In this document: positions 1-64,000 of the stretch, one piece after another
How the letters are laid out: every line of letters begins with the position of its first letter
How positions within the stretch are numbered: the stretch's first letter is position 1
Assembly: GCA_000004985.1 (NCBI GenBank)
Contig: GG738855.1
DNA length: 64,000 nucleotides
Source of the DNA: Naegleria gruberi
Lineage: Eukaryota
Strand: one strand, 5' to 3'
Program-made: the position numbers and the translations under genes
Notes under the pieces: model-generated
What the model saw: only the letters and a program-made list of their open reading frames with translations
The model's database searches: none
What the model was told of the DNA's origin: nothing

Positions 1-15
1 ACTAACCAACAAAAA

Positions 16-831
16 ATGTCAACACAACAACCACAAGACTCTGATAGATTCAAAAAGCAATTTTGGCAGGATCCCAAGCTGATGGATGATAGAGCTAATC
101 TATACCTTGGTTTCTATGCTCAAAACTTGATAAATAGGGCAAACATTGAAGAGTTCACAACAAAGAATAAGAGAATTGACATTCTAGATCTCTGTACTGG
201 TACTGGATTGCTTGCATTCCAAGTTTATGATGTTGTAAAAGATCTTGATGTTCATACTAATATTGAGGCAATTGATTTCTCGGCTCCACTCATCAAATTC
301 GCCAAAGAAAAGAAAGAAAAATTGAGGGCCAGCGTTTTGAATTTTCAAGAAATGGATGGCCAAGAATTGAAATTTGAAAATGAGACTTTTGATTTTGTAT
401 TCTCTAACGCTGGTGTTTGTTTTTATCCTGACTTTGTTAAGGGTTTCAAAGAGATACATCGAGTTATGAAGCAAGGATCAAATGCTTTCATTAATGCATG
501 GGCTTATGATTTTCCAATGGCCATTCCAATACAATCTGCTCAAAAGCATGGAACAATGAAAGATACTAAAATGACTTTTCAAACACTCAGCGAACCAGAG
601 AAATTCACAGAATTATTGAAAGAATCAGGTTTCTCTGATATTTCTACAGACTCGATTTCTCACAAGATTAGAGTCAAGTTTGGCGAATTTGTAGAAACAT
701 TCAATGGTAATCCATCTCTATTGGATGAAAAGGTTTTGGCTGACACTGCACTTGCTTTCAATGTAAAAGAGGATAACGATGAAATTGAACTAAACACAAC
801 TATGATTGTTGCCTCTCTCACAAAGAACTAA
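16..831 (+). CDS. Class I SAM-dependent methyltransferase (Methyltransf_11/25-like)
   Basis: Continuous 271-aa ORF. Motif I DILDLCTGTGLLAF (glycine-rich SAM-binding loop) is followed by an acidic residue at the end of beta-2 and a post-I/II layout typical of small-molecule methyltransferases. Substrate is unknown. Confidence 0.65.
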   Translation: MSTQQPQDSDRFKKQFWQDPKLMDDRANLYLGFYAQNLINRANIEEFTTKNKRIDILDLCTGTGLLAFQVYDVVKDLDVHTNIEAIDFSAPLIKFAKEKKEKLRASVLNFQEMDGQELKFENETFDFVFSNAGVCFYPDFVKGFKEIHRVMKQGSNAFINAWAYDFPMAIPIQSAQKHGTMKDTKMTFQTLSEPEKFTELLKESGFSDISTDSISHKIRVKFGEFVETFNGNPSLLDEKVLADTALAFNVKEDNDEIELNTTMIVASLTKN

Positions 832-1181
832 TATCCAACAAATCAAATAAATAATTGTGTTCTCAATTCTCTTTTTCAACACATGAATCAATACAGAGAA
901 ATAAAGTCAAAGTAGGAATAATAGCTGACACACTTTGCTTTAATATGGAAAGCAATCCTTTTCGAAAAATTTCAGCGCCTTTTCATTTTAATTTCTAACA
1001 GAAAAAAATACCTAGACCGTTAAAAGTGAACCTTTGGGTCATCACTAACTTTTCATCATCACTCGCTAGTTTTATTCCTTAAAACACAAAGAGAAGGAAT
1101 ATCATCAATCGATTGTTTGGCCAATATTTACCAGTTTGGTCAATTTCTAAATTATCTAGACTAGTTTTATTTATTCACTAG

Positions 1182-4100
1182 TTGGAGATGAGATCTTTAA
1201 CTAGTTACTTTAATTTAATCACCAGTGTTAATTATGGTGATAAATTTCGTCAGTTTAATGATTGGCTTCCGTGGAACAGGTTACCTCCTGCTCCTCGTGT
1301 CATTCATTTAAACGATCAAGCAATCAACATTAGAAAGGAGAACAAATTTTGCGATAATTCAGGTAGGTAGACAATTGTGATTGATAAGAATAACCTCGTC
1401 TTTTTAGTATCAACTGCTAAGTATAATTTAGTTACATTCATTCCGAAGAACTTGTTGGAGCAATTTAGAAGAGTTGCCAACATTTACTTTTTCATAATTG
1501 CTTTATTGCAATTAGCCACACCTTTTTCGCCTACGTATGTATTTTAATGTTATCGTCGTGTTTTTAACAATTTTCACAGTGGTAGATATAGTACAGCTCT
1601 TCCATTGGTAATGGTTATCATTATTCAAATGATTAAGGATGGCTATGAAGATGTAAAACGTCATATTTCGGATAACGAAGTGAATAATAGAAAAATATCA
1701 ATATTAAGAAATGGGGAGGTTATGGAAGTGTGTTGGAAAGAAGTTCAAGTTGGAGACATTGTGAAAGTGAACCAAGATGAATCTTTCCCTGCGGATTTAA
1801 TTGGTATTTCTAGTAGTGAACATCAGGGAATTTGTTATATTGAAACTTCACAATTGGATGGTGAAACTAATCTTAAAATTAAGAGATGTGTACATCCAAC
1901 TTCAGAACTAATTGATCCAAACGCCTTACTCAAACTCAAAGGTGTTATAAATTGTGAACAACCGAATAACAAGCTTTATAACTTTACAGGAAATATCAAG
2001 ATTGACCCTGATCCAAAACCAATAGCTCTAGATGTTGAAAATGTATTACTTCGTGGTGCTATCCTTAAGAATACCAAATATATTTATGGTTTGGTTGTTT
2101 TTACTGGAAAACACTCAAAGCTCATGATGAACTCAAGAAATCCTCCAACCAAACGATCAAAAGTTGAAAAAATTACTAATCGTATGATTTTGATTTTGTT
2201 CTTTGCCCAAGTAATTTTGGCATTAATTTCTGCTACAGCAATTACTGCATGGGAATCTAATAATAACCACCAAAACAACCATTGGTATTTCACTGATTTC
2301 ACTCCATTAGCATCTCAATTCTTTGGAGGTTTTCTGACATTCTTCATTCTATATAACAATTGTATTCCAATTTCGTTGTATGTGACACTAGAAACTGTCA
2401 AGGTTATTCAGGCTAGAGTTTTCCTTGATAACGACATACAAATGTGTTACTATGACAAACCAAATGATTTACACATACCAGCTATGGCTAAAACATCAAG
2501 CTTGAATGAGGAATTGGGTCAAGTTGAGTATATTTTCAGTGACAAGACAGGAACATTGACACAAAACGTTATGGAATTCTTAAAATTTTCAGTTTGTGGA
2601 GTTGAATATGGTAGAGGTTCTACTGAAATTGGTAGAGCAGCCGCTAAAAGAAGAGGAGAAAAAGTACTGGAAGAACAACCTATTCCTAATGAAGATGGTT
2701 TCCAATTTGCTGATGAAAGAATCATGGAAAATAATTGGAAGAAAGAAAAATGTTCATCTACTATTGAAGAATTTTTGACTCTTCTTGCTGTATGCCATAC
2801 TGTTATACCTGAAGTTGATAAGAATAACCATATTGAATACCAAGCATCTAGTCCTGATGAAGCTGCCCTTGTTAAGGCAGCTAAATATCTTGGTTTTGTT
2901 TTTACTGAAAGATCCCCAAAACAATGTACAATCAATGCCGCTGGTGTCTCCAGAACTTATGACGTTTTGAATATTTTGGAATTCAACTCAACAAGAAAGA
3001 GAATGTCCGTCATTGTTAGAACTCCCGAAAATGAAATCGTACTCTATACCAAAGGTGCTGATAACGTTGTCTTTGAAAGACTCCAACCAGGACAAGAACA
3101 TGTTGAAGAAACAAGAGCATTATTAGAAAAGCATGCTGCTGAGGGTTTAAGAACTCTAGTTTGTGCTAAAGCTGTTTTGGATCCTATTGAATACGAAAGA
3201 TGGAATACGGAAGTTTATGAACCAGCCGAATTGGATTTGAAAGATAAGAAGCAAAAACTTGCTGATGCTGCAGAAGTTATTGAAAAGAATTTGATGCTTG
3301 TAGGAACAACTGCTATTGAGGACAAGTTGCAAGACGAAGTTCCTGATACTATTGCGACCCTTGCTAAAGCAAAGGTTAAAATTTGGGTTCTTACTGGTGA
3401 CAAGCAAGAGACAGCTATCAACATTGGTTATGCATGTGCTTTGCTCGATAATGATATGAGTATTATGATTATTAATGCTGAAAATAGATCATCCCTTAAA
3501 ACACAAATAAGAATGAAATTGAAAAATGCTATGGAAGGCAAAGAGGGAAGTAATCTTGGTCTTGTTGTTGATGGTTCAGCATTGGACATTATTTTAGAGA
3601 GAAAGAAGAAGAAAAAGAAGAAAAAGAAGAAGAAGGAACAAAACAAAGAAAAGATTGTACTTGAAGATTTGGAAACAGAGTTTCACGACGATGAATCAGA
3701 TGGTCAAACAAACCATGAAGCAGAAAAGGATATTGATGATCTTCAAGATGATGCTGATGATCCAAATGAAGAACCTCTCAGATATACTTTCCTTAGATTA
3801 TGTATGCTTTGCAAGTCTGTAATTTGTTGCAGAGTTTCTCCTCTTCAAAAATCCTTAATTGTCAAATTAGTCAAAGACAATTTACCTGGAGCTGTCACCC
3901 TTGCTATTGGTGACGGTGCTAATGATGTTAGTATGATTCAAGCTGCACATATTGGTGTTGGTATCAGTGGTAAGGAAGGTTTGCAAGCAGCTAGAGCAGC
4001 TGATTATGCTATTGCCCAATTTAAGTACTTGAAGAGACTTTTACTTATCCATGGACGTTTGAATTATAGAAGAATTGGTAAGACAATTGTGTACTCTTTC

Positions 4101-5400
4101 TACAAGAACTTGACATTACAATTGACACAATTTTTCTTCATTTTCTTCAATGCATTTACAGGTACTTCATTGTATGAAAACATTTCGTTATCTACATTTA
4201 ACTTGATATTTACATCAGTTCCAGTTATTGGATTTGCTATGTTTGATAGAGATGTTGACGATGAAAATTCTCTTCAATATCCAGAGTTGTACACTTATGG
4301 TCAAAGAGATCACTATGTAAGTAATCAAATAATTTTCAAATTATTCTTAATAATTAATTAGTTCAACATTCCTGAATTGCTGATGTGGATCTTGAATGCT
4401 GTTTGGCATTCTCTTTGCTGTTTCTTTATTCCAATCATTTCTCTCGGATTTATGAACAGCGCTTTATATGAAGGTAAAATGGTATCTTTGGAAGAGCTTG
4501 GTATTTTGATCTATACTTGCATTATCATGTTAGTTAACATTAAATTAGCAGTAGAAACTTGGTAAGTTTATTTTCATAATTTTCCTAACAATGAAAAGTA
4601 CATGGAATTTCTTCAACTCAATCCTTTTATGGGGAAGTGTTGCTGTTTGGTTTTTGTGGACCATTCTTTACTCTGTATTTTACTGGGTTGTTCCAGATGC
4701 AGGCTTTTTCCCATTCAACAGCTTATTGGGATTAGGAAGAAAATATTATTTTAATTTTTACAATTCATCAGGAAATATTCTCTTTTGGTTCACTCTTGCA
4801 TTGGTCTTAGTTGTGGCATTAGGAAGAGATATTACTTGGAAGAGTGCTGTAAGAATTTTACCATGGACTAAACAATTATATCACGTAATTCAACCATACA
4901 GTAGGGCTAAGACGATAGCTCCAAGAGAAGTAGTTGAACAAGAATTTGATTTACAAAAATTACAATCCCCTCTCAGAAAACCATACGACAAATTCAATCG
5001 TATTGGTATTTATATTACACCTGGTGCTCCAATTGAGGAAATTGAAAAATATGAACCAAGAGCTCTCGATAGGAAGAAGACACTCAATGAAACACGATTT
5101 GGTACTGGTTATGCCTTCTCACAAAGAGATGGAGGTGAAAAGGATTTATTAGAGGAAATTTATTCCCCTATTAATAGAGTTGGTCTTATTGAATTGCAAA
5201 CTCTTGACAAGTTGGATATGAAACAGCCAGAAATTGCTGAAGAAGAGAATACAGAAAACCAATCAAGAAAGCAAATCAAGAAGGAACTCAAATCCAAACT
5301 CACTTCATCTGGAAAGAAAAAGAAAAAATCCAAATCAGAAGTTGTGGAGGATCTTGATGATGAAATTATCACATCATACAACCCAAACTTTGACCAATAA
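1182..5400 (+). CDS. Phospholipid-transporting P4-type ATPase (flippase), multi-exon
   Basis: Exons are approximately 1182-1362, 1409-1533, 1580-4316, 4362-4568 and 4599-5400. Introns of 43-46 nt have GTAGGT/GTATGT/GTAAGT donors and AG acceptors and preserve the frame. P4-ATPase hallmarks are present: N-terminal KFCDN(S)VSTAKYN, PFSPT, DGETNLK, the phosphorylation site [19 protein letters not shown], the hinge [21 protein letters not shown], and C-terminal TM segments. An upstream exon is possible; the true start is uncertain. Confidence 0.85.
3601..3640 (+). repeat. (AAG/AAA)n coding microsatellite encoding a 13-lysine run inside the flippase
   Basis: The sequence gaaagaagaagaaaaagaagaaaaagaagaagaagg is translated in frame as [13 protein letters not shown]. 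It lies within a roughly 65-aa low-complexity insert between the LVVDGSALD and [15 protein letters not shown] blocks of the ATPase domain. Confidence 0.8.
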
Positions 5401-5452
5401 TAAATATTACTTCCTCTTCAATTTTAAAATATTTAATTAAATATTTTAAAAA

Positions 5453-8400
5453 ATGCTTCCTTCGTCATCCGAGGCTTCCTCATCACAGCAGAAGGATCTC
5501 GAACAACAAACAAAGAAGAAAGGATCAAGATGGGATTCAAAAGTAAAAGTATCTTCATCAACAGAAGATCAAAATAACAAGAAACATAAAAGATATGACG
5601 GATCTTCATCAAGTGAAAGTAACTTGGAAAACGAACCACCAAAGAAAATTCAAAAATCAGCTTGGGAAGATATGGACGATGATGTTGAGGATGTAGATGA
5701 CTTTGTTCAAATGAAAAGTGGATATTCATCAGCACAAAGTTCTGGTTTATCTTCGGATGAAGATTATATGCCATTGGAAAGAAAAAGAGGTGACAGATTA
5801 GAGTCTTCTGCTTCTTCTTCATCTTCTAGCAGACCATCCAATGCCACCCCTTTAGTTGGATCTGGAAAATGGGACAATAGTATGAAAACTCCAGTCTATT
5901 CCGGATCCAGTTCGAGTGCTGCAACTCCTCTCCTAACACCAAGAAATTCAGGTTTTAGTAGAAATGGTGCAGTGATTGCCACACCTCTAGGAAATATGAC
6001 TCCACAAGAGTATTCACAGTTAAAGATTGAACAAGAAATAGATTCCCGAAACAGACCACTCACTGATGAAGAACTAGATGCTATTCTTCCATCAGAGGGT
6101 TTTGAGATTCTTCAACCCCCAACAGATTATGTTCCTAAGAGAAGAAATAGAACAAGTTCTTTTTCAAGTGGAGAAGTGACACCATTGAATGGTAGTGCAA
6201 CACCTTACTATAGCATTCCAGATGAATTGAATGCATCTAATTTTGGAATTCAAACAGGAACTCTTGGAGCAGACATGCCTGAAATGAAACCAGACGATTA
6301 TCAATATTTTAGTAAACTCTTAGAGGAAAAGGAAGAAAAGGATATGAGTGATGAAGAAAAAGTGGAGAGAAAAATTCTCAAATTGCTCTTAAAGATTAAA
6401 AATGGTACCCCACAAATGAGAAAACAAGCTATGAAGTTTATTACAGATCATGCCAAAGAATTGGGGGCTGGTCCTTTGTTCGATCAAATATTGCCACTAA
6501 TGATGTCAACAACTCTGGAAGAACAAGAAAGACACTTGTTGGTCAAGTTAATTGACAGAATTTTATACAAATTGGATGACCTAGTTAGACCTTATGTACA
6601 CAAGATATTACTTGTAACTCAACCAATGTTGATTGATGAAGATTATTTCACCAGAATTGAAGGAAGAGAAATTATTGCTAATCTTGCAAAAGCTGCCGGT
6701 TTGGCCACAATGATAGCTGCTATGAGACCTGATATTGATCACGCAGAAGAGTATGTAAGAAATACAACCAGTAGAGCCTTTGCAGTTGTTGCTAGTGCTT
6801 TGGGTGTTCAAAACCTGTTACCTTTCCTAAAGGCTGTTTGTAAATATAAGAAGACTTGGGAAACTAGACATACTGGTATGAGAATCGTTCAACATATTGC
6901 CATTCAATTAGGTTGTGGTGTATTGCCATATTTAACAGAACTGGTAGAAATAATCAAGGATGGATTTAATGATAGTGAACCAAAAGTGAGGAGCATGACT
7001 GGTTTAGCTGTTGCTGCTCTTGCCCAATCATCAGCTCCATTCGGTATTGAATCATTTGAATGTGTTTTGAAACCATTGTGGAAAGGTTTGTCAAACAATA
7101 AGGGTAAGATTCTAGCTGCATACATCAAAGCTGTGGGTTATATTATCCCACTCATGGATGCTACCAGCGCTAAAAAATATACTTCTGTTGTGATTGATAA
7201 TATTGTTAAACAATTTGATAGTCAAGAAGAAGAAATGAAAAGAATAGTTTTGAAGGCAGTAGCTCAATGCGTGGCTACCGATGGTATTGATGCAACTTTT
7301 GTCAGAGAGAGAATTATTCCAAAATTCTTTTCTAGTTTTTGGGACAGAAGTATGGTTAATGATAGAAGAAACTATAATCAACTTGTAGAAACAACTGTTG
7401 CAATTGCCACAAATGTTGGCTGTTCCCTTGTTGTTGGAGAGCTTATAAGCAATTTGAAAGACGAAAATGAACCATTCAGACACATGACCTTGGAAACAAT
7501 CACCAAAATTATTGAAAATCTAGGAACTGCTGATATTGGTGAACGTTTGGAATTGGAAATATTGGAAGAATGTCTCATTTTCTGTATTGTCCAAGATCAA
7601 AGTAGTCCTGTAAATGATAAGAAGAATTATTATCTTGTAATTAACTCTGTTGCCACAATAATGAAAGCATTCGGTATTAGATGTAAAAAGTACTTGCCAA
7701 AGCTTACAGGTACTATTCTTCACAGGTTAACCAACAAGTCTGAGAAGGTTAGACAACAAGCAGCTGATTTATTGACAGACATGATATCAATAGTGAAGCT
7801 TTGCAATGAAGAAACTCGTCTAACTCAATTCAAAATGATAATCTACGAATTTTTAAGAGATGAAGAATATCCTGATGTTTTGGGATCTGTATTAGCTTCT
7901 ATGAATGCCATTGTAGAGGCTCTTGGTGAGGGTGATGAGTCCAAACCATCGATAGACGAAGTTCTCACCAGATGTACCCCAATTCTTAAAAACAGGAACG
8001 AGAAGGTTGAAGAAAATCTTATCAACCTGATTGGTACAATTGCCAAGACATCAGCAAATAGAGTGAGTGGTAAGGAATGGTTAAGAATTTGTTTTGATTT
8101 ATTGGAAGTGCTTAGAGCTCACAAGAAATCAATCAGAAGAGCAGCTATCAAAACTTTTGGTTATATTGCCAAGGAAATTGGTCCATCAGATGTGTTGGTA
8201 ACTCTTCTAAGCAATCTTAGAGTCCAAGAACGTCAAAACAGAGTGTGTACCACTATCGCTATTGCCATTGTTGCTGAAACCTGTGGCCCATTTACAGTGC
8301 TTCCAGCCCTCATGAATGAATACCGAGTACCTGAGCTTAATGTTAGAACTGGTGTACTCAAATCACTCTCCTTCCTATTTGAATATATTGGAGATTTATC

Positions 8401-8830
8401 TACTGATTATATCTATGCTGTTACGCCACTCATTGAGGATGCCTTAATGGACAGAGATCTTGTTCACAGACAAACAGCATGTGCAGCCGTGAAACATATA
8501 GCACTTGGTGTGTATGGCAGAGGAAAAGAGGATATTCTACTCCACTTGTTGAATTATGTTTGGCCCAACATTTTCGAAACATCCGCCCATGTTATCAACT
8601 CTGTCATGGAATCTATTGAGGCTCTTCGTGTAGCATTGGGCCCTTGTGTATTTTTACAGTATTTATTGCAAGGTCTGTTTAGTCCTGCAAGAAAGGTTAG
8701 AAATGCCTTTTGGAAAGTTTACAACAATGTATATATTGGTCACCAAGATGCACTTGTACCATTTTACCCAAGCATAACCAACGAAGAGGAGAACCATTAC
8801 GAAAGAACAGAGCTTAATTGGTTCATATAA
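5453..8830 (+). CDS. SF3B1: Splicing factor 3B subunit 1 (SF3B1/SAP155), single exon
   Basis: 1125-aa ORF. The N-terminal region carries TP-dipeptide and Ser-rich tracts (TPLLTPRNSG, TPLGNMTPQEY). It is followed by the HEAT-repeat array (KILKLLLKIKNGTPQMRKQAMKFITD, TRHTGMRIVQHIAIQLGCG) and a C-terminus VYNNVYIGHQDALVPFYP...ELNWFI that matches the SF3B1 C-terminus. Confidence 0.9.
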   Translation: MLPSSSEASSSQQKDLEQQTKKKGSRWDSKVKVSSSTEDQNNKKHKRYDGSSSSESNLENEPPKKIQKSAWEDMDDDVEDVDDFVQMKSGYSSAQSSGLSSDEDYMPLERKRGDRLESSASSSSSSRPSNATPLVGSGKWDNSMKTPVYSGSSSSAATPLLTPRNSGFSRNGAVIATPLGNMTPQEYSQLKIEQEIDSRNRPLTDEELDAILPSEGFEILQPPTDYVPKRRNRTSSFSSGEVTPLNGSATPYYSIPDELNASNFGIQTGTLGADMPEMKPDDYQYFSKLLEEKEEKDMSDEEKVERKILKLLLKIKNGTPQMRKQAMKFITDHAKELGAGPLFDQILPLMMSTTLEEQERHLLVKLIDRILYKLDDLVRPYVHKILLVTQPMLIDEDYFTRIEGREIIANLAKAAGLATMIAAMRPDIDHAEEYVRNTTSRAFAVVASALGVQNLLPFLKAVCKYKKTWETRHTGMRIVQHIAIQLGCGVLPYLTELVEIIKDGFNDSEPKVRSMTGLAVAALAQSSAPFGIESFECVLKPLWKGLSNNKGKILAAYIKAVGYIIPLMDATSAKKYTSVVIDNIVKQFDSQEEEMKRIVLKAVAQCVATDGIDATFVRERIIPKFFSSFWDRSMVNDRRNYNQLVETTVAIATNVGCSLVVGELISNLKDENEPFRHMTLETITKIIENLGTADIGERLELEILEECLIFCIVQDQSSPVNDKKNYYLVINSVATIMKAFGIRCKKYLPKLTGTILHRLTNKSEKVRQQAADLLTDMISIVKLCNEETRLTQFKMIIYEFLRDEEYPDVLGSVLASMNAIVEALGEGDESKPSIDEVLTRCTPILKNRNEKVEENLINLIGTIAKTSANRVSGKEWLRICFDLLEVLRAHKKSIRRAAIKTFGYIAKEIGPSDVLVTLLSNLRVQERQNRVCTTIAIAIVAETCGPFTVLPALMNEYRVPELNVRTGVLKSLSFLFEYIGDLSTDYIYAVTPLIEDALMDRDLVHRQTACAAVKHIALGVYGRGKEDILLHLLNYVWPNIFETSAHVINSVMESIEALRVALGPCVFLQYLLQGLFSPARKVRNAFWKVYNNVYIGHQDALVPFYPSITNEEENHYERTELNWFI

Positions 8831-8972
8831 CGGGCTTCTTATTTTGGGATTTCAAACTTCTAGTTTGAAACCTCCTTTCTTTGTTAAAGATACCGTAAAT
8901 GAAAATTTCTAATTAGTAAACTTCCTTAAAAGCAAATTTACCGTACTTTTAACTATTGATCAACGTGTTAAA

Positions 8973-11309
8973 GTGTATCACCTTAATATGGATTTACTGT
9001 ACAAGCTTGAGCCGAGTTGTTGCGTGGGTAGAGCTCAATCCACGCACCAACTCACCTCAAGAAGTTCTTCATTCATAAAGCAGATTACCTTGGTACACAG
9101 AATTAAAAAAATCGAAACACTGAATCAAATGAGCTCTTTTTCACAATTTGTAATAAGCTCTTCAACAGGACCTTCTTCTGTCTGCCGCTGTCCTACCTGT
9201 GCCTTTACACAGTATAATCCATTTGTGGCTGCAAATGAAGGCAGATATTCCTATGTCATGAGATGCATGGTACACATGTGTGTTACTCATAATGTATCTC
9301 CACCTGTTACTTTTTCCACTGATAATAATACTATAAGGAAATGCATAATTGCATGTAATGATACCGACAACCTCCATGCAGAAGCAGCTCGAGAATATGC
9401 TCTCATGGATATTGTGAGAACTCTTGGACATCATGTCAACCCATGCATCTTTGATCTCTACTCCAGCTACCTATTTGAGGTAAACCACAGCTGGGCCTTA
9501 TCATTATGGTTGGAAGCAACCAGATTCATTGCCTCAATCAATATAACAATCTCTAAAAAGAGTATTCTTATTCTAGAAAATATGTTCGAAATGATTTATT
9601 CCAAATTAACAGATAATGAAGATTATGAACACCAACCAGATGATCTTCAATTCGTTGACAACATTTGCCATATTTTCTATAAAAGTAATCACTTCCCAAA
9701 AGAACTCATCTCCAAGCTCTATCTGATCGTTGATTGTGATAATGGGATGGAGCTCGTTCCCTTACTCAAACAAACTGGTACCTATCTTGAATATTTAATA
9801 GCAAGGAATGACCCTACTCCAGTAAAGGAATTGGATTGTGATATACTGAAATGGAACTATCAAATCGTTCCACCAGATGATCTGTCAGAGCGTAGACTTT
9901 ATCGTTTGCTGTACTTTAAAATACGGTTAGGCTTACCAAGTTCTGTAACTGACTTGTTTAATTTCATGTTTGTTGAGCAATTGATTGGTGACTCACCAAT
10001 TAAGGAATTGTTGGTTGATAACTTTGAAACATACATTCAATCCCATCCAGAGCATGCAGAGGCTATCAGAGCTACTCTCCTTGAAACCACTATTACCTAT
10101 GCTTATGAGGGTAAATGGGATGTGGCTGGATTGAATATAAGAATTTTGGGAAAGATGGGGAGAGAATATAATGATTTGGTCCATTTGATCCAGTCGTGTG
10201 TTAACCATTATAGACCTAATGAACTGAATGAATTCTTTACGGAATTCTTGATAGATGTTCTTTTCCTTTTTTATAAGGAGAAGCATAATTTTTCACTTCA
10301 GCAAATACAAGCAATAGAAAATCTCTTCAATCTCTTTACGGAACATCTTACGCCTCTTGATTCGTGCTTTGACCTTTCTGAAAGACAATATATAGAAATA
10401 TTGGATTTAGCGTTGTCATTCAAAGAGAACAGGTCCCACAGATACCAAGGAATAACAAAAAAACTAGTTTCTGCATTCGAAAGTGCATTACACTGTTGTG
10501 TGGAAAGCACAGAGTTTCTATTGCAGCTGTTTTGTGAAAGGTGGGCTAACAGCTTGGATGACCATACTCAAGCTTCTAAATTCCATGAGCTATTCGAAGA
10601 TGACACCATTTGGAATCATGCTCTTAGCTCAGAAATCCAAAAAACAACTATATCACGTATTCGAATCCTGAATAAGCTCTTATCAAACAGACCTCTTCTT
10701 GATTTATTCCTACCACAAGAAACTGCAAGAGATCATCTTGGTTACATTTTAGGTGTCACCTCTCAATCTAATGTTGTTGGTTATCGTAAGAACAGTCCAC
10801 ACTATCAAGAGTTTCTGAGGTTTGGTACTTTAGTGAACAGTGTTCTGGAATTAATTGATCAAGACGTTTATAACGGAGCTTTACCTTATGAGATTTACAC
10901 CATATCAATCTACTTTTCAATTTTATGTAAATTCTATGCAGAAGAAGCCAAAGATCAAGAGCTTCAATCCTTTGACAGCTTTTTAAAAGTAATTCTAGTA
11001 ACTGCTGATGAAAATGGTTATGACCATAGTGTTCTCCACACTGTCAAACTATTAACTCAAAAGAAGGTTTATCTTGAAAATTCTGAAGCAACCTTGACTC
11101 TCTTTGGGATTTGTAAACTTTTAAACCTGATTAATTATGTTATGAACAATGATACCAGTGATTCATATGATTTTTCCGAAACTTTGAATTACTATCAAAA
11201 TCAGCCATTAATGAGAGATGCTCCACATCAAAACACAATTCAAAATCTAATTGAAAAGCATCAATTATTGAAGAATTTATCTCAAAGCAATCGAATGACT
11301 GATGAATAA
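8973..11309 (+). CDS. Hypothetical large alpha-helical protein (function unknown)
   Basis: 778-aa uninterrupted ORF with no domain I can name. The real start may be the internal Met near 9131 (MSSFSQF). Its position and size fit a single-exon gene between SF3B1 and the WD40 gene. Confidence 0.5.
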   Translation: MYHLNMDLLYKLEPSCCVGRAQSTHQLTSRSSSFIKQITLVHRIKKIETLNQMSSFSQFVISSSTGPSSVCRCPTCAFTQYNPFVAANEGRYSYVMRCMVHMCVTHNVSPPVTFSTDNNTIRKCIIACNDTDNLHAEAAREYALMDIVRTLGHHVNPCIFDLYSSYLFEVNHSWALSLWLEATRFIASINITISKKSILILENMFEMIYSKLTDNEDYEHQPDDLQFVDNICHIFYKSNHFPKELISKLYLIVDCDNGMELVPLLKQTGTYLEYLIARNDPTPVKELDCDILKWNYQIVPPDDLSERRLYRLLYFKIRLGLPSSVTDLFNFMFVEQLIGDSPIKELLVDNFETYIQSHPEHAEAIRATLLETTITYAYEGKWDVAGLNIRILGKMGREYNDLVHLIQSCVNHYRPNELNEFFTEFLIDVLFLFYKEKHNFSLQQIQAIENLFNLFTEHLTPLDSCFDLSERQYIEILDLALSFKENRSHRYQGITKKLVSAFESALHCCVESTEFLLQLFCERWANSLDDHTQASKFHELFEDDTIWNHALSSEIQKTTISRIRILNKLLSNRPLLDLFLPQETARDHLGYILGVTSQSNVVGYRKNSPHYQEFLRFGTLVNSVLELIDQDVYNGALPYEIYTISIYFSILCKFYAEEAKDQELQSFDSFLKVILVTADENGYDHSVLHTVKLLTQKKVYLENSEATLTLFGICKLLNLINYVMNNDTSDSYDFSETLNYYQNQPLMRDAPHQNTIQNLIEKHQLLKNLSQSNRMTDE

Positions 11310-11633
11310 TATTATTGTAATAAATTGTATTATATTTCGTTTAAACCTTAGGTGGTATTTTCTCATCATCAATATTTACAGTGGGAGAAAGCTCTGTTCG
11401 CTCATAATTGTTCCAACTCCTTTTTTTCAAGTCGTAAATTTTTTAAAAAACCACCAAAAAAAACGGATTAAGGACAATCTTGAGGAAATCGAGACGAGGA
11501 ATATTGAGAGAGTTTCTTGTATAGTAGTAGCGATAGATATAATAATACTCTGAGTTGTTGAGGAGGAATAGATTCGTTCTTCTTCTTCATAATTTATTCA
11601 TCAAAAGTTGGAATAAAATAGTAGTATTGGAAA

Positions 11634-14600
11634 ATGTTAGGCAAGAAACAAGGTTCGAAAATTAATATTCCCCTTCTTCAGAACCTTCCCTCCCATAATA
11701 ATATTGTAAATAGTTATAGTTCTAGGGATCCAACATCGACGGAGAGGAGGAAATTAAACAAACTTTCAACAAAATCGAGAATTAAGGAAGACAATTACAA
11801 TTTGGAACGAAAAATTCTTGTGGATGATGAAGATTTCAATCTTGTCACGGCACCAGCTACGTTTGTACAAGTTATCGAAGAAGAAAATCTCGATAACAAT
11901 GCTAAAAACCAACTATTGGTTCCTAATAATCAAACAAATACTTCTGATGATTCGGAAGATAAGAAAAATGGAACAAGACAAACACGAAGAGTCATGAAGA
12001 AGTCTCCTACAGCTTCAACAGCCATCAGCAAATTTTCTCTTGTACACGGAAAAGTGAAAGCTATTGCATCTATTCAATTGGCTGGTAAAATTAGGAGAAA
12101 GGAATTAAATCAAAAAGTTAAACAATTAAGTGAATATGCTGATCACGATCTTGAAGAAATTCAGAAAGGAAAAGAAAATAGAATTTCACCATCATTCGAA
12201 GAATCTGAGGAAGATGATCAAGCGAGAAGAGATACAGATTATGCTAAATATTTACAAGATAAAAAGAAATTGGAAAAGAAACCTATTGAAGATGATATTA
12301 ATGAAAAAATTAAATTGGAGGATATTAGAAGATTATTTGAAAATAGTTCCGAAGATGGACTTACAGAAGATGAGTTCATCTCTGGAATGAGTAGATTATT
12401 AGGATCTGGAAGAGATAGAGACGAATTTAAAGCTCTATTTGCTCGCATTGATGCCAATGCAAACGGAAGTGTGGATTGGAATGAATTTTCAACCTATGTT
12501 TTGCTAGGTTATGAAGGTGCTAAAAAGATGAAAAACAATTTTGAGGATAAGATGTTTGTAAAACAAACATACCCTGATATCAATACTAAACCAATGTACC
12601 ATAAAGGAAACATTACAAGAATAACAGTGGATGAAAAGAGACAGAGATACTATACAGCAGGAAATGATGGTTTAGTGAAATCGTGGTATTATGAAAATTT
12701 AATGTTTGACAGAAATATTTATTATTCACCGAGCAGTATAATTACAGATATTTCATATTTGCCCTTACATGACGAATTATGTATCTGTAATGTTGACAGA
12801 GTTGTTAGTTTTTATGATCTCGATACTTTCACTGTAAGAAGAGCATTTAAAGGTAGACAATATTATAATAAGGGAATTTATAATATCATATCTAGTAGAG
12901 CAACAGCAGACGATACAACAATCAACAGTCTCATGAGCACAATGGAGGACGATACCAATCCATCTGCCAACTCAAAACCAAATAGACAAACCCAAAAACT
13001 CTCCTCTTCACTACCATCACTTTCTAGAAGAACTTTCAAAGAGTATGCTCCTATTAATATGCCTTCTCGCCTTAAAGATCCTAATCCTCTAATTGAAACT
13101 CTTTCTCCACTTCCTAATAGTGTGAAAATTCACAAGCAAATAGAGAATATGAAGAATGATTATTTTACGAAACCATTCCATATTAGTGATTCAGTTCAGC
13201 TCACTGTTTTGGAAGATTTTATAGACACTCCTACATGTATGACTGATTTTTCTAAATTCTTTGTTGACAGAAAGATGAAAGAAGAAAAACGGAAAACAGG
13301 AGTACTATCACTTCCAACCATAATCAATCAAACTGGGGATTATGTTGGTAGCTATTCAAAACAAGGTATTGAAATCATTAACCCTTGCTTCATTATGTTT
13401 GGAATGGATTCTGGTTATGTGAAATTATTCGATTGTACCACTACCTATACGGGAAGTAGAGTTCAAGAATCTATTCTACCTGAAAAGAAGTGGAAACTTC
13501 ATAATGGGTGGGTTTCAAAAATAATCTATGCACCAAGTATTGACTGTATGATAACGAGCTCGTATGATAAGACCATCTCTGTAACCAATTTTGATGATCC
13601 AAAACGTGGAGGAAGAATATTGCAAGGCCACTCAATGGAAATATACTCTGTTGATTGGTGTGAAAGACATAAATTAGTAGCATCATCCGGAAGAGATAAG
13701 GAAATTAGATTGTGGAATCCGTTCATTCCATCCTCTTTAGTAACACTTTGTGGTCATGAAAAGCCTGTAATAGAAGTCAAATTTAATGTTGACGATAGAC
13801 AAATCATATCTTATGATACTGGAAAAACAATCAAAGTTTGGGATTTAAGAAACTATAAGCTTGTGCAAACAATTGAAGATATCAAGTCTAAACCTACAAC
13901 TGGATCTGCTGATTCTCATATCCAGTCTTTCACTGGTAAATACCCTGGATCAGCTATGATTTATCACCACAAAAAGAGTAGAGTTATAACAGCCAGTCAC
14001 AAAATGAAAACATGGCCAATGAAACGAACACTCACAGAATTTTCATTAGAATACAAGGGTCACAAATCAGCTGTTGTGGCTTGTCTTTACAATGATATGT
14101 TGAGACAACTCATTACATGTGATGAGAAAGTTGTTTGTGTATGGGATGCCACAACAGGTAGGTTACTATTCAAATTTGCTGTTCAAAACAAAATTTCAAA
14201 TGCTGTTCTTGATACTCTAAAACGAAGATTGATCATTTCATCTCACAATGGAGAGGTTTCATTGTGGAATTATATCAATGGTCAGCAGTTATTAGTTTGT
14301 TATTCTCCTCCATTAGAGATTGACGAGATCATAGAAAAACCAGAATACACAGAACCAGCTTATAATGACCTAGCAACTCCAAGAGGTGTTATTGATCAGG
14401 AAACAACTCTTCGATCTTCTTTGGAAGAGAAGAATATTTCATCACTTGATTATAAGGGCCTAGCTTTTGTTTTCAAAGAACTGAGAGGAATTAGATCGAT
14501 AGTCGCTGGAGGTAATAACAAGAGAGTAGTATTTTGGAAAGACGATGATCAGGACTCTTCTGTAGAGGATTTCTCTCATAGCTCAATGAAATTTCCAAAA

Positions 14601-16599
14601 GACATTAATGTAATTCGTCAGTTTAGCGATTATTTGGCAGTGGGGCTTGACAATGGATCAATAATGACCATAGACGCAATCAATGGTGAATTGAAATACT
14701 CTTCTCTCTATACACAAATACCAAATTATACCTATGACATACTTTACTTTATCAACAAGCAGAGAAGAGTTAAAGCAGTACAAACTGATAACCTTCCTCA
14801 ACCAACAACTAATTGTCAAATTGAAGATTTAATGTTTTTAGAGAATAGAGATGGACTTCTTGTTTCCGCCAGAAGTAATGGAATAATATCATTATGGGAA
14901 ACTAGAAAATCCTTAAGTCATCTTTACTCATTCCAAACCACACCCAATGGAGAAGCAATTTCCTGTATTTCATGTAGCAGTACCAATGAAACGATTGTTC
15001 TTGGTGACTCTAGAGGATTTATTTATGTTTATGATTTAACTGATTTGCCAAGAGCCAAATCCTTAGAATTTACAAAACCAGAGAGTATTGTTATACAAAA
15101 GAATAATATTAGACTTGTAAAATCTTTTAAAGCTCATACTGATTCAGTTACAAGTTTGACTTATCTTTCTGGGTTTAACCTTATTGCATCATGTGGCTTA
15201 GATTGTACAGTTGTACTTTTTGATTTGTATGGAATTCCAATTGGATTTTTCGGACAAAAGAATGAGTGGAAAGTTGGTTTGGATTTTACCTATGGAAGAC
15301 ATGAAATAACAGATCTCAAACATGTTATTAATCTCGATCTTTCAATGTATAGAAATGATGATGCAAAAGATAGTGAATTTGATCAAGTCATCAAAAGTAA
15401 AGATGAGCTCAACAAGCTCAATAAGCAATTAGCAAAGAAAAATAATGTAAATAACAGTAACAATACCACCAGTTCCAGTAATAATGGAAGCGTTACTCCT
15501 CAGCCAGATAATAATATGAAGTTAACTATTAACGATCAACCGAAATCACCTGTACCATCAGGTTCCCAAAAGTATAATCATAGCACTGCCTCAACTCCAG
15601 TTCAGAGAAGATCACTAGTTAAAGAGAATTCTAGATCTAATCTAATGTCTCAAAGTCAAACACCACAACCATCAGCAAAACAAAAGACACCAACACTTCT
15701 TGTTTCCACATCTCCATCAGATCAACAACCAGTACAAGCTAAACCTCTCCTTAGTGTATCAGACCCTAACAAACAAGCCAATTTCCTTACTGTAGACACA
15801 AAACCGAATGAGAAGAAGGGAGGAACACTTTCCACCTCTCAGACAAGATATCAAAAATTGCGTGAATTGGAAGATAGAGTTTCAAATCTCATCGAGAAAT
15901 CCCTCAAAGAGCAAGGAGCTGTTGACCAATCCACAACACCAAGAGAGGCTGGGGAAGGGGAAAACTCATACGAAGACTCTAAAGAATCTTCAGAGAGAAA
16001 AGCTCTGGAAAAGTTTCAGAAAACATTACTTTGGTCCCAAGCTCATGATACTAATTGGATAGATAGAGTGAGAACACTAATTGATGTTGATGATTATTCA
16101 TTTGAAAGTAAGTTTTAAGTGATTTTGTTGTAGATAACACCATAATTAAGGAAATATTGAGGATTTCATGGTAGATCACAAGGTTCCCAATACATCACTT
16201 CTCCAAACCACTGTTTCCACAGTAGCTAAACCTGTACCATCTACTCCCTCTTCTAATAAGGGTAGGAACCAAGAAAAGAATATTGTTTCGAGTTCTGTGG
16301 TTGTTGTTGAGCCAAACAAAACAAGAAGTAGATCTATTGCAACTGCTCCATCTGAATTGAATTCGTCAAATAATACCACTCTTCCATCTCCTGTTGCTCA
16401 TCATTCCCCTGCAACTACCTCACACTCTGATAAGTTACCTCACATTTTCAAAGGTAACATGACAGATTCTGCAACAGAGAGAAGATCTCAAGCAAGTTCG
16501 ACATTTGACCAGACGGACAGAGATTTTGAAAAGAAAATCAATAGTTTATTTTCCTCTTTAGACATAACCATTAAGGAGATCAATAAAGTGCTTCTCTAG
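11634..16599 (+). CDS. EF-hand-containing WD40-repeat protein (WDR49/WDR64-like architecture) with Ser/Thr-rich C-terminal exon
   Basis: 1494-aa ORF. A canonical EF-hand loop DANANGSVDWNEF sits near residue 270, followed by many WD-like repeats (…SWYYE, ...LWNP, ...VWDL, ...VWDA, ...LWNY, ...LWET). The ORF ends at a GTAAGT donor (16112). An AG acceptor before 16175 joins in frame to ORF 16168-16599, which is S/T/P-rich. Confidence 0.75.
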
Positions 16600-16634
16600 A
16601 GTTCTTGATACCAATATAATTATTATTTTCATTC

Positions 16635-17438
16635 TTACTTGATAACTCTACTTTGTCTTGCTGAAGCTTCTTTGTAATAACTTAACAAAATTTGTTTTTC
16701 CAAATCACTTGCATGTTCTTTTCTTGTGACGCTCTCAAGTTCAAGACCAATAAGTATTGACACTCCTAATGCCAATACACTTGCTATTGGAATTGTTGTT
16801 TTTGCTCTCTTAATCATTTTCTCTCGTTCCAGTTCTACTCTATAAGATGTCATATTTGGTTTGTTATGCATAAACTGATCCCATGATGTTTTAGATTCAT
16901 CAAAAAATGGTGAAGTTACCTTTTCATCTTCAGCTTTCAACTTTTTTTCATGCAACTTTTTAAGATTTTCTCTAAACTCTCTTTCTTCCTCACTTAAATT
17001 GTCACCCTCATTTGTTTCACTCTTTGGTTTATATCTGTCAGATTGATGCATAATATTGTACATTTTTCTTCTCATAGCTGAATCATAGACAACAGTGTTC
17101 ATATTGGTTCCAAATGGAGATGACGAACTTCCCATAATTCTTCCAAAGTGTGCTCCAATTTCAATTTCTCTATCATATTCTGCTCTCTTTTCTTCATCAC
17201 TTAGAATATCATAACTTTCCTGAATGTCCAACCAGGCTTGGTCATCATCATCCTCATTCTTTTTTTCTACTACTTCATTACTAATATTTGGTGATGGTAT
17301 TGCTTGTGCCTTTTTATTGGTATCTGGATGGTGTTTCTTTGCTAAATTATAATAGGCTTTTTTAATTTGTTGTTTAGTGGCATTCCGAGTAACTCCTAAT
17401 ATTGAATAATAATCCACAATTTGGTTTGGTATTTTCAT
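16635..17438 (-). CDS. DnaJ (J-domain) protein with C-terminal transmembrane anchor
   Basis: The N-terminus [34 protein letters not shown] is a J domain with the HPD motif. An acidic middle region follows, and a C-terminal hydrophobic segment [19 protein letters not shown]. The stop codon lies only 35 bp from the stop of the convergent upstream gene. Confidence 0.8.
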
Positions 17439-17764
17439 TTTAAATTATTAAATTATTATATAAGAGCAGTACTATTATTACTAAAATGTTGGTGTGAGGT
17501 TTGTTGATATTGTTTAATAGTTAATTTTTCTCTGTCGGAAGAATATTAAGTTGTCATCCACAGTGTTTTATTTTTTTTCCTAGTTTGTCGGCGAAACTTT
17601 ATTATCCAAATTTATTACAAGGTAGTGACCCTAGATAATATTAAAAGCACAATGAGTTTATGAATGGAAGTACTTCAACAAGAAACTAAACTTGTGTTTC
17701 CTCAATACTCTAATAATTTACATATAATTTTTGGTTTTTTTTTATTACAAAATTAGAAAATAAC

Positions 17765-18904
17765 TTAGTTCTTAAGTGGCTTTCTGGCCAAGAAGAAGTA
17801 TGATGGAGTGAAAATACCAGTCTTACCACCACCAACCAAACCTTCAGCACCAGCCATCAAGAATTCGTAAGCTTGTTGTGAAGTCTTTGGGACGAGACCG
17901 ATCTTTTCCAAAATACCGACGAGTTTGTGAACTACCCATCTACCGTATGAAGTTTGGAACCAGTTAGTAAGTTCCCAACCACCATTATCCAAAGGTTGAT
18001 ACCATGGAATTGGATTAATCTTATCAGTAATAGCAACATCTTCAGTTCTAATAACTTCAAATCCAGCCTTAACCAAAGCATCATCAATTTCCTTATCCAT
18101 GAGGATTTCTGGCAAACCATCACCCTTCATGATATCAAACTTAATCTTGTTGTGTTCTTCATTCTTAGAATCATACTTTCCAGTAATCATAACCCATTCA
18201 TAACCACCGAAGACTGCACCTGGCTTCAACTTGTTAAAGATTTGCTTATAACAATGTGGTCTATCCTTGGCGTGGCAAGTAGCTTCAATAGCATAGGCAG
18301 CATCATATGATTCAGCTGGTAAATCCTTATTATCATCCAAATTATTGAAATCTCCACGAACAATGTTACATCTTCCATCCATACCCATTTCATTGATGAA
18401 AACCTTAGCACGTTCAGATTGATATGGGTGATTATTAACACCAGTAACATTACAACCAGAGAAACGAGCAATATTAACAGCTGGACCCATAACACCACAA
18501 CCCAAATCCAAACACTTCATACCTGGCTTCAAATCTAATTGTTTAGCTAACCAGTATTCGTGTCTAAGAATGGATTCAATGAGGGATTCTCTAGAGTGAC
18601 TAATCTAGTGTTAATTAAATCATGTTTAAATTTAACAAATAACAACATACCGAGTAGCAAAGTGGAAAGATCTACCCCAACCATACAAGTAGAAATCAGT
18701 AACCATATCATAATATTTACCAGCAACATCCCAACCGGCCTTCTTTCTCTTTTCGTGGGTTTGTTGGTTATCAGTAGCAAAGAGTTCTTGATAAGAAGCA
18801 GTCTTATCAGTATCAGTCAAGTGACTTCCCTTGATTTGTTCACGGAACTTAAAGAGGTAGAGAATGAAACCACCAACAATAACTGTTAAAATGATAAGGA
18901 ACAT
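17765..18904 (-). CDS. Sterol 24-C-methyltransferase (ERG6/SMT1 family), two exons
   Basis: Exon 1 (about 18651-18904) encodes an N-terminal TM helix and YLYGWGRSFHFA, the ERG6 YEYGWGSSFHF motif. Exon 2 (17765 to about 18590/18604) follows an intron of about 43-60 nt with a GTATGT donor. It encodes ILRHEYWLAKQLDLKPGMKCLDLGCGVMGPAVNIARF, YAIEATCHA, YEWVMT, IPWYQPL and a C-terminus GGGKTGIFTPSYFFLARKP, colinear with ERG6. Confidence 0.85.
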
Positions 18905-19284
18905 TTTGATACGTTCGACAAGGGTTTATTGTAGTGGCGTATTTTTTTTCAACAAAAACTTACATCATTTCACAGAACATAAACAACGCAAGAGCTTGAT
19001 GTCGGTGCTTGCTTTGTGATTTTTCCAATCTGATGGCGTTATTATTAAGAGGCAGCATTAATTGTGTGATTCTTCGTTTTGTGCTAACCTTGATAGGTTT
19101 TGAAAAGGCACTGAAATGCTGATACTCGGAGAGCGTTCGGCCTTCGATAAGCGAAGAGAGGAGAAGCGATTTGTTAACGTTGCGAGTTGTAAAATCAACA
19201 ACCCTTTGCAAAAACATGTATGTAGCCAATTCGAGAATTTAATCATGCTTTTGAAAAGGATTGTTTATTGAGTCGTTTCGTTGA

Positions 19285-22200
19285 TTATTCAGAAGAGGTT
19301 GAGGAAGAAGATCCGTTTCTTCCTTCATTGCTTATTGTTGGAGGATTGATAACAATAAGCGGAATTTTGAGGCATTTCTTAATGAGCTGCAGAGAGTGAA
19401 GGAAAAATCTATAACCATTTCTAGAGTTCTCTGATGGTGTGAGTCTACTGTTGGCCAACTGACCACTATTTGTATAAACAATTTGCATATCCATCAAGAA
19501 TTCAAGAGCTATTGACATGACAGATTCAGGGAAAAACAGTAAAGTGCAGTCTGGTCTGAAATTGAGTAAACAAATAATGGCCTCACTCAAATCCAATAAA
19601 TCTGAAAATGAAAGAATAAATACAGGGAAATCTTGTGCAGAGTTGTAGGATTCAATATGCGTGATAATTTGTGTTGGATTCTCACTTATAGACGAAAGTT
19701 TTACAAAGTTGACGAACTTGTATCTGTCTGATTTGGATTTTGGTTTACGACCATACCCAATGATTGGACAATGGAAAGGTAGGTTTGGAAGGCTATCGTG
19801 GAATACCCCAGAGTTAACACTTTCATTTTGAATATTAAGCCCTTTCTTGATACATTCCAATATCCATTTCTTTCTATCACTTTCGACTGGTGAAATGTAT
19901 TTGAGCTCATCTTCAGAGTAGAAACAAAAATATTGAGGTTTGAATTTCATCTTTCCATTTCTCTTATTCTCTTGAGAAACAACTCTTTGAAGGGAAAAGT
20001 TTCTAGAAATAAAGTGGTCAAACATTAATTCCCAAGGAAGAACTTGTAAACTCCTACTACACAACAAAATTAATTGAGAATTAGGGTAGCAGAGCTCAGA
20101 TAGTCTTGGTAATCCGGAAAAATCTGTAGATCTTGGAGTAAGAGAGAAGAATTTACTCTTCATTCTCTTAAATAATCCAATATAATCAAACTTGTCGAGT
20201 TGTTTGTTAATTCGTTCGTATTTCTTCTTATGTCTAATATTGGGATGATAGTCGTAAGGACCTCTAACAATATTTCTCGATAAATGTTCAATAAGAGAGA
20301 ATGTATTGTCAACTCGAATATTAATTTTCTTATCTTTTCTTGGTTGACAAATCAGACTAAAGAGATAATCTTCAAGTTGGGGAATCACATTTGCAGAGTA
20401 AGCTGGTTTTTGTGAAACAGATTGGCTAGACGATTTGGAGTGTTCACTCTTATAGAATGAGTATTTAGAGTCTGTTGATTTCTTTTCTTCTGATTTTGGT
20501 GAACTATTGTTAAGAGTAGGTTGATTTTTGCCAAGTTTTTGATAGATTATTTGTCCTGTCTTTGGAGTGTAGAATGTAATGACTGAATCAATATGGATAA
20601 TATACACTAGTTTTTCCAAAGTATTCATTCCAAGATTTCTAGTGGATTCAATAGATGAATAATCGATCAAGAGTGACTTCATATAGTCTATTTCTTCTGA
20701 TTTTTGTGCATCTTCAAGTTTAATGTCTACGTATGATGGAAATTGTTGGGAATTCTTTTGTTTAACAATTGACATTAGGTGATAAAGCCTTCTCATAGAC
20801 TCTTGGTTTCTAAAGTTTAACTCTTTCTCAGAAAGATGATGCTTTTTTGCATGAAGTTTCATTCTAAAGATACATCCCCAGATTTTCTCACTAAGCAGGT
20901 CGTGAGGAGAAGGGTAATCCAAATATCCATCTGAAGATTTTGATCCATTTGATGATTGAGTGGATTGTGATCCTGTGCCAGGTCCCATTTTCAGTAAATT
21001 GAAAGACTTTAAGCTTCTCCCAGAATTGCTCTTTACGGAGGATTTTCTTCTTCTCCTCAGGAATGGAAGAGTTCTAACAGAGTTAATCTGTGTATTAATC
21101 AAAAGTGATTCATATATCTTATTTTTAGTTACCAGTGATATTTCTTCTACCTCGGATTCTGAAGATGAATCTGAGTAGGTAGAGTCGTATACAGTCGAAT
21201 CATTTGATTCTGGAGAGGTTCTCTTAAGTATCTGTTCAATTTCTGTTTCTAACAGAAGGTATGAATCAATGATAGATAAGTTATTATTAATCAATTCCTT
21301 AGATCCAAGACAGAACATTAATCGTACAAGACGTTTCAACAATGTTAAGAGTTTTTCAAGGAAAGATGGTGGTGCACCTTTTGAAACGACCACTTCAGTG
21401 TCATTGATAAAGAGTGTAAAGACAACATCTCTGCAGTGCTTCCAAAATATTTCGGCACTTGTTCTCTTGCCTTGTAAAAATTTGGCTTCTGCCATCGTTA
21501 TGTAACCATCGAGAGCAACAAGGACTGAGGTCGTTTTCAAAGCAACCTCAAGTGCAGGAAGTATGTGCTTTGTCTCAATTTCTTTCAAGTCCAACTCCCA
21601 GCCATCACTCTTAGATAAAATTAACAAGTTAGGATCAACACCACAGAAAACTATTGGAACAATTAAATATTCTATCTGGAATCTGGCAATGAAAATATCT
21701 ACTTTTGCAGCATTTAACTCGTTTGTACAAATTATATATAATTCCTTTGATTTGTAAAGGCAATCAAGGGCATCTAGTAAAACTTCTTCTGGGTTGTTGT
21801 AAATTGACCTCTTATTAATTAAACTGCTATCCATAGCGTAATTATATGTGCTTCTCCCAAAAAATTCTCGTAGTCTTTCCACTAATTCAATTTTGTTTGT
21901 ACTAGTGAGGGTGGAAGGGAAAGAAACAGGACTAGTATCTTGACTAATCTTTTGCAAAATTTTTCCTTTTAGGAAAAGAAGGTCAGCCAAAACATACGGA
22001 GCTGTACATTGAGATAAAGCAATATTAATGCAGCATAAAGCATCAGAAAATCGTGATAATTTAAGGAAACATCTAGCTGTGATTTCCAATATTTTGATAG
22101 GATCCACTCCGCTTGTTTCTAGAATTGAAACCTGTTCTGACATTAACACACCCAGTCTAAAAAGAACAAAATCACACTCCTTTAGCCATCTCTTTTTTAG

Positions 22201-25016
22201 GTAAGCTTCGGCTAAATTTATGTACACAGTGCATCTTTGTATTGAGGTGATTTTCTCTTCCATTAGTCTGGCCAGTAAATCCATTCCTCTTTCAAAATTA
22301 TAACTTTGGAGGAATAATTTAGCTAGTGTTAATTGTAGATTAAGTTCATACTCTCCAGATTTTCCTTGAGATCTCATAAATAGTAATGAATTAGTAATGC
22401 ATGATTCTGCATTTTTAAAATCACCTCGCTCAATATAAAGAGAAGATAAAAGAGATGAAAGGTGACCATATTTGGCTGTCATCTTTTCTTCGTTTGCATG
22501 ATTAAGTAACAATGTGTAATAGTAAATTCCAGATCTCCAATCATCTTCTCTTATACTCAATTCTGCTAAATCATTTACAAGAGTATAATCATAGGAAAGA
22601 TTGATTAGCTTTTGATTTTCTACAGCAGCCCTAAATATCAAAGAAGAGTATGTATACTTGTTATTTTCAGTGAGAACTTGTGCAAGTTCAACTAAAACCC
22701 TGGTACATATGTTGCTTAAAAGGCTTGGTATTGCTTTTGTAAAACCACTTGTCTGACAAAATATGTAAACACTTTCGAAAAGAACTCTCTCTGCCTGTTT
22801 GTAATCATTAGAAATGTTTCTGCAATATAAGCCAAGAGAAAAGGCAACAAAAGCTTTAAAAGTGGACATACATGGAAGCTTGTGGTAAAAAATGTTGAGT
22901 AATTCTGTTCGTTGATTAACATCTAGGAGATAGTGGAAGTTTGGATCTAAAGAAGAAGTCATTCTATTTTGAATGGACATTATTCTGAAATCTTTCTTTT
23001 GTGGATCAACTGTATACTCCATTGTCAGAGGGGAAATATTATACAAAAAGTAATGCAGTATAATTAAGGCTTCACATGCCATATCAGCATGAGTTGGAGG
23101 AGTGGTTAAATGTGATTTTGGATCCATGATCATAACAGTAGGAGTTGAAACTTGGCTATTTCTTGAGAAAATTTCTACAAGTTTGGATACAATTTTCTCG
23201 CATCGTTTGAACGTTTCTTGTTTCTTTGAGAATAGTACAATATTGTGACATAAACCCTTGATTTCTATAAGTTCTAACATATCAATGTTCTTGGAATTAA
23301 ATAATAATAGATATGATTTCATATCCAAAAATCTATCATAATTATCTGGATTAACTAACAGTGCGGCTATTTCCAATAAAGCCAAACTAAGTTTAAATAA
23401 TTCATTCAATTTTTGGACATCTTCATGATCAATATCACTCGTTATTCTTGCTGCTGGAATTTTAGAGAAGTATTCTCCTATCAATTTGAAGCAAGATGCA
23501 CAAGACTCCTTTGTTCCGATCCTCATCAATTTCCAAGCTGATTCATAATAAAATTGTGCCCATGCCACAGAGAAAGGATCAATATAATCGATATTGTGTC
23601 TAAATTTCTCCAAAATTAAATCTTTTGAGCTTTCAGCAGATAATTCTTCTTCAGATTTGTATCGGTTCATTTCCTCGAGATTTAGTGATCTCAACCATTT
23701 CAAGAAATGTTCTTTGGATGTTAGAACGGTTTCATCTTCTAATTCTAAAGAATAGAGCTGAGGAATAGTTTCATCATACTTTTGTACAACAAAAGTGTTT
23801 CGGAATAAAGCAAGATTTTTTTTTCTGAAAAGTGAAAGACGAGGAGGGAATAGTTGTTCCTCAATAGGGTCAATTTCATCCTCAGGATTTGAGGAAAAAT
23901 ATCCAGCATACACACCTTTAAGTTGAGTAGCTGATTCAACTCCCCAGTCATCATCATCGTCGTCATCACTATAGCTATGTACACTCGAGGTGGAAAAAAA
24001 CTGTGTTGTACTCTCAACCAGTTTTCTTTGCACTTCACTTTCGATATCTCTTAATTGTTTATCTTCTTTAGTGGATTTAGGACTGATTTTCGCAATAAAT
24101 TGAATGAACTTCAAAGCTGTTTTTACTAAGCTCATTCTAATCAATACCTTAAGTAATACTCTCATCGATTCAATAAACAATTCTTCTCTTAGAAGGTAGC
24201 AATTTGAGTTTCCAAATAAAATTAAATAATGAAGAGAAGGGAGAACGTATCTGAAAATTAGTTTTTCACACTCTTCCTTTTCTATTGATTTACAATCATT
24301 TTCCTCAAGAATGATTCTTGCTTGATAAGTTATTATTTCTCCACAACATATAGAGATACTATGCAACAGATTAGCATTGGAACTGTTGCTAGCATTGAAG
24401 AACGTGTTGATGTAACTAAAATTTGCTGATGATTTGTGATTATATGATGAAAATGATGGTGAGTAATTTGATCCTGTTGATATTAGTCGAAAGAGCGTCT
24501 CTCCTCTTTCTCTTGCTGATGATAAATATTCCTTACAGTCCTCTATCTTTCCTACACCTTTCATAACTTGAGCAAACATAAATAAAACCCTAACGTATAA
24601 CAATTCAACTATAGTAAAGTGAGTGAGATTACTAAGATCACATAATTAACAAACATACGCTTCACATTAAAATTCATCGTTATTTGCTCAATCAGCTTGC
24701 TTTGAAGCTTATTCAATTCAAAGTGAGCCTCTCCATAATATCCATACTGAATAAATATAACAGCCCTGTTTAAACCTAATATTAAGCATGATTCATAGGA
24801 GTGTCCTTGAATCAGTGTTGAGGTCGAATTCTCAGAAGGTAAATTTGATTGTACAAGCGAGTCTACTAGTTGAAGTAATTCATAAACTTCCCATTTCGGA
24901 GCACACTTATCCTTGAACTCTAATATTTGGAAGAAATAGCTTGGTGTTATATGCATACATTCACATGATTGTTTAGCCTCAACTATTAATATTAAAATTA
25001 TCAAAATTATCCACAA
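19285..25016 (-). CDS. Very large (~1.85k aa) TPR/helical-repeat protein with possible separase/CHAT-like C-terminal region
   Basis: The 1772-aa ORF 19285-24603 joins in frame to upstream ORF 24659-25016 through a 50-nt intron (24609-24658; GTATGT donor, CTATAG acceptor on the minus strand). The body is long and helical. The C-terminal ~400 aa contains LQVLPWELM, reminiscent of the separase/CHAT LPWE region, but I cannot identify a His/Cys dyad. The assignment is tentative. Confidence 0.45.
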
Positions 25017-25373
25017 ACATTGTTACCTACCTGAGTTCAAAAACTCCAATAGCTTTTCCTCGGCGGAAATAGTTTTTGATTGGTCCTTCATTTAATGTCT
25101 TTCCTTGTTGTTCATCTAAGGTTTTTATAAGAGAAGATTATATATTTTTAAAAGGGAAGAATTATGATGTTTTTTTAAGGATTAAGGAAGAATGAACCAT
25201 AGCTATCTAATAACCTCCAAAAATATCTATGCAAAAAATTGATCAAGAATATGATAAGTCATATTGAATGGAGGAGATATTCATAATTAAGACCATTTAA
25301 CTCTTGGATTCATTCACTTTCGCGTGTCTCTTGTATTAATTGTGTTAACAGAAAACCTTTCTTCAACAAAAAA

Positions 25374-26693
25374 ATGCTCAAACAATTTTCTGCGTCATCA
25401 TCGGTAAAATGTAGAAATTGCCTTCATCATATTTATTATTGGAGATTTATAAAAAATTATTATTCAAGAACAATAGTATTGTCTGATGAGAGAAAGGATT
25501 CCGATGACCAGGCTATTAGTTCCTTGTTGAATAAATTACATGGTAATTCATCATTCAATCAGAAAAGAGAGGATTTGTTAAAACACTCTGGGAATCATAA
25601 ATCGAAAAAATCAACAAATGCATATCTGGAAGCTCTGGAACAAGAAGAATTTGGTAAACATATTAAAACCAACGATGAAAAAAAACAAAATGTAAATTCA
25701 GAAAAGAAAGTAATAGATGGTTCGAAGGCTTCTAGAGGTTTAATGTCAACTCTTCAAACCTTGAAATCTAAAAATCAAGCAAATGTGCAACAAGTTCCAA
25801 ATGATGATTTTATTACTAGTCAACCTAAACAACTCAAAGCCAATCATGTTTTTAGGAAACATTTTAGACAAGAAAAGACAAACATTATTGAAATGAACGA
25901 CTTGGATGAAAAGTGGACTAAATATGTTGTGGATAAAGATGGATCAATACCAGATTCAATTAGAAAACACCTTTCTCCGATAGAAGTGGATAGCGACAAA
26001 TTAACAGAAGAGGAACAAATTCAAGTGTTCTCAAAAGGATACTCGGAATGGATCAATCCAGACCACAAACAAAAGAACGTTTTGAATCCAGTTGGTGATA
26101 TTTCTCACCTCAAAACTATTAAGAAAATTATAGAGCAAAAAGAAGAATCGACAGTGAAAGAAAAACTTGGTTTAGTTGACTCAATTTCATCAAACCATGC
26201 TGCCAATCCGCTGGATAGTTTACCGTCTGCTCAATGGCAAAAACAACTTGTTCATGAGGATCTTGACTTTTCCAGTATTTCATTCACAGGTGAAGTAAGC
26301 AATGATCCATACGAATATGACTCTTACCTCATGGAAGATATTGAAAACTTGGAATTTGACATTGAAAAAATCGAACAAGAGGCAGCTCTCTATGAGGAAG
26401 CCAAAGAAAAGGAGATAGATCGTTTACTTGTTGGAGGTGACAATGAAGAAGATTTTATGCTGTCAAGAGATGGAACCATGTCTTCTTCAGATAGCTTTGG
26501 TATTGGTAACATGTTCGATAACCAATTCCAAAACATTATGAATCAAAAGGGACAAATGAACATTCCACCAAATCCTCAAATGATTGCCCTTGAAAAGAGC
26601 TATAAAGAGTTTCTCTCCAAATCCTCAAACGTTGCCAATACCATCAAAGAACAAGATAAGAGCAAGACTGATAAAAATCCAAAGAGATCCTAA
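25374..26693 (+). CDS. Hypothetical acidic/low-complexity protein
   Basis: 439-aa ORF with charged, Ser-rich composition and no recognisable domain. It lies between two divergent or tandem genes. Confidence 0.4.
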   Translation: MLKQFSASSSVKCRNCLHHIYYWRFIKNYYSRTIVLSDERKDSDDQAISSLLNKLHGNSSFNQKREDLLKHSGNHKSKKSTNAYLEALEQEEFGKHIKTNDEKKQNVNSEKKVIDGSKASRGLMSTLQTLKSKNQANVQQVPNDDFITSQPKQLKANHVFRKHFRQEKTNIIEMNDLDEKWTKYVVDKDGSIPDSIRKHLSPIEVDSDKLTEEEQIQVFSKGYSEWINPDHKQKNVLNPVGDISHLKTIKKIIEQKEESTVKEKLGLVDSISSNHAANPLDSLPSAQWQKQLVHEDLDFSSISFTGEVSNDPYEYDSYLMEDIENLEFDIEKIEQEAALYEEAKEKEIDRLLVGGDNEEDFMLSRDGTMSSSDSFGIGNMFDNQFQNIMNQKGQMNIPPNPQMIALEKSYKEFLSKSSNVANTIKEQDKSKTDKNPKRS

Positions 26694-26913
26694 CGGGCCA
26701 AATATTTGACTCTAGATTTTACACATTGAACTCATTTCAGGCAGATTTATCATTGGGTTGAACTGGACACAATTTATTATAGATATAACTACATCAAGAA
26801 GGTACCATGGTACCATTGAGTAGCTTAATAAAGGAGAAGGTCCTAAGTTCCTTATTTGTTCAAATAGGGTCTCAAACAGACTTTGAACACGAAGAATTTA
26901 TACAAAACAAAAA

Positions 26914-27543
26914 ATGGGCAACGCAAAATCGAGAGAGTTGGTATTGAGTGATGAACAAATGGAAGAATTGAAAGCTATTGGTAATTGTAAGTGTTTAATT
27001 TGTGTTGAAGAGAAATAAAAATCACGATCAGTTAGCGAAAGACAAGTTTATTATTACCTGGATTCGTTCTATGATGAATATCCTTCTGGCGCCTTAGATA
27101 AGGAAACATTTGTTAGGGAAAATAGTGAAGCTCATGCTGGTACACGCCAGATGTGGTCACATATTTTTGATCAGTTGGATAAGAATGGAGATGGTTATTT
27201 TGATTTTAAGGAATATTTAATAAGCCTTGCTGTCGGTACAAACAGTACGAACGAGGAAAAATTACTTTTTGCCTTCAAGGTGTTTGATATAGGCTCTGAT
27301 GGATACATTGATTATTATGAATTTTCACAATTATATCATTTTATATTTGGAAATCACAAGGAAAATGAAGAGCGAGCAGCAAAAAATCAAACTGTTAAGG
27401 AAGATAAGGAACTAGATGAAAAATGTAGAAGATTATTCGAAAAATTAGATGCCAATTCACAAGATGGAAAACTGTCCATGCCAGAATTTGTTCACGGTCT
27501 CAAAAACGATCCAGTCATTATTGCTGCTTTTACAATATTTTAA
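26914..27543 (+). CDS. Neuronal-calcium-sensor (NCS-1/frequenin/recoverin) family EF-hand protein, N-myristoylated, two exons
   Basis: Exon 1 (26914-26995) encodes MGNAKSRELVLSDEQMEELKAIGN, a Met-Gly N-myristoylation consensus (GxxxS). A 36-nt intron (26996-27031, GTAAGT...CAG) follows. Exon 2 encodes F-SERQVYYYLDSFYDEYPSGALDKETF (the NCS CPSG motif) and the EF-hand loops DKNGDGYFDFKEY, DIGSDGYIDYYEF and DANSQDGKLSMPEF. Confidence 0.8.
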
Positions 27544-27756
27544 AAGAGGCAAATTATCTTGGAAAATTTTAAGATGTAAACATATTGTAAATACTTGGTC
27601 GAGTTTACTTTTGAATTATGATTGAGTTTGTTTTGAGTATACAATTTTAGTGACCTGACTTGGTTTTCCATGTACTTGTTTGAGTCTTGCCTCGAATGCG
27701 TTGGTCATGTTTTTTACCACTTTAATATTCAGAATAAATATGTTCAGATGAAATCA

Positions 27757-28479
27757 TTACTTACAAAATTCAAAAAACATATTGGCAACATGTTGGTATA
27801 ATTTTGAGGAAAATTCAAAATCCACATGGAATGTTAATCTACAAGTATTTTCAGCTGGACCTTCTGCAATAGTCCAATAATTCGACAGTTTGTTAAATAA
27901 TTTCATATTTTGTGAGACAGCTCTGACACTGACAGGTTCTTTCAGAGTAACAGTAGAGGTATAGGTCTCAACAAATGGTGGAAAACCAACTGTTAAATAA
28001 GCTTCTGATGATTTTTCCACAAGTCCATCTTTATCAGGTTCACTAACTGTCTCCTTTCCATTTTTAACAAAAGCAGAATCCTTAACATTTGGAAGGAAAA
28101 GCTTGTAATCATTGACATTAGAAACTACAGAAAATACTTGTTCGGGAGAAAATCCAATAATTCTCTGTTCCACATATTTAATTCCAGCTGCATTACCATG
28201 TGTTGGTGGTGCAAATAAATTTGGTAAAAATCCTCTAGATTGATTAAATTCACTATTCATTATTAATTTACACTCCACGTTGTGCTTGCTTAGAATTGAT
28301 GATGATTTGAGCACTGATGAAAGAGAGGACTTGTTATTCAATTTCGGAGCTTGAAGGGAACTACTGAAGTATTTAGCAGCACTCACAATCATCGATGTTT
28401 TAATCGGAGAAGAACAATTGCCGAAATTCCTTCTATTGAAAAGCTGTTTGATGGTGGAAGAAGATATCGATTGTTTCAT
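27757..28479 (-). CDS. COQ10-like START/polyketide-cyclase-fold protein (coenzyme Q-binding), mitochondrial
   Basis: 240-aa ORF. The N-terminal part is Ser-rich and presequence-like. The C-terminal ~150 aa (IIGFSPEQVFSVVSNVNDYKLFLPNVKDS...YLTVGFPPFVETYTS...) aligns with the COQ10/SRPBCC pattern. Confidence 0.55.
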   Translation of the reverse strand: MKQSISSSTIKQLFNRRNFGNCSSPIKTSMIVSAAKYFSSSLQAPKLNNKSSLSSVLKSSSILSKHNVECKLIMNSEFNQSRGFLPNLFAPPTHGNAAGIKYVEQRIIGFSPEQVFSVVSNVNDYKLFLPNVKDSAFVKNGKETVSEPDKDGLVEKSSEAYLTVGFPPFVETYTSTVTLKEPVSVRAVSQNMKLFNKLSNYWTIAEGPAENTCRLTFHVDFEFSSKLYQHVANMFFEFCK

Positions 28480-28855
28480 TTTTTTATTATAGAGCCTTGT
28501 ATCAATCAGAACAGACGTCTTGAATTCTAATTGATAAAAGTTAAAATACGTATTATTAATGTTTTTTCATTAAAGAAATTGGTGTGAACATTTTCATTGT
28601 TATTTTCCAGTTTTTAATGGAGATTGGAAAGTTGGCGCGTTTTTTTGCCGTTACACAATTCAAATCAAATAACCAACCAAAAAAAAAGACCATTTCCTAG
28701 TCACACCGGTGAAAGCCAGTTCTTGTTGATTTCATCATAACCGGTTATTGGTCATTAGAAAAACATTTTTATTTCTCTAGTATCATTAACCAAGTTTCCT
28801 CTCCGTATAGTAGTAAATTTATCAACAATAGTAGCGAAATAGATCATCACAAATT

Positions 28856-30949
28856 ATGACTGAAGTTTTCGAAAGAGTTTTATTGGGCAATCGTCATGAC
28901 GCCTGTGATTTAATATTGTTCAATGAACAAAAAATTGGTCTAGTAGTCAATGTAACCGATAACATTGACAATCACTTTGAAGGTTGTAGTCATGTGAAGA
29001 GAAAAATACCAAAACGTGAACAAACCGATGAGATGATATCACTCTCACAATCATCAACTGGTGAGGTGATTTTTGATAGTGAGGGACGAAACATTACTCC
29101 AACCAAACAATCCCAAGAGTTGTTAGGAAATCCACTTTTATTCGATGATGAAGAATCCAATAGTTCAATGTGTGAAACTACTCCATTGAGAGAAACCTTG
29201 TTCACTACCACAACTTCTGAGAGTGATTATCTGGCTATTCCTTCTCAAGTTTCTGATAGCTCTGATTTTTCATCAGCTCCTTCAGATCCAATGTTAACCT
29301 TTGATGATGAAAATTCCATAATGTCATCTGTTAGTGCCTCTGAGAATGATCCATTACTTATCGACCAAACCTCAATGTCCTCTGTCATTAGAGAAGAAGC
29401 TAGTAACAACTCTCAAGCAACTCCTCAAAAGAGTCAAGATGAACCAGTAGTAGTATTTGCCACTCCAAAATCAAAAGCCAAGACACCTAAGAAATCATCT
29501 CAAAAGAAGGAACGGAAAAAGGCTGTTCCAGTCTATGAATATGTAAAATTGGATCACACTGTAATGTATCACAAGATTTCCATCGAAGATTCTCGTGAGA
29601 AAAGAATTGTAGAATACTTTGATGAGGCAATTAGTAAGATTGAAATTTTTTTGGAAAATCATCCAGATATGAAAGTAATGATTCACTGTCGTGAAGGTAA
29701 AAGTAGAAGCGTCTCTACATTAATTGCATATGGTATGAAGAGCCTCAAATTATCCCTCCATGACTGTTACAATCACGTCACTAAAAAGCTTGAAGGAAAT
29801 GATCGTATCAATGATGGTTTCAAGTATCAGCTCATGGACTATGAATTGCAATTGTTAAAAGCTAGATCTTTTGAAAATCCAGATATTGCAGTTGTTAACT
29901 CTTTTACCTTTTTCGAAAAGAGAGGTAGAGGAAGAAAAATGAATTATTCCCTTAATGATGACAATGATGATAAGGATGATGTTGACTATGATGAAGAAGA
30001 TAATTTCGAGGAAGAAGACGACAATGAGGATGAAGATGATGGAGACTATGAAGAAAAGAAGAAAAAGCCAAAGAAGAAAACTGGTGGAAGAAAGAAGAAA
30101 GGACCTCAATTTGCCAAAGATTGGAAAGATATCGATATCCAAGAAAGCAAACCACAAAAAGGAAAGCAATTAAGCTTGTTTGATATGTTTACAAAGAAGA
30201 ATAAGCCAGCACCTACTATTGCTGCTGAACCAACCCAGCCATCAAAGCAGGCATCTCTAGATTCTCTCTTTAGTCCAAAGAAGCCAAAGAAATCATCTAC
30301 AAAGAAATCATCCTCTGCTAAGAAACTAGACTTTGATAACCTTCCACAAGAGGCCACCATTCCAGAAGTCAAGGAAGCAACTAGCAACAATGTTGTCACT
30401 GAGCCAATTGTTCTTATAGCTGATGATAACAAGATGGATACTACTGAAGACATTAAGACACTAGACACCACCTCAAAATCTGAATCATCAGAAATTGAAA
30501 AGTCAGAAGTTAAGGATGGAAAAAAGAAGAAGAAGGAAAAGGATCAAAACAAATCAACCAAAAAGGTTTTCAAGAGAACTCCAAGATTCTCTACTCCAGA
30601 AGAACCAGTAGTTGTTGAAGAGCCAAAGAAGAAGGAAGAATCCAAGAAGAGAAAGAAGACTGAAGAATCTGAATCTAAAACTGAATCCAAAAAGAAAAAG
30701 ACCAAGAAGGAAAAGTCAAAGAAGGATAAAAAGAAAACTGCTTCTGAAACCGAAGCTAAGCCATCATCTGATGAAAGTGCAGCCCAACCAACCACTACCA
30801 CAACAGAACAAGACACAGCTCCTACTGGCTCTTCTTCTGAAGTTATGGAACAAGCTCCACTTGAAGCAGAAAAACCAAAGAAGGTTGAAAAACCAAAGAC
30901 AGGAGGTTTATTCAAATACTTTAAACCAAAAACTGTTACAACTCAATAA
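28856..30949 (+). CDS. Dual-specificity protein phosphatase with split catalytic domain and long Lys/Glu-rich C-terminal tail
   Basis: Active-site P-loop VMIHCREGKSRSVSTLIAYGM (HCxxGxxRS). The N-terminal DUSP strands (VLLGNRHDACD...IGLVVNVT) are separated from the catalytic half by a Ser/Asp-rich insert of about 190 aa. A highly charged K/E/S-rich tail of about 350 aa follows. Confidence 0.75.
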   Translation: MTEVFERVLLGNRHDACDLILFNEQKIGLVVNVTDNIDNHFEGCSHVKRKIPKREQTDEMISLSQSSTGEVIFDSEGRNITPTKQSQELLGNPLLFDDEESNSSMCETTPLRETLFTTTTSESDYLAIPSQVSDSSDFSSAPSDPMLTFDDENSIMSSVSASENDPLLIDQTSMSSVIREEASNNSQATPQKSQDEPVVVFATPKSKAKTPKKSSQKKERKKAVPVYEYVKLDHTVMYHKISIEDSREKRIVEYFDEAISKIEIFLENHPDMKVMIHCREGKSRSVSTLIAYGMKSLKLSLHDCYNHVTKKLEGNDRINDGFKYQLMDYELQLLKARSFENPDIAVVNSFTFFEKRGRGRKMNYSLNDDNDDKDDVDYDEEDNFEEEDDNEDEDDGDYEEKKKKPKKKTGGRKKKGPQFAKDWKDIDIQESKPQKGKQLSLFDMFTKKNKPAPTIAAEPTQPSKQASLDSLFSPKKPKKSSTKKSSSAKKLDFDNLPQEATIPEVKEATSNNVVTEPIVLIADDNKMDTTEDIKTLDTTSKSESSEIEKSEVKDGKKKKKEKDQNKSTKKVFKRTPRFSTPEEPVVVEEPKKKEESKKRKKTEESESKTESKKKKTKKEKSKKDKKKTASETEAKPSSDESAAQPTTTTTEQDTAPTGSSSEVMEQAPLEAEKPKKVEKPKTGGLFKYFKPKTVTTQ

Positions 30950-31020
30950 TAATATTGGATTGCTTAAGAGGAATTCATTATTTATAATAATTATTAAATA
31001 ATAAAAAACTAAATTAAAAA

Positions 31021-32670
31021 ATGAAAAATGTTGTTGTGTGTTTGAATAGGTGCAACGCAATTAAAAGCACCGGAATGCAAAGCCTTCTTCTTTGGAATAG
31101 AACAACACATCAACAACAACAACAATACTTGAATAATTATTATCAACAACAATCATATTATCATACTTGTTCAATTGTGAGAAATGTTGTGGATCCTGCT
31201 GGTTGGACAATCCCTGAAAAGAATTCGTCGGGATCAATTGCATCGGAAGAAGATAATTTAAAAAAAAGAATTACAGTATTAATTAATTCCTTCATCAAAA
31301 AGAATGAATCTATTCAAATTAAACATCCCGAAACAACATCTGAAAATTCACAAAATGATATTCCACAAAGTAACACTCCTGAAATGAATGCATCAATAAC
31401 CAAGCTTCAAAATAGTACATTTTCTATTTGTGATCGTATTTTCATGCTTGTTGAAAGATATGGCGAATATCTATCCGAGGGAACAGTTCATAGAGTTCTT
31501 GAACATTTTGCTTCCATGCATCAACATAAATTGAATGTTCTCATTGTGTTTTCCTATCTCAATCCACAAACAAGTAACGGAGAGAAGAAGAGACAAATTA
31601 ATTTGAGACTTTCTTCAAGCTATGGACCACTACTGGAGTCATATGGTAAATTACATTTATTCCAAAACATGACCCATATTTTCTCAGCCATCACTAATTC
31701 TTTGACTACTGTAAAATGCAATGATTTAGAATCCATTCGCGTTAATATGAGGAAAAGAAATCAAATTGTTAACTCATTCCTCTATAATTTTTCAAGTAAT
31801 GGTGGTCCACTGACAATTCTTTACAGAACTTTGAGAGAAGAAAGATCAAAGAGACTTGAATTTTTCCATGAATACGAAAAGAATCTTCCAACAGATGAAA
31901 CAAGATCACGAGAAGAAATATTTATTCAAGACTTTGATATATCTTGGGATCCAAAAGCCATCTCGTCATATTTCATGATTCAAAATACCAATGTTGATAT
32001 TGCCAAGAGATTATTTGATATCATGTCATCTAAAAATTGCATAACTCGTGCAGAGCTATCTGAAATGGTGAGGAAGTATGTTTTCAAGTTTAGAATGCCA
32101 AAGAAGGCTGAGGATTTACTTTTGGAATTTTCAGTTAACTCATCAATCAAGCCAACATTTGAGGATTATGCTGTTATCATTGTTGGTTATATTAATACCA
32201 ATCAATTAACTTTGGCATTCAAATTACTGAAGAAGCTGATTGACTCTAGTAGAATAAGACACAGAACTTACTCAAAGGCAGAATTAACCAATTTTATTTC
32301 TATCATTTCTATTTTAATTAGACAAACTGTTGATCCAAACATTATTTCACTAATTGCCAATATTTCTGCAGATATTTTCTTTGAATCATTTGAAGCCAAC
32401 AGTGATCATCTGTTACAATTATTGAAGGAAATTAGAAATGACAGACAAATTAGAAAGCACATTTTACATTTTGCAGTAACTTTTAATGAACAATGGGCTA
32501 AACTCATACTAGAAAGAAACTATCCAAGAGCCAGCTTAGTCGATGAAAAGGTATCGAACTATATTTTGGAACAATTTACAACCAATGAAGACGTAAAGAT
32601 TGCACTTGAAATTCTCAAACAAATTAAGGAAAAGAATGAAACTCTCAAAATTAAAAAGAAGACAGAATAA
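31021..32670 (+). CDS. Hypothetical helical-repeat protein, possibly organellar (PPR-like)
   Basis: 549-aa ORF. The N-terminus is basic and hydroxylated (presequence-like), then a poly-Q stretch, then a long helical body. The PPR-like assignment is a guess from composition only. Confidence 0.35.
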   Translation: MKNVVVCLNRCNAIKSTGMQSLLLWNRTTHQQQQQYLNNYYQQQSYYHTCSIVRNVVDPAGWTIPEKNSSGSIASEEDNLKKRITVLINSFIKKNESIQIKHPETTSENSQNDIPQSNTPEMNASITKLQNSTFSICDRIFMLVERYGEYLSEGTVHRVLEHFASMHQHKLNVLIVFSYLNPQTSNGEKKRQINLRLSSSYGPLLESYGKLHLFQNMTHIFSAITNSLTTVKCNDLESIRVNMRKRNQIVNSFLYNFSSNGGPLTILYRTLREERSKRLEFFHEYEKNLPTDETRSREEIFIQDFDISWDPKAISSYFMIQNTNVDIAKRLFDIMSSKNCITRAELSEMVRKYVFKFRMPKKAEDLLLEFSVNSSIKPTFEDYAVIIVGYINTNQLTLAFKLLKKLIDSSRIRHRTYSKAELTNFISIISILIRQTVDPNIISLIANISADIFFESFEANSDHLLQLLKEIRNDRQIRKHILHFAVTFNEQWAKLILERNYPRASLVDEKVSNYILEQFTTNEDVKIALEILKQIKEKNETLKIKKKTE

Positions 32671-32681
32671 ACTCTATTTAT

Positions 32682-33680
32682 TTAAGTAAGATCAAGCTCA
32701 CCATCTTCATCTTCAAGAACAGAAGTACAATGAATACAGTTTTCCAATTTTTTCCTTATTGCTAGAAGGAGTTGTTTAACCCATTCATCCAATTTGGTAA
32801 CTTCTAATGTTTTCTTTACAACTCTAAGGAAGATTTTTAAATCTCTTTCCTTGAAAGCCTTATAAAGTCCAACTATAAGATCAAACTCTCTACTCTTCCC
32901 AAAATTAGCTCCTCTATCACTAAAATGTTCCAAATCCATCCAGAATAATTCCAAATCTTCTTCATTGTAATCATCATTAATTCCAGCAATCTTTGTGAGA
33001 GAAGCATAAAACATATAACGAGTTTCCAAATGTCTAATAAGAGAATTTTCACCAGTTGCTGAATTACCACTATTCCATTCAGCATTTAAAATTTCCTCCC
33101 AAACCTTACTAGATTCCTTGTATTCCTTCAATCTAACATAAATATGAGCAATTTGTTCCAGACAATTATTTGCAGTTGCATAGGCTTGTTGGAATTCAAA
33201 AAGCTCAGCAGCACTTCTATATGTTTCTATCGCAAGATGTAAAATATCCACATCCACAATTGATTCAGCACTCAACCTCTCAGCAATTTCCTTCTCCTTA
33301 CGAGCTGCTTGGGCAGTTTGACCATTTTCTGTATAGATCAAACTTGCCTTCTTTAAGGAATCAATAGCCTTATTGTAGGTATCCTTAGTTTCATCAAACA
33401 TTGTGTCTTGAAGATAGGCTTCAGAGGCTAAATTATACACGTTGGCTGCTTTGTGTTTCTCTCCCGATTTTACCAAACATTCAGCGGATTTACAATAGGC
33501 ATCACCAGCAGAAGAATACATGTTACTTTCCATATAGATTTGGGCAGCTTGCTCATAATACTTCATGGCATCCTTTGTCTTGTTACCAAAGTGAATTTTC
33601 TTACTCAATACGCTTGCAGCCTTTTTCATCAACTTATCACCTGCATCACAGGTTGTTGAGGCAAACTCTTCCAAGGACAT
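32682..33680 (-). CDS. Soluble NSF attachment protein (SNAP family; gamma-SNAP-like)
   Basis: 332 aa of TPR-like helical hairpins with the SNAP pattern: KYYEQAAQIYMESNMYSSAGDAYCKSAE, LEQIAHIYVRLKEYKESSKVWEEI and RHLETRYMFYASLTKI. Confidence 0.7.
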   Translation of the reverse strand: MSLEEFASTTCDAGDKLMKKAASVLSKKIHFGNKTKDAMKYYEQAAQIYMESNMYSSAGDAYCKSAECLVKSGEKHKAANVYNLASEAYLQDTMFDETKDTYNKAIDSLKKASLIYTENGQTAQAARKEKEIAERLSAESIVDVDILHLAIETYRSAAELFEFQQAYATANNCLEQIAHIYVRLKEYKESSKVWEEILNAEWNSGNSATGENSLIRHLETRYMFYASLTKIAGINDDYNEEDLELFWMDLEHFSDRGANFGKSREFDLIVGLYKAFKERDLKIFLRVVKKTLEVTKLDEWVKQLLLAIRKKLENCIHCTSVLEDEDGELDLT

Positions 33681-33787
33681 TTTTTTAAAATTAATAACTG
33701 ATTAAGATTGGAGGACAATCATTGTTCAATTCTTCAACTATTTGATCCAAGAATTTGATTCCTCTCACTCTGTATATTGAAAAAGAG

Positions 33788-35338
33788 TTAATGTTTAATG
33801 ACACCTTGTTTCTTAAGGTCGAGATAGGTTTGTTTGGTGTAGACATTTCCTTCAGCATCTTCAACTTCCTCCATTTCTGATTGGTCCCAACTTTGTTGTT
33901 GATCTTGATTTTGCATACTCTTCCATAATTCCACAGCATCTTTGATCTTTGTAATGTGATGGAAATGTCTAGTGTTTGGAATTCCTAGAATTTTCATACC
34001 ATTAGCATGTCTCCACTCTTGGAAGTGTTTTTCAAATTCCTTATGTCCCCAGTATGAGTGATTACCACATATTTCACAAATGTATTCATTTCCCAAGCCT
34101 TGGAATTTATAGAGCCAATATGGAATAGGTTTACCATCAGGACCAATAGGCAAGTTCAAAGGATTATTCTTCTTACTGGCATATTTACTGAGTGGATCAT
34201 TAGGATCAATTGCACTATTGGCCTTCTTTTGTTGTTCTTGTTGTTCGTCGTCATCCTCCTTGTCCATTTGCTTTTCAATTCTTTCCATTTCAGCTTGATT
34301 TTCTTCCCATGTCCTGGTTGACTTTTTCTCCACATAAATCTTAGTTTGTTGTATTACATCAGATAGCCATTCTGTTAAGAATTTGGAAATCTTGTATTCC
34401 ATTAATGCTATCGACCTTAGTTTATCTACATTGTGATTGCTCTTTCTTTTACCTCCTCTTCTCTTCTTCTTTTTACCTTGTGCTGATGAATTTTGCTCAG
34501 ATGTTGGTTGATCTTTTTCTGGTTGACTCTTTTCCATCAATTTAACCAAGAACTTCCAATGTTCAGGCAAATCACCACTAGTACACTTTGTGTCGAATTC
34601 CTCTTCCAATTTATCAACCATTTGTTTGATGCCCATAAGAGGTTGAGTTCTATTCATAAAATCAATAAAGTAATCCAAAAGACTTTCCAAATAACTCTTA
34701 TATTTTTCCTGATTTTTAAGATCTAGTGACAATTTGTCAAATTGACCTAAAGTGACAAGATATTCCACATAGTCAATAGTTTTATGTTCAACAGGTGGAG
34801 TTGCTGTGGAATTCTGTTCATTAATCAGGTCTACGAATGCGTTATAGTGAGCATTTAAATCGACATACCTTCCATATAATTCTTCGTCGGTGAACAAAAC
34901 TTTAATTTCCTGTTGAACTCGTTGCTTGACTTTTCTTTGAGCTTGTTCATCATTGGATTCAGAAGTATTTCTATTCTCAATTTTAACAGCAAATCTTCTG
35001 TGGTAATCCTTGATTTCTTCCAACTTTGAATAAAAACTGTTGATCGTGTTTGGTTGAGTTGTTTCAGTGATTTGATTTTTCATAGATTGTATTTGTGGTG
35101 TATTAGAATCATAAACACCAGTGTTACAAGCCTCGGATGTTTGTCCATAACAAGTTGTTAATAAATAGTTAGATTTTTGTTGTATTTGTTCAATATGATA
35201 ATTTATACGATGATTTTGATATACAATATGTTTTTGTGTTCTAGCTTTGTGTTTGATTTCATAAATTACAGATTTGATGGCTTGTTCGACGTCCGTGTGA
35301 GCAAGACGTGTTTGCTCAATCATCAACGATGAGGACAT
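33788..35338 (-). CDS. SF3A3: Splicing factor 3A subunit 3 (SF3a60/PRP9)
   Basis: The C-terminal U1-type C2H2 zinc finger YICEICGNHSYWGHKEFEKHFQEWRHANGMKILGIPNTRHFHHITKIKDAVELW is nearly identical in pattern to the SF3A3 C-terminus. The N-terminal region is typical of SF3a60 and includes a Lys/Arg-rich patch. Confidence 0.9.
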   Translation of the reverse strand: MSSSLMIEQTRLAHTDVEQAIKSVIYEIKHKARTQKHIVYQNHRINYHIEQIQQKSNYLLTTCYGQTSEACNTGVYDSNTPQIQSMKNQITETTQPNTINSFYSKLEEIKDYHRRFAVKIENRNTSESNDEQAQRKVKQRVQQEIKVLFTDEELYGRYVDLNAHYNAFVDLINEQNSTATPPVEHKTIDYVEYLVTLGQFDKLSLDLKNQEKYKSYLESLLDYFIDFMNRTQPLMGIKQMVDKLEEEFDTKCTSGDLPEHWKFLVKLMEKSQPEKDQPTSEQNSSAQGKKKKRRGGKRKSNHNVDKLRSIALMEYKISKFLTEWLSDVIQQTKIYVEKKSTRTWEENQAEMERIEKQMDKEDDDEQQEQQKKANSAIDPNDPLSKYASKKNNPLNLPIGPDGKPIPYWLYKFQGLGNEYICEICGNHSYWGHKEFEKHFQEWRHANGMKILGIPNTRHFHHITKIKDAVELWKSMQNQDQQQSWDQSEMEEVEDAEGNVYTKQTYLDLKKQGVIKH

Positions 35339-35512
35339 TTTTTTTTATTTTTAAATATTTTTTAAACAATTCATCTTCAACAATAGTCAAGTTGTATTGA
35401 ATTATTGTCAATGGTGTGATGATATTAGAATATAATATTCAATACTACATATTAATTTAAAAACTAATAGTTAACTTGGCATTGAAATTAGAATTTGTAA
35501 TATTTAAAAAAA

Positions 35513-36001
35513 ATGCTTCAACAATTTACTAAAATGCTCAGAGGTTCAGGCAACATGATGAGTGCTGCCAGAAAAATTCAACCAAAGAGAGGTCTTGAGG
35601 AATTTATTGATAAAACTGTTCTTGAAGGAAAACCATTAGAAACTAGTGGAAGAGCTTGGAGTATCAAGGAAATTCGTAGTAAATCCCTCTCCGATTTACA
35701 AAAATTGTGGATTGTTTTGATGAAGGAACGTAATATGCTCTTAACATGTAGATTATTAGCCAAGTCTATGGGAGGTAGAATGACACATCCAGAGCGTTTG
35801 GTGAAAGTCAGAACATCAATGGCTAGAATTAAAGAAGTTATTGCTGAAAGAGAAAGAGATGCTAAAGAAGTTGCTCTCTTAGAATTTGAAAAGAGAAAGG
35901 CTTCTAATTATTATGCTTTCCCACAAACAAACCCACTAGGTCTCCAATTATCTACCGAAGAAGCTCCTTCAGAGACTACCTCATCAACTCCTTCCCAATA
36001 A
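35513..36001 (+). CDS. Mitochondrial ribosomal protein L47 family (uL29m)
   Basis: GLEEFIDKT...GRAWSIKEIRSKSLSDLQKLWIVLMKERNMLLT matches the MRP-L47 signature. It is transcribed divergently from SF3A3 across a 174-bp spacer. Confidence 0.7.
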   Translation: MLQQFTKMLRGSGNMMSAARKIQPKRGLEEFIDKTVLEGKPLETSGRAWSIKEIRSKSLSDLQKLWIVLMKERNMLLTCRLLAKSMGGRMTHPERLVKVRTSMARIKEVIAERERDAKEVALLEFEKRKASNYYAFPQTNPLGLQLSTEEAPSETTSSTPSQ

Positions 36002-36156
36002 TTTTCCCTCCCGATAATATCAAAATAATCAAATTTCTTCATTGGTTTTAATAATAAAAATATAAAAACTCTTTCTAAAACTGAGATTGTAATTCTTTAA
36101 TAATAATTATTCATTAATTAATTGAATTTTAATAAAAGTTAACAATAATAATTGAC

Positions 36157-38820
36157 ATGAAAAAAATGCAAAACAATGATGAAACAATGCTAATTGATGA
36201 AAGTCACAATAGTGTCTTGAATAAAGAAGAATCGGACATGATCCAATTTATTCCCTTCCAAGAGGGAATTTCATTTCAATATAATAGAGTTTACTTTCCT
36301 CTTTCAATGATGAGAAAATTGAGGAGTAGAAGACCAAATAATAATAATTCAACATTATCACTGGCTGACGATACGCAAAGTGTCAAATCATCTACTTCAT
36401 CAAAAAAGTCGACACAATCAAATTCATCGAAAAAAAGCACCACTAGCACTTCATCTAAGAAGGTGTCTCTGGTGGCAAAAGGTTCAACAACATGTAAGGT
36501 TAATTATTGTCTGGATGGACCTTGTATTGTCACTTTGAATGAGATTAAAATTATTTCGAGTACTTGGGTAATTGATGATACTTTACTCTCTCCATCACAA
36601 TCAGAGGAAGATAATCGAATTTCAAAGTTGGCCAAGGCACAATCTAATGTGTTTTTATTCGATGAGTCAACTATGGAAAGTACTAGTGATTTTTTACAGA
36701 CAATGCAGGATAATATTCTGAATTGCAAGAAATTCGAAATTAAGAATGTGGAATTGTTGGACATGTGTGCAGAAAATGCATCAGAAATAATACTCAAACC
36801 AATTAATCCAAAATTCAAACCTGAAACTAATCCACAAGCTATCAGTATGAAAAATTTGAGATATCACTCTCTCTATTTGAATAATAATAGTATAATTTGG
36901 TTCTCGAATAATGAAGTTTACAAAGTGATCTCTGTTATTTCCAACTCATCAGCCAAATCCAAACCAAATATGAAACACAATATCTTCAGAATTGTTTCAG
37001 CAACAAAAATTATAGTAGAAGATTCAGGTTTTGAAAATAATCAATCAAAGGATCATAATGAGGTTGAACAGGCTCCTGAAACGAGTTTCTTCCTTGAATC
37101 TAAACCTTGTAAAGAGCTCTTATCACTTCTCAAGGTAGCAAACAGATTCTTCCATCATACCTTCCTCTCCTCAAATAATTTCTCACATGGTGCTATTACA
37201 ATCACAACCCCTTATTCAATTCTAGTTCATGGTCCTCACAATATTGGAAAAACGAGCTCAGTTAAAAACATTTCAAGATATTTGAAGAGTCCACTCGTAT
37301 CCGTGAATTGTAATACTTTGGGAGGAGGAGCTCTAGGAAATGAGCAAGCCATAACTTCCATTGTAAATAGATTGTATGAAAGTTTGGAAAGGAGATGGAA
37401 TTCTAAGAAATCAAATGACATTACACTTGTGTTATTCCTGGATGATTTGGATAAGATTCAGCAGGGTTTATTCTCTTCCCTCATTTCCATTCAAGAGGAA
37501 ATGAAAAAGGCTGAAAATATTCCTAAAATTCCAAATGTTATTGTAAATATTATCATTATTGGTTCAGCATCGAGCGATTCAGAGTTTATGAAAAAGATGG
37601 AAATGAGAGGAAAATTCCAAAGAGAAGTGAAATTTGACCTTCCAAATATTGAAGAAAGAAGACAATTCCTCGAATTATTATATTCAAAAGATTATTCCAA
37701 TGTGCATTTTAAAACTATTGCTGATACAGCCACTGGTTTTCAATTCTATGATTTAGTTAGAGTGTTCAGTTCTCTTAATGCGGATGTGGGTTTTAATAAG
37801 GACATTAATATCAATACTGAATATGTTCTGAGAAGAATTATCGAGCTGGGAATTACACCATCCATCAAGTCACTCACAGATTACAATGAGGGACAAGAAG
37901 AAACACCACTCGGAGGAGATGAATCAAGTAGTGAGAAACATTGGAACAAGATTGGTGGTCTTTCCAATCTCAAACAAAAAATCAGACAAGCTGCTGAATG
38001 GCCAATGAAATATCCAGACAGTTTCAAGAGATTAGGACTCCAACCACCAAGAGGTATTCTCCTGTATGGTATTCCTGGAACAGGTAAAACAACTCTTGTC
38101 AGAACACTTGCTCTCTCAACCAATTCTACCTTTATCTATTGTAATGTTGCTCAAGTATACTCTCCATATGTAGGAGAAGCTGAAAGAGCCATTAGAGACA
38201 TCATGTCGAAAGCAAGAATGATGAATCCTTCAGTGGTATTTTTCGATGAAATTGATGCAATCGTAGGCAAGAGAGATTTCTCTATGGGAGGAGCTGATTC
38301 TGTGAGCAGTAGAGTTTTATCAACCCTCCTCAACGAAATGGATGGCATTGAGAGTACAAAGAATTTACTAGTTGTTGCAGCCACCAATAGACCTGATATG
38401 ATTGATAGTGCCTTAATGAGACCTGGCAGATTGGAACACCTACTTCACGTACCACCACCAGATAAAGAAGCCAAGGAGTCTATATTTGAAATTCATACCA
38501 AGAATCTAGGAGAAACATTCTTAAACTCATCCAATCAACTCATTCATCGATCAGAGTTCATTAAGAATCTGGTAGAATGTGAGGAAATTTCAGGTGATAT
38601 GACTGGTGCAGAAATAGAGGCACTATGTAGAGAGGCCTGTATGGCAGCCATTCGTGATTTAGAAAGAAACAAACAGGCAATTCCTTCTAACATTATCATT
38701 TCATGGCAAAATTTCAAGGATGCAAGAAAACGAGTTCAACCCTTCCTCTCCACTGAAGAAGGTAAGAAAATGCTCGTCTTTTATGAAAAGTTTGAAACAA
38801 GTTTTGATAAAAACAGATAA
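36157..38820 (+). CDS. Type-II AAA+ ATPase with degenerate D1 and canonical D2 (PEX6/PEX1/AFG2-like)
   Basis: D2 has Walker A GILLYGIPGTGKTT, Walker B VVFFDEIDAI, sensor/arginine-finger regions (ATNRPDMIDSALMRPGRLE) and a C-terminal helical lid. D1 (LVHGPHNIGKTSSV, VLFLDDLD) is degenerate, as in PEX6. The N-terminal ~300 aa has no recognisable domain. Confidence 0.7.
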   Translation: MKKMQNNDETMLIDESHNSVLNKEESDMIQFIPFQEGISFQYNRVYFPLSMMRKLRSRRPNNNNSTLSLADDTQSVKSSTSSKKSTQSNSSKKSTTSTSSKKVSLVAKGSTTCKVNYCLDGPCIVTLNEIKIISSTWVIDDTLLSPSQSEEDNRISKLAKAQSNVFLFDESTMESTSDFLQTMQDNILNCKKFEIKNVELLDMCAENASEIILKPINPKFKPETNPQAISMKNLRYHSLYLNNNSIIWFSNNEVYKVISVISNSSAKSKPNMKHNIFRIVSATKIIVEDSGFENNQSKDHNEVEQAPETSFFLESKPCKELLSLLKVANRFFHHTFLSSNNFSHGAITITTPYSILVHGPHNIGKTSSVKNISRYLKSPLVSVNCNTLGGGALGNEQAITSIVNRLYESLERRWNSKKSNDITLVLFLDDLDKIQQGLFSSLISIQEEMKKAENIPKIPNVIVNIIIIGSASSDSEFMKKMEMRGKFQREVKFDLPNIEERRQFLELLYSKDYSNVHFKTIADTATGFQFYDLVRVFSSLNADVGFNKDININTEYVLRRIIELGITPSIKSLTDYNEGQEETPLGGDESSSEKHWNKIGGLSNLKQKIRQAAEWPMKYPDSFKRLGLQPPRGILLYGIPGTGKTTLVRTLALSTNSTFIYCNVAQVYSPYVGEAERAIRDIMSKARMMNPSVVFFDEIDAIVGKRDFSMGGADSVSSRVLSTLLNEMDGIESTKNLLVVAATNRPDMIDSALMRPGRLEHLLHVPPPDKEAKESIFEIHTKNLGETFLNSSNQLIHRSEFIKNLVECEEISGDMTGAEIEALCREACMAAIRDLERNKQAIPSNIIISWQNFKDARKRVQPFLSTEEGKKMLVFYEKFETSFDKNR

Positions 38821-38927
38821 TTTTCAATTAGTATTGCTTTTTGTAAACTGTTTTCATTATCCAAGAATAATGGCATCTTATCCTATTTAATATTTAATTA
38901 TGAATTTAAAATTATTATTATAAAAAA

Positions 38928-40500
38928 ATGAGTACACAGCCCAATCATCAGCTGCCACTCCTCCTCGACAATGATCATCATCACTCTATCAATAGTGGTG
39001 GTGGCGGAAATAGTGGTGGCAATGTGAGTATGGGTAATATTATTGGTGGTGTTGGTAATAATAATTTGGGATTTGGATCACTACAACCCTTTGAAGTACC
39101 CGATGCTTTCGGAATGGTTGAGGATGGAATTTATAGAAGCTCGGTTCCTAAAGCTGAAAAACAATTTCAATATTTAAAAACATTGAATTTAAAAACTATA
39201 TTATTTCTCTCTCAGGAAATTATATTGAAATCATTTACATCGTTTTTAGAGGAGGAGAAAATTGATTTAATAGAATTAGGATTATTGATTTCTAATAGAA
39301 CATTGAGTGGAGGATTGAAAATGTCATCCAATTTGAGATCGGATCAACCTTTATCACATTCTGCCTCTTCAAGCTCATTCGGAGGTATGTTATATCAGAT
39401 TACTTTGATTATTCTATAATATGCGAATATTACAATGATTAGATATGTCACCTCACTCTCCTAATGGATCTAGTCCTAAACCAAGCCTCTTTTCACCTTC
39501 ATCAAATTCTTCACTTTCAACTACCACAACTGTAGTCAATACTACATCGAATCAAACAAATACATCATCATCAACACCCTATCCAAGTCTTGCAAATAAT
39601 ACAGTCTCTCCAATTCCTCCTGCTTTACAAATTATTAATAATATTTCACTCTCTAATATTTCTTCTTCAAAAGGATTGGGATTTACCGATGAAATTTATA
39701 ATACTAAACATTGTACAGATGATCTCATAAAGGAAGCTCTGGAGATTTTAATGGACAAATCATATCATCCCATTATGGTAGTTTGCTCCTCTGGAATTCA
39801 TTTAACAGGAACTCTCATTGGATGTCTGAGAAAGTTACAGGACTGGTCACTGACCTCAATTTTTACTGAATATGAATGTTTTGCTGGAAATAATTCTCGC
39901 CACATTGATCAACAATTTATAGAAATGTTTGATACAGACCTTGTCACTCTACCTACAGAGTCATCAGGTAATTTACCTCAATGGTTTGTGGAGCACAAGA
40001 AAATGAAAAGAGAAGAGGAACGAGAATTTGAGGAAATGATGAAATATCTCGCAATGAGGAAGAACAAAACAATACCATTACCACCACCACCTCACCCAAC
40101 CAATGAATCCACAACTACCCACTCAACCACAACAACTGCTACAACAGGTCATCACAGAACTGGAAGTATTGTAATTTCGCACCATATTCACAGCAATGAT
40201 CATCATTTATCAGCTTTACCAACTAGTCATCATTTCCCAAGTGCAACACTTGCCCGACCTCATTCACCAAATAGACGGTTAAGCAATGGTTTGATTAACA
40301 ATATTAGGAAATCAAACTCTAATGAGAGTATTCACCTTCATCAACAACCACACACTGATGCAATCCTTTCTGAAAATACTGAATTGTCACCGTTCAAATT
40401 TACCTATCAACGATACATGATGGATAAACATTGTCCACTCATTAGTGAAAAATCCAACTATTCAACTTCAAGTATTGTAGAGCAGGATGAAGATGATTAG
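38928..40500 (+). CDS. Siw14/PFA-DSP family tyrosine phosphatase-like protein with substituted catalytic arginine (probable pseudophosphatase), two exons
   Basis: Exon 1 (38928 to about 39384) and exon 2 (about 39443-40500) are joined in frame across a 58-nt GTATGT...TTAG intron. Family blocks are present: FEVPDAFGMVEDGIYRSSVPKAEKQFQYLKTLNLKTILFLSQE and GTLIGCLRKLQDWSLTSIFTEYECFAGNNSRHIDQQFIEMFD. The P-loop reads VCSSGIHLTG, not HCxRGKHRTG. Confidence 0.75.
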
Positions 40501-40534
40501 GCGAGCTCATATGTAAAAGGATGAATAAATTAAT

Positions 40535-41779
40535 TTATTTTGTAACCTTGAACTTTTGAACCTTTTCCAACAAACTCTTAGCATTTTGGTCATTCTTAAA
40601 GTGTTCACGGACTGGGGCAAGGATAGCATTAATAGCCTTAGACAAAGCTGGCTTAAGTTCAGAAGGATGCAAGGTTTGTTCAGCAAAGTCCTTTTCAATT
40701 TCTTCATAGGTTGTGTAAGTCTTATTTCCACCGAACTTTTCGTCTTTTTCAATCAAAAGTTCACCTCTCATTGGTAAAATAATATGTTTGATATATTCAA
40801 GAGGTGGGTTCTTTTCAATATTACCTGGTTCACAGAAAGCACTCTTAACTTTCTTATTGACATCAGCTTCACTATCTTCCATGAAAATAGCAGCAAGTGG
40901 ATTAGATTTGGCCATCTTTGTTGAACCATCCAAACCTGGCAACATGTGGTGAGAGAGAATGATTGGAGAGAATCTGAACTTTGATTTAGTCTTCTTATCC
41001 TTTCTCTTCAATTCGGAATATTCACGAGCCAACATGTTGACCTTTCTTTGATCCATACCCAATTGACAGATATCAGCCTTCAAATAGAAGATATCAGCAC
41101 ATTGCATACATGGATAAAAGATTTGAGCAGCACTCAAGTCTTCGGCTTCGTTACGACCCATAATTTGTGAGCAACGTTTAATACGGGCCAAATTGTTATT
41201 ACGAGCAATATCAAGGACATTTAACCAATAAGTGTTAGGGTCCTTGTTAATAATTTCACTACTCCAAACAAATTCGACATTATTCAAATCCATACCAATA
41301 CTCTTCCATACTTCAATCATGTATTTACCAACAGTTTGAATCTTTTCCAAATCACCATCCATCTTGTTATTCATGAGAGCGAACCAATCGGCAACCAAAA
41401 AGATGAATTTACATCCAGCCTTGGTAAGCTTATTAACATTGATAGCCTTCATAACACCTTGGGCAATGTGAATACGGCCTGATGGTTCAAAACCGTCATA
41501 ACAAATAATTTGTTCCTTCTTATTCTTGATGAGAACACGGAGTTCATCTTCTTGAATACATTCTTCACCAACACTTCTAATCAAATTGAATCTTGCTTCT
41601 TGTTCTTCAGTAAGTTCAGTGACTGGACCTGAAGGTTGTTGAGAAATTGTGGTTTCCTCGAGTTGAGAGGTAACAGCTTCAACTTGTTGCTCTACGCTTT
41701 TTTGTTCTTCAGTATTGGACATTTTTTTTCTTATCAATAAAAAATACGAGTGTGACTCATCGCCACTTTTTGAGCTCAT
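40535..41779 (-). CDS. Cytoplasmic tyrosyl-tRNA synthetase (class I)
   Basis: Rossmann core CYDGFEPSGRIHIAQG (HIGH-like), the KMAKS (KMSKS) loop, and KKVKSAFCEPGNIEKNPPLEYIKHIILP...FGGNKTYTTYEEIEKDFAEQTLHPSELK, colinear with eukaryotic TyrRS. The likely true start is the Met near 41722. Confidence 0.9.
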   Translation of the reverse strand: MSSKSGDESHSYFLLIRKKMSNTEEQKSVEQQVEAVTSQLEETTISQQPSGPVTELTEEQEARFNLIRSVGEECIQEDELRVLIKNKKEQIICYDGFEPSGRIHIAQGVMKAINVNKLTKAGCKFIFLVADWFALMNNKMDGDLEKIQTVGKYMIEVWKSIGMDLNNVEFVWSSEIINKDPNTYWLNVLDIARNNNLARIKRCSQIMGRNEAEDLSAAQIFYPCMQCADIFYLKADICQLGMDQRKVNMLAREYSELKRKDKKTKSKFRFSPIILSHHMLPGLDGSTKMAKSNPLAAIFMEDSEADVNKKVKSAFCEPGNIEKNPPLEYIKHIILPMRGELLIEKDEKFGGNKTYTTYEEIEKDFAEQTLHPSELKPALSKAINAILAPVREHFKNDQNAKSLLEKVQKFKVTK

Positions 41780-42064
41780 CCGGAGAAAACAAGCGAAAAA
41801 AACTTGTAAAAGCTATCTCACGTGCAGTAGTTATTAATAATTATCGAATCGATTCAATCACATTTATTTCATGTGCAAAACCAGATTGGAGGTAATAATG
41901 CTGGCTTATTATAGTGATGAATCCAGTAATAGACAAGCGATGAGATAATTGCATTGTTGCATTTTGGTTATTTTTCTCAATCTCTATTTTTTGATATTTT
42001 TGAATAACTTTCCATTTGTGAAATAGCCGAACAATCAAGCCATTTGAAGAATTGTAATAATCCA

Positions 42065-43021
42065 TTATTTCTTTTCCTTTGCTTGATGTTTCATTATTTC
42101 ACTGTATTGGTGATTAAATATTTTTGTTAATTGACTGAGTCTTGAATTGGTTTGATCGTCAGTGGTTGTTCGTTTGGCTTTTGCAATTAATGTTAATGAA
42201 TGATACTTTTTGAGGAGAGTAAGAATGTCTTTCCTATCAGCAAATTCCTTACAAACAATCTCAAATTCAATGCTCGAAAAATCTACGGAAACGGACAAAG
42301 GATTTGATTCCATGTTTCCCGTTAATGAATCATATAAATATCCAATTAATTGAATATCCTTCTTCTCGAATAATATGTAGTACGAAAGAGTCAGATAGAA
42401 TAATCTGGCTTTCTGTGAATTATTACTCATTAATTTTCCAGCTAATTCCAATCCCTGTTTGAATCGACTTTTGTTCTCCTCCTTTAACGCCCACTCCTTT
42501 TTCAGTTCATTAAATACTTCCTCAAATAAATTATTACAAGAAATTCTATGACTCTCAGTTATTTGTTTCCATTCATCATTCCACTTTTCAATTTTAATAT
42601 TGATCGGATCTATTTTAGAGGGAGATGGTGTGATAACTTCAACATTTAAATTCACAGGTTTATCAGGGGTTTTCTCTACCTTGTTTTCTGTGATTTTCTC
42701 TTTGGGTTTTTCAGGTGTTATTGTTACTGGTATTATTTCTTCTTCATCAGGTATCGATTGTATTTCCGACATCATACTAGAAATTACTATTGGCTCCATT
42801 GTTTCAGAAGGCTTATTTGGTTTTTTCTTTTTTGAAATGGGCACTTCTGTTGAAATAGGTGCCTCTTCCTCACTATCATCATCATCGCTAAGTGATGTCC
42901 TATTATTAAAGAGGCTAACCATAGATCTTTTTCCATTTCTATTTGTACTACTATTACTGACAACTACAGATGAAGAAGCTATTGGTATCTTTTCCTCTGG
43001 TAATGCACTATCTATTTTCAA
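42065..43021 (-). CDS. Hypothetical protein; N-terminus may extend into the assembly gap
   Basis: 318-aa ORF with an acidic, Ser-rich N-half and a helical C-half. An upstream same-strand ORF runs into the N-run at 43218-43267. Confidence 0.4.
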   Translation of the reverse strand: MKIDSALPEEKIPIASSSVVVSNSSTNRNGKRSMVSLFNNRTSLSDDDDSEEEAPISTEVPISKKKKPNKPSETMEPIVISSMMSEIQSIPDEEEIIPVTITPEKPKEKITENKVEKTPDKPVNLNVEVITPSPSKIDPINIKIEKWNDEWKQITESHRISCNNLFEEVFNELKKEWALKEENKSRFKQGLELAGKLMSNNSQKARLFYLTLSYYILFEKKDIQLIGYLYDSLTGNMESNPLSVSVDFSSIEFEIVCKEFADRKDILTLLKKYHSLTLIAKAKRTTTDDQTNSRLSQLTKIFNHQYSEIMKHQAKEKK

Positions 43022-43217
43022 CTCATCGGGAATGTCATATCTTTCATTATGCTCATCAGAGATTAATGATTTTAAAGTCGATGGTGGAGTTGTTATTGTT
43101 GTTTGAAAATATTTACTCTTAAGAGTGGGATTTCGATTGAATGATGTAGATGATGAGGATGTTTGTTGTTTATCGGATTTAAGTGTTTGATCTTGTTGTT
43201 TCTTATTCTCTGGTGGT

Positions 43218-43267
43218 NNNNNNNNNNNNNNNNNNNNNNNNNNNNNNNNNNNNNNNNNNNNNNNNNN
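43218..43267. other. Assembly gap (run of N)
   Basis: 50 n characters, plus an isolated n at 43303. Confidence 0.99.
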
Positions 43268-43407
43268 CTAATCGTAGGCAACAAGTAATACAATTTTTTT
43301 GANTTGGGAGACACTATGAAATTTTGTAAGGCATGTTGTTGTGTCAGTGTTGAATTGAAAAACAATCATTCTTGTTTATCATTAGAATATTGATTCAATT
43401 AAAAAAA

Positions 43408-43638
43408 ATGACAGAAAAGAACATTGAAGCACTCAAATTGTTTGTCAAAGTTTTGAGAACGGTAAGAAAATTACCACCAGAAACTAGATCATACTATCGG
43501 AATTATGCCTATCAACATTTTGTTAATCACAAATCGGAAAATGATGAACGTGCTCACCAAATCATTGAACGTGCTAAACAGGATATTGAATGGATTGAAA
43601 GAAAATATGGAGTTTATGAATCACCATCTAATCAATAA
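43408..43638 (+). CDS. LYR-motif (Complex1_LYR) family small protein
   Basis: A small ORF of about 77 aa, MTEKNIEALKLFVKVLRTVRKLPPETRSYYRNYAYQHFVNH, has the L-x-x-L-(Y/F)-(R/K) pattern and the basic helices of LYRM proteins. Confidence 0.5.
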   Translation: MTEKNIEALKLFVKVLRTVRKLPPETRSYYRNYAYQHFVNHKSENDERAHQIIERAKQDIEWIERKYGVYESPSNQ

Positions 43639-43691
43639 TTTGTAAATTATTATTTTGTAAATATTTTGTCACAAGAACTTGAAATAAAAGC

Positions 43692-44855
43692 TTAATCATA
43701 ATAATAAGTACTCAAACGATAACGAATGAAAAATCCAATAGCACAACATGTTACTTGGAAGATAACCATAATAATGGTGAGTGTGCTCTCTTTCATTGGT
43801 CCAGTAATTTCCAAAATCAAGTTCAAAAGTGTCCAATTCTTACTACTTTCCAATTTTCCTGTAGCTTGATTGAATTTAGGAATACGATGTCTAGGACAAG
43901 GTATTATTCCGAACAGTTGTGGAGTGGATATTAAAAAGTTCAATATTTGTGGAATGAGGAAAAGCATCAAAGTCTTACTAAAGTGACCCATGATACCAGT
44001 AACAGCAAGAATCATGCCAGCAAAATAAGTATAGGTATCACCAACAAAGACTTCACTTGGATACCAATTATAGTACAATAATCCAAAGCTTACAGCAATG
44101 AATGGAATGATACAAACAATGGAGAATAAGTGTTGTTCATTTCCAGCTTCAAATTCAACAAAGTTATGTAATAAAATTGAGAGACCAATGACAATAGATT
44201 GACTAACTTCCAATCCATTAATACCAGCCAAAATATTGATAGTATTTGTACAAAAGACTGAAACTAAACACATATAAACCTTATAAAGGATACCAAGTTC
44301 CAACATCCAATAATTGTCTCCAACAGTTGTGGCAATACTTTCAAAGAATTGGAATGCTCTCAAAGGCTTTGGAATGACTACTGAAGTCAATCCAGAATAA
44401 GTTGTGAGGAGAGGAAGAGCAGCGAGAGTTGGGAGAATCAATTTGTAACGCCATTTTAACTCCAATACATCATCAGCAAATCCAAGGAAAAGCATAAAAC
44501 AAGTACAGAATAATCCAGCAATATAAAGATCATGTTGGGCCTTGTCTTGGAACATTTCTTGGATGAAACAAACACAAACAATATAAACAACTCCCGGAAC
44601 AATACCCAGTGATTCTGGTACTTTAGTTTTAGCTCCTTCTTCGCCCTTATTCAAATCCTTTCCAGCCAAGCCAGCTTTTTCATTCAAACCCTTGATAGAA
44701 GGTATCATAAATAAAGTTACAGCATATCCGATCAAACTAATAATAATAGATATTTGTATCATGTAATTACTTCTCAACACTTCGTGTGTCAAGAACATGT
44801 AAAGAAGCGGAGCAATCAATAACAAGCCTCCAATGTAATTGATCTTTGATTGCAT
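43692..44855 (-). CDS. ALG7: UDP-GlcNAc:dolichyl-phosphate GlcNAc-1-phosphotransferase (ALG7/DPAGT1)
   Basis: A polytopic membrane protein. The motif NTINILAGINGLEVSQS matches the conserved GPT N(A/T)INI(L/Y)AGINGLE(V)GQS block, and the D-D motif region FADDVLELKWRYK is present. Confidence 0.85.
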   Translation of the reverse strand: MQSKINYIGGLLLIAPLLYMFLTHEVLRSNYMIQISIIISLIGYAVTLFMIPSIKGLNEKAGLAGKDLNKGEEGAKTKVPESLGIVPGVVYIVCVCFIQEMFQDKAQHDLYIAGLFCTCFMLFLGFADDVLELKWRYKLILPTLAALPLLTTYSGLTSVVIPKPLRAFQFFESIATTVGDNYWMLELGILYKVYMCLVSVFCTNTINILAGINGLEVSQSIVIGLSILLHNFVEFEAGNEQHLFSIVCIIPFIAVSFGLLYYNWYPSEVFVGDTYTYFAGMILAVTGIMGHFSKTLMLFLIPQILNFLISTPQLFGIIPCPRHRIPKFNQATGKLESSKNWTLLNLILEITGPMKESTLTIIMVIFQVTCCAIGFFIRYRLSTYYYD

Positions 44856-45054
44856 TTTTTCTTGTTATTTTCGTGTTTTGACAACCAGATAAAAAGGTAA
44901 ATAACAAAACGTGTCCGTACAGATTTTCATTGTTTTACAGAATAGTTCTCTATTCCATTTGTTAGTTTTAATGGATCTAATAAATTTATTAATTATGAAA
45001 CTTTGATCATAATAAATTTCTTTTTTATTTCTTTTATTTTTTTTTAATAATAAA

Positions 45055-45817
45055 ATGCCAGCATTGAAGAAGCCAACAAATACGTTGCTGAAAAACACTC
45101 AAGTATCAGCTTCCTCCTCGGGAGTTAATAATAATACATCATCACTGCCAACAACACATGTTGGTGCCTCCTCTTCTTCTACCGTACCAAGAAGTGGCAC
45201 GATTTTGATGAATAATGTGCCTCAAAGTAATACTCTGGAGAATACACCAAAAAGGACTGTACAAATGTTGTCGGCTCCCCCTCAACAACAGGCTCAAACA
45301 GCTTCTCCTTCTACAACAACTACACAAGCCAAGAGAGGAAGAAAAAAGAAATCGGATACAGTCAAGAAGGAATTATTTGTCGATACAGCAACTAAACCCG
45401 AAGCACCTACAACAGAACCTGTAACATCATCAATCATTCAAAATAATAATACTACACCAACAAAATTAGTGTGCCCATCAACACCTACAAGAAAAAAGAA
45501 GAATAGACCAACATTTGCTGTAGCAAAAATCAAAAGAATAATTCAATCAGATGAGGAAATTGGTAAAATATCTGCTGTTGTTCCTATTTTAATATCTAGG
45601 GCTTTGGAACTTTTTATTCAGGATTTAGTTGTCACATCATCAAAAATTACTAAAAAGAAGAATGCTGGTACTGTGACAACAGCTCACTTGAAAGAGACAA
45701 TAGAGGCAGAGGATAGATTTGATTTTTTGAGAAACAAGGTCAAAAATATTCAATTATTATCTACATCTAACGATGCTGTAATGAGTGACGATGATGAAAG
45801 TACAGGAAAGAAAGTAA
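45055..45817 (+). CDS. Histone-fold protein (NF-YC/POLE4/DRAP1-like), 3' end lost in assembly gap
   Basis: A Ser/Thr/Gln-rich N-terminus precedes the histone fold RPTFAVAKIKRIIQSDEEIGKISAVVPILISRALELFIQDLVVTSSKITKKKNAGTVTTAHLKETIEAEDRFDFL. The ORF runs into the N-run beginning at 45818. Confidence 0.65.
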
Positions 45818-46294
45818 NNNNNNNNNNNNNNNNNNNNNNNNNNNNNNNNNNNNNNNNNNNNNNNNNNNNNNNNNNNNNNNNNNNNNNNNNNNNNNNNNNN
45901 NNNNNNNNNNNNNNNNNNNNNNNNNNNNNNNNNNNNNNNNNNNNNNNNNNNNNNNNNNNNNNNNNNNNNNNNNNNNNNNNNNNNNNNNNNNNNNNNNNNN
46001 NNNNNNNNNNNNNNNNNNNNNNNNNNNNNNNNNNNNNNNNNNNNNNNNNNNNNNNNNNNNNNNNNNNNNNNNNNNNNNNNNNNNNNNNNNNNNNNNNNNN
46101 NNNNNNNNNNNNNNNNNNNNNNNNNNNNNNNNNNNNNNNNNNNNNNNNNNNNNNNNNNNNNNNNNNNNNNNNNNNNNNNNNNNNNNNNNNNNNNNNNNNN
46201 NNNNNNNNNNNNNNNNNNNNNNNNNNNNNNNNNNNNNNNNNNNNNNNNNNNNNNNNNNNNNNNNNNNNNNNNNNNNNNNNNNNNNNNNNNNNNN
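45818..46294. other. Assembly gap (run of N)
   Basis: 477 consecutive n characters. The gap truncates the histone-fold gene on the + strand and the 3' end of the S1P gene on the - strand. Confidence 0.99.
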
Positions 46295-49200
46295 ACTTTA
46301 GAGTGAAGATGCATATCAGAGCCTGGCCCTCTCTCTGGAAGAGCACTGCTTTGTGAAATGAATAAGTGAGAAAGAGTTTTGATGTTTGCATCCTTAATAA
46401 ATTCCTCACTCATTTTGTGTTGGCTTGTGTATTGGAGAATTTGATCCAACAACCAGAAACAATTATGTGTTGGATTTCCAACAGCATCTAAACAATTAGA
46501 GTCACCAAATACTGCTATTCTACCTTTTCCAGATTTTGAAAATCCTAGTACTGGTACTTTGTGGATTGTACTGGAGGAGTCTGTTCCAAGAATTGGTTTT
46601 GAATTTTGTTTTCCACTCAAAATTTCAATACCTTGATCTTTAAGATGGAAAGAAGCAAGCATACCTTCTTCAGGGAATTTAATAATACTAGTTCCTGAGA
46701 GGAAAGAAGCCTTCTCTTTTCCAATTGTTATCTCACCTGTATAGACTCTTGTACCAAAAACAATGTTGAAAGGATCCAACAATGCATTCAGTGCTGGTAA
46801 ATTACAACCTCCAGTAATTGGAGTCCAAACAGTATAGGTATTATCATCGAAAAATTTGATATGTTTCATGATTGGAACGCTGTACCAGTCAGCAAAGACA
46901 GCAACAGAAAGACCATAAACTTGAACATCTTCTTTCAGTTTTTCTCTCTCTTTTTCTGTAAATTCTTCTTCAGAGTCTACAATCATGAGAGTAGAATATT
47001 TGGATGCATCAAAGGTTGTGAGATCTCCGGTTAGGATTTCAACATAATAACCCTTGTTTCTCAAGAAAATATACAAATCTCTAAAGTTGGTATGGATATG
47101 ATCACCATTCCAGTCCAAAATTTCATCCTTATTACCTAAATTATCTCTTGGAATGTAACCTGGTGGATATTGAATGTTATGATATTGATCCCACAATATT
47201 CTTTGCTGTCTCAAGGGTGGTTGAATTACCTTGACTTTTAATTTAAGTTCCATCTCACTAACTTGCATCTCGTTGCCATCTTTTCCAACTCCCAAAGGAG
47301 GTGACATGATTTTCATCTTGATTGTTCCTTCACAATAGCCATTGAAAAATCTTCCTCCACTATTAACAGAGATTTGTACACCCAACCATCCAGAATATGG
47401 CCACATTACCCTTGGATGAGTAAAGGTAACATCTAAAAAGTCACCATACTTTCCAGGTACAAAAACTGGTTCTCCAACAACTCTTCCAGAGGCGCTCATA
47501 GCATTAAGGACAGTAACATTGAATACAATAGGCATTGCAGTATGATAAATAGGTTGTGAACAGTATGGCCACATGTATGGGCAAGATGTAAGATCCAATT
47601 CACTAGGATAAAAAGTAGCTCTAGGTTTGGCTTTTTCCATGTAATCTTGGAGTAATTCGTAGGCCTTCTCTAGGTTTAGTTTACCTGCTCCTTGTTCGAA
47701 AATATTGGCATGATGAACTCTTTGAGCTGATTCTAAAAGTATTTGCTTGATACTGGCTGGATTAATGAGTGGCAATAAAGAATTATGAGTATTTGGATAG
47801 TCATCCATTTTAGCTCTTATTGAAATATCGTCAGAGTTTTGAGTAGAGGTATCCTTATTCTTCAGAGTACTACTGGCAAGGAGAGTAATAGCACCAGCAA
47901 TAACTGGACTTGCTACACTTGTTCCAGATAAAATAGAATGACAATATCCAACATTGTCACCAGCCTTATTCAACCCAAGTCCTCTAAGTTTGACTGACAT
48001 GGTTACAATGTCTGGTTTAACTCTTCCATATCCATTATTAAAACGTAACTCGTAAGTGGTAACACCTCTACTGCTAAACTTTGCAATATTATCATTATCG
48101 TCAATACCTCCAACACCAATCACATTTACAAGATCTGCAGGATTGTTAAGTGTTCCATAAAGAGGGCCATCATTACCAATGGCAGAAATAATAATAATAC
48201 CGTTGGCTGTGAGTTCCTTTACCTTATCTATGAATGGGATATCGAGGTAATCAGGTCCACCAATGCTCAAATTCAAGATTTGAATACCAGATTTCATAGC
48301 ATAATTGAATGCATCCAAAAACCAGGATGTATACGAAACTTGTTTGCTTGTAAATACTTTAAAGATGAAAACAGAGGCTTCAGGAGCAAGACCTCTACAT
48401 CCAGATCCCCTTTCCTTCTTCTCATTAAAAGGTTGTGTAGTGTTGGACTTTGGTGTGTAGGGTGTCAAATGCTTAGAGCCAATAACTCCAGAGATGAAAG
48501 TACCATGACCTAACTCATCATTTACAGAGTCTTCTGTTGTATAATTTATCATATCTTCAATATGAGAGAAGGATTCTTCATGTTTAGTACTGGAAAGTCC
48601 AGTATCAAAAACAGCAACTCTAATATTTTGTCCATAAATACCCTGTTCCCAAAGTTTGTGGGCATTCAATTTTTCTGAAACATCAACATAGGAATGACTT
48701 GGATGATTACATAATTTTCTCCTGTGATGGTGGTGGTCTGAATATTTATCCTCGGTTGACCATTGAGTAAATAATTTTCCAATACTATTAAGAATTGAGT
48801 GATCTTGTTCATCATCTGGAAGTGTTTCAATATCGTGATTGAGTAATTTTCTTTCATTGTTCATCATGTTGTGATATTCATGTTGACGAACAACATATCG
48901 TACAAATTGAGTCCTTGACTCTAATTCTGACTTTAAAGTAATATTTTCAAATTCAACAAGTGCAAAGTCAGTGTCAAACATTCTAGTAGCTGCATTATCC
49001 CTTTCAATTATTTTATATCCTCTATGAGTTCCTCCTAAAAGTGTGCTAATGTATTCATCATGTTTAAATGCTTTCATATATTCTTTAAACATGACAATGT
49101 ACCTCTCTCGTGATGTAGGAGTTGTATTGTTATTGTTGTTATTTGATGCAGTTGCTCCTTCCATATTTTGACCACTACTATTACTACCAATACTACTGGT

Positions 49201-49596
49201 ATTAAACTTCTTACACATCCTGTGTAAATTCTTCGATTTTACGAAAGGAATGGGTTGGAAAAATCTTTCATACATTTTCCTAACAGAGCATTGATTTGAC
49301 GTGCTACTATGAGCAGCCATTACATAAAATCCACCACTTTCAATATTGGTGTCAAACTCGTAACCTTTCAATAATTTAGAGAGGTCTGATATTATAATAT
49401 AAAGAGTTAGTATTATTATTAGTGATAACAAAATTGTTTTGAATAGTTTAGATGATTCTCGCTTCTCGTATCTATGTACATTTCCTATTATTTTCTTATT
49501 GTTTATATTAAAAATATTATTGTTATTGTTGATATTAAATTGCCTCAATCCGGAATTCCGTGATGAATGTATTTTAAAATATAAATTGTTCATCAT
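46295..49596 (-). CDS. Site-1 protease-like subtilase (MBTPS1/S1P, peptidase S8) , C-terminal end in gap
   Basis: N-terminal hydrophobic anchor or signal (LFKTILLSLIIILTLYII). The subtilase catalytic triad blocks are present: VAVFDTGL (Asp), HGTFISGVIGS (His) and GTSVASPVIAGA (Ser). A long region of about 450 aa after the catalytic domain is characteristic of S1P, unlike kexins or furins. Confidence 0.75.
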
Positions 49597-49845
49597 TGAT
49601 ATTAGTATATTTACTAGTGTGTTTTGGTTTATTGAATGATGATCAGCACCTTCCTCTCTCTTCTATCTCTATGATGGTGGAGGTTGTAGTGTGCAATAAA
49701 CCGACTTGAATTTTTTTGAAATGATAAATATTCCTTTTCAAAAGTGATGTTCTTGAAAGACACAAGAAAATCCTCTCATGTTCAAGCTTTGAAAAACTCA
49801 ATACTACTGCGCCTTTGACTACAGTTATTGTAAAAAAGAGAATAA

Positions 49846-51505
49846 TCACACAATTTTTGGCAAATGTTCTCTTCCAACACCAATGCTTAACATGTTGCCA
49901 ATGTCTCGATTACTGGTAAGAGTTGTAATTTCTCTTACAGCTGGCCTCTTTGGAACACTGCTCTTATTCCAGAAAGTCAAAAATCCCACAGATTTGTTAC
50001 TCCCTCTGCTAATACTTGGCATTCTTGAAGAGGTGCTTCCATCCTTATTGTTGGAACCATATTTATGATCTAAAACACTTCCAAGATCTGATAGTTTGCT
50101 CTTTCTATCGTAATTACTTGTATCAAATGTTTGGGGCATTGATAATAATGATTTCTGCTTCTCCTTTTGTTTTCTTTTTTCAATGTAATTCTGTGAGTCA
50201 TTCATGTCAGTGATAAAAAAGCTCTTTGTTGAGCTAGCTTCTTCCTCTTCGTAGAAATCTTTCTCTGACAGTCTTGGAATAAGGTTTGCCACATCTTCTG
50301 TAATGATTCCTTGTTGATCCATCCATTCTGAGAATATTTTGGATCTTCTCTCTGCCTTCTCGTACATTTCTTGTGATTTTTTGGATTGCTTTTCAAGGTT
50401 AGAGACCTTCTTTTCTCTATTGGATTGCCGTTTCTTTCGTTCTTCTCTTAATTGCTTATTGACTTTCCTCTGCTCAGCAATTTGTTCTTGAGATAAGGTC
50501 TTGTTGGCATGATCCATATCTACAACCTCCTCAGTCTGTTTCTTTCTTCTCTTCTTATTTTTCTTTACATTGGATGACTTTTCCATGTCATTCTTTGAGG
50601 GGATACTTGCTTTTTCCTCTGAGCTTCCACTATACTTTTCATAGTGGTAGGAAAAATGCTGGCTGTCAATATAGGCTATCGAATCGGAAATATGGTCATT
50701 TCTTTTATCATTCTTCACCTTTTGATTTTCTGCACTGAATCCGTGGATGGCTATGAAATCATCAAATTTGATAGGGAGCTCTGCTTCTCTATTTTTCAAT
50801 CTTTCTCTTTCTTCTGGAGGAATTTTGAGATATCTTCTAAAGGTTTCATCCTCAATTGTTTTGGCTAATGCCTCTGGGTCTTGTTCCTGTAATTGGGGTG
50901 AACCATTGGAATCAGAAGACATTGAGGAAGACGCTCTCGAATCAATATCATATGTATCAGTCATCATTGGACTAAAATTATTATCAACTCTATCTAGAAC
51001 GTGTTCTTCGACAATATTTTTCAATTCAATACTGATTTGTGGATTAATTGAGGGTAGTTCAATTTTGATTCCAAGATTTGAGGCTGGAGGNNNNNNNNNN
51101 NNNNNNNNNNNNNNNNNNNNNNNNNNNNNNNNNNNNNNNNTCTTCATCCTCAATAACATCCGCTGTAATTCCATAAATTCCTCCAATAGAAGTTTCTATT
51201 CTGTTTTTAATTATATCAAAAGACTCTCGCACCTCTGGCATGAATTGTTCAGCATCCATTCCTTCTTCAATTTCATCAACCTTACTTCCAATTAGTTCCG
51301 ATGCTTGTAAATTTTCGTTAAATGTTGAACTATTCATACTAGTGGAGAAGGCCTTCTCCTCTTGAAGAATTTTCGCCTTCTCCTCCTCATCAAAATACTC
51401 ATCATCTTCATCGGCACCAACAGTGACTATGGTAGGCATCTTTGTGTTGGATTTTTTTCTATGTGGTGTAAATAATAACGTTATGGACAGTTGGTCCTTC
51501 TTCAT
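49846..51505 (-). CDS. Hypothetical acidic/Lys-rich protein interrupted by assembly gap 51091-51140
   Basis: Two same-strand ORFs flank the N-run: 51141-51505 (N-terminal part) and 49846-51090 (C-terminal part). Both have charged, coiled-coil-like composition. The reading frame across the gap is unknown. Confidence 0.4.
51091..51140. other. Assembly gap (run of N)
   Basis: 50 n characters inside a minus-strand coding region. Confidence 0.99.
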
Positions 51506-51689
51506 CTCTTTCTATATTAAGATTTATAAAGTGAATGATTAATGGAATAAAAAAAAGTGAATCATCTCAGTATTATTATTGAGTGCATTCAAATTTAAAT
51601 CACGCCAATTCATTGTGTCACATTTGTTTGATTATTGTTATTCAACTTTGATGGCTCCATTAAAATTTTGGAATTAAAAAACACAAAAA

Positions 51690-54205
51690 ATGTCTTCGAT
51701 ATGGCGTAACTCTATGGGTTCAAATTCGGGTGGAAATACATCATCAAAGAGTACTAAAAATCAATCTTCATCATCAAATAATATACAATCATCAGCAATA
51801 CCCGGATCATCAACAGTTTCGAATGCCAATCCTTCTCAACAAGCTTCAACAAAGAAGACAACAGGAAACACTACAACTAAAAAGAAGAAAACTAAAAAGA
51901 ATGATGATAATACATCGGTAAATACAGGTTCTACATTCTTTGCCACATCATTCATTCCAATGCATTCAGCCTCTCTTCTGAAAGGAATCACACCAATTAT
52001 GCCCGGGCCAAAAACTGTGAATCAAGGATTTTTAACCATGTCCTCTGCTCCTTCTCTTCCTCCATTTCCTACCGCCAAACCTTCTCAATCTCCATCCACG
52101 ACAGCAACAACACCAGTCACACCACCTACAACCACTACAATTCCAAAAGCAGCAACTGCATATGATTCCGAAGAGGATTTGCCAAGTTATAGTAGTAATT
52201 CAAGTGATCAATCAGATTCGAGTAGTGATGATAGTAGTAACTCTGAATCATCAGACTCCTATAGTTCTGCTTCTGATTCTGAACTAAAAAAGAAAAAGAA
52301 GAGTAAAACTAAAAAATCAACATCAGCAAAAAAGAAGGATGACAAGAAGGAGAAAAAGAAATCTAAAAAAAAAGAAAAAAGGGAAAATAAGGAAACAACT
52401 CAATCCAAAACTCAAACTGTTAAAACTGTGGAAGAGGAAAAAAAGGTTGTAAGTGATGCTAAAAAAGATCAAGCAATTATGCCACCACCAAAACCAGTGG
52501 TACAATCGGAACAACCAAGTATTACCACTAGCTCTTCAACCAATACAACAACGACGAGCTCAACTCCTGTTGCCACTGATAGTTCAACTAATAGTTCAGC
52601 AAACACTCCTAGTAGCACAGAGCCACCAGTAAGAACTAAAAGAAAGTACACCAGACGAAAGGATAAGGAAGCAGCAGCCTCTACTGCAGCAACTACCACA
52701 AAAGATACAGAAACTCAAGGAAAGAAGAAAAGAAAAAAGAGAGAAGTCAACACATCGGAACCAGTAGTTTCAGATATAATTTCTCCAAAAAAGAAACAAG
52801 CTAAGAGCAAGACACAAATAGTAGAGCAGCCCACAGATCAAAACTTGGATCTTACAATTTATGCAACTGAGGATGATGACAAGTTATTTTTCATGGATAG
52901 AAATGAACGATCTATTAAGAAGAAATTGGATGATAATGGTAAGTTTGACTGTTAATTTTTCAAGAAATAACTTTTGAAGATTTATTTTATGGAAAGAATT
53001 ACAATCATGAAATTTTAAGGGATGAATTGGTGGGAATTCCATGGTGCTTTGTAAAAGAGTCAGAGGTGAATGGGGCAGAGAAGAGCAACTCAATCCAATG
53101 TACAACATATCTCGATGCTGTTAATCAGGAGAATCAATTTATTCTCCACTCCTCTGCACATGAAGTCGAGGATGTGGAAATGAAAAATACGAAAGAACAA
53201 GTTTACGAACCAGTATCTATTCAAGGAATGAATGCACTGATACCAATTGAGTTGATTCAAAATCCTGATTTATTTAAAACAATATTTAGTATGAATACTT
53301 GGAATAATGTGCTAAAGGAGGAACATAGGATGTTTTTGAAACAGTTTTTACCTCCATTACTAACATCGAAGTCAAACGAGTCATCACATCAACATAACGA
53401 AACTATTGAGGAAAATATTCCAAAACCTACCACCACTGTCGAAGAAGTAAAAGAAGAGCAGCTTACTTCTAGAGAAGCAGAAGAAAAAGAATGGCAAGAA
53501 TTGATGAATGGAAGTGGAATGCGTCACAAGAAGAATCTTTCAACATCATCACTTTCTCAATCCTCAAAACAAAACGATTCAACATGTAATTCTAAGAAAT
53601 CAACAGATTCACCATTGCTTGTAAAAACTCTCACTCAACTTTTTAACAAAACTCCATTCCTATTCAATCATGAAAATGATTTATCAAAGTTTGTAAAAAG
53701 AGTAAGAAATGGCCGCTATCACCCTACTGTCCAATTGGAAAAACAACAAATGAAATATCTTCTCTCTATTAATTTGAGAATGGAATATCACTTATATATT
53801 GAGTGTGAGCTACTTGCCAGACGTAGATTATCAGCCCTTCAAAAGATCAACACTCTAAAGCTTGCTCTTCCACCTTGTATGACAAAACCAAATCAAGCAA
53901 CATTGACTGCCATCGAAAAACGAAAGCAACAACTCTTTGAGAAGAATAGTAAGATAGCTCTTCCTCAAGTGCAAAATTCAATGTTTATGGAACAACAACA
54001 AACTCAAATGGAACCACCAACCAGCACAACACCTTCTCAAAAGAAGGAAGAAGTTGAGAAATCAAAAGTTACTGCCACAACAACAGCACCAGTTGTTAAG
54101 GAAAGAAAGAAACCAGGTCCAAAACCAAAGAAAAAGAAAGATCCTTCGACAGATGCAGCTGCTCAGTTTGAGTTTGTTAATTTCAAATCCAAAGCAAGCA
54201 AGTAA
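51690..54205 (+). CDS. Hypothetical Ser/Thr/Lys-rich nuclear-type protein, two exons
   Basis: ORF 51690-52955 ends at a GTAAGT donor (52939). An AG acceptor at about 52965-52980 joins in frame to ORF continuing to 54205, which begins at a non-ATG codon (in-frame TTG) and therefore cannot be an independent start. The K-rich tails resemble a nuclear localisation signal. Confidence 0.55.
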
Positions 54206-54377
54206 AATAGAGATTTTTTGTTACAAACCATCACTCCCTCTCAAACTTTACCACAAGAACGTAAATAATGATATAAGGGTAACATGTTTACAACCACAAA
54301 TCAGGAAGGCAGAACTCTCTTGACGCCAAAAAAACCAATCTACGATTTTAACGAATTAAGGTTTTTTATAGAATAAA

Positions 54378-57300
54378 ATGAGTCAAACTGCACGCTCGTT
54401 CCAATTATCGCAAAATAATGCATCGTTGAGCAGTCTTCTCAATAACACTAACAACAACAACAACACGAGCATGACAAGACCATCACCTCTCAACCTTTCT
54501 TCAATTAGTGATAGGGAAAAGATGGATCCATATCCAACGATTTCCCAACACTATCAAAAAGGTTTAGCAGTAAGAACACCATCATCAGTTGCTTCATTTA
54601 GGACTCAACAAACAAGACCTCAATCATCAGATCTTCTCTCCGGAAGAGTATCACCTTTTCTATTACATAAAAAAGGAGGACAGAATGGAAGGATGCGAGC
54701 CTCAGAAGATAGGGCTCCATCACCTTCTCCATCTGCTGTAAGGGAACAATTAAACAAATACAAGGAAAGCACTTCCCCAATTATAAAGAAACAATTCGAG
54801 GCAAAGAATAAATCAATGATGGAAAATACAGAAGATGAGAGCTCTATAAGAACAAATAATTCGAGCTTTTTTGATGACAAACGAAGTCTTCCTTTACTGA
54901 AAGGAAAACAAGAGAAAAAGAAAAGAAGTCAATCACCAAAATCAGCAAGAGGATTTCCAACAAATTTCGAAGACGAATTTTCAACCGATTATATGGATAC
55001 ACCACGAATAGGAAATTTATCAAAACCTCAAAAGTTGTTGACCTCTTATGATGACGAAAAGTACCAAATCAAAATTCTCATTGTTAATGACAGCTCCAGA
55101 TCAACAACAAAATACCAACCAAAATCTAACATGCTTCGAGATATTATGGATCAAACTGACCTAGATATACCAATGACGGACAAAATCACAAAAACTGAAT
55201 ATGAAAAACTGGAGAGAAGAGTTTCTGAAGAATTAGCTCATCTATCAACTACTCTTCTCCCTGGTCAATTAAAGAAATTAAAGAAGAAGAGATTAACCGA
55301 GTTATTAAGATCAAGACAAACCAAATCTGAAAAAATGATGCAAGGGTTATCAAGAATTGATATCCTGCTCCAAGATTATGAAACAGCTCAAAATAATAAT
55401 AGTGAAGTTGAGTTTTTAAGTGTAGATGACATTTCAGATTTAGTATTCAAAGAACAAGTGGACCGAGTTGGAGTGATTAACCAAAGTAGAGATAGAATAG
55501 CGGAAGTAACAAAAGACTTGGATCAACGATATAGCAGTAGGACAAATATTTTGAAAGGTATTATGAGTTGGATTCGATCATATGATGAAGATGGAGATAT
55601 TCTTACGGAAGACAAAGAGGAAATGCAAGAAATCGAGGGAATGCTGGATTTTCAAAATGAAAATGTATTGGAACCTTTAGGAAATGTACAGGAAAACATT
55701 GGTTTAACACTAGAAAGATTGAAATCTATTTTTGAAGAATATAAAATAATGAGGTTCTCGTTGTTGGACTTTAATGCAGAAACTTTTAAGGATGAAGAGA
55801 AGAGAAAATCATTCCTCAAAAAAATCACTGAAAAGTTTAAAAAGATTGAAACTGATATTGGAGATTCTATCACTGATTTGGATGGGGCAAATAGTGCTGT
55901 TGTTTCTCTCAAGACAAAATTAAAAGATAAGGAAAAGTTTATAACTGCTCTTGTTGAAAGAGACAAGAGACATGTGGAATTCTATGCCAAACTTAAAGAT
56001 AGGTATAATGAGCAACAAGGCATGCTGAAAGGCATTTTGAGCAGGCTTAAGCTTCCAGAAGTGAAAAATATTATAGATATTGGATTTATTTTAACAGGAA
56101 GACGTGGCTTATCAGATGAAGAGTTGGATTTGGATAGTATTGAAAGACAAATTAATGAAGGTTTTACTGAGGATGAAGAGCTTCTCAAACCAAACTATGA
56201 GATCCTAAAGGCAACAGCTGCTTACCAAGATATGGATACTTCAGATGATGAAGAAATTCAACAACGTAACCGAAAGAAGAAGAAAAAGAACAACGCAGAT
56301 CTTTCAGATTCTAGCGATATTGAGGAAGGGGATACAAAGAAAACAAAAAAGAAAAAAGATGGTACTGTTAATGCTGATGAAGATTTGGATGACGATTTTG
56401 ATACTTCATCTCTAGAGTTCGATATGGACGATTATGAAGATGAAATGAGAGAGGCAGAGACAAAGAGAACTGATATTAGTCATGTTTGGATGTTGGACAA
56501 TTGTTATAATTACGAGTTGGATAAGAAGGAATTCCCTTACATTCCTGGTTCAGTTGATCTTGAAAAGTTTACCCCTGCTGAATTAAAACTCTACTTGACT
56601 GCAGATGGTTTATTCAAGACGGTGAAACGAATGGAAAATGATAGAATGAGATCTCAAGACTTTGATGCTAATGAACTTCAAAGATTGATCGACATGGAAG
56701 AAGCTCACTACATGAAAGAGGAAGATCAAGAACATCAAAGTAAGATGGCTGCTTCTGTTATAGAAAAATTAACTGAAGAAATTGATAGACTTAAGAGTAT
56801 TCTCGTAGAAAAAGGAGTTGACTCATCTTCATTAGTAAATCCTGATCTTGGTAAAACAGTTAAAGATTTCCACGTAATGAAAACACAACAAGAAGAGAAA
56901 CATGCAATGTTAAGTAAGATGTTAAAAGAAGAATACTCAAATCAACATGCTCAACACTACTCAAATCAAACTCAGAACAATGGAAAACAACCTTCAGGAG
57001 TACAACACAATATTAATTCAAGTAACTTAAATCCTGTTACTGGCAATAATAACCAGGGATCCTATCCAACAGATTATGGTGGGTTTGAAGCAAAACGACC
57101 TAATCGAGGAAGATATGGTTCAATGATTGGGCAGGCACCAGATAATAGGCAGGACAATCTTGAATTAAGAGGAATGGATAACGAGAGAAGGAAATGGTTG
57201 ATGGATAAAGAACGTGCAGAGGCAGATCTATTGAAATTGAACACTGAAATTAAGAAACTGAGGGTGGCCAAAGCAAAGATGAATAAGGGAGATCCATCTC

Positions 57301-58238
57301 AACAAACAGGAGAGGGTGATGCTACAGGTATGGGCATCGAAGAAGGTGGCACTTCCAGTTTTGATGTTTCTAACATTTCATTATTCAAAGGGGCCACTGA
57401 AGAATTCAAACCAACAAGCGAAATTCTTCGAGAAATTGAAGACATTTACGATTCAGACGAGCTAAAATACATAATTAACATTATTCTTATGGAGGCTGAT
57501 AGATTGATAGATTATATTTACTATATGCACAAGAAGATTAGAAAATTCCTCTCTTTCTTGAACTTCTTCACAAATATGAAAGGACCGAATAATTCTAAAT
57601 ACTCTGAGGAAGAGTTCTTGGCAGATTGGATTAATCTAAACAAGAAGATTGACAAGAGTATAAAGGCTAAAAAGTCAAAGAATGGAGCTGAATCTCCTTG
57701 CAACTCTCCAAGATCAAGTCCAATATCTCCAAAGAGAAGAGGTGCTGGTGTTTCTCACAGGGAGGCCGTCAGAGATCAGCTGAACTTCTTAATTGAAGAA
57801 ACAGAGGACGAAAGCAAAACAAAGAGAAACCCATCTAAATTGAGTAAATCCATTACTGCGTTAATGATGAAGATTTATAATACAGTGAAGCAGTACAGAT
57901 ATAAGGTTAAGGTTAAGGGTTTGGAAGAATCCTCTCACGGCTCAAATTCACCAGTTAAGAGAGACAGAAACTACAAAAGTGCTTCCCAACCATTTGTTCC
58001 AAAGCCTCCAAAAGAATCGAGACCAGCCCAAATCAAAGTATCCGCAATGACAAGAATGTTGAAACATCAAGAAGAAGCCAAGAAAAGATGGGAAGAAAAG
58101 AAGATGAGAATTCTGCAAGAGGAGTTGGCAAAAGGTCAAATGTTTTACAATGTCAAAACTTCAGGAACTGGTGCTCAGCAAATCCAGAAGCACTTGTACC
58201 AGTTATGGCAAATGATGGGAAAACACCAAGAAATATAA
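54378..58238 (+). CDS. Hypothetical large coiled-coil protein
   Basis: 1286-aa uninterrupted ORF. The N-terminus is Ser/Asn-rich, the middle has extensive heptad-like charged segments, and the C-terminus is basic. No catalytic motif is recognised. Confidence 0.5.
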   Translation: MSQTARSFQLSQNNASLSSLLNNTNNNNNTSMTRPSPLNLSSISDREKMDPYPTISQHYQKGLAVRTPSSVASFRTQQTRPQSSDLLSGRVSPFLLHKKGGQNGRMRASEDRAPSPSPSAVREQLNKYKESTSPIIKKQFEAKNKSMMENTEDESSIRTNNSSFFDDKRSLPLLKGKQEKKKRSQSPKSARGFPTNFEDEFSTDYMDTPRIGNLSKPQKLLTSYDDEKYQIKILIVNDSSRSTTKYQPKSNMLRDIMDQTDLDIPMTDKITKTEYEKLERRVSEELAHLSTTLLPGQLKKLKKKRLTELLRSRQTKSEKMMQGLSRIDILLQDYETAQNNNSEVEFLSVDDISDLVFKEQVDRVGVINQSRDRIAEVTKDLDQRYSSRTNILKGIMSWIRSYDEDGDILTEDKEEMQEIEGMLDFQNENVLEPLGNVQENIGLTLERLKSIFEEYKIMRFSLLDFNAETFKDEEKRKSFLKKITEKFKKIETDIGDSITDLDGANSAVVSLKTKLKDKEKFITALVERDKRHVEFYAKLKDRYNEQQGMLKGILSRLKLPEVKNIIDIGFILTGRRGLSDEELDLDSIERQINEGFTEDEELLKPNYEILKATAAYQDMDTSDDEEIQQRNRKKKKKNNADLSDSSDIEEGDTKKTKKKKDGTVNADEDLDDDFDTSSLEFDMDDYEDEMREAETKRTDISHVWMLDNCYNYELDKKEFPYIPGSVDLEKFTPAELKLYLTADGLFKTVKRMENDRMRSQDFDANELQRLIDMEEAHYMKEEDQEHQSKMAASVIEKLTEEIDRLKSILVEKGVDSSSLVNPDLGKTVKDFHVMKTQQEEKHAMLSKMLKEEYSNQHAQHYSNQTQNNGKQPSGVQHNINSSNLNPVTGNNNQGSYPTDYGGFEAKRPNRGRYGSMIGQAPDNRQDNLELRGMDNERRKWLMDKERAEADLLKLNTEIKKLRVAKAKMNKGDPSQQTGEGDATGMGIEEGGTSSFDVSNISLFKGATEEFKPTSEILREIEDIYDSDELKYIINIILMEADRLIDYIYYMHKKIRKFLSFLNFFTNMKGPNNSKYSEEEFLADWINLNKKIDKSIKAKKSKNGAESPCNSPRSSPISPKRRGAGVSHREAVRDQLNFLIEETEDESKTKRNPSKLSKSITALMMKIYNTVKQYRYKVKVKGLEESSHGSNSPVKRDRNYKSASQPFVPKPPKESRPAQIKVSAMTRMLKHQEEAKKRWEEKKMRILQEELAKGQMFYNVKTSGTGAQQIQKHLYQLWQMMGKHQEI

Positions 58239-58284
58239 GTATACCAGGTGGTCCTCCAGTGTTTTAATAAATTACATTAGTTGA

Positions 58285-61200
58285 TTAAGGTTTATTGAAT
58301 TGTTGCTTGTCAACTTTCTTCATAATATAGTCAACAAGTACAGATGAGTATCTTTCTAACATATCAGACACTTCAACTTGCTTTAAATCTGTTGAATTAA
58401 GGTTATTGTTACTCGAGTCCAAACCACTCACTGATGGGAATACAAATTGAGAATGGCTATTGGACATACTAGCACTTTGGCTCATTCTGACATTCATTTG
58501 AGCAACCATTTTCTGGAACGAAGAAAGAATCTCTAATGATGTTTCAGAATGGGATACTGATAGTTTTTCCATCTCTTGCATAGTATCCTCAAATACGCTT
58601 GTTAATTTGGCGATATTATTCTTTATCTTTCCAACAGAATCCAATCTTGGAGAATGAATTTGAACCATGTCAGACTGATCGAGTCTTGTTTCCTCAGTTT
58701 TTCCATACTCTACAGTGTCATCATAAGAAGTGAGGGCCAGTTGAGGGGAGTTAAATATAGGATTTGGTAAGTTGTTATTTACAACTGGACTTGTTTTCTT
58801 AGGAACTGGAATGGAAGCAATCTCTTCTTCAGCTGTGTGTGCAGCATTCATTATTTGAAGCATTTCTTCATCTTGTTCTGGTTCTTCGTCCTCAGATTCT
58901 TCAGCAACTTCATGCTTGGAGAGAACTTCTTTAAAGTCATTAAGTTTCTTGTTGATTTCCTCCTTTGAAACCTTGAAGGCTGGTTTTATCTCGTCGGTTT
59001 TGAGACTAGTCTCACATTCATCCCTGAGTTGTTTGACAACAGAATCTAAAGTAAATCTCTCTGCAGATTGCTCAACTTTAGCCAACTCCATTGAGTGTTT
59101 GAACGAAGAGCTGATACTAGCTCTCATAAATGATGGTATTGCTAAAGGTTTTACAAGATCTTCTTCCAATTGCTTAGATACCATCTTTGAGTACTCTCCT
59201 TCATCATCTTCACTATCTTCATCATCGCTTGCTGCTTCTAAATCTCCAAGTTCGATAGACTCAGAAACATTGTCAGATTGAGATATAATATTTACATCAT
59301 TGACTTCTTCCAATGGAGCCTTTTCAATTGAAATTTCTGCAACATGTTCATTTTCTGCAACCTGGAAGCTGGTATCTGCTGAATTTTCATTTGAATCAAA
59401 GATAATTTCTTCTTCCGATACATCATCATCACTTAGATCCAAACTTTCAGTATCAGACTCCTCCAGTATATGTTCCTCAGAGTTGACAAGATCGTCATCG
59501 TGGTGAATAATAATTGGAAGAACTGGTCTTTTGTAGGTGAGAGATCGTTCCGTATCACTAATATTTGATGCCAACTTGAATCCATCTCTCTCCACTTGTC
59601 CCCATTTTGATAATGGTTGCAACTTATCGTCTTCATAGACCTTTGGAGACAAGGAGTTCTTGGTCCAATGTGATAAACTTGGTGAGCTCTCTTCAGTTTG
59701 TGATGGTTGTTCATCCTTATTTCCAAGATCAAATTGTTTGCTGAGTGATTTAACTAAATCAGAGGAAGCCAATCCTCTTGAAGAAGGTGGAGAAGGTAAG
59801 TTAAAGTCTATCATTGGTGATTTAATTTCTTCCTCCAGTTTTGACAATTGAATAGGCACAATAGTTTCCTTTGGAAGTGGAATTGGAGGGACTGGGGTCG
59901 AAACAATCTTTTCAATTTCTGAAAGCCTTTCTTGCATGTTCTTAGACAATTTGGTTCCAATACTCCAGATAAATATGCAGCCATCAGCTGAAGTGGTAAT
60001 TAACCTCTTCAAATCAGGAGTAAAGTTAATTGAAGTAATAACGTCAGAGTGACCTTTAACTCTTGCAATAGACACCTTTTTGTAGAATGAGTAAACTCTC
60101 AAATGCTTATCTGAAGCACTTGTAACAGCTAAAATACCTGCAGGACAAAGCTTAACTCTGAGTGGATCAGCATTATCACAACCAGTCTTAACTGGCTTTG
60201 GATCTTTTGTGTCAATATATTGTTTACATTTACCAGAGTCAATGTCATAAATATTAATCTTCTTTCCTTGACCAGCAGTAACAGCCCATTTACCAGTAAC
60301 ATCAGCGTCAAGATCGAAAACAGAGAATGGAGAGGGTGTTTGTTGGTATCTGACAACTCTAACGGATTTCTTTTGAGGGACATCTTCAACTCTTCTGAAA
60401 ACTACCGACTTATCAGCTCCCACACTCACAAGTTTAAGGGAATCACCAGTTGGTTTTTGAGTGCTGAGAGTGAATTTAATTGACGTCACAGAGGAGCTGT
60501 GATCATCCAATGTTTGAACAACTTCAGTTTTTCCATCTTTCATTCTGTATAAGTGAATCATTCTATCTCTACTTCCAGAACCAAACAAAACGTCCCCATT
60601 TTGTGTTTGATAGGAATCAATGCAAAGAACTTCAGACTCATGAGCAAATTCGTCATACTTGGAATCAAAGTTGAATACGTCATGCACTCTGACATGTCCT
60701 TGTTTGTCTCCTGAAATGATATTGCAACCATCTGGAGAGAATCTAACACTTCTAATACCTCCTTCAACAGTCTTGTCATTTGGTGGAATATGAAGAACGG
60801 CAAGAAGATCTTTACAGAATGCACTCTTGCCAGCAACAGAAGATCTGATATTTTCCTCTTGCTCACCAGTTTCTAAATTCCAAAATCTAATAGTATTATC
60901 TGCAGAGCATGTTGCAAAAGTGTTTTGAGGGAAAGGGGATTTTGAATTTCTTGGAAGAACATCTGCTCCCCAGATGCAACCAGAATGGCTAATGAATGAT
61001 CTGTATTTGCAGATAGATTGAAGATTTGAAATGTCCCAAACGAAGAAGCTTCTATCATCATACATTACAGAAATCTTATCTCCGAATATTCCACAAACAA
61101 TAGCATTAGGGGCATCTATTTCAGAAGAAGTTGGTTTGATGTAACTCTTATTAACGCTCGAAAATACGCTCCTCAATGTAATGTGAGCTGTAGATGGAGG

Positions 61201-62249
61201 AGGTTCAGGAAGAGTTTTCTTGAATTGTAAAGTTTTTGTCTCGAACAATCTTACAACACCCTTAGCACATGAAATGGCAACATATTTTTCTGCAACTGAA
61301 ACGCAGTATGCTCTCCCAACTTTGATATTGACCCAACTTTGAAGTTCCTTTGATTTTGGATCTACTTTACATAAAATACCATCCATTGTGACAGCATAAA
61401 CCTCAGCAGTGTCATTTCTTTTGATTGTTAAAGAGAAGGGATATGGTTAATTACTTACTTTCCTCTGAAGGCAATAGAAACAAAGTTAGCTTGCTTCCAA
61501 ACATCAAGGTTTGTCGAGACTGATTGAACAGAGAAAAGTTTTGCTGATCTAGAAATTGACCAAAATCTAACAAATCCTTTTCCTACAGTAATAAATCCAT
61601 TATCGTCACTAGGTGAGAGAATTAAATCATTTGTTTCATCAACAGTTTTTGAAAATTTCAATTCGGCCTTTCCTCCAGCTGAGATATCCCAAATTTTCAA
61701 TTCATTTTCAAAGCCAACACTTAAAACTAATTTGGAATCTTTTGAGAAGCAAATATTCTTGACTTCATTTTGATGACCTTTTTCTTTGCTCTTTAGTTCA
61801 CTGAAAATTTTTGGTTTTGTTTCTTCAAATGTTTGAGCAAACACTTGATGTAGGTCCCAAACAACAATTGATGGTTTTGGTCCTTTTTCACCTGCTGCTA
61901 AATATTGACCACATTTCGAAAATGCAATACAATTGAAAGCCTTGTTTGATGTTGGATGTTCTAAAAACCTAAGTTGCTTATTCCTCTTAACATTATAAAC
62001 TACAACAATAGTGCCTGCCAAGTATGCAACCACTTCCGAATTCATGCTGCTATTACCTCCGATCATTAATGGCAGAGCTCCACTTGTAGGAAACAATGAC
62101 GGATGCAATTTAAAAGATTGCGAATTGAGGACAGTACTTCCGATAATTCTCTCTAATTTAAAACTTTCTCCCCCAGAAGCAAAAGAACCTTTTTTAACTG
62201 ATTTTAATGAAGAGGGGTTCTTCTTTACATTCCTATCACCGAGGTCCAT
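58285..62249 (-). CDS. WDR62/MAPKBP1-like WD40-repeat scaffold protein, two exons
   Basis: Exon 1 (61459-62249) begins the WD propeller with VVAYLAGTIVVVYNVKRNKQLRFLEHP...AFSKCGQYLAAGEKGPKPSIVVWD...VRFW, colinear with the WDR62/MAPKBP1 N-terminus. A 41-nt intron (61418-61458, GTAAGT donor) follows. Exon 2 (58285-61417) continues the WD repeats and then a long acidic/Ser-rich C-terminal half. Confidence 0.75.
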
Positions 62250-62524
62250 TTTCTATTATGTTGTATTCGTGATTATTATTTCTTTCCGCAAAACGGTCCT
62301 CAATAAATGCTGATTGAATTTTTTTTTGATGAAAATTATTTGTAGTTTGTATGGCGGCATTGTATTAAATGATACACAGATACACACTTCAATTAAAATA
62401 GAACAATCGATTTTTATTATTATTTTTGTAAACAATAATTCGAATATTCTAAAAGAATTTTAGAATAAATTAGGGTTTACAATTTATTGAGTTAGTTTAA
62501 AGATTTCCTAAATATTAATTGGAA

Positions 62525-63427
62525 TTATTGAGAGTAAGTTTTTTTGGCCTCCAAAATTCTACCAATATTATCCAACAAGACATGGAAATTTGGAGCTGAT
62601 ATTAACTCTGATATTGAAACAGGTTTTCCATTATTCGAATTGTTTAGTTTTGAAACAAGTGATTGAAGAACGACAACTGCTCCATGTTGCCCATATAATT
62701 GAGAAATTTGCTGTAATATTTGAGTGAGTTTCCTTTCTTTGTTGAGATGATGTTCTTTAGTTTTTTGCTGATGAAATTGAAATAATTCCCATTCACTATT
62801 GAGTTCATCTGCTGATATTGGTGTGAGAGGTAAAAGACCATCCCAACTGTAATTAATAGTAAATGGTTTTAATGAAGGAGGATACAGTTTTTGGCCTAAT
62901 TGAGCATCTAGGAAGGTGCTATTTGGTAGTGGTTGTAAATTCGAATCGGTTGAAATATTCGAAGGGATGTGTATGATGTTGTTGTCATCAGAGGAAACTA
63001 GTTGATTATTCATATTATTATTATTGAAAGGAATGATGTATGGTTGAAAGGTGGTGGTATTATTGTGGCTGTTATTATTACATGGAATGGAAGAAGATTG
63101 GATGTGGTAAATGTTCTGTTGGGGATTACTAGAATTTTGTAGTGGTTGGCAATTATTAGAAGAGAGAAGGTGATTTGGACATGTTGTTTTTTGTTGGCGG
63201 TATGTAAAGAGATGTTGATTGTTGGCAAACTCTGTATTACTTATGACGAAGAACTTTTGTGATGAATTAGAGTTATTTGTTGATGTTTGGTTATTCGTAT
63301 GGTGATGTTTTGATGTTGATGAATTGGAGTTATTTGTTGATGTTTGGTGCTGCACTGTTCTTGTATCATTATAAACCACTTGCATGCAAAATAAAAGGTA
63401 CGGTATTTTGTTTGAAAAGGGAATCAT
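62525..63427 (-). CDS. Hypothetical Asn/Gln/Ser-rich low-complexity protein
   Basis: 300-aa ORF with poly-N tracts and an internal tandem duplication (QTSTNNSNSS appears twice). The C-terminal ~120 aa is more complex. Function is unknown. Confidence 0.4.
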   Translation of the reverse strand: MIPFSNKIPYLLFCMQVVYNDTRTVQHQTSTNNSNSSTSKHHHTNNQTSTNNSNSSQKFFVISNTEFANNQHLFTYRQQKTTCPNHLLSSNNCQPLQNSSNPQQNIYHIQSSSIPCNNNSHNNTTTFQPYIIPFNNNNMNNQLVSSDDNNIIHIPSNISTDSNLQPLPNSTFLDAQLGQKLYPPSLKPFTINYSWDGLLPLTPISADELNSEWELFQFHQQKTKEHHLNKERKLTQILQQISQLYGQHGAVVVLQSLVSKLNNSNNGKPVSISELISAPNFHVLLDNIGRILEAKKTYSQ

Positions 63428-64000
63428 GTCAAACCTTGTTCCACCTTGTTGCTATTGTTGATACGAACATTTTCAAAAAGTTGTTGGCCATTAGTAGCTA
63501 GTTTTTAATTCGAGTTGGATTTGATAAGATGGTAATTTGTGTGTGATATGCCTTTATTTGTGATAGGACTGAAAGGGGCGTTTCAGTCTTCTTCAGTCTC
63601 TGCCTTATTTGAGGAGGAATTCTTGCATTAAGACTCAAAGAAATCAAATTGCCTTGATTCAAGAAACTATAATGTTGTGTTGATTTTTTGTTATGTATAA
63701 GTGTTAACGCCAAATGTCTTTAGGATTCTTCATTAACTCTTAAATCAAAGTATATGAATTTATAGCATTGAAGGATGAAGATTTTCTCGTATAATAATGC
63801 CAGATGGTCCTCTTAATAAGTAGTTCCAAGCTAAATACTCCTAACATTTATTTTCGAAAATAGGGCTCTTATAGATGGACTCTTAATAATGCAAACTGAT
63901 GATCCTTATTGCTTAGGCATAAATATTAAATCAAACAGATCAACAAATATTTTGCTCTGGCCAACTTTTCCCGCCACAAAAATTCTGTTTGAATTCCTTC

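Follow-up and report, generated by a model that had tools for sequence, protein, structure and literature searches.

A probable pseudophosphatase of Naegleria gruberi and its assignment to a widespread Arg-less subfamily of OCA/PFA-DSP proteins

Introduction

A gene of Naegleria gruberi encodes a member of the Siw14/PFA-DSP family in which the catalytic Arg of the CX5R signature is replaced by Leu, which raises the question whether this CX5L loop is an error in the data, the mark of a decaying enzyme, or the feature of a working protein with a different role. OCA-clade pseudophosphatases of fungi, protists and bryophytes have already been described in a 2026 review (PMC13573052), and the gene joins this known kind of predicted pseudophosphatases as a real, fairly ordinary case and as a discoban example of an OCA-type pseudoenzyme. 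Such pseudoenzymes are found alongside the enzymes that break down inositol pyrophosphates (PP-InsPs), central phosphate/energy messengers, and what they do is acknowledged to be an open question (PMC13573052). A search of the literature on Naegleria in combination with PFA-DSP, phosphatome or inositol pyrophosphate turned up nothing relevant.

Results

The window, that is, the whole stretch of 64,000 nucleotides that was analysed, contains the gene from ATG to stop at 38928..40500 on the + strand (the strand of all features described here), as indicated by the open reading frames, the spliced model and the match to Pfam PF03162. The spliced product of its two exons (38928-39384 and 39443-40500) is a Y_phosphatase2-family protein of 504 aa. 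Exon 1, delimited by open reading frame and translation and found again as an open reading frame in an ENA assembly (P0028), encodes a G/N/H-rich N-terminus followed by the N-terminal half of the phosphatase fold, and exon 2, taken from the open reading frames and the spliced model, encodes the remainder of an insert, the C-terminal half of the fold, a helix, a linker and a C-terminal peptide. The predicted intron between them (39385..39442, 58 nt, phase 1; donor GTATGT after ggag, acceptor ATGATTAG before at) was chosen by listing all in-frame, stop-free GT..AG pairs. It is the only intron of the gene and sits inside the insert, and the insert of N. lovaniensis is likewise interrupted by a phase-1 intron at the corresponding site.

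The partial GenBank/JGI model XP_002679943.1 is identical to the present gene over the shared exons; it is truncated, and the whole insert is spliced out (donor GTGGAG after ttga at 39307, acceptor TTGTACAG at 39718). This splicing, although GT-AG and in frame, may at most give a minor isoform and was rejected as the main one because the reading frame runs uninterrupted through the insert in three other species, namely N. lovaniensis, the source of a Logan Naegleria contig, and Willaertia, in which the gene is intron-less; it would also delete the conserved segment DEIYNTKHCTD. A corrected full-length N. gruberi gene model is thus a practical gain. The neighbouring genes are unrelated housekeeping genes, the upstream ones are not the same in N. 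lovaniensis and Willaertia, and the neighbourhood gave no functional clue in the window or in these two relatives.

The preliminary description of this locus, which had been made from the sequence alone, placed the protein in the Siw14/PFA-DSP family, and this placement holds. A profile HMM search with the 504-aa protein matched Pfam PF03162 with 138.7 bits (cut-off 27, E=1.8e-40) in two stretches flanking the insert; the family is therefore Y_phosphatase2 and not Y_phosphatase3, which had been proposed for the comparison. The motifs that had been pointed out are present in the + strand translation, IYRSS in exon 1 and TLIGCLRKLQDWSLTSIF as well as DQQFIEMFD in exon 2. In phmmer searches of the PDB, the protein aligned with AtPFA-DSP1 (7mok/1xri, E about 1e-27) and Siw14 (6byf, E=2.5e-25); the closest solved structures belong to the group of Siw14, AtPFA-DSP1-5 and MpPFA-DSP1, all active 5-beta-phosphate PP-InsP phosphatases (PDB 6BYF, 7MOD-7MOM). 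Identity to this group is about 45-50% in the C-terminal half, and the motifs GCLRKLQxW and EY..FA are common to both. The N-terminal half of the fold (aa 55-126, 39090..39305, FEVPDAFGMVEDGIYRSS...LISNRTL) aligns to residues 12-72 of AtPFA-DSP1, and the Pfam and PDB alignments define the C-terminal half (aa 235-334, 39688..39987), which extends from DEIYNTKHCTDDLIKEAL via the P-loop to FDTDLVTLP..LPQWF. Structure was assessed with the AF2 model of the N. lovaniensis ortholog, which is 52% identical to the N. gruberi protein. In this model, the domain is predicted with pLDDT above 90, including the N-terminal half of the fold, and the best Foldseek matches are AtPFA-DSP1 and Siw14 chains (target TM-scores 0.77-0.89; 7MOL, E=3e-13). 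As modelled for the ortholog, the CC1/DSP fold is superimposable on that of Siw14/AtPFA-DSP1.

The P-loop (aa 266-275, 39781..39810) reads V-C-S-S-G-I-H-L-T-G in alignments, codons and translation, in agreement with the preliminary description, which had located it within 39700-39900 and noted the retained Cys. Cys267 is encoded by TGC (39784-39786), and Leu273, encoded by TTA (39802-39804), occupies the position of the catalytic Arg; the phmmer alignment sets 'pimvvCssGiHltG' opposite 'pvlihCkrGkHrtG' of AtPFA-DSP1, column for column. The features of active PFA-DSPs that are present are the nucleophilic Cys267, Gly270 and His272, the equivalent of the Janus His155, with the supporting Asp191 and Arg188; the equivalents of C150, G153, H155, T157, R188 and D191 of AtPFA-DSP1 are all kept. 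In contrast, the changes H149V, K151S, R152S, K154I, R156L and K186N remove the pre-Cys His (now Val266), the CX5R Arg (now Leu273) and the basic pocket (now Ser, Ser, Ile and Asn), so that the loss of the catalytic Arg and of the flanking basic residues has been described correctly. The His before the Cys, H149 in AtPFA-DSP1, stabilises the thiolate and lowers the pKa of the Cys. Overall, the loop is neutral (net charge 0), compared to +3.95 on average for 56 canonical sequences, +3.0 for A-type proteins ('Oca1-like') and +0.18 for the subfamily described below.

The experimental background to these replacements comes from Siw14, in which mutation of Arg220 abolishes activity, C214 and G217 are also essential, and His213, Arg216 and Lys218 contribute to activity (PMC13573052). 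The equivalents of Arg220, His213, Arg216 and Lys218 are all replaced in the N. gruberi protein. From its sequence, the protein probably lacks phosphatase activity, and 'probable pseudophosphatase' was the right call.

It had been stated that a sequencing error or an alternative splice restoring HCxxGxxR would overturn this view; neither was found in the codons, in four assemblies or in the enumeration of GT-AG pairs. A wrong gene model is not far-fetched as such, because the GenBank model is indeed wrong elsewhere in the gene, being partial and lacking the insert. Nevertheless, sequencing error, mis-assembly or mis-splicing has next to no chance of having created the CX5L loop. Four independent assemblies agree on the loop, and it lies mid-way in an exon of 1058 nt, where no in-frame GT-AG alternative removes or touches it. 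A single-base error could not restore CX5R, since no Arg codon can be reached from TTA with fewer than two substitutions. The loop is identical in N. lovaniensis and in two Logan Naegleria-like contigs and reads VCSSGVHLTG in Willaertia, and three other heterolobosean loci differ from it by synonymous codons (Leu TTA versus CTC, Ser TCT versus AGC/AGT, Cys TGC versus TGT).

The relationship to other Arg-less proteins was addressed with HMMs in which the 10 P-loop residues were masked. The name B-type was coined in the present analysis for a subfamily with the loop [MVT]C[ST]SG[IV]H[EQL]TG, the tail FD.DLV.LP..LP.WF followed by a helix, and often a C-terminal peptide of the pattern [YF]xx[YF][YF]...PL[IV]S...S[LI][IV].[DE]n; the N. 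gruberi protein has the loop, the tail with the helix, and the C-terminal peptide. Although the B-type HMM was built without Heterolobosea, it scored the N. gruberi protein with 190.9 bits, 34 bits more than the A-type HMM (156.6), the canonical HMM giving 155.2, and masked-loop HMMs assigned 24/24 held-out sequences correctly. In an NJ tree, the protein falls into a clade of 89 sequences, none with CX5R, which has no bootstrap support (exact 0/100, loose 4/100) owing to rogue long branches, and subfamily membership therefore rests on the masked-HMM scores.

Residue counts were taken from 88 sequences of this clade, one rogue having been set aside. Arg is found at the catalytic position in 1/88, and the most frequent residues are Glu (36), Gln (21) and Leu (10), with others besides; acidic residues (Glu or Asp) account for 42 of the 88. 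Conservation is high for Gly (85/88), the equivalents of Arg188 (72/88), Thr157 (67/88) and His155 (64/88), and the Cys (68/88), which is replaced in the remaining 20 (Asp in 14, Ser in 5, Gly in 1), including whole basidiomycete lineages with TDTSGIHE. The hosts comprise fungi (Kickxellomycotina, chytrids, basidiomycetes), oomycetes (Peronospora), labyrinthulids (Hondaea), foraminifera (Nonionella) and Heterolobosea. On these sequence comparisons, the N. gruberi gene is assigned to an ancient, eukaryote-wide B-type subfamily of OCA/PFA-DSP proteins, and it is placed outside the canonical PFA-DSP clade, which is one criterion for the OCA clade, the other being a Y_phosphatase2 fold in which critical HCxxGxHR residues are substituted or deleted, as they are here. 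Absence of phosphatase activity is a prediction for every B-type protein.

The distribution also bears on the view that an active Siw14-type paralog decayed recently in Naegleria, leaving a young dead duplicate or an incipient pseudogene. Loss of the Arg does recur in the family, as independent CX5L and CX5V loops have arisen in A-type-derived groups (TC[KR]xG[KR]xLTG, MDRRGRHVTG). However, the loop is fixed across Naegleria species and Willaertia, Leu or Ile takes the place of the Arg in every one of five more distant relatives (P0101-P0105, P0120), the masked-loop HMM groups the protein with the B-type proteins of fungi and stramenopiles, and purifying selection is very strong, which together make recent decay very improbable. 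The earlier 'dead paralog' did not originate within Naegleria; lack of the Arg in the loop is ancestral for a subfamily that spans the eukaryotes.

Selection was quantified by comparing N. lovaniensis with the Logan Naegleria contig, which gave dN/dS values of 0.015 for the C-terminal half of the domain, 0.017 for the C-terminal peptide, 0.20 for the insert and 0.33 for the linker. An old Arg-less state under such strong purifying selection indicates a working non-enzyme and not a decaying one. The insert (aa 127-234, 108 aa, 39306..39687) is S/T/N-rich and predicted to be disordered, splits the domain at the WPD-like loop and has pLDDT below 50 in the N. lovaniensis AF2 model; Oca4 of Naumovozyma carries an insert at the same place. 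The domain is followed by an alpha-helix that is typical of B-type proteins (39988..40068, VEHKKMKREEEREFEEMMKYL...), which is predicted confidently in the N. lovaniensis model (residues 305-335, pLDDT 84-95), and an equivalent charged segment follows LPxWF in other B-type proteins. A fast-evolving, low-complexity linker rich in P/T/H/S (40069..40389, pLDDT below 50) leads to the conserved acidic C-terminal peptide (40390..40497, PFKFTYQRYMMDKHCPLISEKSNYSTSSIVEQDEDD). An HMM of this peptide matched 26 of 334 family sequences, all of which have Arg-less B-type loops, and in 21 of these 26 the match lies at the extreme C-terminus; among the same 334 sequences, no A-type or canonical protein has the motif. 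AF2 left the peptide undocked in the N. lovaniensis model (pLDDT about 53).

Discussion

If the protein is a working non-enzyme, yeast offers the nearest guide to its role. Physical or genetic interactions among Oca/Siw14 proteins are known from yeast only, where the Oca proteins interact physically and share deletion phenotypes, their roles being called undefined, and overexpression of SIW14 suppresses oca1/2/4/6 deletions (PMC13573052, PMC8421204). By analogy to these interactions, phenotypes and the bypass by SIW14, the Naegleria protein is viewed, with somewhat more confidence than doubt, as a pseudophosphatase that keeps its fold and, without catalysis of its own, binds proteins as a subunit or regulator of a complex of the Oca type. 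The core of this complex would be a PFA-DSP/Oca1-type paralog that is catalytically competent, and the Naegleria protein would be its non-catalytic partner, making contacts via the surface of the fold, the helix after LPxWF and the acidic C-terminal peptide and not via binding of PP-InsPs in the P-loop. On this analogy, the protein would bind partners and would be linked to PP-InsP metabolism. The proposed partner is hypothetical in Naegleria, because tblastn found no competent paralog in the 64-kb window, and no Naegleria A-type or canonical match was among the 208 candidates listed or among the best 120 of 2678 matches.

The yeast OCA clade belongs to the same Pfam family, has the same fold and shows substitutions in HCxxGxHR as in the Naegleria protein, with loops reading CCGMGRHR in ScOca1, HSNKGKHR in ScOca2 and HCTNGELI in ScOca6 and being deleted in ScOca4 (PMC13573052, PMC13216928). 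The parallel to inactive yeast paralogs that had been drawn is therefore apt, above all for ScOca6, which likewise combines a retained Cys with a hydrophobic residue in place of the Arg; the description of these paralogs as 'partners or regulators', however, is an interpretation from the literature for proteins of undefined role. Naumovozyma Oca4 shares with the Naegleria protein the low-complexity nature of the insert and a tail (LPNWF) followed by a charged segment, and its HMM scores are 91.8 bits for the B-type and 85.5 bits for the A-type. In contrast to Oca4, the Naegleria P-loop is of full length, and unlike Oca6 it lacks the pre-Cys His. Naegleria has a long C-terminal extension carrying the acidic peptide, which is missing from the yeast sequences that were compared; the extension amounts to 170 aa and, like the insert, distinguishes the protein from Siw14/AtPFA-DSP1. 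The nearest non-B-type proteins by HMM score are those of the A-type (MCNLGRHRTG, about 166 aa, 'putative tyrosine-protein phosphatase OCA1' in UniRef/JGI), which have in common with the Naegleria protein the tail motif FIELFDTDLV..P..W and the loss of the pre-Cys His but retain CX5R and end directly after the tail, with neither the helix nor the C-terminal peptide.

It had been proposed that a dead P-loop might still bind, sequester or report inositol pyrophosphates, making the protein a PP-InsP sensor or decoy. In favour of this, the protein has the fold of a PP-InsP phosphatase, the Cys and the His155, Arg188, Asp191 and Thr157 equivalents are kept, and other PTP families include pseudophosphatases that trap substrates. 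The proposal is nevertheless disfavoured, because AtPFA-DSP1 holds 5-InsP7 with five cationic side chains, those of Lys151, Arg152, Lys154, Arg156 and Lys186 (PMC9038691), and all of these have gone, being replaced by Ser, Ser, Ile, Leu and Asn, respectively. Since the loop has in addition lost the charge of about +4, and the acidic residue at the Arg position in nearly half of the B-type proteins would repel a polyphosphate, a sensor or decoy is improbable.

Conservation of the Cys, the Gly and the equivalents of His155, Thr157 and Arg188 exceeds what a pure scaffold would require, and some function of the pocket may remain. The protein could be a repurposed one, either a cryptic enzyme whose neutral and hydrophobic Cys-Gly-His-Thr loop would take a ligand that is less charged or lacks phosphate, or a redox switch with an oxidation-sensitive thiol. 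The tight signature C[ST]SG[IV]H and the low dN/dS of the loop region are in line with this, the review mentions reversible oxidation of the active-site Cys of PFA-DSPs (PMC13573052), and a fungal survey found some 'pseudophosphatase' families to be active despite non-canonical motifs (PMC13216928). On the other hand, the pKa-lowering His is lost in almost all B-type proteins, no candidate ligand is known, and the function of the B-type would be independent of the thiol, given the replacement of the Cys in 20 of the 88 sequences; this alternative is thus rather unlikely. A bolder version, which is unlikely, holds that the B-type is not dead at all but constitutes a eukaryote-wide Cys/His-loop class with a neutral hydrophobic pocket for a non-phosphate ligand, or a redox switch, the C-terminal peptide serving as an element for docking or for autoinhibition (as a pseudosubstrate). 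The occurrence in Discoba, stramenopiles, Rhizaria and fungi would then perhaps date the class to the last eukaryotic common ancestor, and the B-type would be a signalling module of its own and not an accessory of PP-InsP phosphatases.

The relatives show that an OCA subgroup with a Cys-retaining, Arg-less and uncharged loop is old, widespread and very strongly constrained, and this constraint and the subgroup's own C-terminal peptide offer handles for interaction and mutagenesis studies. Nothing is overturned by these results; what is gained is a sequence-level argument that polyphosphate binding in the pocket is not to be expected. The same concept, a PTP/DSP fold under selection with a disabled CX5R, protein binding and often an active paralog, is realized in other DSP/PTP families by STYX, MK-STYX and the inactive myotubularins. 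STYX has lost the Cys and keeps the Arg, and thus still binds phosphate, whereas the Naegleria protein has kept the Cys and lost the Arg together with the entire positive pocket.

Gene structure and gene model

The window is AT-rich eukaryotic DNA (34% GC), and two open reading frames on its plus strand, extending from 38928 to 40500, jointly encode a single Pfam Y_phosphatase2 (PF03162) domain and must therefore be spliced. An exhaustive enumeration of in-frame, stop-free GT..AG pairs picked out a 58-nt intron at 39385-39442 (GTATGT...ATGATTAG, preceded by ggag), which gives a product of 504 amino acids. The query of the early searches was a 494-residue splice version that departs from the 504-residue protein solely within the disordered insert. 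The 504-residue product was absent from a collection of 15 billion proteins, and the sole GenBank entry for the gene, XP_002679943.1 / EFC47199.1 (P0014 in our sequence set), is a 167-residue 'partial' protein with identical shared exons. This entry begins at Met35, treats the coding insert 39307-39718 entirely as intron and stops at DTDL, so that about 340 residues are missing, the helix and the C-terminal peptide among them. A corrected gene model is thus one by-product of the analysis.

The two halves of the fold (residues 55-126 and 235-334, the latter holding both the P-loop and the tail FDTDLVTLP..LPQWF) are separated by an insert rich in S, T and N at the position of the WPD-like loop (residues 127-234, window 39306-39687), inside which the intron lies, and are followed by a charged helix (335-361), a low-complexity linker (362-468) and a conserved acidic C-terminal peptide (469-504, window 40390-40497). 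The insert is coding; its frame is open in N. lovaniensis, where a phase-1 intron occupies the corresponding position, in the syntenic Logan Naegleria contig and in Willaertia, whose gene has no intron. Low-complexity stretches of about 50-110 residues have been inserted independently at the same site in OCA-type proteins of Heterolobosea, saccharomycetes and basidiomycetes, including Naumovozyma Oca4 (P0012, residues ~68-176) and the Ustilaginomycotina proteins P0062 and P0006, and the WPD-loop equivalent is an insertion hot-spot in non-catalytic members of the family.

The neighbours over 32682-49596 are unrelated housekeeping genes, namely a two-AAA-domain ATPase (36157-38820), a tyrosyl-tRNA synthetase (40535-41779, minus strand), alpha-SNAP, SF3a60, MRP-L47, a GlcNAc-1-P-transferase family gene and a site-1-protease-like subtilase. 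No conservation is seen among the upstream neighbours, which are BTB-TLD and RasGEF genes in N. lovaniensis and the Logan contig, and KxDL and BTB_2 genes in Willaertia (comparison loci L001, L002 and L003). Assembly gaps amount to 578 N bases (43218-43267, 43303, 45818-46294 and 51091-51140), none of them close to this gene; the gap of 477 N lies inside the ORFs 45055-46409 and 45757-49596, and both of these gene models are therefore unreliable.

Loss of the catalytic arginine

In phmmer searches of the PDB the protein matched AtPFA-DSP1 at E about 1e-27 and Siw14 at E=2.5e-25, with 'vvCssGiHltG' aligned opposite 'ihCkrGkHrtG', and PF03162 scored 138.7 bits at a Pfam cut-off of 27. The P-loop (39781-39810, plus strand) contains Cys267 (TGC, 39784-86) and, at the position of the catalytic Arg, Leu273 (TTA, 39802-04), a codon at least two substitutions away from any Arg codon. 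The same loop residues are specified by other codons in N. lovaniensis, the Logan contig and Willaertia magna (Leu by CTC/TTA, Ser by TCG/TCT and AGC/AGT/TCT, Cys by TGT/TGC across the loci). The degenerate loop is as the preliminary description gave it, and no sequence error.

Judged by the AtPFA-DSP1 contacts (PMC9038691) and Siw14 mutagenesis (PMC13573052), the protein carries the replacements H149V, K151S, R152S, K154I, R156L and K186N (AtPFA-DSP1 numbering) and retains C150, G153, H155, T157, R188 and D191. Summed over the eight loop residues and the K186 position, the net charge is 0, versus a mean of +3.95 in canonical sequences (n=56). Arg220 of Siw14, which corresponds to R156, is essential for activity (PMC13573052); because its equivalent is missing and the loop charge is 0, the protein is strongly predicted to be devoid of phosphatase activity, and the initial reading as a probable pseudophosphatase is supported. 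The accompanying proposal of a PP-InsP sensor or decoy is disfavoured, as a pocket that has lost all its cationic ligand residues would be a poor candidate for either role.

An Arg-less subfamily

HMMER, run exhaustively over 1.84 billion representatives, retrieved 2175 family members at E<=1e-3, and three groups emerged from a census of P-loops: canonical (HC[NK][KR]GKHRTG), A-type (MCNLGRHRTG, ~166 residues, CX5R retained, annotated as OCA1-like) and a group that we call B-type ([MVT]C[ST]SG[IV]H[EQL]TG, with the tail FD.DLV.LP..LP.WF). The N. gruberi protein falls inside a neighbour-joining clade of 89 sequences without a single CX5R-type member. Counted over 88 of these (one rogue member was excluded), the Arg position is occupied by Glu in 36, Gln in 21, Leu in 10, Asp in 6 and Arg in one, and the Cys position by Cys in 68, Asp in 14 and Ser in 5. 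The exact clade of 89 has no bootstrap support, and membership was therefore put to a loop-independent test, in which the ten loop residues were masked and the HMMs were trained without Heterolobosea. The masked N. gruberi protein scored 190.9 bits with the B-type HMM, 156.6 with the A-type and 155.2 with the canonical HMM, and all 24 held-out sequences were assigned correctly. The B-type subgroup can thus be defined without recourse to the loop, a second by-product.

B-type proteins occur in Kickxellomycotina, chytrids, basidiomycetes, the labyrinthulid Hondaea, the oomycete Peronospora, the foraminifer Nonionella and Heterolobosea, a spread which shows that the Arg-less loop is old and fixed in a subfamily found across eukaryotes, and is no Naegleria event.

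Comparison of N. lovaniensis with the Logan Naegleria contig put dN/dS at 0.015 across the C-terminal half of the domain, loop included, and at 0.017 in the C-terminal peptide; the insert (0.20) and the linker (0.33) gave higher values. In the AF2 model of the N. lovaniensis ortholog both domain halves have pLDDT >90, LPQWF is followed by a confident helix, and the remainder is disordered; the C-terminal peptide did not dock in this model. The top Foldseek matches of the model in the PDB were AtPFA-DSP1 and Siw14 (target TM-scores 0.77-0.89).

The peptide, roughly [AP][YF]xx[YF][YF]x(3-5)[GA]PL[IV]Sx(3-4)[FY]xxK(K)S[LI][IV]x[DE]3-4-COOH, is present in 26 of 334 family sequences, all with Arg-less B-type loops, and in none of the A-type or canonical proteins among the 334; besides N. 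gruberi the carriers include P0001, P0003, P0102, P0104, P0105, P0120, P0126, P0201 (Peronospora) and P0203 (Nonionella). To our knowledge it has not been described, and its specificity for the B-type clade is a further by-product.

Relation to the OCA clade and possible function

The OCA clade, sister to the PFA-DSPs and present in fungi, protists and bryophytes, consists of predicted pseudophosphatases whose roles a 2026 review terms undefined; the loop reads CCGMGRHR in ScOca1, HSNKGKHR in ScOca2 and HCTNGELI in ScOca6, and is deleted in ScOca4 (PMC13573052). The yeast Oca proteins, also listed in a survey of the fungal pseudophosphatome (PMC13216928), interact physically, have deletion phenotypes that match, and can be bypassed by overexpressing SIW14 (PMC13573052; PMC8421204). 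The N. gruberi protein satisfies the definition of this clade, so that the gene adds a further member to a group already known in outline; a literature search for papers on Naegleria family members found none. Naumovozyma Oca4 resembles the Naegleria protein in where its insert lies and in having an LPNWF tail, and weakly prefers the B-type HMM (91.8 versus 85.5 bits for A-type).

The best-supported interpretation is that of a selectively maintained non-enzyme that would act by protein binding. The pocket could have a residual function, since the Cys/Gly/His/Thr signature is kept, but a thiol-dependent function is difficult to reconcile with replacement of the Cys in a fifth of the B-type proteins. 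As a protein-binding non-enzyme, and by analogy with yeast, the protein probably serves an Oca-type complex containing a CX5R paralog, as a subunit or as a regulator, with the helix and the C-terminal peptide as candidate interaction elements. This interpretation has three weak points, namely the retained loop signature, the undocked C-terminal peptide and the result of the paralog search: no active Naegleria paralog was present within the 64-kb window or among the matches listed from the database searches.

It should be noted that the loop has also changed elsewhere in the family. P0060, P0083, P0092, P0100 and P0215, from protist transcriptomes and metagenomes, form a separate group with the loop TC[KR]xG[KR]xLTG, also CX5L, which with the loop masked sorts with the A-type (Oca1-like) rather than the B-type (181 versus 157 bits); Arg has thus been lost to Leu more than once in this family. 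Also A-type-derived are P0010/P0175 (MDRRGRHVTG), in which the nucleophilic Cys is replaced by Asp and the Arg by Val, and P0007 (Amorphochlora), P0190 and P0196 (xC.LGRHKTG), with a conservative Arg-to-Lys exchange. Loop decay recurs throughout the OCA clade.

Follow-up and report, generated by a model that had tools for sequence, protein, structure and literature searches.

A site-1 protease (MBTPS1/SKI-1) gene of Naegleria gruberi, truncated at an assembly gap, and its possible role in intramembrane proteolysis

The human and hamster site-1 proteases (S1P; MBTPS1, SKI-1; structures 8UW8 and 8UWC) have an ectodomain consisting of a prodomain, an S8 catalytic domain, a P-like domain and a GIFT domain. 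Outside animals the enzyme is textbook knowledge in plants, where AtS1P (SBT6.1) acts on bZIP17 and bZIP28 with no known sterol link, and where its substrates also include RALF23 and pectin methylesterases. Plants are not known to have SREBP, yet both S1P and the site-2 protease (S2P) have been kept. The roles of the residues that form the human substrate pockets were set by mutagenesis; the pockets read Arg at P4, an aliphatic residue at P2 and Leu or Lys at P1, and the site motif was defined as R-X-(L/I/V)-Z (PMC12067269). The roles of human W556, at the interface with SPRING, and of the essential N515 glycan come from a second study (PMC11231238).

The Naegleria enzyme is already known, having been tabulated together with S2P for the genus in 2021. 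Table S14 of Herman et al. (2021, BMC Biol 19:142) lists N. fowleri g1459 (NfowleriV212_g1459) and N. gruberi 38345 under the labels 'S1P' and 'site-1 peptidase', with S2P alongside, and JGI 38345 is very probably the gene described here. That listing and the present analysis share family and genus; the listing gives BLAST evidence only, and domain structure, pocket conservation, the missing 3' end and the chimeric RefSeq model are not part of it. In the literature searched, no main text was found to connect Naegleria to a site-1 protease, to SREBP, S2P or ATF6, or to intramembrane proteolysis; only these supplementary tables did so.

The N. gruberi gene lies on the minus strand of a 64-kb window, the whole stretch of DNA that was analysed, at the coordinates where a first-pass annotation had placed an S1P-like subtilase (Table 1). 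Its frame runs from an ATG at 49596 to 46297 through 1100 complete and uninterrupted codons. The two bases that follow codon 1100, 'GT' at 46296-46295, are the first two of a Val codon, compare '...SKV...' in the orthologues, and the run of Ns starts immediately beyond them. The loss of the 3' end into the gap, also proposed at first pass, is borne out in this way and by the orthologues, which run about 105 residues further. The composition of the gene (GC 35%, GC3 26%) is like that of the window.

Table 1. Features of the N. gruberi S1P gene and the adjoining gap, in window coordinates
Feature	Position	Residues	Strand	Remarks
S1P (MBTPS1) CDS	46295..49596		-	single exon, 3'-truncated at assembly gap; ORF and translation
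Assembly gap, 477 N	45818..46294		.	conceals about 105 last S1P codons and the 3' end of a convergent histone-fold gene
N-terminal hydrophobic segment LFKTILLSLIIILTLYIII, signal-anchor or uncleaved signal	49390..49446	51-69	-	Kyte-Doolittle 19-mer mean 2.62
Prodomain MBTP1_N (PF23001), inhibitory/chaperone A-domain equivalent	48883..49110	163-238	-	E 2.9e-10, 40.8 bits (cutoff 27)
RKLL, candidate autocatalytic 'B-like' site	48841..48852	249-252	-	fits R-X-(L/I/V)-Z
RRKL, candidate autocatalytic 'C' site	48712..48723	292-295	-	aligns column for column with human site C RRLL186
Peptidase S8 catalytic domain (PF00082)	47683..48633	322-638	-	E 2.8e-32
Catalytic D331	48604-48606	331	-	VAVFD331TGL; human D218
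Catalytic H364	48505-48507	364	-	GH364GTF; human H249
Insertion 1, lineage-specific, KHLTPYTPKSNTTQPFNEKKERGSG	48400..48474	375-399	-	directly behind catalytic His helix
Oxyanion N475	48172-48174	475	-	human N338
Catalytic S560	47917-47919	560	-	GTS560VASP; human S414
Insertion 2, Naegleria-specific	47770..47862	579-609	-	behind catalytic Ser helix
P-like beta-sandwich MBTPS1_3rd (PF23094)	47221..47610	663-792	-	E 7.4e-46, match 1-129/130
GIFT/GATase-like domain MBTPS1_4th (PF23090)	46390..47217	794-1069	-	E 7.3e-107, match 1-272/275

Judged by its sequence, the gene is a genuine but ordinary N. gruberi copy of S1P (MBTPS1/SKI-1; MEROPS S8), as the first-pass annotation had suggested. A Pfam search found all four S1P domains, MBTP1_N, Peptidase_S8, MBTPS1_3rd and MBTPS1_4th, and the last two make up the long post-catalytic region that had been taken as typical of S1P. 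In a search of the PDB the human S1P structures 8uwc/8uw8 matched residues 164-1100 with 765 bits (E 9e-229); the next matches were subtilisins at about 62 bits, a score gap of about 700 bits. The ectodomain is 47% identical to the solved S1P structure, and domain by domain the identity to mammalian S1P is 62% for S8, 44% for the P-like domain and 49% for GIFT. Among the matches listed, animal and plant S1Ps are 43-49% identical over 72-90% of the length, and the S1P-specific P-like and GIFT domains were present in all of the best 120 database matches. Ordinary subtilisins (BPN', Carlsberg, savinase), kexin/furin and tripeptidyl-peptidase II resemble the Naegleria protein in their S8 fold and Asp-His-Ser triad, but they match at about 50-62 bits over the catalytic domain only, lack the MBTPS1 P-like and GIFT domains and have other specificity. 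N. fowleri has a separate tripeptidyl-peptidase II (TPPII) orthologue (Herman et al. 2021).

The active site is fully recognisable. The three triad motifs quoted at first pass are present and catalytic, and an oxyanion Asn completes the tetrad; all four residues are invariant in a nine-sequence alignment that includes animal and plant S1Ps. In the same way every experimentally defined specificity residue of the S1, S2 and S4 pockets is identical to its human counterpart in the alignment (7/7): D476 of S1 (human D339), Q419 and I445 of S2 (Q282, I308), and T423, D449, D452 and N485 of S4 (T286, D312, D315, N348). Human F289, L306, G310 and F318 are likewise identical. N. gruberi and the other heterolobosean orthologues examined keep the pocket of the inhibitor PF-429242 in full. 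Conservation extends to the residues of the SPRING/prodomain interface (P454, N465 and W732, the last being human W556, in the P-like domain) and to an N-glycosylation sequon of the P-like domain, N693-V-T695 (47512-47520), which corresponds to human N515/T517. Thus the catalytic tetrad, the S1, S2 and S4 residues, the inhibitor pocket, the tested SPRING-interface residues and the N515 sequon are those of the human and hamster enzymes. A search of the SPRING literature found no statement on conservation outside animals.

Plant S1Ps (here Nymphaea, Amborella and Taxus) have the same architecture and pocket residues as the Naegleria protein. In the 306-315 loop both have F313Y and M314L, and both carry an '(R/K)RKL'-type motif in the column of site C. 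The plant enzymes differ in forming a separate clade with 100% support, in their short N-terminal signal and in being without the heterolobosean insertions; the known plant substrates are those named above.

The N-terminal part differs from that of human S1P. A membrane anchor or signal had been noted here at first pass, and a hydrophobic segment was indeed found; it follows a 50-aa Asn/Lys-rich extension, predicted to be cytosolic, where human S1P has a 17-aa cleavable signal. In N. lovaniensis and an environmental relative (P0003) the equivalent segment lies behind an extension of about 100 aa, whereas in animal and plant S1Ps it occupies residues 1-20. Identity in the prodomain region falls to 20% with mammals and 32% with plants, and the human B/B' site is not positionally conserved. 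Within aa 1-330 there are only two candidate autocatalytic motifs. RKLL252 is canonical and kept in N. lovaniensis and Willaertia, and lies off the exact human B-site column. RRKL295, where human S1P has RRLL, sits in an HHH(R/K)RKLCNH block that is conserved in 4/4 heterolobosean sequences; its assignment as site C is tentative because its P2 residue is Lys, outside L/I/V.

The S8 domain carries two insertions that are absent from human and hamster S1P. The first is found, at variable length, in 4/4 heterolobosean sequences of the alignment and not in animals or plants. N. gruberi, N. lovaniensis and the environmental relative have the second, which Willaertia, animals and plants lack. The two insertions could alter how accessible the active site is.

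The C-terminus of the N. gruberi copy, including its own membrane anchor, is missing from the sequence because of the run of 477 Ns. Heterolobosean orthologues continue past the gap edge as '...HLYSKVP...ARPxNGSN...LRVILPIFFM..LIYLS.S(R/H)(R/K)K...KRHTV', and three of them (N. lovaniensis, Willaertia and the environmental relative) have a C-terminal TM helix (Kyte-Doolittle 2.76-2.91) and a short basic tail (SRRK.../KRHTV). As in human and hamster S1P, the heterolobosean orthologues are type-I-like. The first-pass expectation that the gap hides a C-terminal TM anchor is supported by these three TM segments at the break point, and by alignment the missing ~105 residues would comprise a stalk, the TM helix, a short basic cytosolic tail and the stop. 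The missing 3' piece was not recovered from metagenomes: an exact 35-mer scan gave 0 matches, and when contigs were scanned under protein guidance from the last 150 residues, none of 183 pattern matches was confirmed.

The existing database entry needs care. Over the shared part RefSeq XP_002680054.1 (UniProt D2V753) agrees with the N. gruberi protein at 100% identity, but it is a chimera of three unrelated pieces without the true N-terminus and C-terminus, and it is therefore unsuitable for alignments and structure modelling. Single-exon orthologues were found in N. lovaniensis, Willaertia and the environmental relative. The N. lovaniensis protein is 74% identical (dN 0.21); against it and the environmental orthologue only dN (about 0.21-0.23) is reportable, because saturation of the synonymous sites leaves no dS to compute.

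A neighbor-joining (NJ) tree of 825 columns, midpoint-rooted and made of S1Ps only (the outgroup, subtilisin BPN', was left out), separated Heterolobosea, plants, Amoebozoa and Metazoa into clades with 100% bootstrap each. Grouping with S1Ps as against generic subtilisins, proposed at first pass as a check on the identification, is carried by the bit scores given above, and within the tree of S1Ps the clades track the organisms. S1P appears to have been vertically inherited from an early eukaryotic ancestor and is not animal-specific. Its occurrence in a non-metazoan, which had been singled out for attention, is not unusual; orthologues from Amoebozoa and plant SBT6.1 reach the scores of the animal proteins.

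From these features a course of events may be proposed. The N. gruberi protein would enter the ER by its N-terminal hydrophobic segment, and the prodomain would be self-removed at R-X-X-L type sites, for which RKLL252 and RRKL295 are the candidates. The mature enzyme is predicted to stay anchored in the membrane and to work as a protease in the lumen of the Golgi or of the late secretory pathway, cutting after R-X-(hydrophobic)-L/K. Because Naegleria has a site-2 protease, S1P would most likely cut membrane-tethered proteins first, on the luminal side, and S2P would then release them; that transcription factors are among them is suggested by analogy with other lineages. As in plants and animals, some luminal proproteins would probably be processed as well. 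The clients are not expected to be SREBP, because the published catalogue for Naegleria has no HLH transcription factors, nor any recognisable ATF6, these being the classical human clients. The account that best explains the whole, and in which we have high confidence, is that of a vertically inherited early-eukaryote S1P acting as a membrane-anchored luminal protease on clients other than SREBP and a recognisable ATF6, with the nearby sterol methyltransferase unrelated.

What those clients might be can be narrowed to some extent. A tentative possibility is that S1P and S2P form an ER-stress branch of the ATF6/bZIP28 kind, which would free a divergent membrane-tethered bZIP. S1P cuts tethered bZIPs in animals (ATF6 and the CREB3 family, in reviews) as well as in plants (bZIP17/28), which suggests an ancestral pairing. 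In the published Naegleria tables (Table S14 and the protease table) S2P is entered as N. fowleri g6020, with 1e-20 / 1e-17 to the human protein, and as N. gruberi scaffold_9:254207-255622, the UPR table has S1P and S2P together with Ire1 and PERK-like kinases, and 13 N. gruberi bZIP_1 proteins are counted, among which the client would be sought (Herman et al. 2021). Against this, ATF6 is entered in the same UPR table as 'No clear orthologues'. The K/E-rich ORF at 49846-51186, upstream of S1P, was considered as a bZIP-like client and rejected, having no Pfam match and no TM segment.

Somewhat more doubtful is the proposal that the enzyme is mainly a secretory-pathway proprotein convertase for luminal or membrane substrates, for instance the lysosomal-enzyme targeting machinery or secreted precursors; S1P would then have no part in the release of transcription factors, and S2P would have other substrates. 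Many S1P substrates of animals are not transcription factors (GlcNAc-1-phosphotransferase, SPRING, BDNF, viral glycoproteins), the plant substrates RALF23 and pectin methylesterases are of this kind, and no tethered transcription-factor client is recognisable in the Naegleria tables of Herman et al. (2021). S1P and S2P are, however, retained together, which usually marks intramembrane proteolysis in two steps.

A far less probable reading links the gene to sterols. The first-pass annotation had noted an ERG6/SMT sterol methyltransferase (SMT) at 17765-18904, thought its proximity to S1P probably coincidental, and still took the two to point to a sterol-sensing proteolytic pathway. The methyltransferase is real (Sterol_MT_C, E 3e-24, at 17768-18532 on the minus strand, with an upstream exon that starts at 18904), S1P is real, Naegleria makes its own sterols, and S2P exists in the genus. 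The two genes are, however, 27 kb apart, a scale at which the proximity of eukaryotic genes is no functional signal, and are separated by many unrelated housekeeping genes, among them SF3A3, alpha-SNAP, an AAA ATPase, a tRNA synthetase and an ALG7-like glycosyltransferase. The 64-kb window encodes no S2P, SCAP, Insig, bHLH or bZIP. N. lovaniensis has its S1P gene in wholly other surroundings: within the 10-kb flanks lie LRR, nucleoside hydrolase, HSP20, ADH and SANTA genes, and neither a sterol gene nor any gene shared with the window was found there. The coincidence thus stands, and the methyltransferase is an unrelated neighbour.

The pathway itself is not supported by published data. HLH is missing from the 35 classes of DNA-binding domain in the Naegleria transcription factor catalogue, which is based on CIS-BP/Pfam and covers N. 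gruberi as well as three strains of N. fowleri (Herman et al. 2021). On that paper's scan there is therefore no SREBP-type bHLH-zip factor; in its supplements 'HLH' was found only as letters within sequences, and SCAP and Insig are not mentioned. Of the two partners named at first pass as decisive, S2P is present and SREBP is not, and ATF6 has no clear orthologue either. No literature was found that links Naegleria to SREBP processing. An SREBP-like sterol-sensing proteolysis, perhaps tied to the nearby methyltransferase, is largely refuted by the missing HLH factors and is highly improbable; that plant S1P acts without a known sterol link also speaks against it.

The likelihood is negligible that the gene encodes a generic secreted subtilisin, a pyrolysin or a tripeptidyl-peptidase II-like enzyme, or is a contaminant, pseudogene or assembly artefact. 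In favour of such readings, its only name in RefSeq and UniProt is 'subtilisin-like serine peptidase', a gap interrupts the gene and the database model is chimeric. Against them stand the S1P-exclusive P-like and GIFT domains, the score gap to any other S8 structure, the 1100 intact codons, the amino-acid conservation in N. lovaniensis (at saturated synonymous sites), the host-like base composition, the single-exon orthologues and the tree, whose clades match the organismal phylogeny; the domains, the scores and the tree already refute them.

The discovery value of the locus is small, and its practical points are modest: the chimeric RefSeq entry, a conserved inhibitor pocket and a system in which an ancestral client may be sought. 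Since the PF-429242 pocket is conserved in the heterolobosean orthologues examined, the orthologue of the brain-eating N. fowleri may be druggable with the existing compound, which suggests a cheap experiment on that species. With S1P and S2P present, and SREBP and a clear ATF6 missing, Naegleria is therefore a clean system for the question of the ancestral client. It is unlikely, but conceivable, that the S1P and S2P machinery serves an unrecognised class of membrane-tethered regulators, a divergent bZIP or a member of the expanded Zn_clus or RWP-RK families. If so, the identity of that regulator would reveal what regulated intramembrane proteolysis governed in early eukaryotes; ER stress, the lipid state of the cell and the switch from amoeba to flagellate are possibilities.

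The four Pfam domains characteristic of S1P (site-1 protease, MBTPS1) lie in order along the minus-strand reading frame (Table). Among all PDB sequences, the best matches were the human S1P cryo-EM structures 8UWC and 8UW8 (765 bits, E ~1e-228), with alignments that start at residue 164 and reach the final residue before the assembly gap. The next matches were ordinary subtilisins, at ~62 bits and over the catalytic domain only. A search of 5.8 billion proteins returned a 100% identical "subtilisin-like serine peptidase [Naegleria gruberi]" from strain NEG-M (XP_002680054.1 / EFC47310.1 / UniProt D2V753), followed by proteins of N. lovaniensis (72% identity), an environmental Naegleria-like contig (71%) and Willaertia magna (63%). 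Together these Pfam, PDB and protein matches identify the DNA as N. gruberi and, judged by sequence, the gene as its S1P orthologue, as the first-pass annotation had proposed. The bit scores and the S1P Pfam domains clearly rule out a generic subtilisin or pyrolysin. The composition of the gene (35% GC, GC3 26%) matches that of the AT-rich window (31-38% GC throughout).

Features of the S1P gene, its database model and its neighbourhood
Feature	Position	Strand	Details
S1P reading frame	49596-46297	minus	from ATG; 1100 codons, no stop or sign of intron
Partial codon after frame	46296-46295	minus	"GT" on coding strand
Assembly gap	45818-46294		477 N, directly after S1P frame
MBTP1_N prodomain	aa 163-238		E 2.9e-10
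Peptidase_S8	aa 322-638		E 2.8e-32
MBTPS1_3rd	aa 663-792		E 7.4e-46
MBTPS1_4th	aa 794-1069		E 7.3e-107
Catalytic-domain insertion 1	48400-48474	minus	25 aa, after catalytic-His helix
Catalytic-domain insertion 2	47770-47862	minus	31 aa, after catalytic-Ser helix
XP_002680054.1 exon 1	51439-51227	minus	
XP_002680054.1 exon 2	51030-49915	minus	
XP_002680054.1 exon 3	49383-46345	minus	
XP_002680054.1 exon 4	45416-45297	minus	
Upstream K/E-rich gene	49846-51505	minus	broken by 50-N gap, 51091-51140
Histone-fold gene, convergent	45055-45817	plus	CBFD_NFYB_HMF, E 1e-11; NC2-alpha/Dpb3-like
Sterol C24-methyltransferase exon 1	18904 to ~18637	minus	from ATG; ends "...SFHFATRY"
Sterol C24-methyltransferase exon 2	~18585 to 17765	minus	start region "...RESLIESILRHEYWLAK..."
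P4-ATPase (phospholipid flippase)	1605-4361 + 4591-5400	plus	two ORFs
MABP1/WDR62-like WD40 gene	58285-61386 + 61455-62249	minus	two adjacent ORFs
Very long ORF	19285-24603	minus	1772 aa; no Pfam match (E <= 1e-3 / 1e-4)
Very long ORF	54378-58238	plus	1286 aa; no Pfam match (E <= 1e-3 / 1e-4)
Mid-sized ORF	8973-11309		no Pfam match
Mid-sized ORF	25374-26693		no Pfam match
Mid-sized ORF	31021-32670		no Pfam match
Mid-sized ORF	42065-43021		no Pfam match
Mid-sized ORF	51690-52955		no Pfam match
Mid-sized ORF	53027-54205		no Pfam match
Mid-sized ORF	62525-63427		no Pfam match

The N. gruberi S1P was already known, since the protein is public with precomputed S1P Pfam domains in its database entry and a 2021 study tabulated the gene explicitly as S1P in both N. 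fowleri and N. gruberi (Herman et al., PMC8296547). The small additions made here are the demonstration that the RefSeq model is chimeric, the inferred content of the gap, and the finding that the specificity and inhibitor pockets are fully conserved. Also made explicit is that Naegleria combines S1P and S2P with no SREBP and no clear ATF6.

The protein was aligned with eight S1Ps, three of them heterolobosean, three from animals and two from plants. D331, H364 and S560 and the oxyanion residue N475 are invariant, corresponding to human D218, H249, S414 and N338. In human S1P, cryo-EM and mutagenesis defined an S4 pocket (T286, D312, D315, N348) that recognises arginine at P4 and is also where the inhibitor PF-429242 binds, with D339 in S1 and Q282 and I308 as the S2 gate (Bullington et al. 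2025, PMC12067269). The N. gruberi protein has the same residue at each of these seven positions (T423, D449, D452, N485; D476; Q419, I445), and likewise matches the hydrophobic pocket-lining F289, L306 and F318, and G310 (human numbering). The sole differences among the pocket residues compared, F313 to Y and M314 to L, occur exactly so in plants. P317, N328 and W556 are required for binding of the cofactor SPRING, and the N515 glycan for folding (Hendrix et al. 2024, PMC11231238); the equivalents P454, N465 and W732 and the sequon N693-V-T695 are kept. Identity to a mammalian S1P is 62% in the S8 domain, 44% in the P-like and 49% in the GIFT domain, and only 20% in the prodomain. We infer that the enzyme is active and retains R-X-(aliphatic)-(L/K) specificity. 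The S8 domain also carries two lineage-specific insertions, the first in all four heterolobosean sequences, the second in Naegleria-type sequences only and not in Willaertia.

The N-terminus opens with 50 residues rich in Asn and Lys, after which residues 51-69 form a strongly hydrophobic segment (Kyte-Doolittle 2.62). This layout recurs in N. lovaniensis and the environmental orthologue, with the hydrophobic segment after ~100 residues, whereas animal and plant S1Ps have a short signal peptide at the extreme N-terminus. Residues 1-330 contain no more than two R-X-(L/I/V/K)-Z motifs, both plausible candidate self-cleavage sites. RKLL249-252 is kept in N. lovaniensis and Willaertia. RRKL292-295, whose P2 is Lys, aligns column for column with the human autocatalytic site C (RRLL186), within an HHH(R/K)RKLCNH block common to 4/4 heterolobosean sequences. 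The column of the human B site is not conserved.

At the other end the translation breaks off at "...DMHLHSK(V)" at the gap edge. Three heterolobosean orthologues go on in the alignment as "...HLYSKVP..." for ~105 residues past this point, with a transmembrane helix (ILPIFFM..LIYLS, Kyte-Doolittle 2.8-2.9) and a short basic tail ending in KRHTV. The gap therefore hides the 3' end, with its predicted anchor, a loss that the first-pass annotation had noted. Two attempts to recover the missing end from metagenome contigs failed.

The database model XP_002680054.1 / D2V753 (1498 aa), mapped onto the window, is a chimera in which an unrelated K/E-rich gene is fused to S1P. Exons 1 and 2 belong to the upstream gene, which has its own stop codon at 49848-49846. 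The predicted "intron" that links it to S1P removes this stop and the first 71 codons of S1P, so that both the start codon and the hydrophobic segment are lost; the other two of the three introns span assembly gaps. The last exon lies beyond the 477-N gap and is antisense to the convergent histone-fold gene. In N. lovaniensis, S1P occupies one exon of 3708 nt, has an N-terminal extension of its own and follows a different upstream neighbour, which is on the opposite strand; the environmental orthologue is likewise single-exon. The correct model is therefore the independent ORF that starts at 49596. The upstream protein, with no Pfam family and no transmembrane segment, is probably a coiled-coil; at first sight it resembles a basic-region protein, but it gave no bZIP match. 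The histone-fold protein has a long Ser/Thr/Asn-rich N-terminus, and the 3' end of its gene lies in the same gap.

A neighbour-joining tree of 19 S1Ps (825 well-aligned columns, 100 bootstraps) gave four separate clades, each with 100% support: Naegleria and Willaertia, land plants, Amoebozoa (Cavostelium, Luapelamoeba, Ceratiomyxa) and Metazoa. Such a pattern fits an old eukaryotic gene passed on vertically, and argues against both animal-derived transfer and contamination. S1P is indeed present in this non-metazoan, but its presence, which the first-pass annotation had singled out, is expected, since plants and Amoebozoa have S1P clades of their own. Three environmental S1Ps from Logan/JGI contigs (P0005, P0006 and P0007), with 45-54% identity, are basal to the Naegleria/Willaertia clade, and P0007 has the heterolobosean C-terminal "ARPLHN...TM...SRRH" signature, which suggests that a wider uncultured heterolobosean diversity carries S1P.

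The sterol C24-methyltransferase annotated at 17765-18904 is genuine (Sterol_MT_C, E 3e-24). It has an N-terminal hydrophobic segment and two exons parted by a short in-frame intron with stop codons. The genes between it and S1P, and in the rest of the 64 kb, are unrelated housekeeping genes: a UbiE-like methyltransferase, P4-ATPase, SF3B1, WD40 proteins, a DnaJ protein, a START/Coq10-like protein, dual-specificity and tyrosine phosphatases, alpha-SNAP, SF3A3, an AAA ATPase, a class-I tRNA synthetase, an ALG7-like GT4 and the histone-fold protein. The window encodes no S2P, SCAP, Insig, bHLH or bZIP protein. The PhoLip_ATPase_C domain of the P4-ATPase is divided between its ORFs, implying an intron or a sequence error of ~230 nt, and the divided first WD40 domain of the MABP1/WDR62-like gene implies a short intron. 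The N. lovaniensis S1P locus (PYSW02000001.1, 665730-689437) has as neighbours an LRR protein, nucleoside hydrolase, HSP20, BTB, ADH, SANTA, mRNA cap methyltransferase and Zn_clus; its flanks (10 kb each side) share no gene with the N. gruberi window, so local gene order at S1P is not conserved between the two species.

SREBPs are bHLH-zip proteins. The UPR and ERAD machinery of Naegleria is tabulated in Table S14 of Herman et al. 2021 (BMC Biol 19:142, PMC8296547). There S1P is N. fowleri V212 g1459.t1 (BLAST E = 0 in both directions) and N. gruberi protein 38345; S2P is g6020.t1 (1e-20 / 1e-17) and an unannotated N. gruberi locus, scaffold_9:254207-255622; and ATF6 has "No clear orthologues". 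The same two genes appear in the protease table as "site-1 peptidase" and "S2P peptidase", beside a second, weak N. fowleri S1P-like S08A match (NfowleriV212_g9527, 2e-11 / 7e-20; PMC8296547). A census of Pfam DNA-binding domains, covering N. gruberi and three strains of N. fowleri (Table S3; PMC8296547), has 35 classes, with 13 bZIP_1 in N. gruberi and no HLH class. Thus, of the partners on which the first-pass annotation had staked its reading, S2P is present and SREBP, judged by this census, is absent; we conclude that Naegleria has both proteases but does not use them in a sterol circuit of the SREBP type, and the proposed sterol-sensing proteolytic pathway is unsupported.

These data establish a complete, conserved S1P with human-type pockets, a membrane anchor in its orthologues and, within the genus, S2P as a partner. 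By analogy with animals and plants, the protein would be inserted into the ER, remove its prodomain autocatalytically, probably at RKLL and/or RRKL, reside in the Golgi or late secretory pathway, and cut luminal R-X-aliphatic-L/K motifs. Its client may, tentatively, be a divergent membrane-tethered bZIP of an ER-stress-type branch; the census includes bZIP proteins, although a clear ATF6 is missing. Only slightly less probable is that the enzyme is mainly a convertase acting on luminal or membrane proproteins. A role in a sterol-regulated circuit is highly improbable, given the absent HLH class. It is conceivable, if unlikely, that the ancestral client belongs to an unrecognised class of membrane-tethered regulator, and for such a class PF-429242 is a ready probe.
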